Assembly (NCBI GenBank): GCA_052389415.1
Contig: JBQTHX010000034.1
Location: 1 to 64,000, forward strand
DNA from: Nitrosopumilaceae archaeon
Lineage (GTDB): Archaea > Thermoproteota > Nitrososphaeria > Nitrososphaerales > Nitrosopumilaceae
Direction: 5' to 3'
DNA: 64,000 nucleotides
The notes below the pieces were generated by a model. It saw only the letters and a program-made list of their open reading frames with translations. It did no database searches and was not told the origin of the DNA. The position numbers were made by a program, and so were the translations under genes. This document shows positions 1 to 64,000 of this stretch, piece after piece (the first letter of the stretch is position 1; every line of letters starts with the position of its first letter).

Positions 1-890
1 TGATCAATATGGCCAAACTCTATCAGATCTTTTGGATTTAATCCGTCTGAACAAAACATTAGCCTGTCAAGATATGTTCGATTTGAGAGTATCTTTGGAA
101 TTATCTTGTCTAAATCTCTTCTAATGGAGCCTTCCCTCATCATAATCCATATACCAAGTCTTAGTCTCTCTATGACCTGATCAAAATCAATGGGTTCATG
201 ACACGAAAGTATTCCTGATGCAATGTATGCATTTAGCTTTTTGTCACTTGCACCTGCAGTATGACCATTTATAACATAACCATTGTATAGCATGTGTTTC
301 AGAGTTTGTATTGTTCTTGCATCCAAATTCGTAACTTTGGTCCATGAAAAGACTTCACCAAGACCTAACACATTTTCTAAACGTAATGCCATCTTTTCTT
401 CACCTGGACTCAATGTCTTTGAATGGCTGAATTTTCTATCTACTGGCAGACCACCTGGAATGACATGAAAAAATCTTACAGGTAGATTTTCTGTTAATCT
501 GACAAATTCCCTAAAGCCTTTGTATCCACAGACACTTACTATGTCAATTGGATCTGAAAAAAGAGATGTCGTACCACATAGAAGAGATTTTTTTGCAATC
601 TCGGAAGGCAAGATGTACTTGTCAATATGAGTATGCGCGTCTGCAAACCCAGGCGTAACATATCGCTTTTCCAGATCAATAACTATAGTTTTCTCTCCAA
701 TTGTGTGTGATGCGTTGTTTCCTACATATGCAATTCTATCTTTAAAAATAGAAATTTGAGTGTCAGGAATTATCTCTCGTGAATAAACGTTAACTAGTCT
801 ACAATTTTTCAAAACCAGGTTTGCTTGTTTCTTGCCCATTGCTACAGAGTTTAGTGATGAAATCATTGTGGCAAGTGAACTTGATCTCAC
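1..890 (-). CDS. ade: Adenine deaminase (N-terminal part; runs off the window edge)
   Basis: Manual translation from GTG at 890: MRSSSLATMISSLNSVAMGKKQANLVLKNCRLVNVYSREI...VTPGFADAHTHID, plus later IVINGHTAG and CHEP motifs of adenine deaminases. Not in the ORF track because it is truncated. Confidence 0.85.
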   Translation of the reverse strand, partial: MRSSSLATMISSLNSVAMGKKQANLVLKNCRLVNVYSREIIPDTQISIFKDRIAYVGNNASHTIGEKTIVIDLEKRYVTPGFADAHTHIDKYILPSEIAKKSLLCGTTSLFSDPIDIVSVCGYKGFREFVRLTENLPVRFFHVIPGGLPVDRKFSHSKTLSPGEEKMALRLENVLGLGEVFSWTKVTNLDARTIQTLKHMLYNGYVINGHTAGASDKKLNAYIASGILSCHEPIDFDQVIERLRLGIWIMMREGSIRRDLDKIIPKILSNRTYLDRLMFCSDGLNPKDLIEFGHID

Positions 891-934
891 GAATAAGAGT
901 CAGTTTTTGATACTATTATAGATTCAAAGCGATG

Positions 935-941
935 TTTAAAT
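935..941 (+). promoter_or_regulatory. Probable TATA box of the rpl44e-rps27e transcript
   Basis: TTTAAAT about 25 nt upstream of the ATG at 966, the usual spacing for a (near-)leaderless archaeal transcript. Confidence 0.5.
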
Positions 942-965
942 TACGGTCAAGCAAGGTCATCATTT

Positions 966-1244
966 ATGAACATGCCAAAAGAGATCAGAAGATACTGTCC
1001 TAACTGTAAGAAACACACAATGCAAAAGGTCTCCATTTACAAGGCAGGCAAGAGAAGAGGTTCTGCAATAGGCGAGAGAAGACACGCTGAGGACAAGAAG
1101 GGTTATGGAGGTCAAAAATTCCCAAAGCTTGCTAAGCCCGCAAAGACAACAAAGAAAGCTACTCAAATACTGACATGCCCAGAATGTAAAAAGAAGTTTA
1201 ATAAACCAGGAATCAGACTAAGAAAGTTCGAGTTGGTAGCATAA
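966..1244 (+). CDS. rpl44e: 50S ribosomal protein L44e (eL42)
   Basis: YCPNCKKHT, GYGGQKFP and CPEC zinc-ribbon motifs. Confidence 0.97.
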   Translation: MNMPKEIRRYCPNCKKHTMQKVSIYKAGKRRGSAIGERRHAEDKKGYGGQKFPKLAKPAKTTKKATQILTCPECKKKFNKPGIRLRKFELVA

Positions 1245-1441
1245 TGAAAAAAGGTCAAATATTAATTCCAAAACCAGCTAGCAAATTTCAAAGAGTGCAA
1301 TGTAATGAATGCAATGAAGAAAGTATTGTGTTTTCACATGTGGCTACAAACGTCACATGCAAATCATGTGGAAACATTCTTGCTGAATCAACAGGATCTC
1401 ATGCAAAGATTAATGGCAAGATTTTAGGAAGCGCAGAGTAA
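1244..1441 (+). CDS. rps27e: 30S ribosomal protein S27e
   Basis: P-x-SKF-x-RVQCNEC...VFSH...CKSCG...TG; TAATG overlap with rpl44e. Confidence 0.96.
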   Translation: MKKGQILIPKPASKFQRVQCNECNEESIVFSHVATNVTCKSCGNILAESTGSHAKINGKILGSAE

Positions 1442-2008
1442 ATCATAATCTTCTTTTGTATTGAGATTGAATGCAATTCTTTTGTCATCTAATATTATGT
1501 ATGATTCCTCTACAGGTTTCATCTCCGTCAGTTTGGTTGGATCTACTATAGATATTCCACAGTATGAGTATTGTTTTCTGTTGTAAATCAGACTATATTC
1601 TTGTTTTAATGATAAAGAATCAAGAAATTCTTTACTAATAATCACCGTATTCCACGGATAATCAGTCTTGGTTTTCTGGATTATTTGTTTTATTATTTCT
1701 GAATCTAAGAGAGGGAGATCTCCTGATGTCACAAATACAGGTTCGTCAAAGTTGTATAAAATCTGATTAAGATCGTAAACATAACCTTTTCCTGCTGTAT
1801 CCATAGTAAACACTCCCAGGTTTATTAGAAATTCCCTAGTTCTTGGAGCATTATGACTTGTTCCAGCAACGATTTTGGAAAAACAACCAGATTCTTGTAG
1901 TGCAGACATAAGATGCTGTATGATTGGAGTTTTGTATGTTAGAAGGAGTTTTTCTGTTGATATTTGCATTCTAGTTCCCTTGCCACCACACATTACTAGA
2001 CCTATCAT
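1424..2008 (-). CDS. cobY: GTP:adenosylcobinamide-phosphate guanylyltransferase (CobY, MobA-like NTP transferase)
   Basis: MCGGKGTRM..EK, GDLP and NLNT..D motifs; last gene of the cob operon. Confidence 0.88.
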   Translation of the reverse strand: MIGLVMCGGKGTRMQISTEKLLLTYKTPIIQHLMSALQESGCFSKIVAGTSHNAPRTREFLINLGVFTMDTAGKGYVYDLNQILYNFDEPVFVTSGDLPLLDSEIIKQIIQKTKTDYPWNTVIISKEFLDSLSLKQEYSLIYNRKQYSYCGISIVDPTKLTEMKPVEESYIILDDKRIAFNLNTKEDYDLLCAS

Positions 2009-2733
2009 ATTGAGGCAAAGATCAAAAGAGAAGAGAGTCTGACAAGTTCGTTTGTTGCTCCAAAGACGTCACCTGATATTCCTCCAAAGCTTCTATTTGC
2101 CACCTTAAGAAGTGCTAGAGCCACTATCACTCCTACTATTACAACTATTACTCCTGTTATTCCTCCAATTGCTATTAAAGGAATGACAGTTATTGAGGTA
2201 GCTATGGCAAGTTTCTTTTTATCTTTCATAGATTGTGTGAATGGGGAACTCAAACCTTGCCATGCTGAAGAACCTCTATTTGCCTGTAATACCATGACGA
2301 ATTTTGCAAGAAGTTCACTTAATAGAATTGCTTGAAAAAGCACAAATCCTTTCATCATTGAAAGAGCAATTATCATACCTCCTACATACAAAACTACTGT
2401 TATTACTCCGGCCGATCCTACTGCTGGATCTCGCATAGCTTGTAATTTTTTTTCCTTGGTTCCTTTTGCCATTATGCCATCTGCAAAATCACAAAGTGCA
2501 TCGGTGTGATGAATTCCAGTAATAATTACTAATGATCCAGTTAGTAATAACCCAACAATGAAAGGATCAACAAACGCAGATAAACCAAATCCAGCTGTCC
2601 CAATTATAAGACCTATTATAGCACCTGCAATAGGAAATAGATACATATTTTTTGCAACAGCGTCCAGTTCCACATTTTTTGCAGAAGGAAGTATTGTTAG
2701 AAATGAGATTATGTAGCTTATTACTTTAAGCAT
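2005..2733 (-). CDS. cobS: Adenosylcobinamide-GDP ribazoletransferase (cobalamin synthase)
   Basis: FLTILP, TGIHHTDALCDFADG, MRDP..GS.G and GGISGDVFGA..E motifs; multi-TM. Confidence 0.95.
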   Translation of the reverse strand: MLKVISYIISFLTILPSAKNVELDAVAKNMYLFPIAGAIIGLIIGTAGFGLSAFVDPFIVGLLLTGSLVIITGIHHTDALCDFADGIMAKGTKEKKLQAMRDPAVGSAGVITVVLYVGGMIIALSMMKGFVLFQAILLSELLAKFVMVLQANRGSSAWQGLSSPFTQSMKDKKKLAIATSITVIPLIAIGGITGVIVVIVGVIVALALLKVANRSFGGISGDVFGATNELVRLSSLLIFASI

Positions 2734-2734
2734 G

Positions 2735-3721
2735 CTACCACAATCCTAGATACGAGAATATTATTATCATTGGGATCGTAATAAAAATACAAAATAAAAT
2801 TGAGGTTAATTTCATTATTGTTATAGTTGATTTGAAGTGATTTACCGTAAATTCCATTTCTCCATCTCCCAAAACATAATGGTCAACCTTTTCAAATCTT
2901 GTACCCAATGCACCTGCTAGTGTTGCCATTGGATATCCTGCATTTGGACTCTCAGTCTTTGAACTGTCTCGTAGCATTATTTCAAGAGAATGCTTCCAGT
3001 TTTTCCCAAGAATCATTACAGCTAAGACCATAACAAGGCTTGTGATTCTTGCAGGTAGATAATTGAGTACCTTATCACAGTTTGCTCCAAACCAACCAAG
3101 GTTTCTGAATTTTTCCGTTTTGTAACCTATCATAGAATCTATTGTATTTATGGTTCTGTAGACAAAGGCTCCTGGCAATCCAAAAATTGCAAAATAGAAA
3201 AGTGGTCCAGTAATCCCGTCTACGGTATTTTCACTAATGCTTTCTAAGGTAGCAGAAATAATGTGTTGCCTATCCAAATTTTTCGTTTCTCTTTTTACTA
3301 TCATCGATAGTTTTTCTCTAGCATCATCAAGATTATTTTTTGAAAGTGCATCCATAATCATTTGTGCGTGTTGCTGCATTCCCTTTATGGCGATTGTAGT
3401 CTTTAGTAGAATTCCTATAACAATGATAATTAGTAAGCTGAGAAGAAGATCATTCAATTCAAAATTGATATTTCTAGATTCTAGAGAATATAATCCAGCA
3501 CTAATAAAATAAAATATTACACCTACTACAGTTACAACGAAAATTGTGAGGATTGTTCCTGAAAGTTTATCATTTTTTTTTGAATTATTCTTATCTAGAG
3601 GAACAAGTTTTCCAACTAACATTCCTATCCAAGCAGTTGGATGAAATTTATTTTTTGGATCACCAATAGCAAGATCAATTATTAAGGCAAATATCACTGC
3701 AAAAATTGGAACAAGGATCAT
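2735..3721 (-). CDS. cbiB: Adenosylcobinamide-phosphate synthase CbiB/CobD
   Basis: GDP...HP, ESISENTVDG, YRTINTIDSMIGY and SPNAGYPMA motifs. Confidence 0.95.
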   Translation of the reverse strand: MILVPIFAVIFALIIDLAIGDPKNKFHPTAWIGMLVGKLVPLDKNNSKKNDKLSGTILTIFVVTVVGVIFYFISAGLYSLESRNINFELNDLLLSLLIIIVIGILLKTTIAIKGMQQHAQMIMDALSKNNLDDAREKLSMIVKRETKNLDRQHIISATLESISENTVDGITGPLFYFAIFGLPGAFVYRTINTIDSMIGYKTEKFRNLGWFGANCDKVLNYLPARITSLVMVLAVMILGKNWKHSLEIMLRDSSKTESPNAGYPMATLAGALGTRFEKVDHYVLGDGEMEFTVNHFKSTITIMKLTSILFCIFITIPMIIIFSYLGLW

Positions 3722-4560
3722 TTGAGTAATTCACCTATAGCTTTCATATTCAAATTATTTTTCACAAGCTGACTTAAATTTTCTATTTCTAGATCTAATG
3801 ATCTCAAGTATTTTTTATTCCATTGTACTTGTTTTGGATTTGTATGAAGAGAATCCTCTTCTGGGATATCAAATTTCATGAGGGGAATAGTGCCTAAAAT
3901 GGGTCTACCAGTCTTTTTTCTTAACTTGTTAAGGCTTGGTTTTAGTATGTCCTTATCTCCCCTAAATTTATTAATTACAAACCCTTGAACGAATTTTTGG
4001 TATTTTTTCTCGATTAATTCCATGGTTCCAACAATGCTTGCAAAAGTTCCACCCCTATCAATATCAGATACAAGAATTACTGGGGAATTTGCATATTCAG
4101 CTATTCTCATGTTTGCTATATCATATCTTTCCAAGTTAAATTCTGCAGGAGATCCAGCTCCTTCAATAATTACCAAATCATAGTTTTGTTTTAACCAGTC
4201 AAGGGATTTCTTTGCTACAGCTAGTCCTTTTGAAAGAACAAATTTTGAATAATAGTCTTTTGCGTACATTTTTTTGTAGAATTTTCCATTCACCAAAACT
4301 TTACTTCTGTAATCCCCAAGTGGTTTGAGAAGAATTGGGTTCATCCGTGGATCAATTTTTGTTTTTGCAGCAATTGCTTGTATCGCCTGAGCTCGTGAAA
4401 TTTCAAAATTATTCTCCTTGTAGGAGTAGGATGACATGTTTTGTGATTTAAAGGGAGCCACATGGTATCCAGAATTTACAAATATTCTGCATAATGCAGT
4501 AACAAGTGTAGTTTTTCCAGCGCCTGATGAGGTTCCTTGTATCATCAATGTTTTTGTCAT
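3718..4560 (-). CDS. cbiP: Cobyric acid synthase, synthetase domain only (280 aa)
   Basis: MIQGTSSGAGKT, PFKSQNMS, MNPILLKP, EGAGSPAE, DIDRGG, INKFRGD and EEDS motifs; no C-terminal glutamine amidotransferase domain. Confidence 0.92.
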   Translation of the reverse strand: MTKTLMIQGTSSGAGKTTLVTALCRIFVNSGYHVAPFKSQNMSSYSYKENNFEISRAQAIQAIAAKTKIDPRMNPILLKPLGDYRSKVLVNGKFYKKMYAKDYYSKFVLSKGLAVAKKSLDWLKQNYDLVIIEGAGSPAEFNLERYDIANMRIAEYANSPVILVSDIDRGGTFASIVGTMELIEKKYQKFVQGFVINKFRGDKDILKPSLNKLRKKTGRPILGTIPLMKFDIPEEDSLHTNPKQVQWNKKYLRSLDLEIENLSQLVKNNLNMKAIGELLK

Positions 4561-4561
4561 A

Positions 4562-5644
4562 TTATATTTTTTCCAATGTTTTTACAAGTCTCACATTTTC
4601 CCTGTGAGTACGGACGGCTATGCGTATGAATTTATTGGTTAATCCATGAAAAGTACTGCAATCCCTAACCAGCAGTTTTTTCTTGATGAGTTTTTTTTGG
4701 ACAATTTTTGAGCTTATTTTTGATTCAAGCAAAATAAAATTAGTTGAAGATGGATAGCACGAAAAATTCTTAATTTTAGATATAGAAGTAGTTAGAAAAT
4801 CAAGCTCTTTTTTTATCAATTTTCTTGTTCTGTAAAGATGAGATTTGTTTGAGAGCGCCACAATGGCGGCCTTTTGAGCCAAGGCATTTACATTCCATGG
4901 AATCTTCATTCGTTCAAGAACATTAATCATTTTCTTACTTCCTAATCCATAACCAATTCTGAGTCCTGCCAATCCAAAAGATTTTGTAAGAGAACGTAGT
5001 ATGAAGAGATTATCAAATTCTTTTAGATTGGATGAAAGGGATTCATTTGATTCTGGTACGAGTTCAATAAAACATTCATCTAAAAACACTAATGCTGATT
5101 TTTCATAAGCAGCCTCAATAATCTTTAACATGTTTTTTCTTTTTACTAATGAACCAGTAGGATTATTTGGATTGCAAAGAAAAATACAGTCATTTTTTTT
5201 GATTATTGATTGAAACTTTGGAATTGTTTCATTCAGGTTCATTGTTTTGTAATGAAGAACGTTTCCTCCTTGTAGTAACGTAGCAGCCTCATATTCTTCA
5301 AATGTAGGTATCGGTATTACAGCTCGAGTATTTTTTTTAATAAATATTTTACAAAAATTATAAATTATTTCTGTAGCACCATTTCCTACAATTATTTGAC
5401 TTTTTGTAATGCCTGTATATTTTTCCAAACTATTTCTGAGTTCTGTTGAATTCGGATCAGGATATATAGACAAAAGTCCCAAATTTTTTTTAATTATGTT
5501 TTTTACTTGCTGTGGAAAGCCCAGTGGATTTACGTTAGAGCTAAAATCTATTGTTTTACTATCTAACTTGATTCCAGTAAAATAGAGTCCACCATGAGGG
5601 ACAGCTACATGATTGGAAATGTTTTTTTCAATATTGAATTTCAC
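4562..5644 (-). CDS. cobD: L-threonine-O-3-phosphate decarboxylase (PLP class I/II)
   Basis: HGG, DFSSNVNPLG, GNGATE, CNPNNPTG and RSLTKSFGLAGLRIGY motifs; first gene of the cob operon. Confidence 0.88.
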   Translation of the reverse strand: MKFNIEKNISNHVAVPHGGLYFTGIKLDSKTIDFSSNVNPLGFPQQVKNIIKKNLGLLSIYPDPNSTELRNSLEKYTGITKSQIIVGNGATEIIYNFCKIFIKKNTRAVIPIPTFEEYEAATLLQGGNVLHYKTMNLNETIPKFQSIIKKNDCIFLCNPNNPTGSLVKRKNMLKIIEAAYEKSALVFLDECFIELVPESNESLSSNLKEFDNLFILRSLTKSFGLAGLRIGYGLGSKKMINVLERMKIPWNVNALAQKAAIVALSNKSHLYRTRKLIKKELDFLTTSISKIKNFSCYPSSTNFILLESKISSKIVQKKLIKKKLLVRDCSTFHGLTNKFIRIAVRTHRENVRLVKTLEKI

Positions 5645-5727
5645 ATCATGAGATATCGTAATTGGGATTTAGTATGTTTTGGTTTTCATGCTAAAGAAAT
5701 ATTAATTGAATAAAGCGAAAATCACTC

Positions 5728-6804
5728 ATGAAACGGGTTGCAGTCATAGGCGTTACTGGTGCAGTAGGCCAAGAATTTGTACTTGCGTTGAACAAACACC
5801 CTTGGTTTGAGGTAAAACAGATAGCTGCTTCTGAACGCTCTTCTGGTAAAAAATTCGTTGATGCGATTAGAGATCCCAGCAGCGGCATTCTAAAGTGGCA
5901 TCTAAGAGAAGAGATACCAGAATATGTCAAAAACATGATAGTCGAATCGGTAGATGATATAAAAACAGAGAATTTGGATTTGATATTTAGTTCGGTTGAA
6001 AGTGAAGCTGCACGTGATATTGAAACAAAATTTGCAAAGGATGTACCTGTAATTAGCACATCTTCGGCATATAGATACGAACAAGATGTTCCGATACTTA
6101 TTCCAGGAATAAATGATGATCATGCAGAGTTGCTAAACATACAGCGTAAGAATCGTGGTTGGAAGGGGTTTGTCGCACCACTGCCAAACTGTACTACCAC
6201 TGGACTTGCAATAACTATGAAACCACTGATGGAAAAATTTGGTGCACAAAAGATAATCATGACATCAATGCAAGCAATGTCTGGAGCAGGCAGATCGCCT
6301 GGAGTTTCAGCTTTAGATATAACCGATAACATCATTCCATACATTCCAAAAGAAGAGGACAAAGTCAGACTGGAAACTGGAAAGATACTTGGAAAATTAA
6401 CTGATGGAAAGATAATACCTGCTGATATGAAAGTTAGTTGCACTTGTACACGAGTTCCAGTGATTGATGGACATACAGAATCTGTGTTTGTTGAAACCTC
6501 AAAACATGCAGATCCAGAATCAGTAAAAAAAGCCATGCAGGAATTTTCTGAAAAGATTAGTGTAGCAGGCCTTCCTTCTGCTCCAGAGAAATATCTCGTC
6601 GTACATGAGGATCCAACAAGACCACAACCAAGATTAGATAGAGAGATGAGCGGAGGAATGTCTACGGTAGTAGGTAGATTACGCGAAGATACCGTTTTTG
6701 AAAATGGAATAAAGTATGTCTTGTTTTCTCATAACGAAAAGATGGGTTCAGCAAAAGGAGCAGTACTTTTAGCTGAAATGCTGTACAAAAAAGGCATCAT
6801 ATAA
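5728..6804 (+). CDS. asd: Aspartate-semialdehyde dehydrogenase (archaeal type)
   Basis: GVTGAVGQ, PNCTT catalytic Cys, SGAG, CTRVPVIDGH and PQPRLDR motifs. Confidence 0.92.
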   Translation: MKRVAVIGVTGAVGQEFVLALNKHPWFEVKQIAASERSSGKKFVDAIRDPSSGILKWHLREEIPEYVKNMIVESVDDIKTENLDLIFSSVESEAARDIETKFAKDVPVISTSSAYRYEQDVPILIPGINDDHAELLNIQRKNRGWKGFVAPLPNCTTTGLAITMKPLMEKFGAQKIIMTSMQAMSGAGRSPGVSALDITDNIIPYIPKEEDKVRLETGKILGKLTDGKIIPADMKVSCTCTRVPVIDGHTESVFVETSKHADPESVKKAMQEFSEKISVAGLPSAPEKYLVVHEDPTRPQPRLDREMSGGMSTVVGRLREDTVFENGIKYVLFSHNEKMGSAKGAVLLAEMLYKKGII

Positions 6805-6881
6805 TTGATATAAAATTTGTAGAAAAATTGTAATAATAACTTTATTAACCCCACTTTTATTCACAATAATTGGTGTTTTGA

Positions 6882-7334
6882 ACGGCAAAAGTAGACGATT
6901 TAGATATGAAGATTCTTTCCGAACTTGCTGTCGATGCAAACATATCTGTTCCTAGGATCTCAAAAAAAATTAATGTCAATTCATCTGTTGTTTATAGCAG
7001 AATAAAACGGCTAATTAAAAGAAAACTAATTGAGCGTTTCACTATAATAGTAAACGAAAGAGAACTTGGCTATACCGTAAAAGCTTTGACCGGATTAAAC
7101 ATGGATTCAAAGCTTCGTGATAATGTAATAGAAGAGTTGTTAAAAATACCGCAAGTAAGAGAGATTTCTGAAGTAACTGGAAGATTTGATATTTTGGTTA
7201 CAATGTATGCAAAAAATCTAGACGAAATGCACAGATTAATATCAGAAAATTTGGGTCGTATTCAAGGAGTACAACGTTCTGAAAGTTTTATTGAGATGAA
7301 AAAAACGGCAAAACCAATGCCGTACAAAACATGA
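6882..7334 (+). CDS. Lrp/AsnC family transcriptional regulator (probable ACG start at 6882; first ATG at 6906)
   Basis: HTH (VPRISKKINVNSSVVYSRIKRL) and RAM domain (EVTGRFDIL). The in-frame extension ACG-GCA-AAA-GTA-GAC-GAT-TTA-GAT restores the typical xDxxD N-terminus. Confidence 0.9.
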   Translation, partial: TAKVDDLDMKILSELAVDANISVPRISKKINVNSSVVYSRIKRLIKRKLIERFTIIVNERELGYTVKALTGLNMDSKLRDNVIEELLKIPQVREISEVTGRFDILVTMYAKNLDEMHRLISENLGRIQGVQRSESFIEMKKTAKPMPYKT

Positions 7335-7392
7335 GTCAGATTGATTTTTTCAACCTATAAATATCAAATATCGAATAAGAAGGTGAGTTAAT

Positions 7393-8319
7393 GTGTTAAC
7401 AAGTAAAACAAGCTCAAGAATCAAAACATATTATGAATTGACCAAACCAAAAATTTGGTATCTTTTAGTTTTTACTGCATTTGGTGCAACAGTTACTGCC
7501 TCAAATATTTACGATATAGAAGTTTCGCCGATAACTTGGGCTTTGATGTTAGGTAGCGTTGCGGCAGGATCAGCAGCTGCTAACACTTTGACAAATTATC
7601 ATGATAGAGATATAGATGCAATCATGGAAAGAACAAAAAATAGACCTATTCCTAGTAGGAGAATATTTCCAGCAGAAAAGGCAAGAGATTTTGGGTTAGT
7701 ATTAGCGGCAATCAGTTTGTGCACTGTGTTTGGAATTTCCTTTACAACCACGTTGGAACAGGGGCTTTGGGCTACAGGTTTCATGTCATTTGGATTAGCG
7801 AATAATGTTTTGGTATACAGCTATGCTCTAAAAAGACACAGTAGATCCAATATTATCCTAGGAGGACTTTGTGGCGGGGCTCCACCAATGATTGGTTATG
7901 TTGCTGTCACTATGAATGGGCTTTGGGATCTTGGACTCGTTATGGCAGGACTTGTGTTTATTTGGATTCCAATGCATATCTGGGCCCTTACCCTACACTT
8001 TAAGGAAGATTATAACAAAGTCAACGTTCCCATGTTGACTGCTGTTCAATCAGAAAAGACCTCGGCTAGAGTAATTGCAGGTTCTACCGTTATGATGGTT
8101 CTTTTCAGCGTTGTACCCATCCTCTTGACCACAAGCGATCAACCTATTTTGCATGAAACCTATCTTTATACTGCTATTGCAACTGGTGCCTTGATGATTG
8201 CACTTAGTTGTTGGGTATTGATCAAGCCATCGGAAAAGGCATCATGGGTGTTATTCAAGTTCTCCAGCCCCTATCTTGCAATATTGTTCATTGCTTTAAT
8301 GGTTGATTCTGGACTATAA
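7393..8319 (+). CDS. ctaB: Protoheme IX farnesyltransferase (heme o synthase)
   Basis: LTKPKI, DRDIDAIMERTKNRPIP, WIPMHIWAL and DY..VNVPML motifs. Confidence 0.95.
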   Translation: MLTSKTSSRIKTYYELTKPKIWYLLVFTAFGATVTASNIYDIEVSPITWALMLGSVAAGSAAANTLTNYHDRDIDAIMERTKNRPIPSRRIFPAEKARDFGLVLAAISLCTVFGISFTTTLEQGLWATGFMSFGLANNVLVYSYALKRHSRSNIILGGLCGGAPPMIGYVAVTMNGLWDLGLVMAGLVFIWIPMHIWALTLHFKEDYNKVNVPMLTAVQSEKTSARVIAGSTVMMVLFSVVPILLTTSDQPILHETYLYTAIATGALMIALSCWVLIKPSEKASWVLFKFSSPYLAILFIALMVDSGL

Positions 8320-8340
8320 CTCGTACTTTTATGGAATAAT

Positions 8341-9669
8341 TTAAAGATAATTCTTTAAAGAAATTTTATCTTCATTAGGAATTTTAGCAATTTCGAAACC
8401 CTCTGCTCGTTTTGATAAGGACCTAGTTGCATCAATACCAAGTTTAGCAGTTAGCAAATTTTTTTGGTCACTTGATGGATCAAGACTTGATCCTCTTACC
8501 TTTTTTATAACAATCAAGTCTTTGTCAGCTTGGAATCTGGTTGCCATTGCATATTCTACATTAACTGCATTATTGGGATCAATGTCCTCATCAACTACAG
8601 TAATCATTTTCAATGATCTGTGCGAATCAAATGTTTTTTCAATCACTTTCTTTGCATCCGAATCTTTTCTTTTTTGTATTTGCACTATGGCATGTAACCA
8701 GTTACAACCCCCATCACTCAAAACTATTTTTTTTGTTTGAGGAAACGATCTTTTTAAGTCATAATTTAGTTTAGCTTCAATTGGCATACCCATTAGTAAA
8801 CGATGTTCTGAATATCCCGATAAAATATCATGAAAAATTGCATTATTTCTATAGTAAAGATTTTCCAGTTCAAATACTGGTTGCTCTCTTTTGAAATCAT
8901 ATGTTCTTAGCATTTCTACCATCCATTCCTTACGCGTCTTATCTTGGAGGATCCTTCCTTCCATAACTATTTCTGCGTTTGCTGGTACATTCATTCCAGA
9001 ATAGGGCAGTTTTGACAGAGTCAATTTGTTTCCCAAGATGGTATTTGCCAGTTGTAGTTCATCTTCTCCCCAATCTGCTTGATATGCAGCAGCTATCGAT
9101 ACAGCAGGATGTACACCAACCGTTATGACCACTTTTAGATCCTCCCCATGATTTTTTGCAAATATAAAAGAACGATGCAGATGTCTTCCTTCCACCATCC
9201 TTACAGAAAAGTGCGTATTATCAAGAGGCATCAGTCTATGAAAAGACGAATTTTGGCTATTTTTTTCTTGATTTAGTGTATAGATTATGGAGGAAGTGAT
9301 GAAGGGACCTGGTTCTTTTTCAAAGTGTGTAACTATAGGTAAAATGGATATATCTTTTGTTTTGTTTTCCATGAATTTCCCAGTAGAGGTTGTTTTTGGT
9401 GGTTTAGCAGATTTAATGGAAGAAATTACTTTTTCGTGTATGTTTGATATTTTTGTGTTTACTGCCTTTGCAAACCTTTCCCTATTTCCTACTAAATTCG
9501 ATACAAGTCTAAGTTTACTTTCTTTAATATTTTCAAACAAAATTGCATTTTTTCCATCTACTTTGGATGTCAGTGCTGCAATTTCATATTTTGTAGAAAC
9601 TTTCTTTTTTATTATATAAAGTTGATTTAGGTTTTTTATTTGTTCAATATAAGAACGAAGCTCTGTCAA
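8341..9669 (-). CDS. UbiD-family prFMN-dependent decarboxylase (likely anhydromevalonate phosphate decarboxylase of the archaeal mevalonate pathway)
   Basis: AEIVMEG, VVDEDID, A.ATRFQ and GSSLDPS..KLGIDAT motifs. The substrate is inferred from archaeal pathway knowledge. Confidence 0.85.
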   Translation of the reverse strand: MTELRSYIEQIKNLNQLYIIKKKVSTKYEIAALTSKVDGKNAILFENIKESKLRLVSNLVGNRERFAKAVNTKISNIHEKVISSIKSAKPPKTTSTGKFMENKTKDISILPIVTHFEKEPGPFITSSIIYTLNQEKNSQNSSFHRLMPLDNTHFSVRMVEGRHLHRSFIFAKNHGEDLKVVITVGVHPAVSIAAAYQADWGEDELQLANTILGNKLTLSKLPYSGMNVPANAEIVMEGRILQDKTRKEWMVEMLRTYDFKREQPVFELENLYYRNNAIFHDILSGYSEHRLLMGMPIEAKLNYDLKRSFPQTKKIVLSDGGCNWLHAIVQIQKRKDSDAKKVIEKTFDSHRSLKMITVVDEDIDPNNAVNVEYAMATRFQADKDLIVIKKVRGSSLDPSSDQKNLLTAKLGIDATRSLSKRAEGFEIAKIPNEDKISLKNYL

Positions 9670-10001
9670 TGTTTCACACTCTCCATTATTTCATTCATAA
9701 TGATTTTCATTTCTTCTAGTTTAAGGTCTTTTTTTATGTTAATCGAAACGATACAAATTCCATTGACAATTGAGGCTATACGTTCTGATATCATCTTCAG
9801 AAAAAGGGATCCAGATTTTGATGGTATGACCGTAACTGTACTGGTTCTAGATCCTGAACCAATTGAAACAACCATCGCACCAATCTTTTCTTGTCCTTCT
9901 GTAATTGAGATAAAATTACCATTATCAAAAGAAACTATTTGAACCAAGAATTCCCTATCTTCCACTTTAATATTATTTTTCTTATAATTGGTTTTTGACA
10001 A
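9666..10001 (-). CDS. Conserved hypothetical protein (proteasome assembly chaperone PAC4-like)
   Basis: 111 aa; F.NG.FISI.E...IG.M.VS pattern; 4-nt overlap with the UbiD gene. Confidence 0.55.
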   Translation of the reverse strand: MSKTNYKKNNIKVEDREFLVQIVSFDNGNFISITEGQEKIGAMVVSIGSGSRTSTVTVIPSKSGSLFLKMISERIASIVNGICIVSINIKKDLKLEEMKIIMNEIMESVKH

Positions 10002-10018
10002 TTAATAGCCTACGTCTA

Positions 10019-10360
10019 CTAGGCCTTTATTGCTACCGGAGCCAAAGCGACCTTTTTACTTGTAGCTTTTGCTATCTTTGCTTTTTTTGTAGTCTTTTTT
10101 ACTACCACTATCTCTTCGATTTCAGCTGGTTTTGCAATAGATTCTAGTTGTGAATCAGCTTCAACTCTAGCACGCAATTTTGCTTTGTATTTTAGGTTTC
10201 TTGGTTTTGTTCGCAATCTGTATCCACAGCATGGACACCACAGTCCTTCCCATTTTATGAAAATTTCACAAATCTGGCATCTTTTCTGTCCTGAGGCATA
10301 GCGACCAGTACCAACTGGTTTTTGTGCCTTGTATCTAGTGCATATTCCCTTACATGTCAT
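10019..10360 (-). CDS. Conserved thaumarchaeal Cys-rich (Zn-binding) basic protein
   Basis: CKGIC...RCQIC...CPCCG followed by a Lys/Ala-rich tail; own TATA-like element upstream. Confidence 0.8.
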   Translation of the reverse strand: MTCKGICTRYKAQKPVGTGRYASGQKRCQICEIFIKWEGLWCPCCGYRLRTKPRNLKYKAKLRARVEADSQLESIAKPAEIEEIVVVKKTTKKAKIAKATSKKVALAPVAIKA

Positions 10361-10612
10361 TTCATATTCACTTCCTATTCTAACTAGTTATAGTATTACT
10401 AACTATTTAAGGGTGGATCACAATTTCCTATATTATTAATGAGATTTTTTTAGAAAATTTACATATGTTCTTCTTGGCCGATGACAGAGTTTTCAGAAAA
10501 AATTAAAAAAGGCATATAAAAATGTATGTTTTCTATAAACTTGAAAATTTGTTCTTTTTATCGAAAAATTTTCGAACGTCCTTATAAAGATTTTGTAGAG
10601 ATAATTTAATGA

Positions 10613-11266
10613 TTAGCCTATTCTGGACAATGGTAAAATAAGATGGCGATATCCCTCCCTTTGAGAAATATATTTTGCTGACATTTTATCGCGCTCTCCT
10701 CTTTTGTTATAGTTTTTTGTTTTTAGTGATGTTTTACTTTCATCAACAAATTCTAATTCAAAATGAGAGCAAAATTTTAAATTTAAAAGATTAGTTATTT
10801 GTCTAGCTATTTTCATATTTCCATTTCCTATTTTTATGATTTTTCTTTCCGCCTTTAATCCAGACAAAATTTTTACAACGTGTGATATCATTTCGTCAAG
10901 TGATGTGTATGTTGAGCTTTCCAGTTCTTGTTGATGATAAAAAACAGACAGCCCGATTCTATTACCTGGATCTATTCCTATTACAAGTGAGTTTTCATGC
11001 ATACCTGATTCAAGTTTTTGTATGATTAGTCCTTTTATTACTGTAGGATCCGCATCAAACTCATCTTCATATAGCACCAAATTAGTCTCAATTTTTTGTA
11101 CATCTCTGTTTGTAGTAAGAATAAGTCTTTTTTCTGAACGATTAATCTCATTTGGCAATATGGAATCATAACTAATCTTTAATCGATTAAGTGTTTTTAC
11201 AAATTTGAAATATGATCTACCATAAACAGTTGCTACTGCAATATTGTTTTGATGGTGGTATTCTAT
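10613..11266 (-). CDS. RNase H-fold (YqgF/RuvC-like) hypothetical protein; start possibly ATA at 11266 (ORF track uses TTG at 11158)
   Basis: VIGIDPG, IGNG, VDE..TS and D..SA motifs; frame is open 36 codons upstream of the TTG. Confidence 0.7.
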   Translation of the reverse strand: MEYHHQNNIAVATVYGRSYFKFVKTLNRLKISYDSILPNEINRSEKRLILTTNRDVQKIETNLVLYEDEFDADPTVIKGLIIQKLESGMHENSLVIGIDPGNRIGLSVFYHQQELESSTYTSLDEMISHVVKILSGLKAERKIIKIGNGNMKIARQITNLLNLKFCSHFELEFVDESKTSLKTKNYNKRGERDKMSAKYISQREGYRHLILPLSRIG

Positions 11267-11304
11267 AGTTTGTTATTGTTATTGGCAAAATTTAAGGTTT
11301 TTTC

Positions 11305-11637
11305 TTATTTTAATATGGATGAGACGGTATATTCAACAGCCTCATCAAATTTTTCATTTATTTTGGCTTTAATTTCGGAAAGACTCCTTTCACCATCATC
11401 AAGTATTTTTTTTGCTTCTTGGTTTGCAGCTTCTTTGGTTTTTGATATTATAGATTCAGACTCTTTTGTTGCCATTTCCACTACCTTTTCTCTAAGATTT
11501 TCTATCTCGTTTTCAGCTTTTGCGTGGAGTTTTTTTTTCATGTCTGCCACCTTCTCATTAAGAGAGTCAATATTCTCTTCTAATTCAGAAAGGGTTTTGA
11601 TTATTCCTTCAACCTTTGAAACAGCAACTTCACTCAT
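11305..11637 (-). CDS. Coiled-coil protein resembling A/V-ATPase peripheral-stalk subunit H(G)
   Basis: 110 aa charged helix with ..A..EA..I pattern and C-terminal FDEAVEYTVSSIL. Confidence 0.55.
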   Translation of the reverse strand: MSEVAVSKVEGIIKTLSELEENIDSLNEKVADMKKKLHAKAENEIENLREKVVEMATKESESIISKTKEAANQEAKKILDDGERSLSEIKAKINEKFDEAVEYTVSSILK

Positions 11638-11673
11638 TATGGCTAAAACCTCAAAATCCTGTTATTAAACCCT

Positions 11674-12015
11674 TCATTTGGTAGTAAGAAGCAGTATTGC
11701 TCTTGCTAGATCCCCTTTTGCTTCTACAAGGGCATTTTTTGCGGCTTCTTGTGAAACACCCGCTTGCTGAGAAACCAACATTATATCCTCTTCGCTAAAT
11801 ATGGGGACCTCCAATTCCCTTTCTTCGTAGCTTTCTGATATTACTTGGAAAATAGAATTATCTTTTGATTTCATTTCTGACACAGTTGGTTTTGGTATTA
11901 TAATTTCCTTTTTGTCAGTCTTAATTATTACCTCTTGTACGTTAGGAATTTCTTTCATTTCTAGACCCATTCTGTCTAGCATTCTTCGCATTTCGCGGTT
12001 TCCTCCACGCATCAT
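11674..12015 (-). CDS. nac: Nascent polypeptide-associated complex protein
   Basis: MRRMLDRMGL NAC domain and C-terminal UBA domain (EEDIMLVSQQAGVS..AL..AKGDLARAIL). Confidence 0.95.
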   Translation of the reverse strand: MMRGGNREMRRMLDRMGLEMKEIPNVQEVIIKTDKKEIIIPKPTVSEMKSKDNSIFQVISESYEERELEVPIFSEEDIMLVSQQAGVSQEAAKNALVEAKGDLARAILLLTTK

Positions 12016-12488
12016 GTATTATTCACTGACTGTGTACGACTTTTTAAACTATCTCTGATCTTTATTGCTACACCGTGTTTTAGGCCTTTTATCATTTGTG
12101 AGGAAATGACAGATCTGCCGACAGCAATTACAGCATTTTTATAGAGAACTGGAACATCTGCTCCTATTAGGATATTTTTTCCACACCATACAACATGTTT
12201 ACAAAAAACAGAACTTCCCCTTTCTACAAATGGTTTGGAGCCTTCATCTATTTCAAGACAGTTTTCTTTGAATTTTTTACTTTGTAATAACATCTGTGAA
12301 AAATATGGCGTAATTGCAAGTCCTCCATCTATTCTCAAGGTACACAGAAGTTTTTCATTTTGAAATACATGTTGAATGCGTCCGGTTTTTTTTGAATATT
12401 TAATTATGATTTTTTCTGGAAGGCATCTTGATATACCTGTACCAAAAAGCGCATCAATTGTATGTTTTAGTTTTAAAACAGAATCCAT
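12012..12488 (-). CDS. PUA-domain protein (stand-alone C-terminal region of archaeosine tRNA-guanine transglycosylase)
   Basis: SKKTGRI, LRIDGG, G.SVFCKHV, AVGR and GVAIKIR motifs. Confidence 0.8.
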   Translation of the reverse strand: MDSVLKLKHTIDALFGTGISRCLPEKIIIKYSKKTGRIQHVFQNEKLLCTLRIDGGLAITPYFSQMLLQSKKFKENCLEIDEGSKPFVERGSSVFCKHVVWCGKNILIGADVPVLYKNAVIAVGRSVISSQMIKGLKHGVAIKIRDSLKSRTQSVNNT

Positions 12489-12539
12489 CTTAACAATGAA
12501 CCGTTATTGACCCCTTTAATTTTTTATTTTCAACAATAC

Positions 12540-12570
12540 ACTATATAGCGTGTTAGGATAACTATATAGT
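12540..12570. promoter_or_regulatory. Tandem CTATATAG palindromes upstream of the AbrB-PhoU gene
   Basis: ACTATATAGC (12540-12549) and the perfect palindrome ACTATATAGT (12561-12570), 21 bp apart. Confidence 0.5.
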
Positions 12571-12592
12571 AGAGATACGAAGAGCGTAGTCA

Positions 12593-13636
12593 ATGACAAA
12601 TAAGGAGGAGATGAGAAAAATACAGTTTACTGGCAAGTCATCCTATATTGTTTCCTTACCAAAAGAATGGATAAGAGATTTGGGATTAAAACAAGGGGAT
12701 CAAGTAACAATAGTAAGACATGGAACGTCAACATTGCAAATTACACCATCAAAAGTTCATACAAAAATACCTGAAACTGAGGATGCAATATTTGAAATAA
12801 ATTCTGATGAGGAAAGCTCTGTGATTGTACGTAAACTAGTTTCATTATATTTTCTTGGATTCAAAACCATAAATGTAAAACCAAAATCTGGTAGATTAAA
12901 ACCATCACAACGATTTGCAGTAAAAGACGCTGTAAAAAGAGTTCTAATGGGAACTGAAATAACTGCAGATTCTACAGATGGTATTACGATACAGGTATTG
13001 ATCAATTTGTTTGAGCTTTCAATAGATGGAGCCTTCAAAAGGATGCTCCTTATTGCAAAGTCAATGCAAAATGATGCACTTCTTGCACTTGAAGAAGCAA
13101 ATTTTGATCTTGCTAATGAAGTAATAAATAGTGATGATGAAGTGGACAGATTTAGTTTTTATATCATTCGCCAATTAAAAATTGCAATTCAAAATGAACA
13201 TATGTTAAAAGATATGGGTTTTGAAAATGCTAGAAGTTGTCTTGGATATAGGGTAATTGTGAAAAACATTGAAAGAGTGGGGGATCATGCAGCAGGTATA
13301 GCTAAAGATCTTTTAGAGTTCAAAAAACCAATAAGAAAATCAGTGATAGTTGAAATTCGTGAAATGAGCAAGTTTTCATTATCGGTTCTTGATGAAGCAT
13401 GCCTTTCTTTGTTCAAGAAGGACTTTTCTCAAGCAGAAATTGCTATCCAAAAATCATCTGAGATTACAAAATATGAAAAAAAGGTGTTGTATAGTATAAA
13501 ATCGCTAAGAGATGACGAAGAAGTTTATCGCATAAGGAGAATGGTGGAGAACATACGAAGGATTTCAGAGTATGCCAGCGATATTGCTGAAATTGTTATG
13601 AATATGACGATAGAGAAAACGCTACGAAAGCAATAA
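12593..13636 (+). CDS. phoU: Phosphate uptake regulator, AbrB-PhoU fusion
   Basis: [19 protein letters not shown] AbrB domain; DDEVDR and ERVGDHA PhoU motifs. Confidence 0.92.
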
Positions 13637-13661
13637 GATATCAACAGATCTTCATCATATT

Positions 13662-14789
13662 ATGAAGCATTCGGCAATACTGATAACATATGATAGAGAT
13701 GATATCGTAAAAGAAGCTCTTTCTCTTTGTGAATCTGCAGGGTATCAAACATTAAAGATAATCAAACAAAGGTTTCTAAACAAGACAAAATTTGGAATAG
13801 GGGAAGGGAAGGTAGACGAGCTAAAAGAAATGGTAAAAGCCGTAGTTCCTGATGTAATAATTTTTGATGAATATCTCAAACCGAGTCAAAATTATAATCT
13901 TGCTTCCAATCTAAAAACAAACATACTTGATAGAGAATCTTTAATTCTTGAAATATTTGATCATAACGCTACAAGCTCTGAATCAAAATTGCAGGTAAAG
14001 ATGGCACAGTTAAGATATGAAATGTCACACGCAAAGGAGAAAGTGCGGTTAGCAAAGATGGGAGAACAGCCTGGTTTCATGGGAATTGGTAAATTCGAGG
14101 TGGATGTTTATTATAATGATATCAAAAACAGAATGACAAGTATCAAATCAAAGCTAGAAAAAGCTGGAAAGCAACGGGCATTGCACAGACAAAGCAGAGA
14201 TAGGATGGGATTCAAAACTATTTCTTTAGCAGGATACACATCTGCTGGAAAAACAACTCTCTTTAATGCCTTAACAGGTGAAAACCAGGCAGAGAGTTCA
14301 AGTTTGTTTACAACACTATCAACTACAACAAGAAAAATAAAACTTTTAGAAACTGAAGCTCTCATATCAGATACTGTAGGTTTCATAAGCAGACTCCCTG
14401 CCTACATGATTGAAGCCTTCAAATCTACCTTGGAGGAGCTTATCTATACTGATGTAGTGATACTTGTAATTGATATAAGTGATCCAATTTTTGATTTGAA
14501 AAAGAAGTTCAAAAGTTGTATTTCAACATTGGATGAACTTGGTGTAGATCAAGATAAAATAATCTTTGCGCTTAATAAATCAGATCTTGTATTACCACAT
14601 GAAATTTTGGAGAAGGTAGATTATTTAGGATTAAAAGAAAATAAAAAGTGGTTTCCTATCTCCGCAGCAACAAAACAGAATATGTCTCAATTAAAAGATC
14701 TTTTGTTAATTATTTTGAAAAACCAACCTGTAATAACTGAAAAAAAGAAACGCAATCAATTTGAATTCAAGATTAATTATGAAGATTGA
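13662..14789 (+). CDS. hflX: GTPase HflX
   Basis: [36 protein letters not shown] and NKSD motifs. Confidence 0.95.
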
Positions 14790-15306
14790 GGTACTGAGAA
14801 TCGGTCAAAGACTAGTTCGTGATGATAGAGTAACAACACATATAGCACTTGTTTCAAGGGCGTTTGGTGCGTCCAAGATACTTATGCAGGAAGTCAATCC
14901 GGAAATTAAAAGGACCATATTTGAAATCAATAGAACGTGGGGAAGCACATTCGAAGTGGAAATAATAGACAATTGGAAAAAAGTTTTAAAAACGAAAAAG
15001 AAATCTGCCAAAATAATTCATTTAACAATGTACGGCGAGAATATTGATTCCGTAATAGATAAATTGAAACAAGAAGAGGAGATCCTTATAATCGTAGGAG
15101 CAGAAAAAGTTCCTCGCGAGATGTATGACATGGCGGATTATAATGTGGCTATTGGAAATCAACCTCACTCTGAAATTAGTGCATTAGCAATATTATTAGA
15201 TAGGATTTTGGAAGGAAGACAATTTCTCAAGAAATATGAAAACGCTCGGAAGGAGATTATTCCTACAAAGCGTGGAAAGAGAGTCCAGAACAAAACAATT
15301 GATTAA
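14779..15306 (+). CDS. trm56: tRNA (cytidine(56)-2'-O)-methyltransferase aTrm56 (SPOUT)
   Basis: [29 protein letters not shown] and [11 protein letters not shown] motifs; ATG at 14779 preferred. Confidence 0.93.
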
Positions 15307-15328
15307 ATATAGAATCTGGTCAGAAACG

Positions 15329-15841
15329 ATGATGACTGTTAGTCATGAAGATCCCTTTGTAAAAATCGCTGCTTTGATTGGTGGTGACGAATACCTTAAA
15401 GTCGCCAGATCTCTTTTGAATACAGAAGATGCAACTGATGAAGAAATTGCTAGCTCTACTGGTCTAAGAATAAACATAGTAAGAAAAGTGCTATACGACC
15501 TCTTTGGAAAAGCATTGATTACCGGTATTAGAGTAAAAGATGAGAAAAAAGGTTGGTTTGTGTATCGATGGCGTGCAAGAAAGGATGAAGTAGATAATTT
15601 CATAGAAAACCAAAAAAAGAAAATTGCTGAAAGACTGCAACAGAGATTGGATTATGAAAGCTCTGCTGAATTTTATCATTGTGGAAACGAAGACTGCACA
15701 AAACTTACTTTTGAAAAGGCTCTGGATTTATCTTTTAAGTGTCCTACTTGTGGAAAACTTGTAAATATAATAAAGAACGATAAACTCAAGAAAGCGCTTC
15801 AACATAAAATCGATGAATTGCACGAGGATCTAAAACACTAA
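15329..15841 (+). CDS. tfe: Transcription factor E alpha
   Basis: ATDEEIA..TGL.IN.VRK.LY.L winged helix, GW..Y.W, and Zn ribbon (FYHC...C...F.CP.CG); start at ATG 15329 or 15332. Confidence 0.93.
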   Translation: MMTVSHEDPFVKIAALIGGDEYLKVARSLLNTEDATDEEIASSTGLRINIVRKVLYDLFGKALITGIRVKDEKKGWFVYRWRARKDEVDNFIENQKKKIAERLQQRLDYESSAEFYHCGNEDCTKLTFEKALDLSFKCPTCGKLVNIIKNDKLKKALQHKIDELHEDLKH

Positions 15842-16491
15842 ACGATATAATGGAGTACAATCTCATTTTCCCGAATTTGAATATTTTTTAGTTTTAGTTT
15901 ACATGCATTCGTAATTTTTTCAAAACCATCTCCTTCAACGAATGAAATTGCATTTTTACCACCAAGTATGTGTGGAGTAACTGTCACTATAATTTCATCA
16001 ACTAGGTTATCTTTGAGAAATGACCAATTGATTATTCCTCCACCCTCAACTAAAAGTTTTTTGATTTTTCTATTTTCTAAGATGGATAATAATTTTTTCA
16101 AGTTGACTCTTTTGTTACCGCACTTTATTACTTCTAATCCATAGCGTTGTAATCTTGCAATATTTTTTCCAGAAATATTTTCTGATACTGCGATTATGGT
16201 CGGAATTTTTTGACAAGTTTGGATTATTTTAGAATTAGATTTTATTTTACCTGATGAATCTAAGATTATTCTAATCGGATTTTTTCCTTTTGCATATCTT
16301 ACAGTTAGATAAGGATTATCTTTCATCATGGTATTTTTTCCAATTAATATGGCATCTGCTTTAGAACGAAGTTTATGAATTCGTTCTAGATCTTTTTTTG
16401 AAGATAATCTGGAATCACCTGCTTTTGTTGCTATTTTACCATCAAGGCTTATAGCCGCACAAAGTGTCACATGAGGTCTAGATCTTACCAT
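15838..16491 (-). CDS. arfC: 2,5-diamino-6-ribosylamino-4(3H)-pyrimidinone 5'-phosphate reductase
   Basis: AISLDGKIA, H.LR..DAILIG..T..DNP.LTVR and VEGGG motifs (RibD C-terminal/Rib7 type). Confidence 0.92.
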   Translation of the reverse strand: MVRSRPHVTLCAAISLDGKIATKAGDSRLSSKKDLERIHKLRSKADAILIGKNTMMKDNPYLTVRYAKGKNPIRIILDSSGKIKSNSKIIQTCQKIPTIIAVSENISGKNIARLQRYGLEVIKCGNKRVNLKKLLSILENRKIKKLLVEGGGIINWSFLKDNLVDEIIVTVTPHILGGKNAISFVEGDGFEKITNACKLKLKNIQIRENEIVLHYIV

Positions 16492-17671
16492 GTACTATTT
16501 TTCCGCCTATCATAACTGCAGCGATTACAGTCTCTGATGCTCTATGCACTACTGAAGCATATGGATCGTGCATTGGTTCCAGATCTATTTGGTGTTTATC
16601 TATGAAAATACAATCAGCTAGATTATTTTGTTGAATTGAACCAATTTTCATATTTTGAAGCATTTTTCCCGCATTTACGGTAGTCATTTTTAATATCGAT
16701 TTTGGAGGGATCCTCTTTTTTTTGGTTGCCATTGAGATTTTCCATAGATAATCCATTTCTCTGAACATATCTGGCGAGTTAATCATAACATTATCAGTTC
16801 CAATAGCAATGTTACATCCACAATCAGTCATTAAATTTACATCAGGAATTCCTTCAGCCAGAGAAGCATTCGCTCTTGGACAGACTACAATACTAGCTCC
16901 ATTTTTAGAGGCGAGAAGAAGGTCTTTTTTTGATGCGTGCGTCATATGAATCAAAAAATTTGGTTTTAGGAACATTGCTCGCTGAGTTTCAGTCTTTCCG
17001 GTTATTTTTTTAGAGATTTTACAACTTTCAGATGTTTCTGAAGAATGAATGGCCCTTAGTTTCTTGGTTTGTGAATAATATCTCAATACTGAATCGCTAT
17101 TTTCATTTGGTCCACTTATTCCAAGACCATTACATATTTGCAACAGTTTAGAAAGTTCGGTTTTTTTAAAATCAGGTAAAGATATGTTTTTTTTAATTAA
17201 CTGATAATCCTGATAATAATCCAATCTTCCTAAAATGATTGATCTTATTGGAAGGCTGGATATTGCCTTTTGTAAGGTAACTATTCCCTCAAATCCTCCT
17301 TCTCTGAAATCAACAAAGGTTGTTATTCCTTTTTTCATCATGGTAATACAAGAAGTTCTAATAAAACTACAAAGATGCGATGGTTTTGTATTTTGAAGAA
17401 TCCTTTGTTTAAAACCCTTAACAGGATGAATTTTTTTTTCTACTCCATATTCTATTCCTATATCCTTTGCTATTGAATCCCCTACATGAGTGTGCGAATT
17501 AACAAATCCTGGTATTACTAAAAGTCCTTCACAATCATAAACTCGTTCTTTTTGGTGAGGCGTTAGAGTTGAATCTAGTTTATCAATAAATTGACCAGAA
17601 ATTCGCATGTTTGTATGTTTAATGTACTCAAGTTCTTTGCCGTAAAGTACACTGATATTTTTTATCAGCAT
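16478..17671 (-). CDS. Metal-dependent amidohydrolase inside the riboflavin operon
   Basis: PGFVNSHTH, IHSSE, IHMTH, CPRAN and GTDN motifs; overlaps both neighbouring genes. Confidence 0.88.
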   Translation of the reverse strand: MLIKNISVLYGKELEYIKHTNMRISGQFIDKLDSTLTPHQKERVYDCEGLLVIPGFVNSHTHVGDSIAKDIGIEYGVEKKIHPVKGFKQRILQNTKPSHLCSFIRTSCITMMKKGITTFVDFREGGFEGIVTLQKAISSLPIRSIILGRLDYYQDYQLIKKNISLPDFKKTELSKLLQICNGLGISGPNENSDSVLRYYSQTKKLRAIHSSETSESCKISKKITGKTETQRAMFLKPNFLIHMTHASKKDLLLASKNGASIVVCPRANASLAEGIPDVNLMTDCGCNIAIGTDNVMINSPDMFREMDYLWKISMATKKKRIPPKSILKMTTVNAGKMLQNMKIGSIQQNNLADCIFIDKHQIDLEPMHDPYASVVHRASETVIAAVMIGGKIVHGKI

Positions 17672-18414
17672 GTTAATTCAAGTATTCGTTGCTTGTTACC
17701 CAAATCTCTCATTTCTCGTATGGTATCAAGTGATTTTGTTGCAAGATTGGCAGCTTCTCGTGCTGTTTTTGCTGTTCCCATTCCACAGTTCATAGAAACA
17801 CCATATTTTTTTTCTATCATTTCTAAAAATTTTGTTATGTTTTCTTTGGCAGTAGATGAAGAGACAATCATAAAGTTATCTCCTCCCATAAAGAAGGTGA
17901 GCGAATTGTAGTTTAGAAAGAATTCTAACATTTCCGAATATAATTTAAAAATCAATGAAGAGATTTCATATGGTGATTTTTTTGTGGAGATCGATGTAGA
18001 ACCATCGACGTCCATATGAATTATACTTACAGTTTGTTCTGATTTTCCATTTTTAAAACCAAAAATTTCGGATTCTTTGCTTAGTATAGTCTTTGATTTC
18101 CTTGCATCATACGCTTGAAGATTTGCTTCGAATGGAGATTGTCCGTATCCTATAGTCATTGAAAATTCTAGTTTGAATAGATCTTTTAGTTTCTTTTGGA
18201 TCTCCTCATGATCATTTAGTGAAAGACCATTTGAGATCACAAATAACTCATCAAATCTATTTGCAAATACAAGACAGTTTTTTTCTGAGAACAGTCTTTG
18301 TGATTCATTATACAAAGATGATTGAAGTATCTGGAGTTTGTGTTCTCTGTCGCTACCTAGAGTAAGTGTCCACGGACCATATCCTGTTATTTTGATGATA
18401 GTGATCTGAATCAT
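17665..18414 (-). CDS. gch3: GTP cyclohydrolase III
   Basis: GYGPWT.TLG.DRE..LQ.LQ, RFD, HMDV and FMGGDNF motifs. Confidence 0.93.
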   Translation of the reverse strand: MIQITIIKITGYGPWTLTLGSDREHKLQILQSSLYNESQRLFSEKNCLVFANRFDELFVISNGLSLNDHEEIQKKLKDLFKLEFSMTIGYGQSPFEANLQAYDARKSKTILSKESEIFGFKNGKSEQTVSIIHMDVDGSTSISTKKSPYEISSLIFKLYSEMLEFFLNYNSLTFFMGGDNFMIVSSSTAKENITKFLEMIEKKYGVSMNCGMGTAKTAREAANLATKSLDTIREMRDLGNKQRILELTC

Positions 18415-18824
18415 ATTATTTTCCCCATTTGATCTGAAATCTTCATCACGGCTTCCACTGCTCTTTCTGTCACTGGTTTTATTCTTGCTTGTGCCTGTCT
18501 CTCTGTCATTCCTGGCCCAGTGATTCCTAAGGTCACGGGTTTTTTGTATTTTATCGCCAAATCTATTAGCGATTTGGCAACTGCGTTAGCAATAAGTTCA
18601 TCATGTTTTGTTTCACCTTTTATTACAGCACCCAGTGTTACAACTGCATCAACCTCCTTTTTTTGTAGTAATGCATCTATCACAATTGGCATATCAAAAA
18701 TACCAGGAACTTTACAGGTGAATTTTATATTTAATTTAAGATTTTTTGCCTTCTCAACAGCTACATTAAGCATTTTAGAAGTAACTTCTTGGTTAAAATC
18801 CGCAGTCACAATTGCAATATTCAG
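18411..18824 (-). CDS. ribH: 6,7-dimethyl-8-ribityllumazine synthase (probable CTG start at 18824)
   Basis: (M)NIAIVTADFN..VT..M, VPG.FD.P, LGAVIKGETKHD and KPVTLGI.GPG motifs. Confidence 0.95.
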   Translation of the reverse strand: MNIAIVTADFNQEVTSKMLNVAVEKAKNLKLNIKFTCKVPGIFDMPIVIDALLQKKEVDAVVTLGAVIKGETKHDELIANAVAKSLIDLAIKYKKPVTLGITGPGMTERQAQARIKPVTERAVEAVMKISDQMGKII

Positions 18825-18826
18825 AA

Positions 18827-19507
18827 TTAATGCACCCTAGAAAATTCTAATAGTTCTTTACCCTCTAGAAATGGAATAGCATTCTCTTGTGCATATTTCC
18901 TAGCTTTTTCTACTGATAGAGCTGCATATGACTCTGAATCTAGCATTTCACAAATTGCTGCAACAGGTGCTAGGTTTGAAAGATTCATCAGATATATCGA
19001 CATTTCTGTGTGGCCTAGTCTATTTGATAACAATCCATTTTGTGCTATTAACATAGGTACATGTCCAGGAGCTTTAAAGGATGAAATAAATTCCTGTTTT
19101 TTATTTTTGTTAATTGTTTTATAAAGATTAGCCATTTCCTTTATTGTCATAGATCTGTCTCTATCAGTTATTCCGGTGTAAGTCTGTACATGATTTATTG
19201 AAATCGAAAAGGATGGCTGATCACCATATGGTGCTTTTGTTATAATCATTCTTTTGGATTCTGTATCAACTTCTTGTGAGTTGGAAAGAATATCATGCAT
19301 AAAATGTAATCCCAAATCTTGAGCAAAAAAGTGATTTATCGAAAGACAAACGAGTCCCCCCGCATGTTGACGCATTCGTGCTATGTGTGCTGGAGTGACA
19401 AACTCTGCTGCTACTACCATATCTACTTCATTCTCACGTTTTCCTTCATCATGAAGAAGAATGAATTCGCCTCGTTTTAGTGACGATATCGCTTCGTTTA
19501 ATGACAT
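18827..19507 (-). CDS. ribB: 3,4-dihydroxy-2-butanone 4-phosphate synthase (archaeal type)
   Basis: D..RENEVD, AGGL.C, TGITD.DR, PGHV, R.GHTE and CEML motifs; ATG at 19507 is ~24 nt below a TTTATAA box. Confidence 0.94.
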   Translation of the reverse strand: MSLNEAISSLKRGEFILLHDEGKRENEVDMVVAAEFVTPAHIARMRQHAGGLVCLSINHFFAQDLGLHFMHDILSNSQEVDTESKRMIITKAPYGDQPSFSISINHVQTYTGITDRDRSMTIKEMANLYKTINKNKKQEFISSFKAPGHVPMLIAQNGLLSNRLGHTEMSIYLMNLSNLAPVAAICEMLDSESYAALSVEKARKYAQENAIPFLEGKELLEFSRVH

Positions 19508-19540
19508 AAGATAAAATGTCGTTTTATTAATTATAAAGCT

Positions 19541-19574
19541 TACTACAAAATTAGTTACTACCAATAAAGTAGTA
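19541..19574. promoter_or_regulatory. Candidate riboflavin-operon operator (TACTAC-N7-GTAGTA plus an extra TACTAC half-site)
   Basis: TACTAC 19556-19561 and GTAGTA 19569-19574; a second TACTAC at 19541-19546 abuts the BRE/TATA of ribB. Confidence 0.45.
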
Positions 19575-19579
19575 GTGTA

Positions 19580-20167
19580 TTATTTTTCAATTATGTATTT
19601 CCCAAGTATGTCAGTTTCAATATTAACTTTATCACCAATTTTTTTTGAATTGAGGTTTGTAATCTTCATTGTATGTGGTATAATACCAACAGAGATTCTA
19701 TTTTTTATTACATCAACTATTGTTAAGCTGATTCCTTCCATTGTAATAGATCCTTTCTTAACAACATATTTTGTTAAATAATTTGGAAGTTTAATCCAGA
19801 GTTTAATCTCTTTTTTTAATTTTTCTATGTTTATTATTTTACCGGTCCCATCGATGTGTCCTAAAACAAAATGACCTTCCATTCTGTCACCAACTTTCAA
19901 GCTGCGTTCAATGTTTACTTTATCTCCAGATTCTAGATTACCAAGATCAGTTTTCCTCACGGTTTCTCCAATCATTTCAAATTCTGCCTCATTTTTAGAA
20001 ATTCTGGTTATAGTAAGACAAACACCATTTATTGCAACACTGTGTCCAGCTTTGAGACCTCTGGCAAGTTTACCAAGATTCACTTTTATCTTAGCTGCAC
20101 TTCGAGTATTTGTTTTCTTTTCAATTTTTTTTATTATTCCTATGCCTTCTATTATTCCTGTAAACAC
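19580..20167 (-). CDS. ribE: Riboflavin synthase, alpha (bacterial homotrimeric) type
   Basis: MFTGII N-terminus; S.AINGVCLT, VN.ER, GHFVLGHID, KGSI..EGISLT and VNIETD motifs. Confidence 0.95.
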   Translation of the reverse strand: MFTGIIEGIGIIKKIEKKTNTRSAAKIKVNLGKLARGLKAGHSVAINGVCLTITRISKNEAEFEMIGETVRKTDLGNLESGDKVNIERSLKVGDRMEGHFVLGHIDGTGKIINIEKLKKEIKLWIKLPNYLTKYVVKKGSITMEGISLTIVDVIKNRISVGIIPHTMKITNLNSKKIGDKVNIETDILGKYIIEK

Positions 20168-20238
20168 TTGATGAAAGTATTCTAGAGTGTATAAATTACT
20201 TATTTTATTGAGCTGGTAATTTTGTGCCTAGATTGTTT

Positions 20239-21099
20239 CTAGATATTCTTCACTGAATCTAATAGAGCCTTAGCTCGCTTAAAATGAACCTCATCAATCA
20301 TCTTTCCTTCCACTACTGTTGCACCTCTGTTTTTCTTTGTAGTCTCTACATAGACTTTACAGACCTTTTCTGCCCATTCTATCTCAGCTTTTGTTGGATG
20401 GAATATATCATGTACTGTTGAGATTTGATCTGGATGAATAACGCATTTTCCAACATATCCGAGATTTCTTCCTAAGATACAGTCTTGTTCAAAACCAGTT
20501 TTATCATTAAGATCTTGCCAAATGGCATCAATAGCGTATTTTCCTGCTGCCTTTGCATCTAGTGGAATTTTGGCTCTTGCATATTTTGCACCATCAGCTT
20601 GTTTAGTATATTCAATATCCAGATCATTTAACAAATCAAACACACCAAACACAACAAAAGGTGCTCTCAAACTTGATGATGCAATGCTATATGTATTTAC
20701 TACTCCCTGTGCAGATTCTATCGACGGTACTAGATCAATAGAACTTAGCCTTCGTTTTTTTTCAAAAGCAACAAGAAGTTTTTCTATTTTCTTCAATTCT
20801 TTTACATTATTTACTTTTGGAATAACTATACCATCAATCCCTTTCTGAACTATTTGCAATAAATCATCTGGAATCAAGCCAGAAACTGGTGAATTTATCC
20901 GTACATATACTTCAGATTTGTATTCGGAGCGGTTTGTTAAGGCTTTCTTGATAAGGTCTCTTGCAGAATTTTTTTCATTTAGTGGAACAGAATCTTCTAA
21001 ATCAAAACATATCACATCTGCGGGTAGAGTCTTTGCCTTTTCTATAAATCTAGGATTGTTTCCTGGAACAAAAAATAAGCTTCGCAAAAGTCTAGACAT
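20239..21099 (-). CDS. CitE/HpcH-family acyl-CoA lyase
   Basis: RSLFFVPGN, DLEDSV, VRIN, PKV, IES, GK.VIHP.QI and GKMID motifs. Confidence 0.88.
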   Translation of the reverse strand: MSRLLRSLFFVPGNNPRFIEKAKTLPADVICFDLEDSVPLNEKNSARDLIKKALTNRSEYKSEVYVRINSPVSGLIPDDLLQIVQKGIDGIVIPKVNNVKELKKIEKLLVAFEKKRRLSSIDLVPSIESAQGVVNTYSIASSSLRAPFVVFGVFDLLNDLDIEYTKQADGAKYARAKIPLDAKAAGKYAIDAIWQDLNDKTGFEQDCILGRNLGYVGKCVIHPDQISTVHDIFHPTKAEIEWAEKVCKVYVETTKKNRGATVVEGKMIDEVHFKRAKALLDSVKNI

Positions 21100-21113
21100 G
21101 AAGTAAACTGGAC

Positions 21114-22184
21114 TTAGGGTTTCATTAAGATTTTACCAAATAGGCCTTTACCAGTGAGCATTTTTGTATGTGCCTCTGTAGCCTGCTCAAATGGATATGT
21201 TGAATCAATTACGGCTTTTATTTTGCCCTTACCCATCCAGAATAATCCTTGTTCTAATTCAGCTTTAGTTCCTTGAGTAGAACCAAGTATGTTAGTTCCT
21301 TTGAAGAAAATATGTCTTAAATCCGTTTTTGCATCGTACCCAGTAGTTGCACCACATGATACAAGCGTTCCACCATATTTTAGCAATGTAAGTTGTTGAT
21401 TCCAATGTGTTTGACCGATATGATCAAACGATAAATCAATTCCAGGAACTCCGCCAGTCTTGGCACTAATTTCCTTAGTAATTTTAAAAACGTCTTTACT
21501 CCAATCTTCTTTTCTATGATCTACAGCATAATCAGCCCCAAGTTCTTTTAGTTTATCTAATTTGTCAGGACTGGCAGTTGAGATCACTGTACAATTGTAA
21601 AGTTTTGCAATTTGGATACCAAAGCTTCCAACACCAGATCCACCACCCATAATTAGAACAATCTGACCTGGTCTGATCTTGGCTCTGCCTACAAGCATAT
21701 GCCATGCTGTAAGCATAGTCATCGATGCAGCTGCTGCTTCATCAAAACTGACTCCATCAGGAATCTTTGCGACGTTTACTTCTGGCAAATGGGTTATTTC
21801 AGAAAATGCTCCCCAAGTAGGGCCAGTCTGAAATCCCCAGATCATTCTTTTAACACAATCAAATTCTCGTCCATCAGTACATGCAGAGCAAACTCTACAT
21901 GACATATTTGAATGAGAAACAACTCTATCACCTACTTTGAAATTTTTTACATCTTCACCAACAGCAATAACTTCGCCTGCTGCGTCAGAACCAGAAACAT
22001 GAGGTAATGGTACTGCCACTGGTTGACCTCTCATTCCCCAGATATCATTATAGTTCAAAGCAGCTGCTTTAACTTTAAAAACTACTTCGTCTGGTTTTGG
22101 TTTTGGTTCAGAAATATCTTTTATTTTTAAGATTCGTTTAAAATTATCATCAGGCGCATACTCCTCATAGACTACTGCCTTCAT
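21114..22184 (-). CDS. Zn-binding medium-chain dehydrogenase/reductase (enoyl/quinone-reductase type; candidate acryloyl-CoA reductase)
   Basis: ALNYND, GSD.AG, structural Zn CxxCxxC..C and GGGSGVG motifs. The catalytic ADH GHE motif is absent. Confidence 0.85.
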   Translation of the reverse strand: MKAVVYEEYAPDDNFKRILKIKDISEPKPKPDEVVFKVKAAALNYNDIWGMRGQPVAVPLPHVSGSDAAGEVIAVGEDVKNFKVGDRVVSHSNMSCRVCSACTDGREFDCVKRMIWGFQTGPTWGAFSEITHLPEVNVAKIPDGVSFDEAAAASMTMLTAWHMLVGRAKIRPGQIVLIMGGGSGVGSFGIQIAKLYNCTVISTASPDKLDKLKELGADYAVDHRKEDWSKDVFKITKEISAKTGGVPGIDLSFDHIGQTHWNQQLTLLKYGGTLVSCGATTGYDAKTDLRHIFFKGTNILGSTQGTKAELEQGLFWMGKGKIKAVIDSTYPFEQATEAHTKMLTGKGLFGKILMKP

Positions 22185-22226
22185 ATTTACTGACGCTCAA
22201 TTTGCCCCTAATATATTTTCGCTAAT

Positions 22227-22505
22227 CTATTTTCGATTAATTTTGAAATCCCGTTTTGGTTGTTGGATTGATTGTAAAATTTGTTTTAGTTGCTCATCGG
22301 AGATCTGTCTGTTCAGTTTACCTTGTGATGCCATACCAATAAGATAATTTTCAACCATTGCAGCCAGTTCAGGTTTTACCATCTTAACGTTGTTTAATCG
22401 TAATCTTGCCTGTGGTTCAAGTAAAGTACGCAGTGCTTGTTCTTTCATTAAATTAACTTCAGATTCATTGGCTTCTCTTTCGTTACCTTGATTGGGATTA
22501 CTCAT
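22227..22505 (-). CDS. PDCD5/TFAR19 DNA-binding protein
   Basis: L.P.AR.RL.N..MVKP..A..VE..LI...G...I.DEQLK.IL motif. Confidence 0.92.
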   Translation of the reverse strand: MSNPNQGNEREANESEVNLMKEQALRTLLEPQARLRLNNVKMVKPELAAMVENYLIGMASQGKLNRQISDEQLKQILQSIQQPKRDFKINRK

Positions 22506-22514
22506 AAAACCACA

Positions 22515-22967
22515 TTATGAATATTTTTTAAGATTTGGATTTTTTACAATTAATTCATCTAGTATTTCTGTAGCAATTCCGTCTATTTTTTTCATTCCTT
22601 GATGAGAAATGGTTCTTCCTTTTCCTTCCACTTTGTCTATGTAGCCAAGCTTTTCTAGATTGTGTACGGCTGTTCGAATTATAGAACCACCAGCATCTCG
22701 ATGGTGGTTTCCGCCATATCCAACAGATTTTACTCCCCCATACATACCACGAAGATCTTTTACACCGATTGGACCATGCAAGTATATTTTTCTAAGAAGT
22801 GACGCACATCTTGTATACCACCAATCATTTTTTTGTGGTGGTCTTTCTGCATGCGGACCAGTCTTGACAAAAGGAATCCAGCTGGGAGTTGAGATTTCTT
22901 CATTTCTTAGTATCTCAGATAGCTTGTTAATCAGAACATCTGCTGGTACATCATATGCTTTTGCCAT
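22515..22967 (-). CDS. rps19e: 30S ribosomal protein S19e
   Basis: YDVPAD, W..FVKTG..AERPP...WWY.R.AS.LRK.Y..GP.GV motifs. Confidence 0.97.
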   Translation of the reverse strand: MAKAYDVPADVLINKLSEILRNEEISTPSWIPFVKTGPHAERPPQKNDWWYTRCASLLRKIYLHGPIGVKDLRGMYGGVKSVGYGGNHHRDAGGSIIRTAVHNLEKLGYIDKVEGKGRTISHQGMKKIDGIATEILDELIVKNPNLKKYS

Positions 22968-22998
22968 GAAAATGAAAGTTTTTAGTTCGTCTTATAAA

Positions 22999-23307
22999 TC
23001 ATTGAGCTTTGGAAATGATCTTTCTATATGTATGATTACAAAATTTGCATGTAATGCGAATTGCTTTAACAGAAGAACGGCCTATTCTAATTCTTGCGCC
23101 AACTCCTGGTGCAATAAATTTTTTACATTTTTTACAAAAGTTAATTCTCATATGATAAGGCATTCTTATTCTATATTTTGTACTAATTTTTTTTGCAAGA
23201 GTTGCCTGTCGTTGAGCAAGTGATGGATTATTCCTTGAGTTAGATACAGCATTTTGAATCAGGATTTCCATTCTTTCCAAGGCAATTTGTCGTATTGCTT
23301 CTTTCAT
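22999..23307 (-). CDS. rnp4: RNase P protein Rpp21
   Basis: IALERM..L, FCKKC...PG...R.R and CKFC motifs. Confidence 0.92.
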   Translation of the reverse strand: MKEAIRQIALERMEILIQNAVSNSRNNPSLAQRQATLAKKISTKYRIRMPYHMRINFCKKCKKFIAPGVGARIRIGRSSVKAIRITCKFCNHTYRKIISKAQ

Positions 23308-23343
23308 GGAAGTTAAATAATGTCTTGTCCTTAAAATACAATC

Positions 23344-24012
23344 TTGCTTTCATTGATTCTCGCAGAATCTGCGCTTGAGTTGGTTCCCAAAGAGCTTCAG
23401 ACGCACAGTTCTGTAGTTGCATATAGTAAAAAAATGAGAAAAAATCCATCTAATATTCTTCTAGATGTTTCTTGGCATTTTGCAGCAATGAAGGGAATTA
23501 AGAATGAGATAAAACGCGGCAGACCAGATTTGGTTCATTTCTGCCTTCTTGAATGTTGTACTATTCCTTTGTATTTTGAGAAGAAGATCAGAGTTTACGT
23601 TCACACAGTACAGGATAAAGTAATTTTTATCGGTGATAATGTTAGACTGCCTAAATCTTATCACAGGTTTGTTGGTTTGATTGAGAAATTGTATCTTGAG
23701 AAAAAAATAGAACAGGATGGAAAGAAATTACTGGAGATAAGAGATATGACTATTGGCGAATTAGTTGATCAGATAGGTGCAAAAAAAGTAATTGGTTTTT
23801 CAACAAGAGGGCATGAAAGTTCCTATGAAAAAGCTGCAAAAGATATTGAAAGTGATACATGCTTAGTAATCGGCGGATTTTCCAAAGGATATTTTTCTGA
23901 TAAAATATTAAAAAGGATCGATAAGCTAGTTTCCGTCGATAGAAATCCTTTGGAGGCTCATGTTGTAATATCTCGCATATTGTACGAATATGAAAAAAGA
24001 ATTATTATGTAG
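23344..24012 (+). CDS. nep1: rRNA small subunit methyltransferase Nep1/Emg1
   Basis: ILAESALELVP, RGRPDLVH, VHT, RLPKSY.RF.GL and IGGF..G.F motifs. Confidence 0.93.
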   Translation: MLSLILAESALELVPKELQTHSSVVAYSKKMRKNPSNILLDVSWHFAAMKGIKNEIKRGRPDLVHFCLLECCTIPLYFEKKIRVYVHTVQDKVIFIGDNVRLPKSYHRFVGLIEKLYLEKKIEQDGKKLLEIRDMTIGELVDQIGAKKVIGFSTRGHESSYEKAAKDIESDTCLVIGGFSKGYFSDKILKRIDKLVSVDRNPLEAHVVISRILYEYEKRIIM

Positions 24013-24033
24013 GTTAAAGATTGGCAGTGTTAA

Positions 24034-24107
24034 GCGGTCGTAGTATAGTTTGGTTAGTACACTGGCCTTCCAAGCCCGTTACCCGGGTTCAAATCCCGGC
24101 GACCGCA
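24034..24107 (+). tRNA. tRNA-Gly (anticodon TCC), no intron, CCA not encoded
   Basis: Acceptor stem GCGGTCG/CGACCGC, D-arm with TGG, anticodon loop CT-TCC-AA, T-arm CCGGG-TTCAAAT-CCCGG, discriminator A, followed by a T-run. Confidence 0.96.
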
Positions 24108-24111
24108 TCTT

Positions 24112-25293
24112 TTATTCTAGACTGATAATTCCAGTTGATATCAAGTATTGAATTCCAGCAGCAAATGTCTTATCATCTATCTTGCCTTCATACCACAAGG
24201 CAGCGTTTTGTTTTATCCAGTTTGGAATTTTATCAACATTATGTTGTTTTTCTGTATGAGGAATAGATATTATTCTATGTTGTATAAGGTATTCAATTCC
24301 TTTAAGAAAATCTGTGTCATTTATAGCACCATCTACCCACCAACGAGCATTATTCTTAATCCAATTTGGAATGAGTATTTTGCTTTCTTCTAATTGTTTT
24401 ACCACAGATTGATGTGCATTCATACCGAAGATGTAAAGCCAAGCAACACCAGACTCAGTTTTGTTTATAAGATCACCATAAAGAATTATATCAGAATCTT
24501 GTGATGAGAATTTTGTATTAACAAGATTTGTTCCACGTAGACTAACACTTATGCCATTTTTGATAAATTCTGGATAATCATTTAAGCTAGCGATTTTTAT
24601 AGCAAAGAATCCACCGCTAGTTTCTTCTGCAGTAATTTCTTTTACAATCATTTTCCCACCAGCTAGTTGTATTAATTGAGCAGCAAATTCTTGTTGAAAC
24701 GGGTTTATTATTTCGTGGTTTTTATCAGAATATGAATAGTCAATTTTTCCTTCTGGTGGTTTGTTACAGGTATCATTTCGCCATTTTTCAGATGATGTAA
24801 CAGCATCAATCATCAATTGACCATGAAGAAATTCATGGTACATCATAATTTGATTTTCAATTTTTTTTATTCTCGGATCTTTTTGTAAATCTTGCATTAT
24901 ATATTCAGAATTTATCTTTAATTCGTTATCACAGTCCATCGTAATCTTACCGTCGGTTGTTGTAACAGTACACTTCCAGGTGTACGTTCCACCTGTTATT
25001 ACTCCTTCATGTGTTTGACTTTCATCGAATCTTGTCAATTTCGTTTTGATTACACTGACTACCTGATCATTTTGATCAGCAGAATTACATGGAAAAGAAA
25101 TAATCAAAGGTTTTTCAAATGATTCAAGCACCTCACTTACATCTTTTTTTTCAATTTCAAGTCTTTCAAACTCAGCGAGTAATTTCTCGAATAGTTGTTT
25201 TTCTTGAGCCGTCGGTGAAACGCTATCATCACCAAAAATCGGTATTAAATTTGTACATAATAGTAATGCAATAAGAAACCCCGGGTATCTCAA
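24112..25293 (-). CDS. Exported protein with HEXXH motif and two C-terminal thaumarchaeal IPxWIKxNAxxW repeats
   Basis: Signal peptide; MYHEFLHGQL; IPNWIKNNARWW...GIEYLI and IPNWIKQNAALW...GIQYLI. Confidence 0.8.
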   Translation of the reverse strand: MRYPGFLIALLLCTNLIPIFGDDSVSPTAQEKQLFEKLLAEFERLEIEKKDVSEVLESFEKPLIISFPCNSADQNDQVVSVIKTKLTRFDESQTHEGVITGGTYTWKCTVTTTDGKITMDCDNELKINSEYIMQDLQKDPRIKKIENQIMMYHEFLHGQLMIDAVTSSEKWRNDTCNKPPEGKIDYSYSDKNHEIINPFQQEFAAQLIQLAGGKMIVKEITAEETSGGFFAIKIASLNDYPEFIKNGISVSLRGTNLVNTKFSSQDSDIILYGDLINKTESGVAWLYIFGMNAHQSVVKQLEESKILIPNWIKNNARWWVDGAINDTDFLKGIEYLIQHRIISIPHTEKQHNVDKIPNWIKQNAALWYEGKIDDKTFAAGIQYLISTGIISLE

Positions 25294-25319
25294 TATGCAA
25301 TTCCTTCTTTGCTCAATAA

Positions 25320-26423
25320 TTAAGAGTTGGGACTGAGTCGTACTTGTTTCTTAAATTCATCCCATCCAGGCTTCGGTTTTTTGTCAACGTCAATTAATCC
25401 AGCACCACAAATGTATTCAGCAGTTCGCTTCAACACGAACTCATTTCCAAAGCTTATGTCAAAATCTGGGTTTAGACTATTAACACAGCTTTCTATGGGT
25501 CTGTCATATTGTCTGAACCACGAAAGAAACTCGAATTGAGGCTCATTTTTTCTAAAAAAATCATATGCTATTTGCATGAATTTTGTCTGGCCGTCTTTGC
25601 TACCACCAACAGATTCGGCAGTTGTCCAGCTTATTTCCAATAATGCTATCTGCTTGTCTTCCACAAGATCTAAAATTTTTTCAAGGTTTTTTCCTGCCTC
25701 TTCTGGCGTTTTGTTGACTTCATTTAATACATCTACAGGAAAATAGGTAAAAGCAACAAAATCTCCCTGATTTAGCTTACCTACAAGATCTTCTTGCTCA
25801 TGATTTAATACTCCATGAAGAGAAAATGAGTTTCCAAATTTTACATTAGGATGTTTTTCTTTAAGATAGTTATAGACTTCTATAAAAAACTCTTCGTATT
25901 TCGTAATGTCATTTTCATGTTCACGAAAATATGCATCTATTCCTCCACCTATGATCACATAGTCAATAATATCATATCTGGATAAGACGTCATCTAGAAT
26001 TTTGACAGTTTTTTGCTTTAAATCATCATCAAGTTGTGGCTCTCCCATCCAATTTGGAAACGGGCCAAACATGCGGTTGTTAATTATAGAAAAGTATAAT
26101 GTAACCTTAAGATCATTTTGTTTACTAAGACTCATTAGTGTATCAGAAATTTTCCAATCGTATTGTCCTTTTTGTGGTTCCAATGCAGACCAGAAGAGAT
26201 ACACATTACTTCTTCCAATTCCTGTAGATGCAGCATCTGCATACGCATCTTTTAGTTCTGGAATTGTTGGAGTGGGGGAAGGAGTCATTATGTATAAACC
26301 AAGTTTTTCATTCTTTTGTACTATCTCAGGTGATGTTGACAGGAATATTGTTATCGTGATAATTGCTATGATACCTGATATTGTAGCAACTCCTAGAATT
26401 TTTTTATTCAATATTTGTATCAC
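25320..26423 (-). CDS. Membrane-anchored GH-A clan TIM-barrel protein (glycoside hydrolase-like)
   Basis: N-terminal TM; WSALEP..G.YDW...D, FTYFP, LLEISW and GLID...KPKPGW motifs. Confidence 0.75.
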   Translation of the reverse strand: MIQILNKKILGVATISGIIAIITITIFLSTSPEIVQKNEKLGLYIMTPSPTPTIPELKDAYADAASTGIGRSNVYLFWSALEPQKGQYDWKISDTLMSLSKQNDLKVTLYFSIINNRMFGPFPNWMGEPQLDDDLKQKTVKILDDVLSRYDIIDYVIIGGGIDAYFREHENDITKYEEFFIEVYNYLKEKHPNVKFGNSFSLHGVLNHEQEDLVGKLNQGDFVAFTYFPVDVLNEVNKTPEEAGKNLEKILDLVEDKQIALLEISWTTAESVGGSKDGQTKFMQIAYDFFRKNEPQFEFLSWFRQYDRPIESCVNSLNPDFDISFGNEFVLKRTAEYICGAGLIDVDKKPKPGWDEFKKQVRLSPNS

Positions 26424-26460
26424 AAATGATTGATAGTAAAAAAGTTATGATTAATGTTGA

Positions 26461-29118
26461 CTATCCAGATGTACAGCCGCTGTATCCACATTCTATGCAG
26501 AGGTTACATCCTTCTGCAAAGACTAGATTATTTTTGCACGTTGGACACAACCTTTCTTCTAGTTGTTCTTGTGTGAGTTGGTTTTGTTGTATTCTTACTT
26601 CACTGTCAGGAATTTTGATTTGTAATGCTTTTTCAATCTGTGTTTTCAGATATGGATTAGTAACACCCTTTGCTATAAATTCAGTTAGATATGCACTAGG
26701 AACTACTTGGAATGTTTTTTGTACATTGTCACCAGTCATATGAAGAACTTGCTCATGTCTTGAACCATCTCTGAATACTGTAATTCCTTTTAATCCAAGT
26801 TCATGTGCTAACAAATATGATGCTTTAACATCATCTGCAGTCACATCATTAGGCATGTTGATTGTTTTGGCTATTGCGTTTCCAATCCATCTTTGCCATA
26901 CAGCTTGTGCCATCAGGTGGTCAGTCCAGTGGATGTCCATAGCTGTCACAAAAATTTTCTGTATCCATTCAGGAATTTCTGGGATTCCTTTTACTGATCC
27001 ATAATTGTTTGCAATCTTTTCCAGTATTTGATCATTGTATAATCCATGTTCTTTTAAAACAGATTCGAATATCTTGTTAGTGTAGAAAAATCTACCAACT
27101 GTAACACGTTTTTCAAATACAAGTGCAAACATGGGTTCCATTCCATTGGAACAATCAGCTATCATAGAAAGAGTTCCTGTAGGAGCTACTGTAGATGTTA
27201 ACACATTTCTTATTCCGTGTTTTTGGATTTTTTCAATTAGGGCGTCCCAATCATAATAGTGTGCACTTTTTGGTTTTTCATAATAACCTCCAATTGGAAT
27301 TTTTCCTTCAGGGAACTCTGTTTTCTCGCAAAGGGGGAATGCACCTCGTGTTTTTGCTAAAGCCACACTTTCTTCCATTGAATAATAGCTCAAAGCCTCT
27401 GCTAATTTTTCTTGGAATTCATAACCTTCTCGTGAATTATACGGGATTCGCAGTTTGAACAGAAGATCAGCAACACCCATTACACCCAGTCCTATTCTAC
27501 GGGAATCTTTTGAGGCCTTGTCGATTTCGGGTATTGGGTAATTATTTGTGTCTATTACATCATCTAAGAATCTTGTAGTCTTTCTGATTACTTCTTCATA
27601 TCGTTGCCAATCAAACTCATATTGTCCATCAGCTTTTCTTTTCACAAAGTTTGAGAGATTGATAGATCCAAGATTACATGACTCGTACGGATACAAGCTT
27701 TGTTCTCCACATGGATTAGTTGCTCGCAATGGTCCACCACGTGCTTTAGCAAATACATTATACTTGTTTATCTGATCAAAAAAGATCAGTCCAGGTTCAG
27801 CACTCTTCCAAGCTGACAGCGCTATTAGATCAAGAAGTTGATGTGCGTTTACTTCACGCACTGGACTCTTGTCACGTGGACTTCGCAGAATATATTTTCC
27901 ATCAGACGAATTTACAAGTGAGCTCCAAAAGTCTTCCCACACTCCTACACTCACATTAAAGTTTTCTAAAACTCCTGGTTTTGTTTTTGCAGTGATAAAT
28001 TTTTCAATATCAGGATGCCATGCTTCAATTATTCCCATGTTTGCACCTCTGCGTTTTCCTCCCTGTTTAACAACTTCTGTTACAGTATTGATAATATTCA
28101 TGAAAGAGACAGGCCCCGAGGCTACACCAGATGTAGATGCAACCATGTCGCCTTCTTCTCTAAGATCAGAGTAATTGATACCAACTCCTCCTCCAGATTT
28201 GAAGATCAAAGCCGCATCTGAAGATGATTTCATTATTTGTTCCATATCATCAGGCATTGCAAGAACAAAGCATGCAGATAGTTGTCCTAGTCTTCCCCCA
28301 GCATTCATCATGGTAGGAGAATTTGGTAGAAAGTCTTGAGATATCATCATATCATAGTATTCTGTGATTCTTTCCGCATAGTTATCAAATTGTTTTGCTG
28401 CAAGCATGGTGAGGAATTCCTTTATACTTACTTTCATCTGGCCTTGTTTGGCAAGATCAATGTAATGAGAGATCAGTCCTCTAAAGTGCCACTTGTTAAG
28501 ATGATATTTACCTATTTTGAATTTGTAATTAAAATCATCAAGTTTATCAAGATATTTTTTGGCATCTTCTATGTTCTGGGTTCTTCCACCATTAACTTCG
28601 AAAACAGAATTATCCTTTAGAACATCTGCAAGTCCAACTAATACTGCAACGCGTTCAAACATCTCTCCTGGACTTTCTATTATTTCACCTTTGTTGTTAC
28701 GAAACAGATATCGTGATGCTAAGACTCGCAAACAATTAATGTCAAATTTCTTTGATACATCGTCAAGAAGTTTTGCATTTAGAATTTTCATCTTTTCTTC
28801 TCGAATCTTTCTTCGTTCGTGTCTGTAAAGTATGTAGGATTTCGCGATTTCACCTAATCCTTCATCTATTAGAATGGATTCCACCATATCTTGAACGTCT
28901 TCTACGCTTGGTGGAGAAGAGGCTGAAAATCCATGTTTTAAGAGCCTCATCATAACTCCTTCAGCAAGCTTATCTGCCAAACTATGATCTGGTCTTCCAC
29001 AAGCGACTAGTGCTTTGTATATTGCATTTGAGATCTTGTCTTTCTGAAAATTTAATACTCGCCCATCTCTTTTTTTTACTTCAATAATCGAGTTTTCTAT
29101 CTGTGAAAAGTCAGTCAA
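26461..29118 (-). CDS. nrdJ: Class II (adenosylcobalamin-dependent) ribonucleotide reductase with N-terminal ATP cone
   Basis: VKKRDG ATP cone; PNSPT, LSACF, TNPCGEQ, SCNLGSINL, RRIGLG.MG, APTGT and C-terminal Cys motifs; no intein. Confidence 0.96.
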   Translation of the reverse strand: MTDFSQIENSIIEVKKRDGRVLNFQKDKISNAIYKALVACGRPDHSLADKLAEGVMMRLLKHGFSASSPPSVEDVQDMVESILIDEGLGEIAKSYILYRHERRKIREEKMKILNAKLLDDVSKKFDINCLRVLASRYLFRNNKGEIIESPGEMFERVAVLVGLADVLKDNSVFEVNGGRTQNIEDAKKYLDKLDDFNYKFKIGKYHLNKWHFRGLISHYIDLAKQGQMKVSIKEFLTMLAAKQFDNYAERITEYYDMMISQDFLPNSPTMMNAGGRLGQLSACFVLAMPDDMEQIMKSSSDAALIFKSGGGVGINYSDLREEGDMVASTSGVASGPVSFMNIINTVTEVVKQGGKRRGANMGIIEAWHPDIEKFITAKTKPGVLENFNVSVGVWEDFWSSLVNSSDGKYILRSPRDKSPVREVNAHQLLDLIALSAWKSAEPGLIFFDQINKYNVFAKARGGPLRATNPCGEQSLYPYESCNLGSINLSNFVKRKADGQYEFDWQRYEEVIRKTTRFLDDVIDTNNYPIPEIDKASKDSRRIGLGVMGVADLLFKLRIPYNSREGYEFQEKLAEALSYYSMEESVALAKTRGAFPLCEKTEFPEGKIPIGGYYEKPKSAHYYDWDALIEKIQKHGIRNVLTSTVAPTGTLSMIADCSNGMEPMFALVFEKRVTVGRFFYTNKIFESVLKEHGLYNDQILEKIANNYGSVKGIPEIPEWIQKIFVTAMDIHWTDHLMAQAVWQRWIGNAIAKTINMPNDVTADDVKASYLLAHELGLKGITVFRDGSRHEQVLHMTGDNVQKTFQVVPSAYLTEFIAKGVTNPYLKTQIEKALQIKIPDSEVRIQQNQLTQEQLEERLCPTCKNNLVFAEGCNLCIECGYSGCTSG

Positions 29119-29349
29119 ACGTCTCCCGGCAACAGTAAGAAAAGAGAGTATAATAAAGATTGAGGCGAAAAAAAATTTCCTAAAATTGATTTTTGGATCA
29201 ATTTTGTTGACATCATTTCATTTTGAATAAAAGAATAGATCTTTTCAAAATAAAAATGAAAAAAATATTATTATAAATTTCAGAAAAATATGATCGCATT
29301 TTCTAAATTTTTAGAAAGATCTATTATTAATTATGGAGAGCAAATATTA

Positions 29350-31458
29350 TCATTGCGCTTGGGCTAAAATGTATGGTGATTTACAGGTAGGACACTTGTC
29401 TGTAATTTTCTCATCTTTTAGGCCACAGTTACCACATATAGATACTTTTCTGATCGGTTTGAAAGTTCCTACAAGTTCGCTTGCTTTTTCTATTGCTTTT
29501 TTGATTCCTGCAGTATCCATTTCATTAGGGATTTTTAGTTGGATCAAAAATCCACCGTTTAACATCTTCGAAATATGATTGCACTCTATTATCTTGTCCG
29601 TCTTTTGGGTCATTCCGTCTATTTCTGAAGCAATTAACGTCATACCAGCGCTATAGGCATCTCCTTCTACAAATTGATGAATGGACATCTTACCGTATTT
29701 TTCGCCGTCTAGGGTAGAAAATCTTGTGGAAGCATCACTTTCAGTCATAGATATAGTAACGTTATCGCCCATTTCTTTTCCCTTCTTGGCTGCAACCTCA
29801 ATGGCTGTTTCTAGCACTTTAGCCATTATTTCGTTTCCGGCCTTGTTGTTTTCATAGCCAAGTATACCCAACACGGCCTCCTTCAAACCTATTAGATTAA
29901 CCACAAGAGTAACAGATCCTTTTTGCATGTACTGTGTATTACTAGCAAGAATAGGATTTAGTCCTCGTCTAGTAAGATCGGAGATGTCTTTCTTTCTAAG
30001 TGACATCGCAGCAAGCGCAGGCTTCATTAAGATTGCAAGACGCGCTCTAAAGTAGGTTTCATCTTTATTGGATTCAAATGCTAGCCTTGGCAGGTTTATT
30101 GAAAGTGACTGTAAGTTAATTGATGTGCCAGTGTTTTTTGTATCTCCACGTAACAAGCCATGATTAGAGACATGACCTTTGGAGAAAATTGTTCTACCTC
30201 CTAATGCTATAATCTCGGAAAGTATCTCAGAAAACTCGGAAAGTTTTCCTTTTTCATAATCAATTATCAATCCAATATGTGGGATTGGCGTTGATTTGAG
30301 GTATTTCTTATATCCAGCAAGCAAAGCCCCAATGATCTTAGAGTCAGAGCCAAGAGGAATCCTAAATGATGCTAGAGTTGAGTTTTGGTTATATTTTGGC
30401 GCAGCCGATGTTATTGCAAACGCATTTGCTATTTTTTCTTCAACTTCAGAAAGAATTTTTGAAAATTTTTGCAAAACTGTTACCAATCCATCTATAATTA
30501 CTTCTTGTGAGGCCTCTTTTAGGAGCAAAGCCGTAAGTAATGAAAGTGATGTCATAAGATCATCTAGAGTCTTAATCGGAGGCATCCTAGTCACGCCAAG
30601 GAATTTTCCACGCAGATCTATTCCATCTTCAAGAAGTTCTTTAATATTTACAAATATCGTATCTGGTAAGAGTGACCAGATTCCAGTGTTTGTCAAATGT
30701 ATATCTCCTGACAGATGTGAATCTGCCACATCCTTTGGCAAGGTGTTAAGGACAAGATTTTCACCAAAAACTGTCTGACCAGTCTTGAAAAGTAACCCTT
30801 CTACACCATTATGAATACCATCGACGTTTGTTATCATTTCATGAATATCATACGCAGGTAGACCCAATCTAGCTAACTTGTGCCTATATTCCTCATGGCC
30901 ATGCTCCAAAAGAACGGCATTAACCATTTCACGTATGAGCGAAGATGTAAGATAAGTCGTTTGAAATTTGTATATGCGATTTTCTACTTCTTCTGTTATT
31001 TTTTGAGCCAGTTCCAATGGAAGGCTGCCTTCACGCACAAGGGATTGTATTATCTTGTGAGAGTTGAATTCCTCTATTGCTTCATGTGACGTTCGTACAT
31101 ACATTTTTCCACTCTCAATAATAGAGCGTTCCTCGATCTGCCTTGCAAGACTTAGAACAAGTTTTCCAAGATTTGTTATAGTATATCGTCTTTCAGATTT
31201 ATTTAAAGCAACGAGAGATTGCCTTAATAGTTTTCTAAGATGATAAGCAAATTTACCACTTTCCTTTTTTGATTTAAAGCCAGCAAGCGATTTTAGTTCA
31301 GAATACGTAAGTGGTCCTTTTGAGTTTAAAATACGAAGTATGTCTATCCTGTTTGGACTTGCCATAACAGAAAAGATCATTCTTACTCGCTTTGATGCAG
31401 ATTGTAAAATTCCTCCCCGTTTTTGATCTCCAAAATCCTCACTTAGCTCCATAGGCAT
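29350..31458 (-). CDS. HTH + ATP cone + class III RNR (NrdD)-like protein lacking the glycyl-radical motif
   Basis: N-terminal ArsR-like HTH (RIDIL..L...YSEL...FAYHL.KL...YTIT..G), ATP cone (EEFNSHKI..SL..E...IRE.VN..LLE.G), H.SGDIH, SINLPRLA, C-terminal CGNCG..CPTCKS; ends without an R.xG(Y/F) loop. Confidence 0.8.
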   Translation of the reverse strand: MPMELSEDFGDQKRGGILQSASKRVRMIFSVMASPNRIDILRILNSKGPLTYSELKSLAGFKSKKESGKFAYHLRKLLRQSLVALNKSERRYTITNLGKLVLSLARQIEERSIIESGKMYVRTSHEAIEEFNSHKIIQSLVREGSLPLELAQKITEEVENRIYKFQTTYLTSSLIREMVNAVLLEHGHEEYRHKLARLGLPAYDIHEMITNVDGIHNGVEGLLFKTGQTVFGENLVLNTLPKDVADSHLSGDIHLTNTGIWSLLPDTIFVNIKELLEDGIDLRGKFLGVTRMPPIKTLDDLMTSLSLLTALLLKEASQEVIIDGLVTVLQKFSKILSEVEEKIANAFAITSAAPKYNQNSTLASFRIPLGSDSKIIGALLAGYKKYLKSTPIPHIGLIIDYEKGKLSEFSEILSEIIALGGRTIFSKGHVSNHGLLRGDTKNTGTSINLQSLSINLPRLAFESNKDETYFRARLAILMKPALAAMSLRKKDISDLTRRGLNPILASNTQYMQKGSVTLVVNLIGLKEAVLGILGYENNKAGNEIMAKVLETAIEVAAKKGKEMGDNVTISMTESDASTRFSTLDGEKYGKMSIHQFVEGDAYSAGMTLIASEIDGMTQKTDKIIECNHISKMLNGGFLIQLKIPNEMDTAGIKKAIEKASELVGTFKPIRKVSICGNCGLKDEKITDKCPTCKSPYILAQAQ

Positions 31459-31519
31459 GTCTAGATTGCATCAGTAAATAAGATTTGTGACGAAAAAGAT
31501 CATATAGTTACATTTTTAA

Positions 31520-31681
31520 TCAGTTTTTTTGTACATCTACAGAAAATTCTGCTGTAGAAAGAGTTTGCCCACAAGATGGACACTTGTTATTATATGGTCT
31601 TGTAATTTCTCGAATGGATTTTAGCATTCGCATATTTGCTATTTTTGCACCACATTTACCACAAACAACATCAACTGACAT
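31520..31681 (-). CDS. Small zinc-ribbon protein (53 aa, not in ORF track)
   Basis: Manual translation MSVDVVCGKCGAKIANMRMLKSIREITRPYNNKCPSCGQTLSTAEFSVDVQKN with two CxxC pairs; TTTATAAT-like box upstream on the minus strand. Confidence 0.8.
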   Translation of the reverse strand: MSVDVVCGKCGAKIANMRMLKSIREITRPYNNKCPSCGQTLSTAEFSVDVQKN

Positions 31682-31752
31682 TAGTTGATATTTTTTGTTT
31701 ATATTATAAAAGAACTGTTTTGGTTTTTTTTAATCAGTTTAGTAAATTTGAT

Positions 31753-32118
31753 TTACAGTTTTTCTAACAACATACCACGCTCGTCATAACCAGCAATTTT
31801 GGTTTTTGCTCCAAGAGGGAGATCAGAGGGCGAAGTAATATTTTGCATAAAGCCAGACACTTGAAGATCTGCCTGATCTAATTTTATTACAACCCAAGCA
31901 TATGGAGTGTATTTTTCATATCCTGCTGGAGGAACTGTAATTATAGTATAAGTAACAACCTTGCCCTTTCCTTCTATTAAGACATTTTCGAATCCCTTAT
32001 TTCCACAATTTTGGCAAAAATAGGTCGTTGCAAGATGCAAATAGCCACATTTTGTGCATTTCCGGGCAAGAATCTTGCCTGCTTTTGCATTATTAACGAA
32101 TTCCTCTTTTGCCGACAA
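31753..32118 (-). CDS. DUF35 Zn-ribbon/OB-fold protein (thiolase partner)
   Basis: CTKCG...CQNCG, G.V.TYT.I..PP.G.....PY motifs; TTG at 32118 lies 1 nt after the thiolase stop. Confidence 0.9.
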   Translation of the reverse strand: MSAKEEFVNNAKAGKILARKCTKCGYLHLATTYFCQNCGNKGFENVLIEGKGKVVTYTIITVPPAGYEKYTPYAWVVIKLDQADLQVSGFMQNITSPSDLPLGAKTKIAGYDERGMLLEKL

Positions 32119-32119
32119 G

Positions 32120-33274
32120 TTATACACTTTTGAAGATATGTACTGCACAGCTTGCGCCTGTTGCCCCGAAGTTGTGGGTTAGACCAATTTTTGCGTCTTT
32201 TACTGTTCTTTCGCCGGCCTTTCCAGTCAGCTGATCAAACACTTCAACGACCTGACCAATTCCAGTTGCGCCAATTGGATGTCCTTTTGATTTTAGTCCT
32301 CCAGATGGATTAATAGATATTTCACCGTTTAATTTTGTCATTCCTTGTCGCACTGCTTCAACTGCTTTTCCTTTTTCAAAAAATCCCAAGTCTTCAGTAT
32401 CAACTAGTTCAGCAATTGTAAAGCAGTCGTGTACTTCTGCAAAGTCAACATCTTTTGGTGTAATTCCTGCCATTTTGTATGCAGCCTGTGCTGCAATCTT
32501 TGTGCTTGGTATAGTGGTAATATGCTCACGTCCTTGCAGTGCAGCAGGTGATCCACCCCTGCCTGATCCAATCACTTGAATGTAATTTTTTGAATGTTCT
32601 TTTGCAAATTTTTCACTACACAAGATTACTGCACTTGCACCATCAGAGAAGGGACAACAATCATATAATTTAAGCGGACTAGCGACAACTGCAGATTTCA
32701 TAACATCATCAACCGTTATTTTTTTTCTTAAATGTGCTTTTGGATTAGCAAAACCATTTTCATGATTTTTTACTGCAACCATTGCAAGGTCTTCTTCAGT
32801 TGCTTTAAATTCTGCAAGATAAGCTCTGGCCATTGATGCAAATAATCCTGGAAATGATGCACCGGCTCCTCCTTCATAAAAAAAATCAGAACAATAAGAA
32901 AAATATGTTGTAGTCCATTCTGTTCCAGTATGAGTTACCTTTTCAACACCTGTAGCTAAAACTGCGTCATAAAATCCAGCAGCCACATTAGCATAGGCTT
33001 CTCTGAATGAAACAGAACCACTTCCACAAGCAGATTCAATTGATAATGATGGCACCTCAGAAATTCCAAGGTTGCTCATTATAACAGGGCCCAAGTGAAC
33101 TTGTTTGTCTGCGATACCAAAAACGTTTGAAATGTATCCTGCTTGAAGTTCCTTTGGTTCAATACCAGCGCTCTCAATAGCTTCGACAGATGCCTGAACG
33201 GCAATGTCTGTAATACTATCTTGTAATTTTCCATACTTCGTGCTTCCTGCACCAATAACGCAGACCTTTTCCAC
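32120..33274 (-). CDS. Acetyl-CoA acetyltransferase (SCP2-type archaeal thiolase)
   Basis: ESACGSG, DCCPFSDGA, EVHDCF, NPSGGL..KGHPIGATG and HNFG motifs. Confidence 0.93.
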   Translation of the reverse strand: MEKVCVIGAGSTKYGKLQDSITDIAVQASVEAIESAGIEPKELQAGYISNVFGIADKQVHLGPVIMSNLGISEVPSLSIESACGSGSVSFREAYANVAAGFYDAVLATGVEKVTHTGTEWTTTYFSYCSDFFYEGGAGASFPGLFASMARAYLAEFKATEEDLAMVAVKNHENGFANPKAHLRKKITVDDVMKSAVVASPLKLYDCCPFSDGASAVILCSEKFAKEHSKNYIQVIGSGRGGSPAALQGREHITTIPSTKIAAQAAYKMAGITPKDVDFAEVHDCFTIAELVDTEDLGFFEKGKAVEAVRQGMTKLNGEISINPSGGLKSKGHPIGATGIGQVVEVFDQLTGKAGERTVKDAKIGLTHNFGATGASCAVHIFKSV

Positions 33275-33347
33275 AAATCTCGCTGACTATATTCCCTATA
33301 AAAATTCTTCATTAATCTCCAACTATAGGAAAGATGATTTGAATACT

Positions 33348-33806
33348 ATGACATTAAATGTTAAGAAACCTTTTGTTATAAAAGATGAAATTTTGATTTC
33401 ACGAAACATGGTAAAAATTTCAAAAAGAAAAATTACTAAAATGAAAAATGAAATTATACAATATTATGATAAAAATGGATTTCTTTCGTGGTCTGAAAAA
33501 AAAAGAAAATATGTAATTCTTGGAACAAATTATCCTAAAAATGGTTTAGTAGAATGTCCAGAGTGCCATATTGGAAAATTAATGTTGATTCGATCTAGAA
33601 AAACAAAAAAAAGATTCATTGGATGCTCAAATTATTATAATGGCTGTAAAGCATCGTCTCCTTTAATACAAAGAGGTATGATCTGCACAACAAAAATTCC
33701 ATGCCATGTGTGTTCATGGCCAATGATTCTTTTTAGATACTCAAAAAAACAAAAGTGGTCAAGACAATGTTGTAACATTATATGTAAAAGCAGAATCAAA
33801 AATTAA
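33348..33806 (+). CDS. Stand-alone topoisomerase C4 zinc-finger protein
   Basis: CPECHIGKL..IRS.KT.KRFIGCSNY..GC and C.VC.WP...C...C motifs. Start uncertain (33348, 33408 or later). Confidence 0.78.
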   Translation: MTLNVKKPFVIKDEILISRNMVKISKRKITKMKNEIIQYYDKNGFLSWSEKKRKYVILGTNYPKNGLVECPECHIGKLMLIRSRKTKKRFIGCSNYYNGCKASSPLIQRGMICTTKIPCHVCSWPMILFRYSKKQKWSRQCCNIICKSRIKN

Positions 33807-34605
33807 ATTTTGAATAGATATCAGTTCTTCTATTTTTTAAAAGTGGGAGTTTTTTTCTCACTTGCTTTATTCGCTCTAATGAAACATCTGCAATTCCAAT
33901 CCCTTCTTTCTTTTTCATATCTAGCAAAATTTTTCCAAATGGATCAACGACTAGACTTCTTCCGCAATAAATATTTCCCACTTGATCTGGTGCAATAACA
34001 TAACAACCATTTTCAATTGCTCGTGCTTTGTTAATCGTTACCCAGTGTTCTTCTTTCATCTCACCTTTTACCCACGCTGATGGGACTATCAAAAATTCTG
34101 AACCTGTTGATGCTAATGTTCTTGATATCTCAGGAAATCTCAGATCATAGCAAATCATCATTCCTATAGTACCTAATCTTGTTTTGATTGGCTTAGAAAT
34201 TCTAGAACCAGGATACAATTTTTTTGATTCTTTCATCCCTAGTGCATCATAAAGATGAATCTTCCGATATGTAGATACTATTTTACCTCTTTCATCGATA
34301 AGAAAAGAAGTATCATACACTCTATTTGGCATTGGACTTTTTTCATAAATCGTTCCGACAACTTGAATTGAATTTTGTTTTGCACTTTTTGCAATAGTAG
34401 AAACAAAAATTCCAGAAATTTTTTCAGCTAGATTTACTAATTGGTTTGATGATTGCGAAGAAGGAGTATAAAACATCATGAATTCAGGAAAAGCACACAA
34501 TTTTGCACCTCTTTTCGCGGCTTTGTTTATGTAATTAGTTATTTTTTTTAGGTTTGTATGTTTGTCACGATCAGCTTTGAATTGCACTACAGCAATTTTT
34601 GTCAT
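33796..34605 (-). CDS. Carbon-nitrogen hydrolase (Nit1/deaminated glutathione amidase-like)
   Basis: FPE, YRKIHLYD, ICYDLRFPE catalytic triad and RAIEN motif. Confidence 0.92.
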   Translation of the reverse strand: MTKIAVVQFKADRDKHTNLKKITNYINKAAKRGAKLCAFPEFMMFYTPSSQSSNQLVNLAEKISGIFVSTIAKSAKQNSIQVVGTIYEKSPMPNRVYDTSFLIDERGKIVSTYRKIHLYDALGMKESKKLYPGSRISKPIKTRLGTIGMMICYDLRFPEISRTLASTGSEFLIVPSAWVKGEMKEEHWVTINKARAIENGCYVIAPDQVGNIYCGRSLVVDPFGKILLDMKKKEGIGIADVSLERIKQVRKKLPLLKNRRTDIYSKFNF

Positions 34606-34640
34606 GAATCATCTAAATTGATTTAAAATAAAAAGGTAGT

Positions 34641-34817
34641 TTAAAGAGGATTTCCAGCCATGTACCAATTTTCTTTTGGATTTTCCTCAAAGACTACTAT
34701 CACATGATTTTCTTTTGTTTTCAGGATTTCCACAGCAGATTTTGTAATTGCTTTTGCAAAATCTTCTTTTTGTTTTTCAGTTCTGCCAGGATACATAGAG
34801 ATTGTTATCAGTGGCAT
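34641..34817 (-). CDS. 4-oxalocrotonate tautomerase family protein (58 aa, not in ORF track)
   Basis: Manual translation MPLITISMYPGRTEKQKEDFAKAITKSAVEILKTKENHVIVVFEENPKENWYMAGNPL; Pro1 and GR..QK motif. Confidence 0.9.
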   Translation of the reverse strand: MPLITISMYPGRTEKQKEDFAKAITKSAVEILKTKENHVIVVFEENPKENWYMAGNPL

Positions 34818-34885
34818 GATTAGAGATATTTAATGATGAATTTATTCTTTTGAAAAATAAATAATTATGAAATAAATTAACTCTT

Positions 34886-35617
34886 TTAATTTCCTTTCCA
34901 ACCATATCTGGTGCCATAAGTGAACTCAGATCGATGTGTTTTTTTGTAGATATATCCAGTTATGAGACCTATTAGGAAACCACCTATATGTGCTAAAAAT
35001 GCCACATTTGAGCCACCAATTGAACTTAAGAAGAGCGGCAATACGTTCTGAAATATGAACCAAAAAGGGAGATACCATTTTGCAGATATGTGCAACATTC
35101 TCATAAAGAACCCAAAGAACATGAAAGTCGTGATTTTTGCATTGGGATATAATGCAAGATATGCGCCTAGAACTCCTGAAATTGCACCGGATGCACCAAT
35201 AGCTGGAATGGGGCTTGATGTATCCCATGCAATATGTGCAAACCCAGCAACAAGTCCCCAGAAGAGATACAAAATAAGATACTTTCCTCTACCAAATCTA
35301 TACTCAATATTATCTCCAAAGATGTACAGGAATAGCATGTTGCCCCCGAGATGCATTATTCCTGCATGAAGAAACATGGAGCTGAAAAGCGGTGCAATAA
35401 CTCCGTAATTTCTTTTATCAAATCCTTCCACGATATCAGCAGGAACAGTTCCATATTGATGAAACAAAACTGCAGCTCTTTCATTTGAAAATTCAAAGAT
35501 TTGTCCAGTGGATGCTACTTCCCATAAAAATATTATCGCGTTTATTGCGATTAATGCATAAGTAAGTTTTGGTCTATAACCTGCTGGCTTTGGATTTTCA
35601 TCACGAATTGGAATCAA
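34886..35617 (-). CDS. Rhomboid intramembrane serine protease
   Basis: MIP..D.NP, SMFLHAG..HL.GNM.FL..FGDNIE, GASG catalytic Ser and AHIGG catalytic His. Confidence 0.95.
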   Translation of the reverse strand: MIPIRDENPKPAGYRPKLTYALIAINAIIFLWEVASTGQIFEFSNERAAVLFHQYGTVPADIVEGFDKRNYGVIAPLFSSMFLHAGIMHLGGNMLFLYIFGDNIEYRFGRGKYLILYLFWGLVAGFAHIAWDTSSPIPAIGASGAISGVLGAYLALYPNAKITTFMFFGFFMRMLHISAKWYLPFWFIFQNVLPLFLSSIGGSNVAFLAHIGGFLIGLITGYIYKKTHRSEFTYGTRYGWKGN

Positions 35618-35666
35618 TTATAGATGAATTCAGTTAGTTTGTATAATAATATTTGTTGAATTTAAG

Positions 35667-37310
35667 CTAGACAGAGATTATTCCTTGTTTTATCATGTAT
35701 TGAATTCCCGATGCAAAGTCTTTGTCTCCAATTGAACCTTCTGCCCACCACTTTGCATTATTTCTGACCCAATCTGGAATCTTGATGTTTTGATTTGCTC
35801 CACCATTTTCTGATACAGGTATTACAATTATTCCTTGTTTTATCATGTATTGAATTCCCGATGCAAAGTCTTTGTCTCCAATTGAACCTTCTGCCCACCA
35901 CTTTGCATTATTTCTGACCCAATCTGGAATTTTTATTATATCTGTAGGTATACTTGCTACAGTTGATGGAATAATAACATGACCTCTAGCAATACCCAAT
36001 CGGCTAGATTCAGTCTTTCCACCTATTGTGATTGATTTGATATCAATTTCCAAAGTGTATACACCGTTGTCTTCAAATGTGAACGATTGTATGCCTACAG
36101 CGCCTTTAGCATCAAGATCTGCTTTAGAAAATACAGGAGTTCCATTTTTATCCAGTATCTTTAGATCATATTTTACATCTCCTCCCACTTTATTACCTGA
36201 GAATGCATCAAAGAAAGTCACTTTGAGTTCAGTCTTTGCATTTGGTTTAAGATCAGCCGGTGACCAATCTAGTTCTGCCCTGAATCCTCCAAAATCAGTT
36301 AGAATTTCAGTCGAGGTTTGAGCATCTGCAATTCCTGGGGATAGGGTGAAATCCATTGTTTTTGTAGTAGACGGTATTTTTTTTGACATCTCCAAAATGT
36401 CGTTTTTGTTTATTAAATAATGAAGTATCAATTCGTCTTCTTTCGAATAAGGATCTATAGCAAGCATCCTTCCAACCAGAGGTATTCCATTTACTTTAGC
36501 AGAAAACGAGGCATTATCTGCAAATTCCTTAAACGATTTTGGGATCTGGATCTCTTCATGAACAAATATGTTCTGACCTTCTAGTCTTGATACGTCCCAA
36601 TCAAATGGCATAGAAAATGAGATGAGTTTTTTTGATTCATCAAATTTGAAATCTTTGATTCTATCGTAGTAAGAAACGATTGTGGTATCATAAGATTTTG
36701 TTTGATAAGTAATCGATTTTTTGAAAACATCTCCAACACTTAGATATGAGTTAAAGGTTGGTTCTTCGCCTTGAATGAAGATATTTTTGGCTGCATCGAT
36801 TCCAATGAATTTGATTTCGAAATGATATAGTCCTCCTTCTAAAAATACTGGAGCGTCTACCCGGACTTGATCATTAGCTGCAGTCCATCCACCCAGAGTG
36901 GGTTCAATATCACCATAAGCCTGCCACTTTCCCGGTGTATCAGTTGGTTTGAATTTGATTGTTAAAATTCCTGACTTTGTATAGAACAGTTCTCTCATGA
37001 GAAGTTGACCTTCCTTTTCTATTTTAACAAAAAATGAATCAGATGTTATTGTTTGATTGTTGTTAGCATCGAATAATCTTAGTTTCAGAAAAGTATCCTG
37101 TGTCGTATCAGAAGTAAGAATAGGAGGACTTACCTGAATGAAAAGACTCGCTTGTCTATCACCCACGCTTGCTGGTGGCAAGTTTTCCATAGTAAGACCA
37201 TCACCATATGCTTCAAAATTTGTTAGAAAAAATCCAATCGATATTAGTGTAAAAGTACACATTATTGAAAGACAATAATTATGAAGAATCTGCATATATG
37301 ATGAAAACAC
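35667..37310 (-). CDS. Exported surface protein with two C-terminal IPDWVRNNAKWW repeats
   Basis: Signal peptide (AYG-DGL); core shared with 47020..48387; duplicated C-terminal module. Confidence 0.85.
   Translation of the reverse strand: MFSSYMQILHNYCLSIMCTFTLISIGFFLTNFEAYGDGLTMENLPPASVGDRQASLFIQVSPPILTSDTTQDTFLKLRLFDANNNQTITSDSFFVKIEKEGQLLMRELFYTKSGILTIKFKPTDTPGKWQAYGDIEPTLGGWTAANDQVRVDAPVFLEGGLYHFEIKFIGIDAAKNIFIQGEEPTFNSYLSVGDVFKKSITYQTKSYDTTIVSYYDRIKDFKFDESKKLISFSMPFDWDVSRLEGQNIFVHEEIQIPKSFKEFADNASFSAKVNGIPLVGRMLAIDPYSKEDELILHYLINKNDILEMSKKIPSTTKTMDFTLSPGIADAQTSTEILTDFGGFRAELDWSPADLKPNAKTELKVTFFDAFSGNKVGGDVKYDLKILDKNGTPVFSKADLDAKGAVGIQSFTFEDNGVYTLEIDIKSITIGGKTESSRLGIARGHVIIPSTVASIPTDIIKIPDWVRNNAKWWAEGSIGDKDFASGIQYMIKQGIIVIPVSENGGANQNIKIPDWVRNNAKWWAEGSIGDKDFASGIQYMIKQGIISV
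35677..35930. repeat. Exact 104-bp direct repeat (35677-35780 and 35827-35930, period 150)
   Basis: Both copies read ATTATTCCTTG...CCCAATCTGGAAT identically and encode IPDWVRNNAKWWAEGSIGDKDFASGIQYMIKQGII. Confidence 0.95.
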
Positions 37311-37362
37311 TTGGAGGATTCTATTTAATTCTTAGTTAGATTCCTACTAATGATATAAATGA

Positions 37363-38523
37363 TTGAGGATTACAGGCATGAATGAGAAAATGATAAAGTG
37401 GAAAAAGATTTTTTCTTTTTTAGTTATTTGTACAGTTGGTCTTGTTTCTTATTTTTTACTCAATTTTGAATCTAATAATGACCACAATTTTGCTTTTGCG
37501 CAAAATTCCTCAATTGCAATTATTACGATAGCAGATGATGATAGATTACTTTCAGGTGCGGAATATTCTATCACACCGGACCCGTTCAAGATGACTGGAA
37601 CTTTGTTCATTAAAGATAATTCATTATTAGATTCTGAAAAAGAAATTGATGGAGTTATCTCATTATCTAGTGTAAAGAATGGAAACTATATCATCAAACA
37701 GACGGGAGCACCTTCTGGATATATTTTATACAAAATTTCAAAAACAATCGGAATAGAAAATTCTTCAACTTCTGTAACTTTTACCAACAATCCTGAAACT
37801 AGTTTAGTTGAAAAAAATTCTATTCAAAATATTACATATACAGCAAAATTTGTTTGCGGATCAGTCTTTGGAGATGAAGGACCATTGAGGCCTGGTCATT
37901 ATGATACAGACATCAGTATTTTTAATAAACAGAATTTTCCAATTAAATTATTATGGAACGTTGTGGTAAATGATGGTCCAATCTCAAATGCAATAATAAA
38001 AAATTTAGAAAGTGAAACAGCTACCGGAATTTTTTGTAAACAAGTAAGAGAATTACTTGGTCTTGGAAATAACAGCGAGAAACTGACAGAAGGTTTTGTA
38101 GTAGTGAGAATTCAGTTAGATTCCATACTTGAAACTGCAGAAAGTAAGATTCTAAGAAATATTTCTGAAGGTGAGATCAATTTGCTTGATGTTCAGGTAT
38201 TTTACACAGCAAATGCTCTTCCTACTTTACCACATGAGGTGATTGTAGACAAAATTTCATTTTATATTATCCAAGATAAGAGTGGAAAGATCCCAAGTGA
38301 AGTAATACGTAAACCACTTGATGTATCCATACCATCTCAACTCAATGAGATATCAAACACTGAATCCAGAATCAAGAACATTTTGGCAGAGAAGTATGAT
38401 CTTTCCTTAGAAGATATGGAAAAAATCATTCTTAGAATAAGACATGTATCAGTAGGAGTAGGTAGTTTAATAGACGATCATGCAATATCATTACATGTTG
38501 TGGAACCTCAAGCAAGTTCATGA
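37363..38523 (+). CDS. Exported protein with SpaA/prealbumin-like Ig domain and YxAKFVCG domain
   Basis: N-terminal TM; LSGAEY, G.Y.I.QT.AP.GY and YTAKFVCG...PLRPGHYDTDISIFN motifs. True start may be the ATG at 37378 or 37390. Confidence 0.75.
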   Translation: MRITGMNEKMIKWKKIFSFLVICTVGLVSYFLLNFESNNDHNFAFAQNSSIAIITIADDDRLLSGAEYSITPDPFKMTGTLFIKDNSLLDSEKEIDGVISLSSVKNGNYIIKQTGAPSGYILYKISKTIGIENSSTSVTFTNNPETSLVEKNSIQNITYTAKFVCGSVFGDEGPLRPGHYDTDISIFNKQNFPIKLLWNVVVNDGPISNAIIKNLESETATGIFCKQVRELLGLGNNSEKLTEGFVVVRIQLDSILETAESKILRNISEGEINLLDVQVFYTANALPTLPHEVIVDKISFYIIQDKSGKIPSEVIRKPLDVSIPSQLNEISNTESRIKNILAEKYDLSLEDMEKIILRIRHVSVGVGSLIDDHAISLHVVEPQASS

Positions 38524-38593
38524 TTCTATTTTTTATTTATTTTAGATATGAAGATAAGAAAAATTCTTATCCATAATTAGGAGTAGTAGAGTA

Positions 38594-39577
38594 TTGAGAA
38601 TTCTTTTAACGCTAGGTTTACTATCCTTTTTAATATTTCCTGTTTATGCTCAAGAACAATCTGAACAACTTGTTGTTTTGACTGACAAAGGTACTTTACT
38701 AGTAGGACTGTCCACAATTCCTGCACAGCCACAACCAGATGAACTGGCCAAGATAAAAATCGATTTTATTAATAAAGATACAAACACAAACCAACAACAT
38801 ATAGATTATTCAGTAGAAGTTACCAAAGGTGACATCCAAGTATTTGGAATTCCGTTAACACATACAGCTGAAGGCTCAGCTACGATCCCTTATGAATTTC
38901 AAGAAAGTGGAACATACCAGATCTCCGTTGATGTTCATTTGATCTTGTTTCAACCAATTCCTAAAGAAACAGCTTCATTTGCAATTATAGTTGGAAATGA
39001 TTCACAGCCAAATGGATGTTTAATTGCTACTGCAGCATATGGTTCTGAATTATCTCTCCAGGTGCAATTTCTTAGAGAGTTCAGAGATACGACTGTAATG
39101 TCAACTTCAGTTGGTTCAAGTTTTATCAATGCATTCAATGCTGTTTACTATTCTTTCAGTCCTACTATAGCAGATATAGAAAGGAATAATCCAATTTTAC
39201 AAGAGTTTTTCAAGACTAGTATTACACCGCTCCTAGGAATTTTATACGTTGCAAAACTTTCTGGCATAGGAGGTGATACAGTTGCTGTGCTGACTTCAGG
39301 AATGATGGCATCATCTCTCATTGGTGCTGTGTATCTTTGGCCAATAGGACTTTTAACAAAATCTTCAAGAGAAGTGAGTCGATCTAAAATCATTATTGCG
39401 ATTACAGCGATTTCTATTATGCTAATAATAACAATAATTTCAAGCTTAATGGAAAATGAACAATTGATGATGGTTTCAACATCGGGATTAGTTTTGTCTA
39501 TTGTAGGAACAGGTGCGATGTTATCTTCAGCGGCGATTTGGAAATTAGTACAGAAAATCAAGATCACCTTTTTATAA
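38594..39577 (+). CDS. Exported protein with Ig-like domain and CFI-box-CTERM
   Basis: Signal peptide VYA-Q; QHIDY...HTAEG; GCLIATAAYGSEL..QVQFLREFRD...G..F..FN..YYSFSP; C-terminal TMs. Confidence 0.85.
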   Translation: MRILLTLGLLSFLIFPVYAQEQSEQLVVLTDKGTLLVGLSTIPAQPQPDELAKIKIDFINKDTNTNQQHIDYSVEVTKGDIQVFGIPLTHTAEGSATIPYEFQESGTYQISVDVHLILFQPIPKETASFAIIVGNDSQPNGCLIATAAYGSELSLQVQFLREFRDTTVMSTSVGSSFINAFNAVYYSFSPTIADIERNNPILQEFFKTSITPLLGILYVAKLSGIGGDTVAVLTSGMMASSLIGAVYLWPIGLLTKSSREVSRSKIIIAITAISIMLIITIISSLMENEQLMMVSTSGLVLSIVGTGAMLSSAAIWKLVQKIKITFL

Positions 39578-39599
39578 GCCTGTTCCAAATATCCACAAC

Positions 39600-40475
39600 A
39601 TGAAGTCAAAATCACTAGGTTCATTCTTTGTTGTTTTGACCCTTGTAGCTGCAATTGTTGCATTTACACCAAGTGCCTTTGCTGATCATGCAAAAGTTGA
39701 TGTAAGCATACCAGCAGGATCAGCAACACTAGGTTGTGAAGAGACAGACTCTTGTTACGAACCAAATGAAGCAATAATAGATGTAGGTGGTGAAGTCACA
39801 TGGAAAAATGATGACACTGCTGCACACACGGTAACAAGTGGAGATCTTGAAAATGATCCTGTCAATGTAGGAACTAAATTCGACAGTAGTTTGTTTGGTC
39901 CTGGAAAAACATGGTCCAAAAAATTTGAAGATGCTGGGACATTTCCTTACTTCTGTCAAGTTCATCCATGGATGACAGGAATTGTAACTGTACAAGCTGA
40001 AACAATGGAAGATGAAGAACCTCATGAGGATGAAATGACTTATGCAAATGCAATGTCAACTGACGGCTCAGTGAATATAGAAATTGAATCTAGTATCCCA
40101 GCTGCGGATGAAGAAATGTCAATACATGTTACCTTTACAGATGCTGATGGAAACACGATCCAGCATGTGAACTATGACATAAGTGCAATGCAAGATGGAA
40201 CAGAGGTCCTTTCAGAAAATGGTGCACATGAACATGAAGGTGAAGGTATGCATACAACTAATGCGTTATCCTCTGATGGCGCAGTTGATATTAAAGTAAC
40301 AATTCTTGGAATAGGACTTCCTGATGATGAAGCAAATTGGACTGGTCCACAAGGTGAGGCAGTTTCATTGCAAGTAGTTCCAGAATTCGGTACAATTGCG
40401 GCATTAGTACTTGCGATAAGTATAGTTAGCATCCTAGCAGTAACTGCAAAAAGTAGAGTTATTCCAAAACTCTAA
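39600..40475 (+). CDS. Plastocyanin/azurin-like blue copper protein with PEFG-CTERM anchor
   Basis: AAHTVTSG and YFCQVHPWM type-1 Cu ligands; His/acidic-rich second domain (HEHEGEG); VVPEFG followed by TM and basic tail. Confidence 0.92.
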   Translation: MKSKSLGSFFVVLTLVAAIVAFTPSAFADHAKVDVSIPAGSATLGCEETDSCYEPNEAIIDVGGEVTWKNDDTAAHTVTSGDLENDPVNVGTKFDSSLFGPGKTWSKKFEDAGTFPYFCQVHPWMTGIVTVQAETMEDEEPHEDEMTYANAMSTDGSVNIEIESSIPAADEEMSIHVTFTDADGNTIQHVNYDISAMQDGTEVLSENGAHEHEGEGMHTTNALSSDGAVDIKVTILGIGLPDDEANWTGPQGEAVSLQVVPEFGTIAALVLAISIVSILAVTAKSRVIPKL

Positions 40476-40479
40476 ACCT

Positions 40480-41121
40480 TTATTTTCTTTTTATCATAGC
40501 AACTATCGCTAAGATTACTCCAGCTGCTCCAAGAGAAAGCCCAAATATTCCAAAGTTATAGGCCGTTTCTGAGCTTACGTTGCTTGAAGTTTTTTCTAAT
40601 TCACCAATCTTTGATTTGAGCAAAGTAATTTCCTTTTGCAATCCAGACATAGAATTTTTCAGTGATACTACATCTTGATCAGATGAGCCAGAAGTATCAG
40701 GAAATGAAAGTGATGATTTGTCTTCCACATCCTCAATAGTAACTTCAGAGCTTATTGGAATTCCATTAATATCCCCCTTTAACACTATAACAAGACTACC
40801 AGTTCTAGAAGGGATTATTTTTGAACTATAATGACCAGCCTCTGGATCGGAATCAATATCAAGGGTTTTGTCCAACCCACCAGATTTTATTGTCGCTACC
40901 AAATTCCTGAAGGCATTTTTTATGCCACTTTGTCCATCTGGTGTATTCTCATTAATTTCAAAAGTTATTGCGTTCATAAACCCAACAAGTGGTGGTTCAT
41001 CTCGCCAACCTATCTCAATTTCAAAATTTTCTACTGCTATAGTTTTGTGTGCAGAAGCTGATGATAACCCACTAACAAGTAATAATGATGAAATCAAAAT
41101 GAATGAAGAAATTCTATTCAT
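40480..41121 (-). CDS. Exported, C-terminally anchored protein with mature N-terminal His (copper-associated hypothetical)
   Basis: ASA-H cleavage site; IGW..EPP; coiled coil; C-terminal TM plus KRK; divergent from copCD. Confidence 0.75.
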   Translation of the reverse strand: MNRISSFILISSLLLVSGLSSASAHKTIAVENFEIEIGWRDEPPLVGFMNAITFEINENTPDGQSGIKNAFRNLVATIKSGGLDKTLDIDSDPEAGHYSSKIIPSRTGSLVIVLKGDINGIPISSEVTIEDVEDKSSLSFPDTSGSSDQDVVSLKNSMSGLQKEITLLKSKIGELEKTSSNVSSETAYNFGIFGLSLGAAGVILAIVAMIKRK

Positions 41122-41221
41122 AAAATACGTCTAACTGTTACGTGTTATTATCTTTGCTTAATTCTGGTACATACATAAAAGTAATCAATTGTTTAAATTA
41201 TCATAAGAAGATATTGCAACT

Positions 41222-43993
41222 ATGAGAAAAATCTTATTTTTTATTTCTATAATTATTGTTTTTACTAATCTTGGTTTAGCATACGCTCATCCAGAAATAA
41301 GGGTGAGTGAACCTGCAGAATTTTCAAATATTTCTGTGGGAACTACCCAAGTTATCATTCGTTATTCAGAGACAGTAGAGATTGATTATAGCGTTATCAG
41401 GGTTCTGGATAATGCTGGAAATCAAGTTGACAATAGCGATACAAAATATTTTGATAACGAACAGTCACTTATCGTTACTACAAAACCATTGGACGATGGT
41501 GTGTATACAGTAACAAGTAAAGTACTTTCTAGGGTGGATGGACATGTAGTAAATGATGCCATCGTTTTTTCTGTAGGTAATGCAGCAATACCACCTGATT
41601 TTCAAGTGAAGAAAATACAAGGACCATCAATATATCTGCCAGAAGCAGCAGCACGATTTCCAGGGTTAGTCGGACAGGTAGTTGTGTTGGGCTCTGTTCT
41701 TTATTCATTGCTGATTTGGAAATCCCTTAAAACAAAGAAAACTATGAGAGAAAACTCTGATGTGTTGGAGAAAACTCATTCGCATTTATTCTTAAAATTA
41801 ACTGGTATTGGTTTGTTGCTGGTTTTAGCATCTAATATTCTGATGTTGGCTGTTCAAGCCATAAATCTGCAAACTACAGCTATTGAGGTAATAAAAACAG
41901 GATTTGGAACAACTTGGCTTGCACGAATGATATTGACAATCATTTTACTTGCACTGTGGTTCTGGTCAGAAAGAAGTTCATCTATTGGTAACATTCGACA
42001 ATTTCTAATTCTAGGATTCTCACTTGCATTGATTTTTACTACCACTATGTTTGGTCATGGGGCAGCACTCATGAATGAACCCTCAATAGTATTGGATTTT
42101 GTCCACAACCTTCTAGCCTCCGTATGGATTGGTGGAATAATTTATTCTGTCTTTGTACTGATTCCTTCATTTTCTAAATTAGGATCTGACAAGAAAGAAC
42201 AATTTTCTCTTTTAATCTTACCCAAAATTTCTAGTGTTGTAATAATTTCGGTGGGAATTCTGATTATCACAGGTCCCACACTACTTTGGTTTTTGGAAAG
42301 TAATATCGAATTATTATATGATTCAACGTATGGAAAATTAATTCTTATAAAAATCGCACTTGGAAGTAAAATGATCGCAATAGGTGCCTATAATCAATTT
42401 AGAATTCAAAAACCAGCACTGAAAACTATGGAGTTTGGCAGAATATTTGTTTACGATAAATTTAGAAGGTCATTAAAAATAGAATCAATCGTCGGGATAG
42501 TACTTCTTGGTGTTGTGGCTATGTTAGTAAATGGCTCCCTTCCACAGTATGAATTACAAGAAACACAAGCTGAGGGCATATTAGAGTACAAAACAATACA
42601 GTTTTCAAATGCGGCTAAATTCGATATTTCCATAAATCCTCTCTCAACTGGTACAAATACCGTTACCACATCTATCAATTCTCTAGATGGAGAACCATTA
42701 AACGACATATCTGAAGTAATATTGAAGGTTTCAAATCCTCAGAAAGATATTTCTCCAATTGATATTAGGCTAGTTCCAACCAATTCTGCTGATTCTAACT
42801 CTCTTACAAAATTTGTAGGAAATGCAACAATTGGTTTTTCAGGAACGTGGCATATAGAAATTGTAGCTCTAAGGACACAGAATGCAAATGAAGCTATATC
42901 TTTTGATGTTCTGATAAAACCTAGACTTTCTGAATTACAGACAAACATCATAGAGTATAGTTTTCCAGACAAAATTGTTGCACCACTCTTTCCTGTTTTT
43001 GATGGTAAAAATACAATATGGATTAGTGACACCAACAAACCACGAATATGGAAATTTACTATAGATGATAAACGATTCAGGCCGTATGAATTTGATGGGC
43101 AAATTTCTGTCACATTGAATATAGACAACGATGGTAAGATATGGTATACTGATACACCAAACTCAAAGATAGGATTCTTTGATCCATCCACAGAAATATT
43201 CGAAAACATTGATCTTCCAATAAAATCTGTCCCAGTATTTATGGAAACTGATTTTAGTAATAATATTTGGGTTGCGTTAGCAGACAAAAATATACTACTA
43301 AAGTATGAACAGGAAAAGCAGACATTTACCGAACATAAAATTTCAGCTGCACCTCTTTCTGGACCAACTGCACTTATTTTAGACAAATTTGGAAATATCT
43401 GGTTTGCAGAAGCACAAGCTGGAAAAATTGGTGTGATCAACCCAGAGACTGGCACGTCTAAAGAATTTGTTCCTGAAAGCCCACTAGAAGAACCAACTGC
43501 TCTATTCTTTGATAATGATGGAAACCTATGGGTAGCTGAGCATACAGCACCCGCCATTACCAAGTTCGATACTACTCTTGAGACCTTCGAGCAGATTCCC
43601 GTATTGGATGCGAATGCCCTCCCTTTTGGAATGGCTTCAGACAAATTTGGCAATATTTGGTTCGGTCAACATACTATTGACAAACTAGGTGCTTACGATC
43701 CTTTTAATGACAATTTCAAAGAGATTCCGATTCCCACTCAACAATCATTCACTCAATTTATCACATCTGACAACGATGGAAATATCTGGTTTGCAGAACA
43801 ACGCGGTCAAAAGCTTGGAATGGTGTCCATAACAGAAATTCCAAGACAACCAATAATTTCGCAAGATGAAACATTTGAAATCAGATATGCAGATCTTGTA
43901 TCACCCTTCATAGCAACAGGCATTATTGCAACATCATTATTCTTTGTAAAGAGCATTAAGGACAAAAGAAAATTAGACATTCTGGTAGACTGA
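41222..43993 (+). CDS. CopC-CopD fusion with Ig-like domain and Vgb-type beta-propeller, C-terminal TM
   Basis: AYA-HP...SEP, VLSRVDGH (CopC); GH and H.L.ASVWIGG...YG..I..K (CopD); repeated D..GNIWF.E propeller blades. Confidence 0.9.
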   Translation: MRKILFFISIIIVFTNLGLAYAHPEIRVSEPAEFSNISVGTTQVIIRYSETVEIDYSVIRVLDNAGNQVDNSDTKYFDNEQSLIVTTKPLDDGVYTVTSKVLSRVDGHVVNDAIVFSVGNAAIPPDFQVKKIQGPSIYLPEAAARFPGLVGQVVVLGSVLYSLLIWKSLKTKKTMRENSDVLEKTHSHLFLKLTGIGLLLVLASNILMLAVQAINLQTTAIEVIKTGFGTTWLARMILTIILLALWFWSERSSSIGNIRQFLILGFSLALIFTTTMFGHGAALMNEPSIVLDFVHNLLASVWIGGIIYSVFVLIPSFSKLGSDKKEQFSLLILPKISSVVIISVGILIITGPTLLWFLESNIELLYDSTYGKLILIKIALGSKMIAIGAYNQFRIQKPALKTMEFGRIFVYDKFRRSLKIESIVGIVLLGVVAMLVNGSLPQYELQETQAEGILEYKTIQFSNAAKFDISINPLSTGTNTVTTSINSLDGEPLNDISEVILKVSNPQKDISPIDIRLVPTNSADSNSLTKFVGNATIGFSGTWHIEIVALRTQNANEAISFDVLIKPRLSELQTNIIEYSFPDKIVAPLFPVFDGKNTIWISDTNKPRIWKFTIDDKRFRPYEFDGQISVTLNIDNDGKIWYTDTPNSKIGFFDPSTEIFENIDLPIKSVPVFMETDFSNNIWVALADKNILLKYEQEKQTFTEHKISAAPLSGPTALILDKFGNIWFAEAQAGKIGVINPETGTSKEFVPESPLEEPTALFFDNDGNLWVAEHTAPAITKFDTTLETFEQIPVLDANALPFGMASDKFGNIWFGQHTIDKLGAYDPFNDNFKEIPIPTQQSFTQFITSDNDGNIWFAEQRGQKLGMVSITEIPRQPIISQDETFEIRYADLVSPFIATGIIATSLFFVKSIKDKRKLDILVD

Positions 43994-44006
43994 GTTCAAG
44001 ACCAAC

Positions 44007-44852
44007 TCATACCTGTTTTATATTTGGAATGATTGTCTTATTTTTTATTAAACCACTGGATCTTATTCCGAGTGAGATTGAAAAGATTACAATCGATACC
44101 AATACAATCATTCCACCGGGAGCTATGTTAAACATATAAGAAGATAATATTCCTATTATCACTGAAGAAACTGCGAAGGTCATGGATAATATTGTGGTTT
44201 GTTTGAAACCACGTGAAAAAAGCATTGCTGTCACGTTAGGAATAACAATTAGCGATGAGATGAGTAAGATTCCTACAAGCTGCATAGAGCTAACCACAGT
44301 AATTCCCGCAATTGCAACAAGTAGATAATTTAATTTTTCAACTGGAATTCCGCTTACCTTTGCTTGTTCTTCGTTAAAGGTTGTGTAAACTAGTTGCCTA
44401 TACACTAGCAAAATGATAATCAAAATAGATCCCGTAAGAGCAAGTATCAAAATTGTATTTTCTAAACTAACAAGCAAAATACTTCCAAAAAGAAAACTGA
44501 ATATGTCAATCGTAAATCCCCCTGATAGACTAATGAGAATAACACCTGCAGCAAGACCCGATGAGAGTAAAATCGCGACAGTTGCGTCCCCCGAAATTTG
44601 GAATTTTTGTCTAATCTTAGTGAGTCCAAGAGCGCTTGACACTGAGACTCCAAAAGCAACCCATATCGGATAGATTCCAAGAAACAACCCAGCAGCAATA
44701 CCGCCAAAGGCTGCATGTGCAAGAGCATCACCAAAAAGTGAATATCTTCTAAGAACTAGGAAGAGTCCAACAACTGAACACATCAGAGCTATAGCTATGC
44801 CAGAAATCAGTGCTCTATGCATGAATCCATATGAAAGAATTTCAAAAATCAA
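44007..44852 (-). CDS. znuB: Zn/Mn ABC transporter permease
   Basis: FM.RAL, G.FLVLRR.SL.GDALAH, FLFGSIL and VG.LLISSL..IP motifs. Confidence 0.92.
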   Translation of the reverse strand: MIFEILSYGFMHRALISGIAIALMCSVVGLFLVLRRYSLFGDALAHAAFGGIAAGLFLGIYPIWVAFGVSVSSALGLTKIRQKFQISGDATVAILLSSGLAAGVILISLSGGFTIDIFSFLFGSILLVSLENTILILALTGSILIIILLVYRQLVYTTFNEEQAKVSGIPVEKLNYLLVAIAGITVVSSMQLVGILLISSLIVIPNVTAMLFSRGFKQTTILSMTFAVSSVIIGILSSYMFNIAPGGMIVLVSIVIFSISLGIRSSGLIKNKTIIPNIKQV

Positions 44853-44853
44853 A

Positions 44854-45585
44854 CTAATCTCCGTGATGATGCATGTGCATTTGCATCGATGATTCAGAAT
44901 ACATCTTTAGCAGATTTTCACTTTGAAAGAACTCCTCTGATACACCATGGAAGAACAAGGTTCTATTGAGGCAGGCTACTTTTGATGCAAGTTTAGCAAC
45001 TGCATCCAGATCATGTGATGACCAAATTATTGTGATGTTTTCTTTTTGATTTAGATCATGCAAGATTTGATAGAATAATTCTTTGCTTTGAGAATCAATT
45101 CCAGTTACTGGTTCGTCAAGTATCAGAATTTGTGGATCATTTACTAGCGCTTTTGCAATAAAGACTCGTTGTTGTTGTCCGCCAGATAGATCGCCAATGC
45201 GTCTGTGACTTAGCTCATGGAGCCAAACTTTTTGCAAAACTTCATCTACTTTGCCACTTTTCGAATTTTTTGTCAAACCCATTCCAACTACTTCTGATAT
45301 GGTAGCAGGAAAATTTTTTTCAAAGATAGGTTTCTGTGGGACATATCCTATTTGTTTAAGATATTGCTTTGATTTACGTATGTTTGTACCAAAAAATCTA
45401 ATCTCACCTTTATAGTCATTAAGAAGACCAAGCATACAGCCAAAAAGAGTGGTTTTGCCTGCACCATTTGGGCCTATTATTCCCAAAAAATCCTGAGATT
45501 CTACTGAAAAGTTTAGGTTCTCCAAGGCTAAAATGCCTCGATAGTCAACAGTAAGGTTTTCAATTTCTACAATTTTCATGAACAC
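44854..45585 (-). CDS. znuC: Zn/Mn ABC transporter ATPase
   Basis: GPNGAGKT, GYVPQ, LSGGQQQR, LDEP and SHD motifs; His-rich tail MQMHMHHHGD. Confidence 0.93.
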   Translation of the reverse strand: MFMKIVEIENLTVDYRGILALENLNFSVESQDFLGIIGPNGAGKTTLFGCMLGLLNDYKGEIRFFGTNIRKSKQYLKQIGYVPQKPIFEKNFPATISEVVGMGLTKNSKSGKVDEVLQKVWLHELSHRRIGDLSGGQQQRVFIAKALVNDPQILILDEPVTGIDSQSKELFYQILHDLNQKENITIIWSSHDLDAVAKLASKVACLNRTLFFHGVSEEFFQSENLLKMYSESSMQMHMHHHGD

Positions 45586-46493
45586 AATTCCTCCATGAGG
45601 TGTGACAGGTTTTTCTCCATTCTTGTTATATAATCAGAATCTTTCTCAAAGGTCTCTATAGGACTTAGAATCAACACCTTAGCTCCTATCTCGGCAGCAA
45701 TAACTTCAGATATTCTTGGGTTTATTGTTTCTTCAGTAAAAATAAAATGTAGATCTAAATCTTGTGCTTTTTGAATAATTTGTTGTATTGTTGTTGCTGT
45801 TGGTTCTCCGCTTGGATTAATCCCAAGTATTGTGTTTTGATTAAGACCATATTCGTTAGCAAAATAAGAAAATGCGTCATGAGTTGCAAGAAAATCTTTT
45901 TTTACGCAAGATGAGAGTTCGTTTCTTATCTTTGTGTCAAGTTGGATAAGCTTGGAATTATATGCATTAAAATTTTCTTGGTAATAATCAGCGTTTTGAG
46001 GATCAATTTTGATCAAACCATTTAGTATATTTTGTGTTTGTTTTTTAGCTAACACCGGATTAAGCCACACATGCGGATCATTTTGAATTTCAACTTTAAA
46101 CATGCGCTCATCTTTTACTAATAATGATATCCCATTACTTGTGTCGATAATCAAAATATTGGGGTTAACTGAAATTAGTTTTGCAACCCACGGTTCAAAA
46201 CCAGCACCATTTATCACTATCATATCAGCTTCTTGCATTTTTTGAAGATCCTGAATTGATGGTTCCCAATCATGTGGTTCTATTCCTGGTGGAATGATAG
46301 TGGACACATCAATTTTTTCATCACCGATTATTTTTGTAAATTCGTATAATGGATAAAACGATGCAAAAACTTTTAGCTGTTGCTTTTCTTCAATAGCAGT
46401 TACATCGCTATTTTCCGATGACCATAGTACAAATGCAGAAAGTGGAATTATTGTAGATATAGCAAGTATTGCAAGATTTGTGTCGTTATTCAC
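45576..46493 (-). CDS. znuA: Zn ABC transporter substrate-binding protein (TroA/ZnuA cluster A-I)
   Basis: SFYPL, EPHDWEP, DPHVWL and THDAF.YF motifs (three His ligands). Confidence 0.92.
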   Translation of the reverse strand: MNNDTNLAILAISTIIPLSAFVLWSSENSDVTAIEEKQQLKVFASFYPLYEFTKIIGDEKIDVSTIIPPGIEPHDWEPSIQDLQKMQEADMIVINGAGFEPWVAKLISVNPNILIIDTSNGISLLVKDERMFKVEIQNDPHVWLNPVLAKKQTQNILNGLIKIDPQNADYYQENFNAYNSKLIQLDTKIRNELSSCVKKDFLATHDAFSYFANEYGLNQNTILGINPSGEPTATTIQQIIQKAQDLDLHFIFTEETINPRISEVIAAEIGAKVLILSPIETFEKDSDYITRMEKNLSHLMEELCS

Positions 46494-46510
46494 ACCAATT
46501 ATTGTAAAAC

Positions 46511-46541
46511 GTTATTAATAAATCTAAGAAATATTAATAAC
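46511..46541. promoter_or_regulatory. Candidate NikR-family operator GTTATTAATA-N11-TATTAATAAC
   Basis: Perfect 10-bp inverted repeat in the 90-bp divergent region between znuA and the NikR-like gene. Confidence 0.7.
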
Positions 46542-46583
46542 ATTTACTACTAAACTTATAACATACTTAATAATATTCTAATT

Positions 46584-46967
46584 GTGCCAATCGTCTCAAT
46601 ATCACTAAATGATGAAATTCTCTCGGAGATTGACAAACTACAAAAATCCATGGGATTTTCTGGTAGATCTGAAATAATACGAGCAGGTATCAGAAATTTG
46701 ATTTCAGAAGAAAAGCAACGAAGCAATCTTTCTGGTTTAATACACGCAATTCTTATGATTATTCACGATGAAGAGTCTGAACAAATAGTCACTGGTATCA
46801 AACACAATCATGAAGAATTAATTGGGACGCATCTACACAGCAAGATTGAGGGGAATAAGTGCATGGAATTATTTTTGTTACATGGTGAAGCAGAGAAAGT
46901 AGATATTATGACAAAGGATTTTAAAACCAATAAAAAAATGGAACACGTCAAGTTAGTTGTTACTTAG
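46584..46967 (+). CDS. NikR-family (RHH + ACT) metal-responsive regulator
   Basis: IVSISL...L..ID.....GF.GRSE.IR..IR RHH domain; H..H...HLH......CME metal-binding domain. Confidence 0.9.
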   Translation: MPIVSISLNDEILSEIDKLQKSMGFSGRSEIIRAGIRNLISEEKQRSNLSGLIHAILMIIHDEESEQIVTGIKHNHEELIGTHLHSKIEGNKCMELFLLHGEAEKVDIMTKDFKTNKKMEHVKLVVT

Positions 46968-47019
46968 ATTATATTTTTAATAGCAGAAATTTATATTCGG
47001 AGCAAGTTGAGAGGTTCCG

Positions 47020-48387
47020 TTGGATTATAAAATTTTTTCAATAGTTTTTGTTCTAATAATTATCATACCAACTGTAACTCAAGCCTTTGGTCATGGTCTT
47101 AGCATAGATACTCCACCCCCTGTGAACTATCAGGGACGTGACATCACGATCACTGCCGAGATGTTACCTTCTTTTTATGACGATAATTTAGTAGACAAAC
47201 AGATCAAAGTACGTGCGTTTGATCCTAAGACTGGAGAAAATATAAAAAATGTAAATTTTTTGATAGGTCTAAATTATAAAGATGAAATGATTTTTAGAAA
47301 TTATTTCTTTAGTGAAAATGGTGATTTAACAATTAAAGTATATCCTACTCGCGAAGGAGAGATTGAAATTTCTGGTGAAAAGGAGCCTTTACTTGGAGCT
47401 TGGATGGTCACCGATGAAAAACCAATAGAATTAAGAGGACCTGTCTTTAATTCTGGCGGATTATACCATTTAGAGATAGAGATACGCACTGTAGATGAAC
47501 CTGATAACTTACTTGATGAGCCCATCAAATATGATGCATACATCAGTATTGGTGATACGACCTATCATGATCAAAAAACTAAAGATGGTCAAGATGTGAA
47601 TTTCAGAGTAAGGTCATATTATGATACAATAACGAATTTTGAATACAACTCTCATGATAAAATCATATCATTTGAAATGCCATTTGATTGGAGTGAGCAA
47701 AACATTAGTCAGATTCCATATGTCCACGAAGAATTATTATTTCCAAAAAATATCTCAGAACTTTTAGCGCCCAGTTATGTAGGACAGGTAAATGGTATTG
47801 ATTTGTTTAAATCGTCTATAACCATAGATGATTATTCTGTTGAGGATGGAAGAATTGTACATTTTTTGCTGATACAAGATCATCTTAAATTCCTAAGGGA
47901 TCAACAAAAAAAATCTGGCGATTTACCAAATTATATGAAGTTCAAACTAATTGCAGATGATGAAATAAAATTTCCGCTTGTTGCCTCTACTAACGATCAA
48001 CGATTTCAAGTAGATCTTTCATTGGATCCTCCAGTAATTCAAACTGGAGAGAAAATGAAATTTATCTTTACTATAAGAGATTCTGCAACGCTAGAGACAA
48101 AACAACATTCAACTTATGATTTTGTAATCTTAAGTAATGGAAGAGAGATTCATAGAACATCTGGAAATGCAGTAATAGGAGGTGGATTTGAAGAGTATAC
48201 TTTTACTGAGGAACAAAAAGGTCCCATTATTATCCGATTTGAAAAAATCGCTGGAACATCAGCATCAACCCAATTTGCCCTAGTGGTTGTTCCTGAATTT
48301 GGATCGTTTGCAATTATAGTTCTAGTACTTATGATGAGTTTCATTATCATATTGAGATTACACAAGTTTTCGCCTCTAAGTAGGTGA
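47020..48387 (+). CDS. Exported PEFG-CTERM surface protein, paralog of 35667..37310
   Basis: AFG-HGL mature N-terminus; GGLYH.EI, SYYD.I..F, F.MPFDW and VHEE...PK shared motifs; VVPEFG followed by TM. Confidence 0.87.
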   Translation: MDYKIFSIVFVLIIIIPTVTQAFGHGLSIDTPPPVNYQGRDITITAEMLPSFYDDNLVDKQIKVRAFDPKTGENIKNVNFLIGLNYKDEMIFRNYFFSENGDLTIKVYPTREGEIEISGEKEPLLGAWMVTDEKPIELRGPVFNSGGLYHLEIEIRTVDEPDNLLDEPIKYDAYISIGDTTYHDQKTKDGQDVNFRVRSYYDTITNFEYNSHDKIISFEMPFDWSEQNISQIPYVHEELLFPKNISELLAPSYVGQVNGIDLFKSSITIDDYSVEDGRIVHFLLIQDHLKFLRDQQKKSGDLPNYMKFKLIADDEIKFPLVASTNDQRFQVDLSLDPPVIQTGEKMKFIFTIRDSATLETKQHSTYDFVILSNGREIHRTSGNAVIGGGFEEYTFTEEQKGPIIIRFEKIAGTSASTQFALVVVPEFGSFAIIVLVLMMSFIIILRLHKFSPLSR

Positions 48388-49320
48388 TCAGAAGCCTTTT
48401 TCATTCAACATTAGTGCAAGTAGAGCTGCCCGTGTGTCTTTACCATATTCTGCTTGTTTGAAGTATTTTGCGTGGTTTGTTAGATCTACTTCAGGTGAAA
48501 TTTCATCAACACGCGGTAGAGGATGCATGATGATTGCATCATTTTTCATTTTCTTTATTATTTCAGGACCAATTTTGTAGGTACCTTTTACTTTGTTATA
48601 TTCTTCTGTATCTGCAAATCTCTCTTTTTGTATTCTTGTTACATATATAACATCAAATTCGTCTAGATTTTCTTCCAGGTTAACCGATTCTGTAAATGAT
48701 AATCGTTTTTTGATTTCATAAGTGGAATCAGTTCTAATCTTTAGTGCTTGTGGAGAAATAAGATGAACATCTACTTTGTAATTACCAAGTGCATATAGTA
48801 GAGAATAGACAGTTCTTCCATACTTCAAATCGCCAACAATAGCTATTTTCAAACCATCTAGTTTCTTTTTTTCTTTTCTCATCGTGTAAAGATCCAGAAT
48901 TGCTTGTGTTGGGTGTTCTTCAGTTCCACTACCTGCATTTATCATCGGTTTTGTAGAAACTTCAGCTGCAAATCTGCTTGAACCATCAAGTGGGTGCCTT
49001 AATACGAGAATGTCAGAGTAAAGTGACATGATTTTCACAGTGTCAGCAAGGCTTTCACCTTTTTTTGCAGAAGAAATGGAAGCATCCGCGATTCCTATGG
49101 ATGTACCACCAAGTGATGCCATTGCTGCTTCAAAGCTAAGTCTTGTTCTAGTACTTGGTTCAAAGAAAAGATATCCTAATGTTTTTCCACGTGCAATTTC
49201 ACGTCTTTCATTTGGATTCATATCGATTATTTTATCAGTAGCGTTAAAAATGGTGTCAAACTTTTGTTTGTCAAAATCACGTATTGAGACAATGTCTTTT
49301 TGGAAAAAAGAATTGCTCAT
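48388..49320 (-). CDS. pyrB: Aspartate carbamoyltransferase catalytic subunit
   Basis: FFEPSTRTRLSFE, HPTQ, GDLKYGRTV, TRIQKERF and MHPLPR motifs. Confidence 0.97.
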   Translation of the reverse strand: MSNSFFQKDIVSIRDFDKQKFDTIFNATDKIIDMNPNERREIARGKTLGYLFFEPSTRTRLSFEAAMASLGGTSIGIADASISSAKKGESLADTVKIMSLYSDILVLRHPLDGSSRFAAEVSTKPMINAGSGTEEHPTQAILDLYTMRKEKKKLDGLKIAIVGDLKYGRTVYSLLYALGNYKVDVHLISPQALKIRTDSTYEIKKRLSFTESVNLEENLDEFDVIYVTRIQKERFADTEEYNKVKGTYKIGPEIIKKMKNDAIIMHPLPRVDEISPEVDLTNHAKYFKQAEYGKDTRAALLALMLNEKGF

Positions 49321-49362
49321 TCTAATTCAATAATATATATGAGTACTATACAAAGTATTCCA

Positions 49363-49824
49363 ATGTCAGAGTCCGATCTTATTGTTAGACGAATAAGAAA
49401 TGGTACAGTCATTGATCACATTGAAGCTGGTAAAGGTCTCAAAGTTCTAAATGCACTTGAAATTGATGGAAAAGATGGAAATGTAATAACAATTGCGTTA
49501 AATGTACCAAGTGCAAAAGTTTCAAAAAAAGATATCATTAAAGTAGAAAACAGATTTCTTAAAGACGATGACACAAATAAACTTGCATTGATTGCTCCGA
49601 AGGCTACTGTTAACATAATCAAGGACTACAAGCTGGTTGAAAAAAGACGTGTTACTTTACCAAATGAGATTGAAAGAATTTTTCGATGTTCAAATCCTGA
49701 TTGTATTACAAACAGTGGTGAAGACATTGAATCAATAATGGATGTAGTGGACAAAAATGGACTTGTTCTTAGATGTAGATATTGTACAAGAATTTTAGAT
49801 GTTAACGAGCTAAAGTATTACTAG
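49363..49824 (+). CDS. pyrI: Aspartate carbamoyltransferase regulatory subunit
   Basis: L.V.RI.NGTVIDHI, KDIIK.E, C.NP.CIT and C.YC motifs; ATG at 49363. Confidence 0.95.
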   Translation: MSESDLIVRRIRNGTVIDHIEAGKGLKVLNALEIDGKDGNVITIALNVPSAKVSKKDIIKVENRFLKDDDTNKLALIAPKATVNIIKDYKLVEKRRVTLPNEIERIFRCSNPDCITNSGEDIESIMDVVDKNGLVLRCRYCTRILDVNELKYY

Positions 49825-49825
49825 T

Positions 49826-50143
49826 TTATTGTCCCAAAATGATGAACATCATGACGATACCGTAAATTGCAATTGATTCAACCATACCGACAAAGATGAA
49901 CACTTTAGATTGTAGAGCTGGATTTTCGCTAATTACCGCAAGACCGGCAGAGCCTACATAACCAAGACCTACACCTGCTCCAAGTGCGGCAAGACCAAAT
50001 GCAAGCCCTGCTCCCATCAACTTCGAAGAACTGTCTCCTGTAGTACTAGCTGCTGGTTCTTGAGCAAATGCAACTCCAGTAAAACCTGAAATTGAAATAA
50101 CTAATGCAACAATGAGTGCATAGGTTACGTATTTCATTCTCAA
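49826..50143 (-). CDS. atpK: A-type ATP synthase proteolipid c/K with N-terminal signal peptide
   Basis: GAGLAFGLAALGAG.G and ESIAIYG (ion-binding Glu) motifs; leader ending AFA-Q. Confidence 0.94.
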   Translation of the reverse strand: MRMKYVTYALIVALVISISGFTGVAFAQEPAASTTGDSSSKLMGAGLAFGLAALGAGVGLGYVGSAGLAVISENPALQSKVFIFVGMVESIAIYGIVMMFIILGQ

Positions 50144-50190
50144 AGTAGGCTCCTTCTCACGCCATATTTAAATCATGATATGATATTCGA

Positions 50191-50322
50191 TCAGATTTTG
50201 TCAAGAGTTTTCTTTTTGAAAGTCTTCAGATCATTTTTTATTGTTTCAGAAAATGATTCGTGATTCTCATCTAGTTTATGTTTTGCTTCTTCTAGCAATT
50301 TTTTAATTTCTTCCTTATCCAT
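50191..50322 (-). CDS. Small 43-aa charged helical ORF between atpD and atpK (not in ORF track)
   Basis: TAATG overlap with the atpD stop; MDKEEIKKLLEEAKHKLDENHESFSETIKNDLKTFKKKTLDKI. Confidence 0.7.
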   Translation of the reverse strand: MDKEEIKKLLEEAKHKLDENHESFSETIKNDLKTFKKKTLDKI

Positions 50323-50957
50323 TATGATTTTCTCCTTTCAATGACAGCTTTAACTTTTTTTAACCTTGCGAATTCTTCACGTTCTCTTTCTTCGAGTGTA
50401 GAAAGAATAAATTTAACTCGCAGTTGGTATTGTGGAATGATAACATTTTCTAGTGCATTAAGTAGCTTCTGAGTTTTTTCGAGGGCTTTTGCAAGGCTAA
50501 AGATAGAGTTTTCATATTCAGCTGCCTTGCAGATTTGTGAAAGCATTGTCTTGATCTGTTTTGCAGCTCTATCTATTGAAGCGTTTGTATCAGCAAAACC
50601 ATAGGGCATAGATTTTGTATCAGATTCTTTTACTGAAAGGGCCGGAATTGATACATCTACTACGCGTTTGACTGTTACATCAACTTGCATCACTGCTGGA
50701 GTAGATTGTGCGACAGAGTCTACGGTATTTGTACCCAATGAAAGATATGCATCGTTTACAGATCTGTATATATCCTGAAGTGGATTCCAGATGTCTCCTC
50801 TAGCTTTAGTTGCTTCATTTATCATTTCATCAATTCTTTTTAGTAAAACTTCACGTTTGTCATCAAGAATCTTTTGTACCATCTTTGCAACTTGGCTGGA
50901 TCGTTTATACTTTAGGAGCTCTATTTTTGTTGCAGTGACATTTTGTCCAAAGGACAT
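50322..50957 (-). CDS. atpD: A-type ATP synthase subunit D
   Basis: TK.EL, L.DKR..L, NALE.VIIP and LEEREREEF.RLK motifs. Confidence 0.95.
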   Translation of the reverse strand: MSFGQNVTATKIELLKYKRSSQVAKMVQKILDDKREVLLKRIDEMINEATKARGDIWNPLQDIYRSVNDAYLSLGTNTVDSVAQSTPAVMQVDVTVKRVVDVSIPALSVKESDTKSMPYGFADTNASIDRAAKQIKTMLSQICKAAEYENSIFSLAKALEKTQKLLNALENVIIPQYQLRVKFILSTLEEREREEFARLKKVKAVIERRKS

Positions 50958-52343
50958 TTAGCTTGCCTTGTAATATTGATCGATAAATTTGTCTTTGACT
51001 TTGGTAAGCTCACCTTTTGGTAAGATAGAGCCAGTTTTCCATTCTAATCCAAGTGTTTCTTCAAGAACTCTATTTTCGTCCACACCTTGTGACAAGACAT
51101 TTTGTTCAAACGCATCTCCTACGTCCATGTATTTTATATCGACTCCAGTAAGCCCTGCCTTTCCAACTATTTCAGAAAGAGCTCTTACTTCTTGTGCTCT
51201 TGAATAGGCATCATACATTTGATTGGCAATTTCCATATGATCTGCACGTGTTCTTCCCTCACCTACACCATCTTTCATGATTCTACTAAGACTCATCAAG
51301 ACATTGACCGGTGGATAGATACCTTTCCTAAACAGATCTCTACCTAATACAATCTGACCTTCTGTAATGTACCCAGTAAGATCAGGAATTGGATGTGTGA
51401 TATCATCAGCTGGCATACTAAGTATTGGCATCTGTGTCACACTTCCCTTTTTATCACGTAGTCTTCCTGCTCTTTCGTAAATTGTTGAAAGGTCTGTATA
51501 GAGATAGCCAGGATAACCTTTTCTTCCAGGTACTTCTTCTCTTGCTGCACTAATTTCACGCAGAGCCTCTGCATAATTTGTCATGTCTGTAAGAATAACA
51601 AGAACATGCATGCCAAGGTCATATGCTAGATATTCAGCTACGGTAAGTGCAACACGAGGAGTAATGATTCTTTCAATTGCAGGGTCATCAGCTAGGTTAA
51701 GAAAGAGTACACTTCTTTTAAGAGCACCCGATTCTTCTAGACTTCGTTTGAAGTACTGTGCTTCACTGTATTGCACCCCAATTGCTGCAAAGACGACAGC
51801 AAATTCTTCACCACTTCCTATTACTGTTGCTTGTCTTGCAATTTGAGCAGCTAAGATGTTATGTGACATTCCAGAACCAGAGAATATTGGAAGCTTTTGA
51901 CCTCTCACGAGTGTCAACATTCCGTCTATGACTGAAACACCAGTTTGGATGAAGTCTTTTGGATATTCTCTCTGCTCTGGATTCATTGGTTCTCCGTTAA
52001 TATCTAAAAATTTTGAAGCTATTGGATCAGGCAATCCGTCATTTGGTCTGCCAAGTCCATCAAATACTCTACCAAGAACCTCAGCAGAGACTGGCATCGT
52101 CATTGTTCTTCCGATAAATTTTGCTTTTGTTCCGGATATAGAAAGACCTGTTGTTCCTTCAAAAACCTGAACTACAGCTTTTCCGTTTCCAATTTCCAAA
52201 ACTTTACCCAGTCTTTTTTCTCCATCTGTTGTCTGAATCTCTACAAGTTCGTCAAACGAAGCCTTCTCTACTCCATCAACTATAACAAGCGGTCCTTTAA
52301 TTTCGGCTATTTTGCTGTATTCTATTCCGCCTTCTAGTGTCAA
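50958..52343 (-). CDS. atpB: A-type ATP synthase subunit B
   Basis: [29 protein letters not shown] and [15 protein letters not shown] motifs. Confidence 0.97.
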
Positions 52344-54118
52344 GTCGCGACTTTCACTCCCATAATATTTTTGAATTGTTCGTTCATCAATGAATCAAGT
52401 TGGTCAAGTTTTTCGATTTGATCATCAGGAACCTCCATTCTTGCTTTTAAAATATTACTGATTACAGACATAGCGCGGATATCTGGAAGAGTTGCACCTT
52501 CCTTTAGCGCACGCTGACCTCCCTTGAAGAAGTTAACCATGAGTTTTAGAAGTTTGAGTTGTTTTTTAGGACTGCAATAAGTATCTACATTGTCAAAGGA
52601 GTTTTGTTGTAAGATTCCTATCTTTATCATTCTCGCAACTTCTAAGATTAATTTTTCTTCGTCAGGTAGTGCTTCAGGTCCCAGCAATCTTACGATTTCT
52701 TTGAGAGTATCTTCTCTTTGCAATACTGAATATGCCTCATTTCTTAAGTGCAACCATTCATCACTAACATTTGCACTCCACCATTTCGCAATATCAGAAA
52801 GATAACCTGAATAACTATTCATCCAATTGATTGATGGGTAATGTCTAGAATATGCTAGTCTTGCATCTAATGCCCAGAAAGTCTTGATGAATCTAATGGT
52901 GTGAGTTGTAACGGGTTCTGTAAAGTCACCACCCGATGGCGATACAGCGCCGACAAGAGTTACGGATCCCTCTCTTTCTGGACCTCCAAGAGCACTTACA
53001 CGTCCTGCTCTTTCATAAAATTCTGCTAATCTTGATGCAAGATATGATGGATAACCTTCTTCTGCTGGCATCTCTTCTAACCTTCCACTCATTTCACGTA
53101 AAGCTTCTGCCCATCTACTTGTAGAATCTGCAACAAGCACAACATGTTTTCCCATGTCTCTGTAATATTCAGCGATTGTAACTCCTGTGTAGATGCTTGC
53201 TTCTCTTGCAGCTACTGGCATGTTACTTGTATTTGCAACAAGTACAGTTCTTTCCATCAAAGGCCTTCCAGTGTTTGGATCTTTTAGATGTGGAAATTCT
53301 ACAAGAACTTCGGTCATCTCATTTCCTCGTTCACCACATCCAATGTAAACTACGACTTGGGAGTCTGCCCACTTTGCAATTTGGTGTAGTGTTACAGTTT
53401 TTCCAGTACCAAATGCACCTGGAATAGAACCTGTTCCGCCTTTTGCTATTGGAAAGAACGTATCAATAACACGTTGTCCTGTAATCAGGGGTACTGTGGG
53501 ATCAAATCTTTGTTTGTATGGTCGCGGTTTTCTTACCGGCCATCTATGATACATCTTTAGAGGTCTTTTCTTTCCATCACTTTCAGTGACAGCAATCTCT
53601 GTCTCAAGGTCGTATTCACCCTCGCTCACAATGCTGATAAGCTTGCTATCAGGATGATCAGGTGGAACAAGAATACTGTGTTTGATTAATTGAGTTTCGT
53701 CAACTGTACCAAGGACATCTCCTCCCTGTATTTTATCACCTACTTTGACCGTTGGGGTAAACTTGTATTTTTTCGTCATATCTACGGGTGTTGTTGTAAC
53801 ACCTCTACCAATGAAAGCTCCAGATTTTTTAGAAAGTTCGTTTAATGGTCTTTGTATTCCATCATAAATTTGCCCAATTATTCCAGGACCAAGTAAAACA
53901 CTTAATGGATTTCCAGTACCAATAACTGGTTCACCTGGTTTCAGTCCACTTGTTGATTCGTAAACTTGTATAAATGCAACGTCGCCTGTCAGACGAATTA
54001 CTTCACCAATAAGATTCAAACTTCCTACTGAAACCGTTTCATACATTTTTGCATCAGACATTCCATCTGCTTTTACAGCAGGACCGCTAACCCAAACTAT
54101 TTTTCCTTTTGCGACCAT
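52340..54118 (-). CDS. atpA: A-type ATP synthase subunit A
   Basis: [17 protein letters not shown] and [13 protein letters not shown] motifs; no intein. Confidence 0.97.
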
Positions 54119-54120
54119 AA

Positions 54121-54714
54121 CTATCTGCCGAATCTGATTGCAATGTCTTTCCTTATTAAAGGCTTTAGACGTTCAATTCTCGCATCGATTGTATTATCGA
54201 AGCTCATCGATCCATCCTTTGATTTTACTACTAGACCACCAAGACAATTAATTGTTTTAGAAGATAATGTTGCACCTGGAAATTTAGATAAAATTGATTG
54301 AACTACTGACTTGTCTTTTGAATTGCATTCAATAATAACATCAGAAGTCCCAAGTCCTTTTACTGATTCATCAAGTAATTGAGTCACAAGTTTAGTGTAA
54401 TCTTCATTTCGTACCAAGTCATTCAGCTTTTCTATAGCTTTTGCAAATACTTTCTCAACAGATTCTTCAACGTGTAAGAGTTGCTTGTTCCTAGCTTCAA
54501 GAGCAGCACTGCCAGTGATTTGTTTTTGAAGTTTGTCAGCTTCCTTTTTACCATCTACAAGTATCCTATCATAATCTTGCTCCAGTGAAGAAAGCGAGTT
54601 TGAGAGCGTGTTCTTAGAGTCATCAAGTGATTGGCTTAAGGTCATCAGAAGTTCGTTTTCAGATTGATTCAGAATCTTATCAACAGTTTTCTCTAATGCA
54701 GGGCTAGATGTCAA
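54121..54714 (-). CDS. atpE: A-type ATP synthase subunit E
   Basis: Coiled coil followed by LGG..V...DG...DNTID.R; upstream of atpA. Confidence 0.9.
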
Positions 54715-54811
54715 CGATCAGGCGTTTTAATGCTAACAGATTTTAATGTTTTGACTCTGAAAAAAATTCTTAGAAACGTTTTAAAAACGTGAAATCACCC
54801 GAGAATCTGTC

Positions 54812-56914
54812 TTGGTTGTAGCAGAATTAATGTTGGGAACTATTATTGTACCAAGAACAGAGTCTCCAGAAGCGATTTCAAGGCTAACTGAATTTGAGTG
54901 GTTCCATAAGATAGAAACGCAAAATGATACTGTTACTCCTGAGATTGATGATCTGCTATTGAAAGTTCAAAAACTCTATCAAACAATTGATGAAGTTGTA
55001 AAAGGTCTTCAAATTCCAAGTAGAGTTGGAATAATGGAAATTTTGTTTAAAGGGTTAGTAATAAAAAGAAACCAGTATGAGCTTGATGAAATTGCAACTA
55101 TGATAAATGATTTGGAGAGAAAAAGTCATGCAATCATTGATGGACCGGCAAAACTTCTTGAGGATCATGGAAACACAAAACGTTCTCTTGAAGAATACAC
55201 TAGCCTCAAAGAAACTCTAGAAGTTGTAAAAAAACTGAATATTAATTTAAGCAATCTTGGACAGATGAAATATTTTTACACAAATCTGTTTGTAATAAAT
55301 TCCTCAGACTTCGCTGAGATTAATCGCACACTTGAAGGAATTACAATTTTCAAGTATGAACTAGATAGTAAGTTAAAAACAGCAATCATGATTTTTACTG
55401 ATAGCCAAGACTCTGAACGAGTCCTCAAGGTTCTTCGAAGTTTCAATGCAAACCCGTTTATCATACCACAGGGAATTCCACAAAATCCTAGTCAAGCATA
55501 TAGTCTAGTCGTTTCAAAAATTACTGAACTTACTGCCAAAGAAAAAAAACTTTCAAAGGAACTTGTAGAAACAAAAAAGAAAATTCGTGGTCCGATACTG
55601 TCATTGCATGAAGGTTCCGGGATTGCAAAGGATGTCCTCGAAAAAATGCGCAAACCTGGAGGGACAAAACGATTTGCGGTAATACAAGGATACATCCCAC
55701 GTACAATGGAAAAAAAATTCATAGAAATAACAAAAAGATGGATGTCAATAACTGAGGAAATTGTTGATCCCAAATTACTCAGGGAGACTCCAGTTCTTTT
55801 TGCTAACAAGGCATGGACTAGAACATTTGAAGTCATTACAGAGAGTCAAGGAATACCGAAACGTGGTGAGGCGGACCCAACGCCGATGATAGCGATCATG
55901 TGGCCAATATTTTATGGGATCATGTTTGCTGATTTTGGCCATGGAATCTTGCTTATGCTTCTGGGATTACTGTTCAAATTCAAAGGTCAAGGAACACTTG
56001 CGAAATGGGGCATGCTAATTGCCATATCAGGTGGTTCAGCAGCCTTTGCCGGAATATTGACGGGCGAGGCATTTGGTTTTCATCTAGATGCATTTGCTCC
56101 GATTCATGCACTCTTAGAAGAAGGTGGTCCACTTCATTCTATAGAGTGGTTAGTTGGAATCATTAGCGTATCTGAACTAAACTTTGAACAAGTGATTAGA
56201 ATTCTAAAAGTTTCGATATTTCTTGGAATAATTCATCTAGTTTGGGCATTTGTTTTACACATCAGACGGCTTTATCGAAGAGGTGACAAGTTTACCATGT
56301 TTTCAGAAGCCATTCCAACTCTTGTAATGTATGGGGGAGTAGTAGTCATCATGATGACTGCCATTGGTTCTGGATACGACATAATGAACATGTATTCACG
56401 TATTCACAATGAGCCTGTTCCTTGGGTCACAATACTTGTAGGTGATTGGGCACGTGTTTGGATTGTCGCAAGAATTGCGATACCTGTAACCATCGGTTGC
56501 ATGGCAATGATAATGGTTGGAGGAGTACTTCACAATAAGAGACATCCAGGAGAAGGAGGCAGCATTATGAATGTTGTAATCGAAGTGCTATTAGTAAAAA
56601 CTGTTGAGCTTTTATCACATACAATAAGTTATGCAAGAATTGGAATTATGCTTCTTGTTCATGCAGCACTTTTACTAACTGTAAATAATTCATATCATTC
56701 AATGGGAGGAGCGGAGTCACCCGGTGGACTAGCTTTGATAATTGGCGGAAATCTTGGAATAATGATGATCGAAGGTTTGATCGTATACATTCAGTCTTTA
56801 AGGTTACATCTCTACGAATTTTTTACAAAATGGTATGATGGTGGTGGAAAACCATTCAAGAAGATTGCACCAGAGATGCTTTATAATCAACTCTTGTGGA
56901 AGAAAAGAGACTAG
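54812..56914 (+). CDS. atpI: A-type ATP synthase subunit I (a), divergent from atpE
   Basis: E.DPTP, FYGIMFADFGHG, SHTISYAR and IQSLRLH.YEFF.K.Y motifs. Confidence 0.95.
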   Translation: MVVAELMLGTIIVPRTESPEAISRLTEFEWFHKIETQNDTVTPEIDDLLLKVQKLYQTIDEVVKGLQIPSRVGIMEILFKGLVIKRNQYELDEIATMINDLERKSHAIIDGPAKLLEDHGNTKRSLEEYTSLKETLEVVKKLNINLSNLGQMKYFYTNLFVINSSDFAEINRTLEGITIFKYELDSKLKTAIMIFTDSQDSERVLKVLRSFNANPFIIPQGIPQNPSQAYSLVVSKITELTAKEKKLSKELVETKKKIRGPILSLHEGSGIAKDVLEKMRKPGGTKRFAVIQGYIPRTMEKKFIEITKRWMSITEEIVDPKLLRETPVLFANKAWTRTFEVITESQGIPKRGEADPTPMIAIMWPIFYGIMFADFGHGILLMLLGLLFKFKGQGTLAKWGMLIAISGGSAAFAGILTGEAFGFHLDAFAPIHALLEEGGPLHSIEWLVGIISVSELNFEQVIRILKVSIFLGIIHLVWAFVLHIRRLYRRGDKFTMFSEAIPTLVMYGGVVVIMMTAIGSGYDIMNMYSRIHNEPVPWVTILVGDWARVWIVARIAIPVTIGCMAMIMVGGVLHNKRHPGEGGSIMNVVIEVLLVKTVELLSHTISYARIGIMLLVHAALLLTVNNSYHSMGGAESPGGLALIIGGNLGIMMIEGLIVYIQSLRLHLYEFFTKWYDGGGKPFKKIAPEMLYNQLLWKKRD

Positions 56915-57687
56915 GCCACAGGTAATTCCAATCTATTTCCCCATTCTCCCCAAGAACCTAAATAGACTTTAACATTTTTGAATCCAAGTTTTTTTAGAGC
57001 TAGAAATGAGTTTGCTGCTCTATATCCACCTTGACAATAAGTCACTATCTCATCATATTGAGATAATTGTTGATAAAGTTCAAAAAGAGATTTACTGTCT
57101 TTCATTGTTCCATCTTCTGTTATGTTACGGTTCCAATCAATGTGTATTGCTTTTGGAATATGACCACTTCTTGCAGCTCGTATTATTGTACCGTCAAATT
57201 CTTCCTTTGATCTAGCATCAACAAGTTTTATTTTGTCTAAATTTTTTTTTATGTATTCAAATCCCACAATGATTTCTTTGTTGAGTTTTCCAGAGAATTT
57301 TGAAGGTTTGAAGCCGTTTGTTTTTGTTTCTATGGGTAGACCTTCTTTTTTCCATTTTCTCATTCCACCCTCAAGCATGTAAACCTTTGAATGTGAAAGA
57401 TATAACAAGAGCCACACGCCTCGAGCTGCACTCATGCCGGAGATCTCATCATAAAATATGACTTTGCTTTCTGATGTTATTCCAACATAAGAAAATAGTT
57501 TTTGCATTTCCATGTCAAAGGCTTCCAAACCTTCTTTTGATGTATCAAACCAATGATACGAAAACAAGTCTAGATTCACAGCACCAGGAACATGTTCAAC
57601 AGAATAATCTTTGTATGATCTTGTGTCTATAACGATCAGGCTCTGATCGTCAAGCGTTCTTACCAATTCGTCAGTAGTGATAAACAT
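56911..57687 (-). CDS. Tandem-domain rhodanese/sulfurtransferase
   Basis: HVPGA, DARS..EF.G, GHIP.A, YCQGGYRA and Y.GSW.EW motifs. Confidence 0.93.
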   Translation of the reverse strand: MFITTDELVRTLDDQSLIVIDTRSYKDYSVEHVPGAVNLDLFSYHWFDTSKEGLEAFDMEMQKLFSYVGITSESKVIFYDEISGMSAARGVWLLLYLSHSKVYMLEGGMRKWKKEGLPIETKTNGFKPSKFSGKLNKEIIVGFEYIKKNLDKIKLVDARSKEEFDGTIIRAARSGHIPKAIHIDWNRNITEDGTMKDSKSLFELYQQLSQYDEIVTYCQGGYRAANSFLALKKLGFKNVKVYLGSWGEWGNRLELPVA

Positions 57688-57766
57688 GGAAGGAATTTAG
57701 TTGAAGATATCTAAATTCATTTCACAATAAGATTGAATAAAAATAAAAAGGAAAGTGTGAGTCGTA

Positions 57767-59236
57767 CTATTCGTTTACGTACGCTCTTTCTCCGTGCTGT
57801 GCTATATCAAGACCTACTTCTTCCTCTTTTGGAGTAACTCGTATGCTTCCTGGCCACACTGCATCCATAATCTTGATTATGATTGCAGTAATACCTACTG
57901 CCCATGCCATTGCTGCAAATGCACCAATTGCGTTGTTAAGTAGTTGTTGTGGATTTCCAAATGCGAGTCCATCAGCGCCCCATGGTGTAAATCGCTTTTC
58001 AGCAAATACACCAGTAAGGAGTGCACCGACTAATCCTCCAATGCCATGTACTGCCCATGTATCAAGTGCATCATCCCATTTGCGTCTGTTCTTAAACAGC
58101 ACTGCGCCATAGCATACGCATGATGCAGCAATGCCGATAATAATTGCAGACATTGGGGAGACGAAACCTGATGCTGGTGTAATAGCTACAAGACCGGCTA
58201 CAGCACCAGTTGCTGCGCCAATTGTAGAAGGTTTTCCAGTATGGGCCCATGATACTAACATCCATGTAACGGCTGCCATTCCTGTAGCAATTTGAGTTGC
58301 TACAAATGCACTGACTGCGTTTGTGGCAGCTGCAAGTGCTGATCCAGCATTAAAGCCGAACCATCCAAACCAGAGCAAAGCTGCACCAAGAACTATCAGT
58401 GGTATGTTGTGAGGTTCCATTGGAACCTTTCCATATCCTAATCTTCTGCCCAACATCAGAGCTATAACTAGTCCTGAGAAGCCAGATGTGATGTGGATTA
58501 CGGTTCCGCCTGCAAAGTCAAGTGACGGAAGTGCGCCTGTCCAGCCTATTGCTGTACCACCAGTTCCTAGTGACCATGTCCAGTGAGCGGCAAAGTCATA
58601 CACGAATGTTGCCCATAGAAGTACAAAGATCACGAATGCACTAAACTTCATTCTTTCTGCTAATGAGGCTACAATTAGTGCGGGAGTGATTATAGCGAAC
58701 ATCATCTGGAATACCATGACTGTCTGATTAGTAACAGTGACTCCGGTAATTCCACCGTAAACGTCTGATGGAACGTCATGAAGTACGTTATTGAGTCCTA
58801 CCCAGTCTAAAGTGCCTATGAATCCATTTCCTGCATCTGGACCAAAGGCAAGACTGTAGCCCCATAGAGTCCATTGCACCGCGACAATTCCAGTTGTGAT
58901 GAATACCATCATCAACGAATTAGTTGCATTCTTTGATCTTGAAAGTCCAGCATAGAAAATTGCAAGTCCAGCGGGTGTCATTACCAACACGAGTGCTGAA
59001 GCAGTTAACATCCAAGCGGTGTCACCAGTATCTATCGGGCATGGAACTAAATTTCCATCTCCGTCTACTACCAGATTTTCGCTTTCATCTACTTCAAAGC
59101 AATGATATTTTACTGCGGGATCGTCTGCCGTATAGGCAAAGGCGTTTCCCGAGAAATTTATTGCTAGTAGCGCAGAAGCTACTATTACAGCACTTATGGT
59201 AAGTACCTCGGACCTTCGTGCTCTCTTCCAAAACAT
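57767..59236 (-). CDS. amt: Ammonium transporter
   Basis: D.GDTAW.L, FQMMFA, DFAGGTVIH, WFGWFGFNAGS and DDALD...VHG motifs (Phe gate, twin His). Confidence 0.97.
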   Translation of the reverse strand: MFWKRARRSEVLTISAVIVASALLAINFSGNAFAYTADDPAVKYHCFEVDESENLVVDGDGNLVPCPIDTGDTAWMLTASALVLVMTPAGLAIFYAGLSRSKNATNSLMMVFITTGIVAVQWTLWGYSLAFGPDAGNGFIGTLDWVGLNNVLHDVPSDVYGGITGVTVTNQTVMVFQMMFAIITPALIVASLAERMKFSAFVIFVLLWATFVYDFAAHWTWSLGTGGTAIGWTGALPSLDFAGGTVIHITSGFSGLVIALMLGRRLGYGKVPMEPHNIPLIVLGAALLWFGWFGFNAGSALAAATNAVSAFVATQIATGMAAVTWMLVSWAHTGKPSTIGAATGAVAGLVAITPASGFVSPMSAIIIGIAASCVCYGAVLFKNRRKWDDALDTWAVHGIGGLVGALLTGVFAEKRFTPWGADGLAFGNPQQLLNNAIGAFAAMAWAVGITAIIIKIMDAVWPGSIRVTPKEEEVGLDIAQHGERAYVNE

Positions 59237-59272
59237 TGGATCTTGTCCTTATTGAAAGTATAAAAAACATTG

Positions 59273-59372
59273 TATCATATTTGACGATTTTTATGATATA
59301 TTAATCAGATAATAAGTATTATAATGTACTGAATTATATGATAATAACGTAAAATGAAGATTTTATATCATA
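59273..59372. promoter_or_regulatory. Cluster of four TATCATA/TATGATA half-sites between amt and a divergent wHTH gene
   Basis: TATCATA 59273-79, TATGATA 59292-98, TATGATA 59337-43, TATCATA 59366-72. Confidence 0.5.
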
Positions 59373-59436
59373 CCTATCAAAAATACGAGGTCATTAATTT
59401 TCAATCTAATAAAATAATACGAAATAGATCATCTGT

Positions 59437-60141
59437 ATGAAAGAACAAGATTCATCCTTAAAATCTGTTGACGAACCAAAGCTGTCTATTTTTAAGACAT
59501 TCAAAACAAGGAGAGAGAATCTAACTGGCGAGGCAATGCGTCAAAGATCAATCATAGCAAATCTTGCAACTGAGTCAAGACACATGATGAATACAAGGAC
59601 TTCTTTAGCTCATAAAGTTGCAGAAAAGGGAAATACAGTGTGGCAAAATGTTTATTCCGGAATTTTTAGAGATCTTGATGAGGTCTTGCTTCCATTGGGA
59701 ATTGTGGAGGAAGCAGGAAGGTTACCTCTAAAGCGAGGCCCAAAGGTTTTGCAAGAACATGGCATACCATATTACAAACTCACAGAGAGTGGCATGCTGG
59801 TAGCTACATCCCTTGATGAACTAAAGGATGAAAGGATAGAGATCCTAAAGAAATTCTTAGAGAATTATGAAATAAAAGAGGAAGAATTCAAAGAAGTGAT
59901 TCTTACACTCCTGAATGTGGCGCCAAATTTTGTCTTTGCGTTACTTAGAAAATATGTTGAAGCATATGTTGATAAAAAGTTAGAGAAGCTTACTCCGTTT
60001 AATTCAAATCGCTTGAAATATGCGCTTGATAAATCGTTGTCTACTTATGTTGAACTTTTAGAGGGTTTTTCTTCCTTGACAAGTTCTGAACGTGAATCTA
60101 TAATCAATTTTTTCCAATCAAATCTTATCTCCAAACATTAA
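59437..60141 (+). CDS. Conserved hypothetical protein, probable winged-helix DNA-binding regulator
   Basis: TRTSLA..VA...W.NVYSGIFRDLDE.L..LGIVEE.G...YYKLTESG resembles the wHTH recognition helix plus wing. Confidence 0.65.
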   Translation: MKEQDSSLKSVDEPKLSIFKTFKTRRENLTGEAMRQRSIIANLATESRHMMNTRTSLAHKVAEKGNTVWQNVYSGIFRDLDEVLLPLGIVEEAGRLPLKRGPKVLQEHGIPYYKLTESGMLVATSLDELKDERIEILKKFLENYEIKEEEFKEVILTLLNVAPNFVFALLRKYVEAYVDKKLEKLTPFNSNRLKYALDKSLSTYVELLEGFSSLTSSERESIINFFQSNLISKH

Positions 60142-60167
60142 AATCCTAACTAAAGAGAAGTTACATA

Positions 60168-61214
60168 ATGGGCATAGGTGCTCCCCAGAAAATATTTGGT
60201 TCAGTAAAATCATTTAGTGCCCGTGGCAGGTTACTTGGAAAAGGAGAATTGCAAACACTGGCCGAATCACGAAATCTGGATGAACTTGTAACAAGAATAA
60301 AGAGTACGGTATACATTAATGCTGTATCAAAAATTACAAAACCAATCACCGCCGAAAAAATTGAATCAGCTCTTAGGAGTCATCTTGCGGATATCCATTT
60401 TTCATTAGCAAAATCTGTGGGCGGAGGCTCTGAAATCCTAAATGTATACTATCTAAAATTCTTGATTTGGAATTTGAAGCTTATTTTCAAAGGAAAAGTA
60501 TTAGGAAGATCCTATGAAGAAATAGAACCATATGTAAATTTGCATGCTGAAGAATTGATAGGCAGACGTGACATGGTAGTAAAAGCACTTGTAGCAAAGG
60601 ATATCGAGGAGGCTGTATCAAGTCTTGCCGCGAGTGAGTTTGGTGAAGAGATTGCAAAAGCGGTTACATTGTATAATGAAAAAAAGAATCTTCAAGTATT
60701 TGATACGTATTTAGACAAAGTTTTTTACAAACAACTAGACAGTGCAGTAAAAGCATCTGGAGAACATGATCTTGTACATTTGATAAGTTTGGATATTGAT
60801 TTTTACAATATACTTAGCATTTTACGCGGAAAGTTCTGGGGCCTTGATGAACAACACATCCTGGATCTTATTGTAACACAAACCGGATCAGCGCCTAAAG
60901 ATTTGCTTGGGAGAATGATTAGTGCAGAATCTGTAAAAGATGCAATGTCAGAATTGTCAAGTACTGCTTACAAGGAATTGATTCCACAAACCGATAATCC
61001 TATTGATGCGTTATCAGAATTTGAAAGAGCTTTTGAACTTGCTATTTACAAAGCAATTAACAGGACTTTTTCACGAATGTTTAGCTTTGCTACTGTGATT
61101 GGAATATTGAAGCTTACAACCTATGAAATAAGAAACCTATCTGCAATCGCGTTTGCAGTAGAACAACAAATACCAGTACAATCAGTAATGACAAAACTTG
61201 TTATCGAAGAGTAG
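60168..61214 (+). CDS. atpC: A-type ATP synthase subunit C (d)
   Basis: R..LL....L.E...L.E, ID.YN...LRGK and YEIRNL.AI motifs. Confidence 0.88.
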   Translation: MGIGAPQKIFGSVKSFSARGRLLGKGELQTLAESRNLDELVTRIKSTVYINAVSKITKPITAEKIESALRSHLADIHFSLAKSVGGGSEILNVYYLKFLIWNLKLIFKGKVLGRSYEEIEPYVNLHAEELIGRRDMVVKALVAKDIEEAVSSLAASEFGEEIAKAVTLYNEKKNLQVFDTYLDKVFYKQLDSAVKASGEHDLVHLISLDIDFYNILSILRGKFWGLDEQHILDLIVTQTGSAPKDLLGRMISAESVKDAMSELSSTAYKELIPQTDNPIDALSEFERAFELAIYKAINRTFSRMFSFATVIGILKLTTYEIRNLSAIAFAVEQQIPVQSVMTKLVIEE

Positions 61215-61469
61215 CAGTATTGTATAATTGATAGATTCCAATAAAAAATTCATGATTTTTGTTTATTTGTTAATATGTGATTAAAAAAATTCTGTCTTTT
61301 AGAGCCACAAAAATGAATATACTTTGATAATCTCATATCCTTTATCAGATTTTAACAAAGAATTACAATATTTTGTTTATTAGATATAAAATAACACATA
61401 TAAAAAAAATATAAGAAAAATTTCATACTACGTAAATTTATAACCAATTTTTCACGATTATTATATGAA

Positions 61470-61763
61470 ATGATGTTGTCTGATCAAAAAAATTTAACAT
61501 TGATTACCCATACGCCAGTTAGACAAGATAGTCAGATGTTTAGAAAAAAACAAGAATTGAGCGTTGAGACTATTGTTAACACAGCCTGGGTAAGTACATT
61601 TCTTGCCCTGATACTAACAATCCCTTCTCTGGTGATATTTATGGGAATCTACTTTAGTACAGGAAATATCCTGTTAGGCGTATTGGTTGGTTTTGGCCTT
61701 CACTTTGTAGGCCTTGGTTATTCTGACAAGATATCAAAAGGACTTTTACGATTAGTGAGCTAA
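61470..61763 (+). CDS. Small two-TM hypothetical membrane protein
   Basis: IVN.AW..TFL..ILTIP and G...GFG.HF; start may be the downstream ATG (MFRKK). Confidence 0.7.
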   Translation: MMLSDQKNLTLITHTPVRQDSQMFRKKQELSVETIVNTAWVSTFLALILTIPSLVIFMGIYFSTGNILLGVLVGFGLHFVGLGYSDKISKGLLRLVS

Positions 61764-61797
61764 ATATATTACAGACACAGAACTAGGAATACCCACC

Positions 61798-62445
61798 TTG
61801 ATGGGAGATAGAAATTACAGACACGTTATTACAGATGTATTAGAACGCATAAGTCATGATACAAAACTAGAAATTGAAAAGAATACCAAAATAATTCACT
61901 TTTCTGAAGTCGTAAGATGTTTGCGTCGTTCATATTTTGATCGAATAGATCCAATGGAACCAAAAGGACTCAGATTTTCGGATCTATTTAGAGAATTAAT
62001 AAGAAAGATGCCATATGGTTCAATTCAGGGAGAATTCTCTGTAGACCCTGTAAAAATAAAGATTATTGCAGACATGATGGTTGACGACATTGTCATAATC
62101 TTTCGCCCAGTTTCTAAACTACCAGAAAAACTAATTCCCAGTGATGCGCTCTATCTGAATGCATGTCTTTGGATTCTCAAGAAGACTGATGGAATAGTAT
62201 TATATCTTACAGAAAACGGTGACGAGGTATCATTTACTTTGATTCGTGATAATAAGATGTTTGAAGAATCTATACGTAGAGTAAAAATTTTGAATAGCTT
62301 GCTTGAAGAGAAAAAAATTCCAGTTCTAGAACCATCGTCAGAGTGCAACACTTGTCAGTATTATGAAAAATGCTATGCCAAGGAAAAGAAACCAGTTAGT
62401 TTCTCTATAGAGTCTTTGCTAGGTTTTAAGGATAAAGAAGATTAA
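61798..62445 (+). CDS. Solo Cas4-like protein (Fe-S staple Cys; degenerate nuclease motifs)
   Basis: IH.SEV..C.RRSYF and C-terminal EC..C.Y...C; no cas genes or array nearby. Confidence 0.75.
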   Translation: MMGDRNYRHVITDVLERISHDTKLEIEKNTKIIHFSEVVRCLRRSYFDRIDPMEPKGLRFSDLFRELIRKMPYGSIQGEFSVDPVKIKIIADMMVDDIVIIFRPVSKLPEKLIPSDALYLNACLWILKKTDGIVLYLTENGDEVSFTLIRDNKMFEESIRRVKILNSLLEEKKIPVLEPSSECNTCQYYEKCYAKEKKPVSFSIESLLGFKDKED

Positions 62446-62469
62446 AAAATTTCGAAGGGAATTGGTTCC

Positions 62470-62586
62470 CTATTCTGGGCCAGTAGCTGCAACTGAGTGG
62501 CCTTTGCCGCGTAATGCAAATAACAATACACCAAAGGCGATGAATACGCCTGTAGTTATTGTATATGCTATCATCAATTCTGCCAT
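62470..62586 (-). CDS. Single-TM small protein (38 aa)
   Basis: MAELMIAYTITTGVFIAFGVLLFALRGKGHSVAATGPE from ATG 62586; TATA-like element upstream. Confidence 0.6.
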   Translation of the reverse strand: MAELMIAYTITTGVFIAFGVLLFALRGKGHSVAATGPE

Positions 62587-62687
62587 GTTAAGGAATTTCC
62601 TTTCTAGAATCTTATATCGTTTATCTAAATAAGTTTCATTTTTTACAAATAATCTCATTTTTTGGATTTTATGATATTAAAGGCATC

Positions 62688-63245
62688 TCATTTGACAAAA
62701 TCAAAGACTACCGAGTCTGCCAATCCACTAAATGCAGAAGTTGTGCTATAGAACGCTTCACCATGGATTCTCCATTGTGGAGTACCCTCTTGCAAAGTTA
62801 ACCAAAATTCTGGATTGTTTCCTGTGTTTTTGATTGTGATTTTATTGCTTATAGCAAGTGATGATTTGGATAAAACCGTATAATAATTTGAACTTGCGTA
62901 TTGTCCAGAGAGCCTTTCTCCAATTTGTCCATATCCAACTTTTACATCATTTTCAAAAATATCAAAACTTATCATTTCTAACAAGATTGGTTTATCATTT
63001 GGATTTGAAATGTCAAATTCAAACTCTAATTCAGTTTCTTTTTCGGATACTGACAGGACAGAAATATTGTTTAGCTGAACACTTAGTGGTTGAATTTCTG
63101 AAGAAATGGTATTTAGTGTGCCTGGAAGTTTAACATCTTTTGGCACGATACTCTTCAGGAGATCTGAGCCTGGCAAAACTGCGACAGCTATTATGATTGC
63201 AGCAAAAATTCCAACCGCTATGCCTACTATAGGTTTTCTGTTCAC
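62688..63245 (-). CDS. Membrane-anchored LEA14/WHy-like protein
   Basis: N-terminal TM; F.I.NPN...I.L..I.F.I..N...VG.G pattern. Confidence 0.75.
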   Translation of the reverse strand: MNRKPIVGIAVGIFAAIIIAVAVLPGSDLLKSIVPKDVKLPGTLNTISSEIQPLSVQLNNISVLSVSEKETELEFEFDISNPNDKPILLEMISFDIFENDVKVGYGQIGERLSGQYASSNYYTVLSKSSLAISNKITIKNTGNNPEFWLTLQEGTPQWRIHGEAFYSTTSAFSGLADSVVFDFVK

Positions 63246-63320
63246 TAAACTTATGAAATTAGTTCTTCTCTTAAACGTTGAGTTGAAAAGGCTTTAATTA
63301 AAACTTGAGAAAATAATTTT

Positions 63321-63635
63321 GTGCAATATCATCAAGCAGTAAGAATAGGACAGGAAAGGGCTAGGAAATCTCAGATGAATCTTTTCAATCATGCAGGATT
63401 TGCTATGTTAACACTTACTGTAAAAAAATCAGAAGGAAAGTTTGTTCCAGTTGGAGAAAAGGAGTTTGTCGCAGTTGTGAGCAAATATGATGGGTGGCTT
63501 GCTGTCATCGTTGATGAGGAAGGATATGCAAAAGCACAATCCAAAGTTATGGAAGAGGAAGCAGCACGGGAGATTATGAAAAAAGCCATATCTGCAGGAA
63601 TTCCTGAATATGATGGAAAAGTCAAGCTAGTATAA
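63321..63635 (+). CDS. Conserved hypothetical protein
   Basis: 104 aa ORF with its own TATA-like box; no family recognised. Confidence 0.7.
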
Positions 63636-64000
63636 TTTCAGTTCCTTCGGGAGAACCTTTTATTGCCTTTTCTAAGATCTTGATATCTGTCTTTATAATT
63701 CGTGTCTTGATTTTTGACCTTTCAATTACCTTCAATGCTACTATATCCATCAGATCGTAACCGCCAGCAATCGATTCTTGATGTACAAGCATTTTGCGAA
63801 GTTGTTTAATCTCAATTCGTTTGAACTTTTTTGCGTTCTTATTTTTGTTAGGATCAGAATCATAGATTCCGTCTACATCTGTCGCATTCAGAAATATTGA
63901 AGCATGAACTTTCTCTGCAATAAGAGCAGCAGTGGCGTTTGTGCTCTGACCTGGATGAAGACCACCAGTTATGACAATTAGTCCACTATCAGCTGCGTGT
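63622..64000 (-). CDS. pyrH: UMP kinase (C-terminal part; runs off the window edge)
   Basis: Manual translation ...[18 protein letters not shown]...[13 protein letters not shown]...[10 protein letters not shown]...GTEI; stop at 63622. Confidence 0.93.

Follow-up and report, generated by a model that had tools for sequence, protein, structure and literature searches.

We found that the gene lying directly upstream of nrdJ, which codes for a class II ribonucleotide reductase (RNR), encodes in this archaeon a protein descended from a class III reductase (NrdD) but catalytically dead, every radical or catalytic residue being gone. We consider it somewhat better than an even chance (a probability of roughly 0.55) that this protein is a pseudo-enzyme transcription regulator of nrdJ, built from a dead NrdD, a winged helix-turn-helix (wHTH) domain and a divergent ATP-cone. 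Its DNA binding and its control of nrdJ are inferred from a near-invariant recognition helix, from synteny and from conserved elements in the promoter regions. The control of RNR transcription in archaea is largely open, and this family, which is carried by archaea that rank among the most abundant on Earth, is a candidate for it. If the regulatory reading is true, one class of RNR was retired and reused to govern another, and natural intermediates of that process survive.

The two genes, together with the elements around them, were located in the window, i.e. the whole stretch of 64,000 nucleotides that was analysed (Table 1). They are encoded on the same strand and are separated by 231 nt. 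The open reading frame of the upstream gene has the 702 codons originally given for it, but its start is uncertain, since a database entry 100% identical to its product is 700 aa long. The product of nrdJ (885 aa), the presumed target of regulation, scores 736.6 bits against TIGR02504 (cutoff 399.95), 498 bits against the Pfam barrel domain and 69.1 bits against the ATP-cone, and retains NPCGEQ with Cys470; the intact and co-oriented class II gene of the original prediction is indeed what follows downstream. Cobalamin biosynthesis genes are also present within the same 64-kb window.

Table 1. Features of the nrdJ locus, in positions of the window
Feature	Position	Strand	Basis or remark
nrdJ, intact adenosylcobalamin-dependent class II RNR with its own canonical ATP-cone	26461..29118	-	TIGR02504, Pfam
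TATA-like element CTTTATTATAC of the putative nrdJ promoter, followed by GGGAGA at 29122-29127	29148..29158	-	77-sequence intergenic alignment and inspection by eye
Four GATC boxes between the two genes (29196, 29238, 29292, 29318)	29196..29321	.	density, spacing
Inverted repeat GTCAA-CAAAA-TTGAT, candidate operator, some 50 nt before the TATA of nrdJ	29197..29211	-	conservation
wHTH/ATP-cone/dead-NrdD gene	29350..31458	-	702 aa, or 700 aa should translation begin at Met3 (31452)
C-terminal Cys4 zinc ribbon, residues 671-702 (protein end)	29353..29448	-	Cys conservation, NrdD alignment
NrdD-like α/β-barrel body, residues 201-670	29449..30858	-	hhalign, profile, Foldseek
Divergent ATP-cone, residues 119-200	30859..31104	-	Pfam ATP-cone
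ArsR-type wHTH, residues 28-102	31153..31377	-	matches to Pfam DUF7347 and HTH_20
TATA-like element TCTTATTTAC of the putative promoter of the dead-NrdD gene	31474..31483	-	motif conservation, 16-25 nt before ATG
GATC box upstream of that TATA	31498..31501	.	survey of GATC positions
53-aa zinc-ribbon ORF (CxxC...CxxC) directly preceding the dead-NrdD gene	31520..31681	-	present in 79/79 loci

The order of domains proposed from the sequence, a wHTH followed by an ATP-cone, an NrdD-like body and a zinc ribbon, was confirmed. The wHTH matched DUF7347 with 41.3 bits (cutoff 27.6) and HTH_20 with 32.9 (cutoff 27), and gave weak profile matches to ArsR, HlyU and NolR structures; its recognition helix reads ESGKFAYHLRKL, with Y72 and H73 invariant. 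In an AF2 model of the protein (pLDDT 89, pTM 0.80) this domain adopts the topology α1-α2-α3-αR, followed by a wing hairpin and a long α5 helix at residues 96-116. The cone was recognised by Pfam over residues 119-191 (35.4 bits, cutoff 25.8), and NRDD over residues 417-694 (92.4 bits), the latter match stopping at position 529 of the 562 of the profile. The motifs that had been pointed out were all found, HLSGDIH at 248-254, SINLPRLA at 453-460 and the zinc-ribbon Cys at 675, 678, 689 and 692, the protein stopping 10 residues past the last of these; throughout the family the first three of them do not vary, and the fourth, C692, is retained by 90% of sequences or more. An hhalign comparison of the family alignment with Escherichia coli NrdD covered 511 columns (residues 224-702) with 99.8% probability (E 7.8e-28), and a profile of 50 family sequences matched five NrdD structures in the PDB (E 9e-40 to 1e-32); such a profile was required, as a single-sequence phmmer search of the PDB gave no match. 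The structural comparison with NrdD that had been asked for gave the same answer, class III reductases occupying all Foldseek ranks from 1 to 35 in the PDB, with TM scores by target of 0.53-0.67 and E values down to 6e-20. As judged from profiles and from the predicted model, the body has the class III RNR (NrdD) fold.

The likeness to NrdD concerns the fold and the order of the motifs (AH..G.IH, NLPR, C-terminal zinc ribbon), and an ATP-cone at the N-terminus is likewise present in many NrdDs (PMC11226230). Missing are the glycyl-radical domain and both Cys of the active site, the thiyl one as well as the second; the HxHD motif is degenerate, a wHTH has been added and the protein is found in aerobes. 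At the position of Cys384, the thiyl Cys on the GCR finger loop of the E. coli enzyme, the protein has Leu (HGLLR), and the strand of E. coli Cys175, which we take to be the second active-site Cys, reads PDTIFVN and has no Cys. The alignment with E. coli NrdD stops before RVCGY, the site of the radical Gly (G681), and Pfam Gly_radical matched neither this protein nor any of 50 family members. HxHD is replaced by H254-L-T-N. Of the 445 family members that are 600 aa or longer, none has Cys at the C175 strand, 38 have it at the C384 position, all belonging to a long subfamily placed in Bathyarchaeia by source names, and the G681 column holds Gly in 4 and a gap in 283; the three residues together occur in none of the 445. 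A permissive R..G[YFW] pattern, applied to the C-terminal 120 residues of 150 representatives, matched in 9 of them, at zinc-ribbon or unrelated positions apart from three members in which a vestigial ..GY.. tail survives without the Cys. According to PMC11226230, HxHD serves in NrdD to hold the triphosphate of the substrate; in the family its first His persists in 401 of the 445 sequences, the second is mostly T, S or N, and the Asp has become Asn in 288. No radical-SAM family was matched among the 63+2+4 window ORFs scanned, and a tblastn search for NrdG-like sequences, which covered the window and, to a distance of 10 kb, 80 related loci (1.38 Mb altogether), gave none, the best E value being 0.41.

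The retired reductase scaffold of the original prediction, with its missing glycyl-radical loop, its finger loop devoid of Cys and no activase gene nearby, is borne out on each of these points in the window, and the relatives lack the full catalytic set. Could the protein nonetheless be a working class III reductase, whose radical comes from a partner in trans or from an activase that escaped recognition? Beyond the fold, it retains NLPR with an invariant Asn455, GL.E, R...LD, Tyr602, GG and the zinc ribbon, all of which would suit an enzyme. Against these stand the losses described above, the complete catalytic set being found in no relative, the absence of NrdG-like genes from the sequence searched, and a score of 84.3 bits against the NCBIfam NrdD model TIGR02487, for which the cutoff is 326.35. 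Moreover, the Nitrosopumilaceae hosts are aerobic ammonia oxidisers. A glycyl radical is destroyed by oxygen, as reported in PMC2795772, which likewise counts against an active enzyme. We regard this reading as already close to refuted, and give it almost no credence.

The family extends well beyond this locus. Scanning a collection of species-representative genomes with the conserved recognition-helix motif of the wHTH, [ED][SA]G[KR]F[AVG]YHL[RK], returned at least 597 relatives, and 1149 representative clusters were matched at E values up to 0.001; by their source names, members belong to Nitrosopumilales, Nitrososphaerales and Bathyarchaeia, with leads to Asgard and DPANN archaea. The recognition helix is nearly invariant across phyla. 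In 30 pairs of sequences, dN/dS was 0.010 for the wHTH, 0.022 for the cone and 0.090 for the body, while mean column identity was highest in the cone (0.67, as compared with 0.57 in the wHTH and 0.38 in the body), so that the gene is not decaying and all its domains are under purifying selection. Its misannotation had been anticipated: 25 of 29 named close homologues are labelled as RNR, usually as "anaerobic RNR". Since most named entries are thus annotated as an oxygen-sensitive enzyme, metabolic reconstructions of aerobic ammonia oxidisers would be misled. A full-text literature search found no publication on this dead-NrdD family.

What the protein might sense is less clear than its ancestry. 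In an hhalign comparison, VRTS of its cone aligns with VKKR of the cone of the NrdJ encoded in the same window, T123 and S124 occupying the positions of the canonical phosphate-binding Lys-Arg pair; V121, R122, T123 and S124 are retained in 444, 442, 419 and 415 of the 445 sequences, respectively. In PcNrdD, this pair (Lys7/Arg8) is described as holding the triphosphate (PMC11226230). Arg122 is kept in the family, and so, in at least 90% of sequences, are two basic residues, R192 and R197, in the helix that closes the cone. With Thr-Ser in place of Lys-Arg and with HxHD lost, the classical nucleotide contacts are altered, and the cone may bind nothing, or a different ligand. The ATP-cone originally recognised is therefore present as a domain but non-canonical, and the proposal of a (d)NTP-sensing regulator on a dead NrdD scaffold stands as regards the scaffold and is weakened as regards the sensing, because of T123-S124 in the cone and H-L-T-N in place of HxHD.

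This bears on an alternative in which the protein is a transcription factor that reads, through its remodelled cone or barrel, neither adenine nucleotides nor dNTPs but some other signal; a cobalamin-related metabolite is one candidate, and a metal or the redox state, for which the ArsR-like domain or the zinc ribbon could serve as sensor, is another. The altered contacts, in which the replacing Thr-Ser pair is nevertheless almost invariant, would agree with it, as would the B12 dependence of nrdJ and the cobalamin biosynthesis genes of the window. On the other hand, Arg122, R192 and R197 are kept in a cone that is the most conserved domain of the protein, the characterised ATP-cones in the literature cited here are described as binding adenine nucleotides, and the NCBIfam metalloregulator model NF033788 (HTH_metalloreg) gave 23.4 bits, below its cutoff of 55. 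We judge such a signal unlikely.

The survey of synteny that had been proposed placed the dead-NrdD gene directly upstream of nrdJ in all 77 assessable Nitrosopumilaceae loci, on the same strand and with nrdJ 195-608 nt downstream; in the other three of the 80 loci the contig ends within 389 nt. All loci examined, here and in the counts of DNA elements given below, are from phylogenetically related Nitrosopumilaceae, and the counts are consequently not independent of each other. Strict adjacency would also be expected of a protein-level role, in which the protein were a pseudo-subunit binding and modulating NrdJ or another enzyme and the HTH served only as a tether or for auto-regulation. Both proteins carry ATP-cones, which mediate oligomer contacts in RNRs according to PMC11226230, and purifying selection on the body (dN/dS 0.09) indicates that it has a role beyond that of a spacer. 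However, constraint as measured by dN/dS is strongest on the wHTH, the recognition helix of which hardly varies across phyla, and the two genes appear to be separately promoted, with conserved elements between them. Nor is any pairing known between class II and class III subunits. A pseudo-subunit seems improbable to us.

Upstream of the dead-NrdD gene, the motif [TC][CT]TTA[AT]TTA was found in 79 of 80 regions, and the k-mer TCTTATTTA in 48 of the 80; the motif's role as promoter is inferred from its position, and the TATA-like element before nrdJ would serve the same function there. GATC occurs upstream of the dead-NrdD gene at 24.2 per kb, as compared with 4.2 per kb in whole loci, and its positions relative to the TATA form a discrete lattice across loci (-16, -20, -26/27, -36/37, -47 ... 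-118, +12). Between the two genes, the density in 77 regions was 12.4 per kb, where 2.9 would be expected from composition, the boxes lying most often 18-21 or 40 nt apart. After de-duplication, the periodicity of about 10-10.5 nt exceeded that of all 1000 positional shuffles. The relaxed form of the inverted repeat, GT[CTA]AA-N5-TTGA, was present in 65 of the 77 intergenic regions, in 63 of these at 83-99 nt before the nrdJ start, and the remaining 12 carry degenerate inverted repeats at the same place; its density was 3.41 per kb in intergenic regions and 0.12 per kb in whole loci. Within the window the repeat occurs once (0.58 expected) and its relaxed form six times (4.26 expected), all the other matches lying inside genes. 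As the repeat is not enriched there, the window gives no support for a wider regulon, and the weight of the repeat rests wholly on its conservation among related loci. An Rfam search of 26000-32500 (E up to 1) yielded two chance-level matches only, with no riboswitch or known RNA in either intergenic region.

The GATC boxes, and the inverted repeat as well, may be the sites of a different factor. The GATC arrays beside the gene, with up to 16 phased boxes, resemble iteron-like or architectural regions more than a simple operator, as might be expected of a general DNA-associated protein, involved in chromatin, replication or repair, that lies beside nrdJ by chance in the one archaeal family covered by our synteny counts. 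Yet the enrichment is confined to the two flanks of the dead-NrdD gene: among 436 intergenic segments, the 20 that are richest in GATC adjoin it without exception, and a similar repeat density was found nowhere else in the window or in 1.3 Mb of loci. RNR ancestry together with RNR adjacency points instead to a role in dNTP metabolism, and we consider a general DNA-associated protein very improbable.

Under the preferred reading, that of a regulator of nrdJ, the protein would bind DNA as a dimer or higher oligomer, joined by its NrdD-like body and the long helix that follows the wing. Candidate sites would be the GTCAA-N5-TTGA repeat near nrdJ and the helix-phased GATC boxes at its own and the nrdJ promoters. 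A small-molecule signal, received through the cone, the leftover nucleotide sites or both, would change its affinity for DNA or its oligomeric state, and transcription of nrdJ and of the regulator itself would thereby be tied to the demand for DNA precursors. As GATC boxes flank the TATA element of its own gene, auto-repression is suggested, while the repeat upstream of the nrdJ TATA would equally fit activation. More tentatively, and at a level that we would still call doubtful, the family may constitute an archaeal master regulator of DNA-precursor synthesis, made from a class III reductase that was retired as an enzyme, and occurring in Nitrososphaerota and Bathyarchaeia and perhaps also in Asgard and DPANN archaea. 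In that event, the remodelled cone and an effector site at the dimer interface would read nucleotide pools, cooperative assembly on phased GATC boxes would switch nrdJ and the regulator's own gene, and the forms from Bathyarchaeia, in which a remnant of the radical tail and a finger-loop Cys persist, would mark stages on the way from enzyme to regulator.

Among known systems, the bacterial repressor NrdR shares with this protein an ATP-cone fused to a DNA-binding domain, a gene beside or upstream of RNR genes, and phased repeated boxes upstream of both the RNR gene and its own. NrdR is reported to bind tandem boxes whose helical phase matters (PMC12051234), often to control its own gene and to be rare in archaea (both PMC9110341). 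The two differ in that NrdR has an N-terminal zinc ribbon where this protein has a wHTH, its sole zinc ribbon being C-terminal and of NrdD type; in the 470-residue dead NrdD barrel and zinc ribbon that follow its cone; and in the missing canonical Lys-Arg and the sequences of the boxes, homology being limited to the cone. The archaeal NrdR analogue of the original prediction is consequently fair as a functional analogy, but membership of the NrdR family does not hold, the DNA-binding domain being a wHTH and not a zinc ribbon. With ArsR/SmtB regulators, the first 100 residues share HTH_20, the weak structural matches and the modelled topology; in ArsR proteins, which have some 100-120 residues, metals are sensed at the dimer, whereas here the domain heads a protein of 700 aa. 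BirA, PutA and NadR are transcription factors derived from enzymes that retain catalysis. They likewise combine an enzyme fold with a DNA-binding domain, and a metabolite site controls transcription in the same pathway; the protein described here differs in being wholly devoid of catalysis, and the radical enzyme from which it descends is not of the RNR class encoded by the adjacent gene.

The small zinc-ribbon ORF lies directly upstream of the dead-NrdD gene, on the same strand, in every locus that reaches that far, and matched no Pfam or NCBIfam family above cutoff. A perfect palindrome with 7-nt arms over its start (31670-31689) was discarded as a candidate element, one arm being coding and the other unconserved in other loci. 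The 64 distinct copies of the ORF that were compared are all 53 aa long, with a mean column identity of 83% in an alignment of 28 sequences; it is possibly a partner or a co-regulated gene, and might be the real DNA reader.

The 702-aa protein encoded beside nrdJ, the gene for a class II ribonucleotide reductase (RNR), joins a winged helix-turn-helix (wHTH) and an ATP-cone to a body of the class III (NrdD) type, and is almost certainly a dead enzyme, a status as firm as analyses of sequence and predicted fold allow. The Pfam scan found no glycyl-radical domain in it, and against the NCBIfam NrdD equivalog it scored 84 bits, compared with a cutoff of 326. A search of the PDB with the single sequence gave no match; the profile of a 50-sequence family alignment (A1) recovered five class III reductase sequences (E 9e-40 to 1e-32), with weak matches of its N-terminus to ArsR-type regulators. 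In an hhalign comparison, A1 aligned to E. coli NrdD with 99.8% probability over 511 columns (residues 224-702), and an AlphaFold2 model based on A1 was confident (pLDDT 89, pTM 0.80), PDB ranks 1-35 being class III reductases without exception, so that the NrdD-like body recognized in the original prediction is borne out by structural modelling. On the basis of this alignment and these model matches, the predicted NrdD fold spans from about residue 205 to the C-terminus, and is preceded by an ArsR-like a1-a2-a3-aR-wing-a5 head and a four-helix cone.

Features of the locus, the 702-aa protein and related loci (window coordinates unless stated otherwise)
Feature	Position	Strand	Remarks
702-aa ORF (putative regulator gene)	29350..31458	-	ORF listing
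nrdJ ORF, 885 aa	26461..29118	-	ORF listing; same orientation as 702-aa ORF
Winged HTH	residues 28-102		Pfam DUF7347 41.3 bits, HTH_20 32.9 bits
ATP-cone	residues 119-191		Pfam 35.4 bits
NRDD family	residues 417-694		Pfam 92.4 bits; stops at profile position 529 of 562
Small ORF	31520..31681	-	two CxxC pairs
TATA-like element of nrdJ	29148-29158		conserved in spacers
G-rich block			directly ahead of nrdJ start codon; conserved in spacers
Inverted repeat GTCAACAAAATTGAT	29197-29211		~50 nt upstream of nrdJ TATA element
GATC-containing boxes, several			further upstream than inverted repeat in spacers
Expanded box arrays (locus coordinates)	L075 6306-6770; L079 9480-10000; L063 9404-10000; L070 8019-8409		upstream of regulator gene
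T-runs TATTTTTTTCATTTTTATTTTG	29245-29270	-	~80 nt past regulator gene stop codon
MobA-like NTP transferase, CobS, CobD/CbiB, CobQ/CbiA-type ATPase, class I/II aminotransferase	1424-5644	-	cobalamin-salvage and lower-ligand gene run
Two ORFs just past nrdJ	24112-25293; 25320-26423	-	no Pfam family at E up to 1e-5
923-aa CopC-CopD-propeller fusion	41222-43993	+	propeller of Vgb-lyase/SGL type

The catalytic apparatus has been lost at every position compared. When the protein is aligned with NrdDs, including those of E. coli and T4, the chain ends 10 residues past the Zn ribbon, short of the RVCGY radical loop; Leu (HGLLR) occupies the position of E. coli Cys384 (GCR), and the E. coli strand PMFNCMLID, which carries Cys175, reads PDTIFVN. 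The HxHD motif, reported in passages of PMC11226230 as the holder of the substrate triphosphate in NrdD, is represented by H-L-T-N. The absence of both the glycyl-radical loop and the finger-loop Cys, as originally predicted, was confirmed, and no relative examined has the full set of radical residues. For the residue census, E. coli NrdD was aligned with 445 family members no shorter than 600 aa, taken from a total of 506 by leaving out 61 that were shorter or X-containing. No Cys occurred in the C175 strand (0/445), 38 sequences had Cys in the C384 column, and in the G681 column 283 had a gap and only 4 a Gly; in no case were the three residues found together, and none of the 445 matched a strict RVCGY-like pattern. 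A motif search past the last CxxC identified a vestigial ..GY.. in the expected position in three members (P0222, P0189 and P0310), from all of which the finger-loop Cys is absent. Among the 50 members of A1, NRDD and DUF7347 were present in all, the ATP-cone in 48 and Gly_radical in none. The entire family is, as judged from these residues, dead as enzymes. The predicted lack of a neighbouring nrdG also held: tblastn with E. coli NrdG against the window and the related loci (1.38 Mb) returned nothing better than E 0.41, and no radical-SAM Pfam family was found among the scanned ORFs, i.e. 63 of the 86 window ORFs of at least 100 aa plus the regulator gene, nrdJ and four more, the remaining 17 being shorter and lying inside longer ORFs on the opposite strand.

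The finding is real, and broader than first proposed. When 5.8 billion proteins were searched, 4167 of the 8000 candidates that were scored proved to be matches, and each of the top 120 has the same four Pfam domains. An exhaustive search of representatives retrieved 1149 clusters with E no higher than 0.001, of which 181 reached 1e-30 or better. Placed by source names, relatives at 40-45% identity occur in Nitrososphaerales, and a longer form (740-800 aa) in Bathyarchaeia. The latter carries a remnant of the radical domain past the Zn ribbon (..SR.SAKYLP..W....R..Y), in which the radical Gly has given way to another residue, usually Lys or Arg, and a subset retains the finger-loop Cys (TGCRF); in sequence, these long forms look like an intermediate series from enzyme to non-enzyme. 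Leads from the ESM Atlas included Promethearchaeota clusters with the identical domain set (score 0.93) and Nanobdellota clusters with a different HTH (score 0.88). As anticipated, annotation pipelines mislabel the family: 25 of the 29 source-named matches are called (anaerobic) ribonucleoside-triphosphate reductase, and the other four ArsR/HTH regulators. This split NCBI naming, together with the Pfam name 'domain of unknown function', suggests that curators met the family and gave it no role. Full-text searches, with subscription journals, supplements and RNRdb outside their scope, returned no description of a wHTH/cone/dead-NrdD architecture or of an archaeal RNR-derived regulator; a term search of the text available from an RNR phylogeny paper (PMC9531940) brought up nothing relevant to such a family, and none of the searched terms was present in that from a paper on ancestral genomes of AOA (PMC7554672).

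Judged by sequence comparison, the regulator gene is not decaying. Among 75 Nitrosopumilaceae genes, 678 pairs share 84-96% identity, and we calculated dN/dS for 30 of these pairs chosen at random. The wHTH gave 0.010, the cone 0.022, the barrel 0.090 and the Zn ribbon ~0.04-0.08, all approximate because dS is near 1. In A1, mean column identity was highest in the cone (0.67), lower in the wHTH (0.57) and lowest in the barrel (0.38). Invariant residues concentrate on the recognition helix (GKFAYHL), within the cone (V121, F131, I136, L140, E143, R176 and L183) and in a handful of barrel motifs (G251, N455, Y602 and the Zn-ribbon Cys).

The original prediction of a (d)NTP sensor calls for qualification, as the ATP-cone is present but its canonical Lys-Arg is altered to Thr-Ser. 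In an hhalign comparison with the cone of the window NrdJ, VRTS stands opposite VKKR: the Lys-Arg position is occupied by Thr123-Ser124, and the Arg is displaced by one place. According to PMC11226230, the dATP triphosphates in PcNrdD are coordinated or closely approached by basic side chains that include Lys7 and Arg8. The four residues of VRTS are near-invariant (444, 442, 419 and 415 of 445 sequences, respectively), which argues that the motif is a selected state and not decay. The cone may bind ATP/dATP, another ligand or nothing, and we give roughly even odds to an adenine or deoxy-nucleotide.

Gene order around the regulator gene is strict. Of at least 597 encoded relatives in a collection of species-representative genomes, we examined the best 80, all from Nitrosopumilaceae-type records (68-95% identity), the nearest being a Nitrosotalea-labelled MAG whose protein shares 95% aa identity with ours. 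The nrdJ gene lies downstream on the same strand, 195-608 nt away, in 77/80 loci, the three exceptions being contigs that run out within 389 nt; in the window the gap is 231 nt. The window nrdJ is by its sequence an ordinary, intact class II reductase, co-oriented with the regulator gene as had been described: it scores 736.6 bits with NCBIfam NrdJ_Z (cutoff 399.95) and 498 bits with the Pfam barrel domain, and has a canonical ATP-cone (Pfam, 69 bits) and NPCGEQ with Cys470. In four Nitrosotenuis-type loci (L034, L035, L037 and L040), the nrdJ match is interrupted precisely at this Cys and restarts 423 or 1086 nt on, on the same strand, which is the pattern of an intein at the active-site Cys; the window nrdJ lacks an insert of this kind. 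All 79 loci that reach far enough carry, immediately upstream of the regulator gene and on the same strand, a small Zn-ribbon ORF, 53 aa long in all 64 distinct copies compared, with a TATA-like element of its own and no family above cutoff. Because NrdR binds DNA through a Zn ribbon, a free-standing one next to a cone-bearing regulator is suggestive.

No known RNA was found in either intergenic region with Rfam, and conserved DNA elements emerged in both. Alignment and inspection of 77 regulator-nrdJ spacers revealed an inverted repeat whose Nitrosopumilus version is GTGTTAA-N5-TTGACAC. A relaxed form, GT[CTA]AA-N5-TTGA, occurs in 65 spacers, in 63 of them 83-99 nt ahead of the nrdJ start, at 3.41 per kb compared with 0.12 per kb when both strands of the loci (1.3 Mb) are counted; the other 12 have degenerate copies at the equivalent position. 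Counted in the window by itself, the repeat does not exceed chance frequency. GATC reaches 12.4 per kb in the spacers and 24.2 per kb in the DNA separating the small ORF from the regulator gene (233 sites in 9,624 nt), against 4.2 in whole loci, 7.2 in all 436 intergenic segments and 2.9 expected from composition. No other 4-nt palindrome was enriched, and every one of the 20 GATC-richest of the 436 segments adjoins the regulator gene. Upstream of the regulator gene, the commonest distances from one GATC site to the next are 10-11, 19-21 and 28 nt; in the spacer they are 18-21 and 40 nt. After de-duplication by shared 8-mers (41/79 upstream regions and 31/77 spacers left), periodicity at 10-10.5 nt exceeded all 1000 positional shuffles in both sets, which is not a clean probability as the loci are still related. 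Relative to the regulator TATA-like element, present in 79/80 regions, the GATC lattice falls at -16/-20, -26/27, -36/37, -47, -57, -68, -77, -97, -107, -118 and +12, with a box 8-32 nt upstream of it in 44/79 regions and 7-30 nt downstream in 17/79. Box number differs widely among close relatives: in some Nitrosopumilus-type loci the stretch ahead of the regulator gene has grown to 390-600 nt with 11-16 copies of a AAAWTGATCYAAA-like box, of which the window has one or two only.

Four observations make the 702-aa protein a candidate regulator that would bind DNA and control both nrdJ and its own gene: the ArsR-type head is under extreme constraint; gene order is strict; conserved elements lie in precisely those two promoter regions that flank the gene; and there is a parallel with NrdR, a protein reported (PMC9110341 among others) to combine an ATP-cone with a DNA-binding domain and to bind phased tandem boxes at RNR promoters. 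We put the probability that it is a transcription factor acting at nrdJ at roughly 0.7. The proposal that a retired reductase has been turned into a regulator has good grounds but is only half demonstrated, the retirement being supported by residue losses and fold, and the regulation inferred from context.

Several further observations concern the locus. The T-runs past the regulator gene could, from their sequence, be an archaeal oligo-T terminator, in which case nrdJ would be a separate transcription unit. The regulator ORF begins MPMELS..., a 700-aa database protein is 100% identical to it, and the TATA-like element lies 16-25 nt ahead of the first ATG; translation may instead begin at the second Met (31452), and the transcript is perhaps leaderless. 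The two ORFs past nrdJ have, by eye, hydrophobic signal- or anchor-like N-terminal stretches, the one nearer nrdJ with only weak glycosyl-hydrolase-like matches (E 2e-4 and worse). The window has a G+C of ~35% and also encodes cobalamin biosynthesis, riboflavin synthesis, A-type ATPase subunits, an ammonium transporter and copper proteins, a content that fits a member of Nitrosopumilaceae. The cobalamin run lies 20 kb from the B12-dependent nrdJ, and the fusion of CopC and CopD copper-resistance domains with a beta-propeller, an unusual one, neighbours a plastocyanin-like protein.
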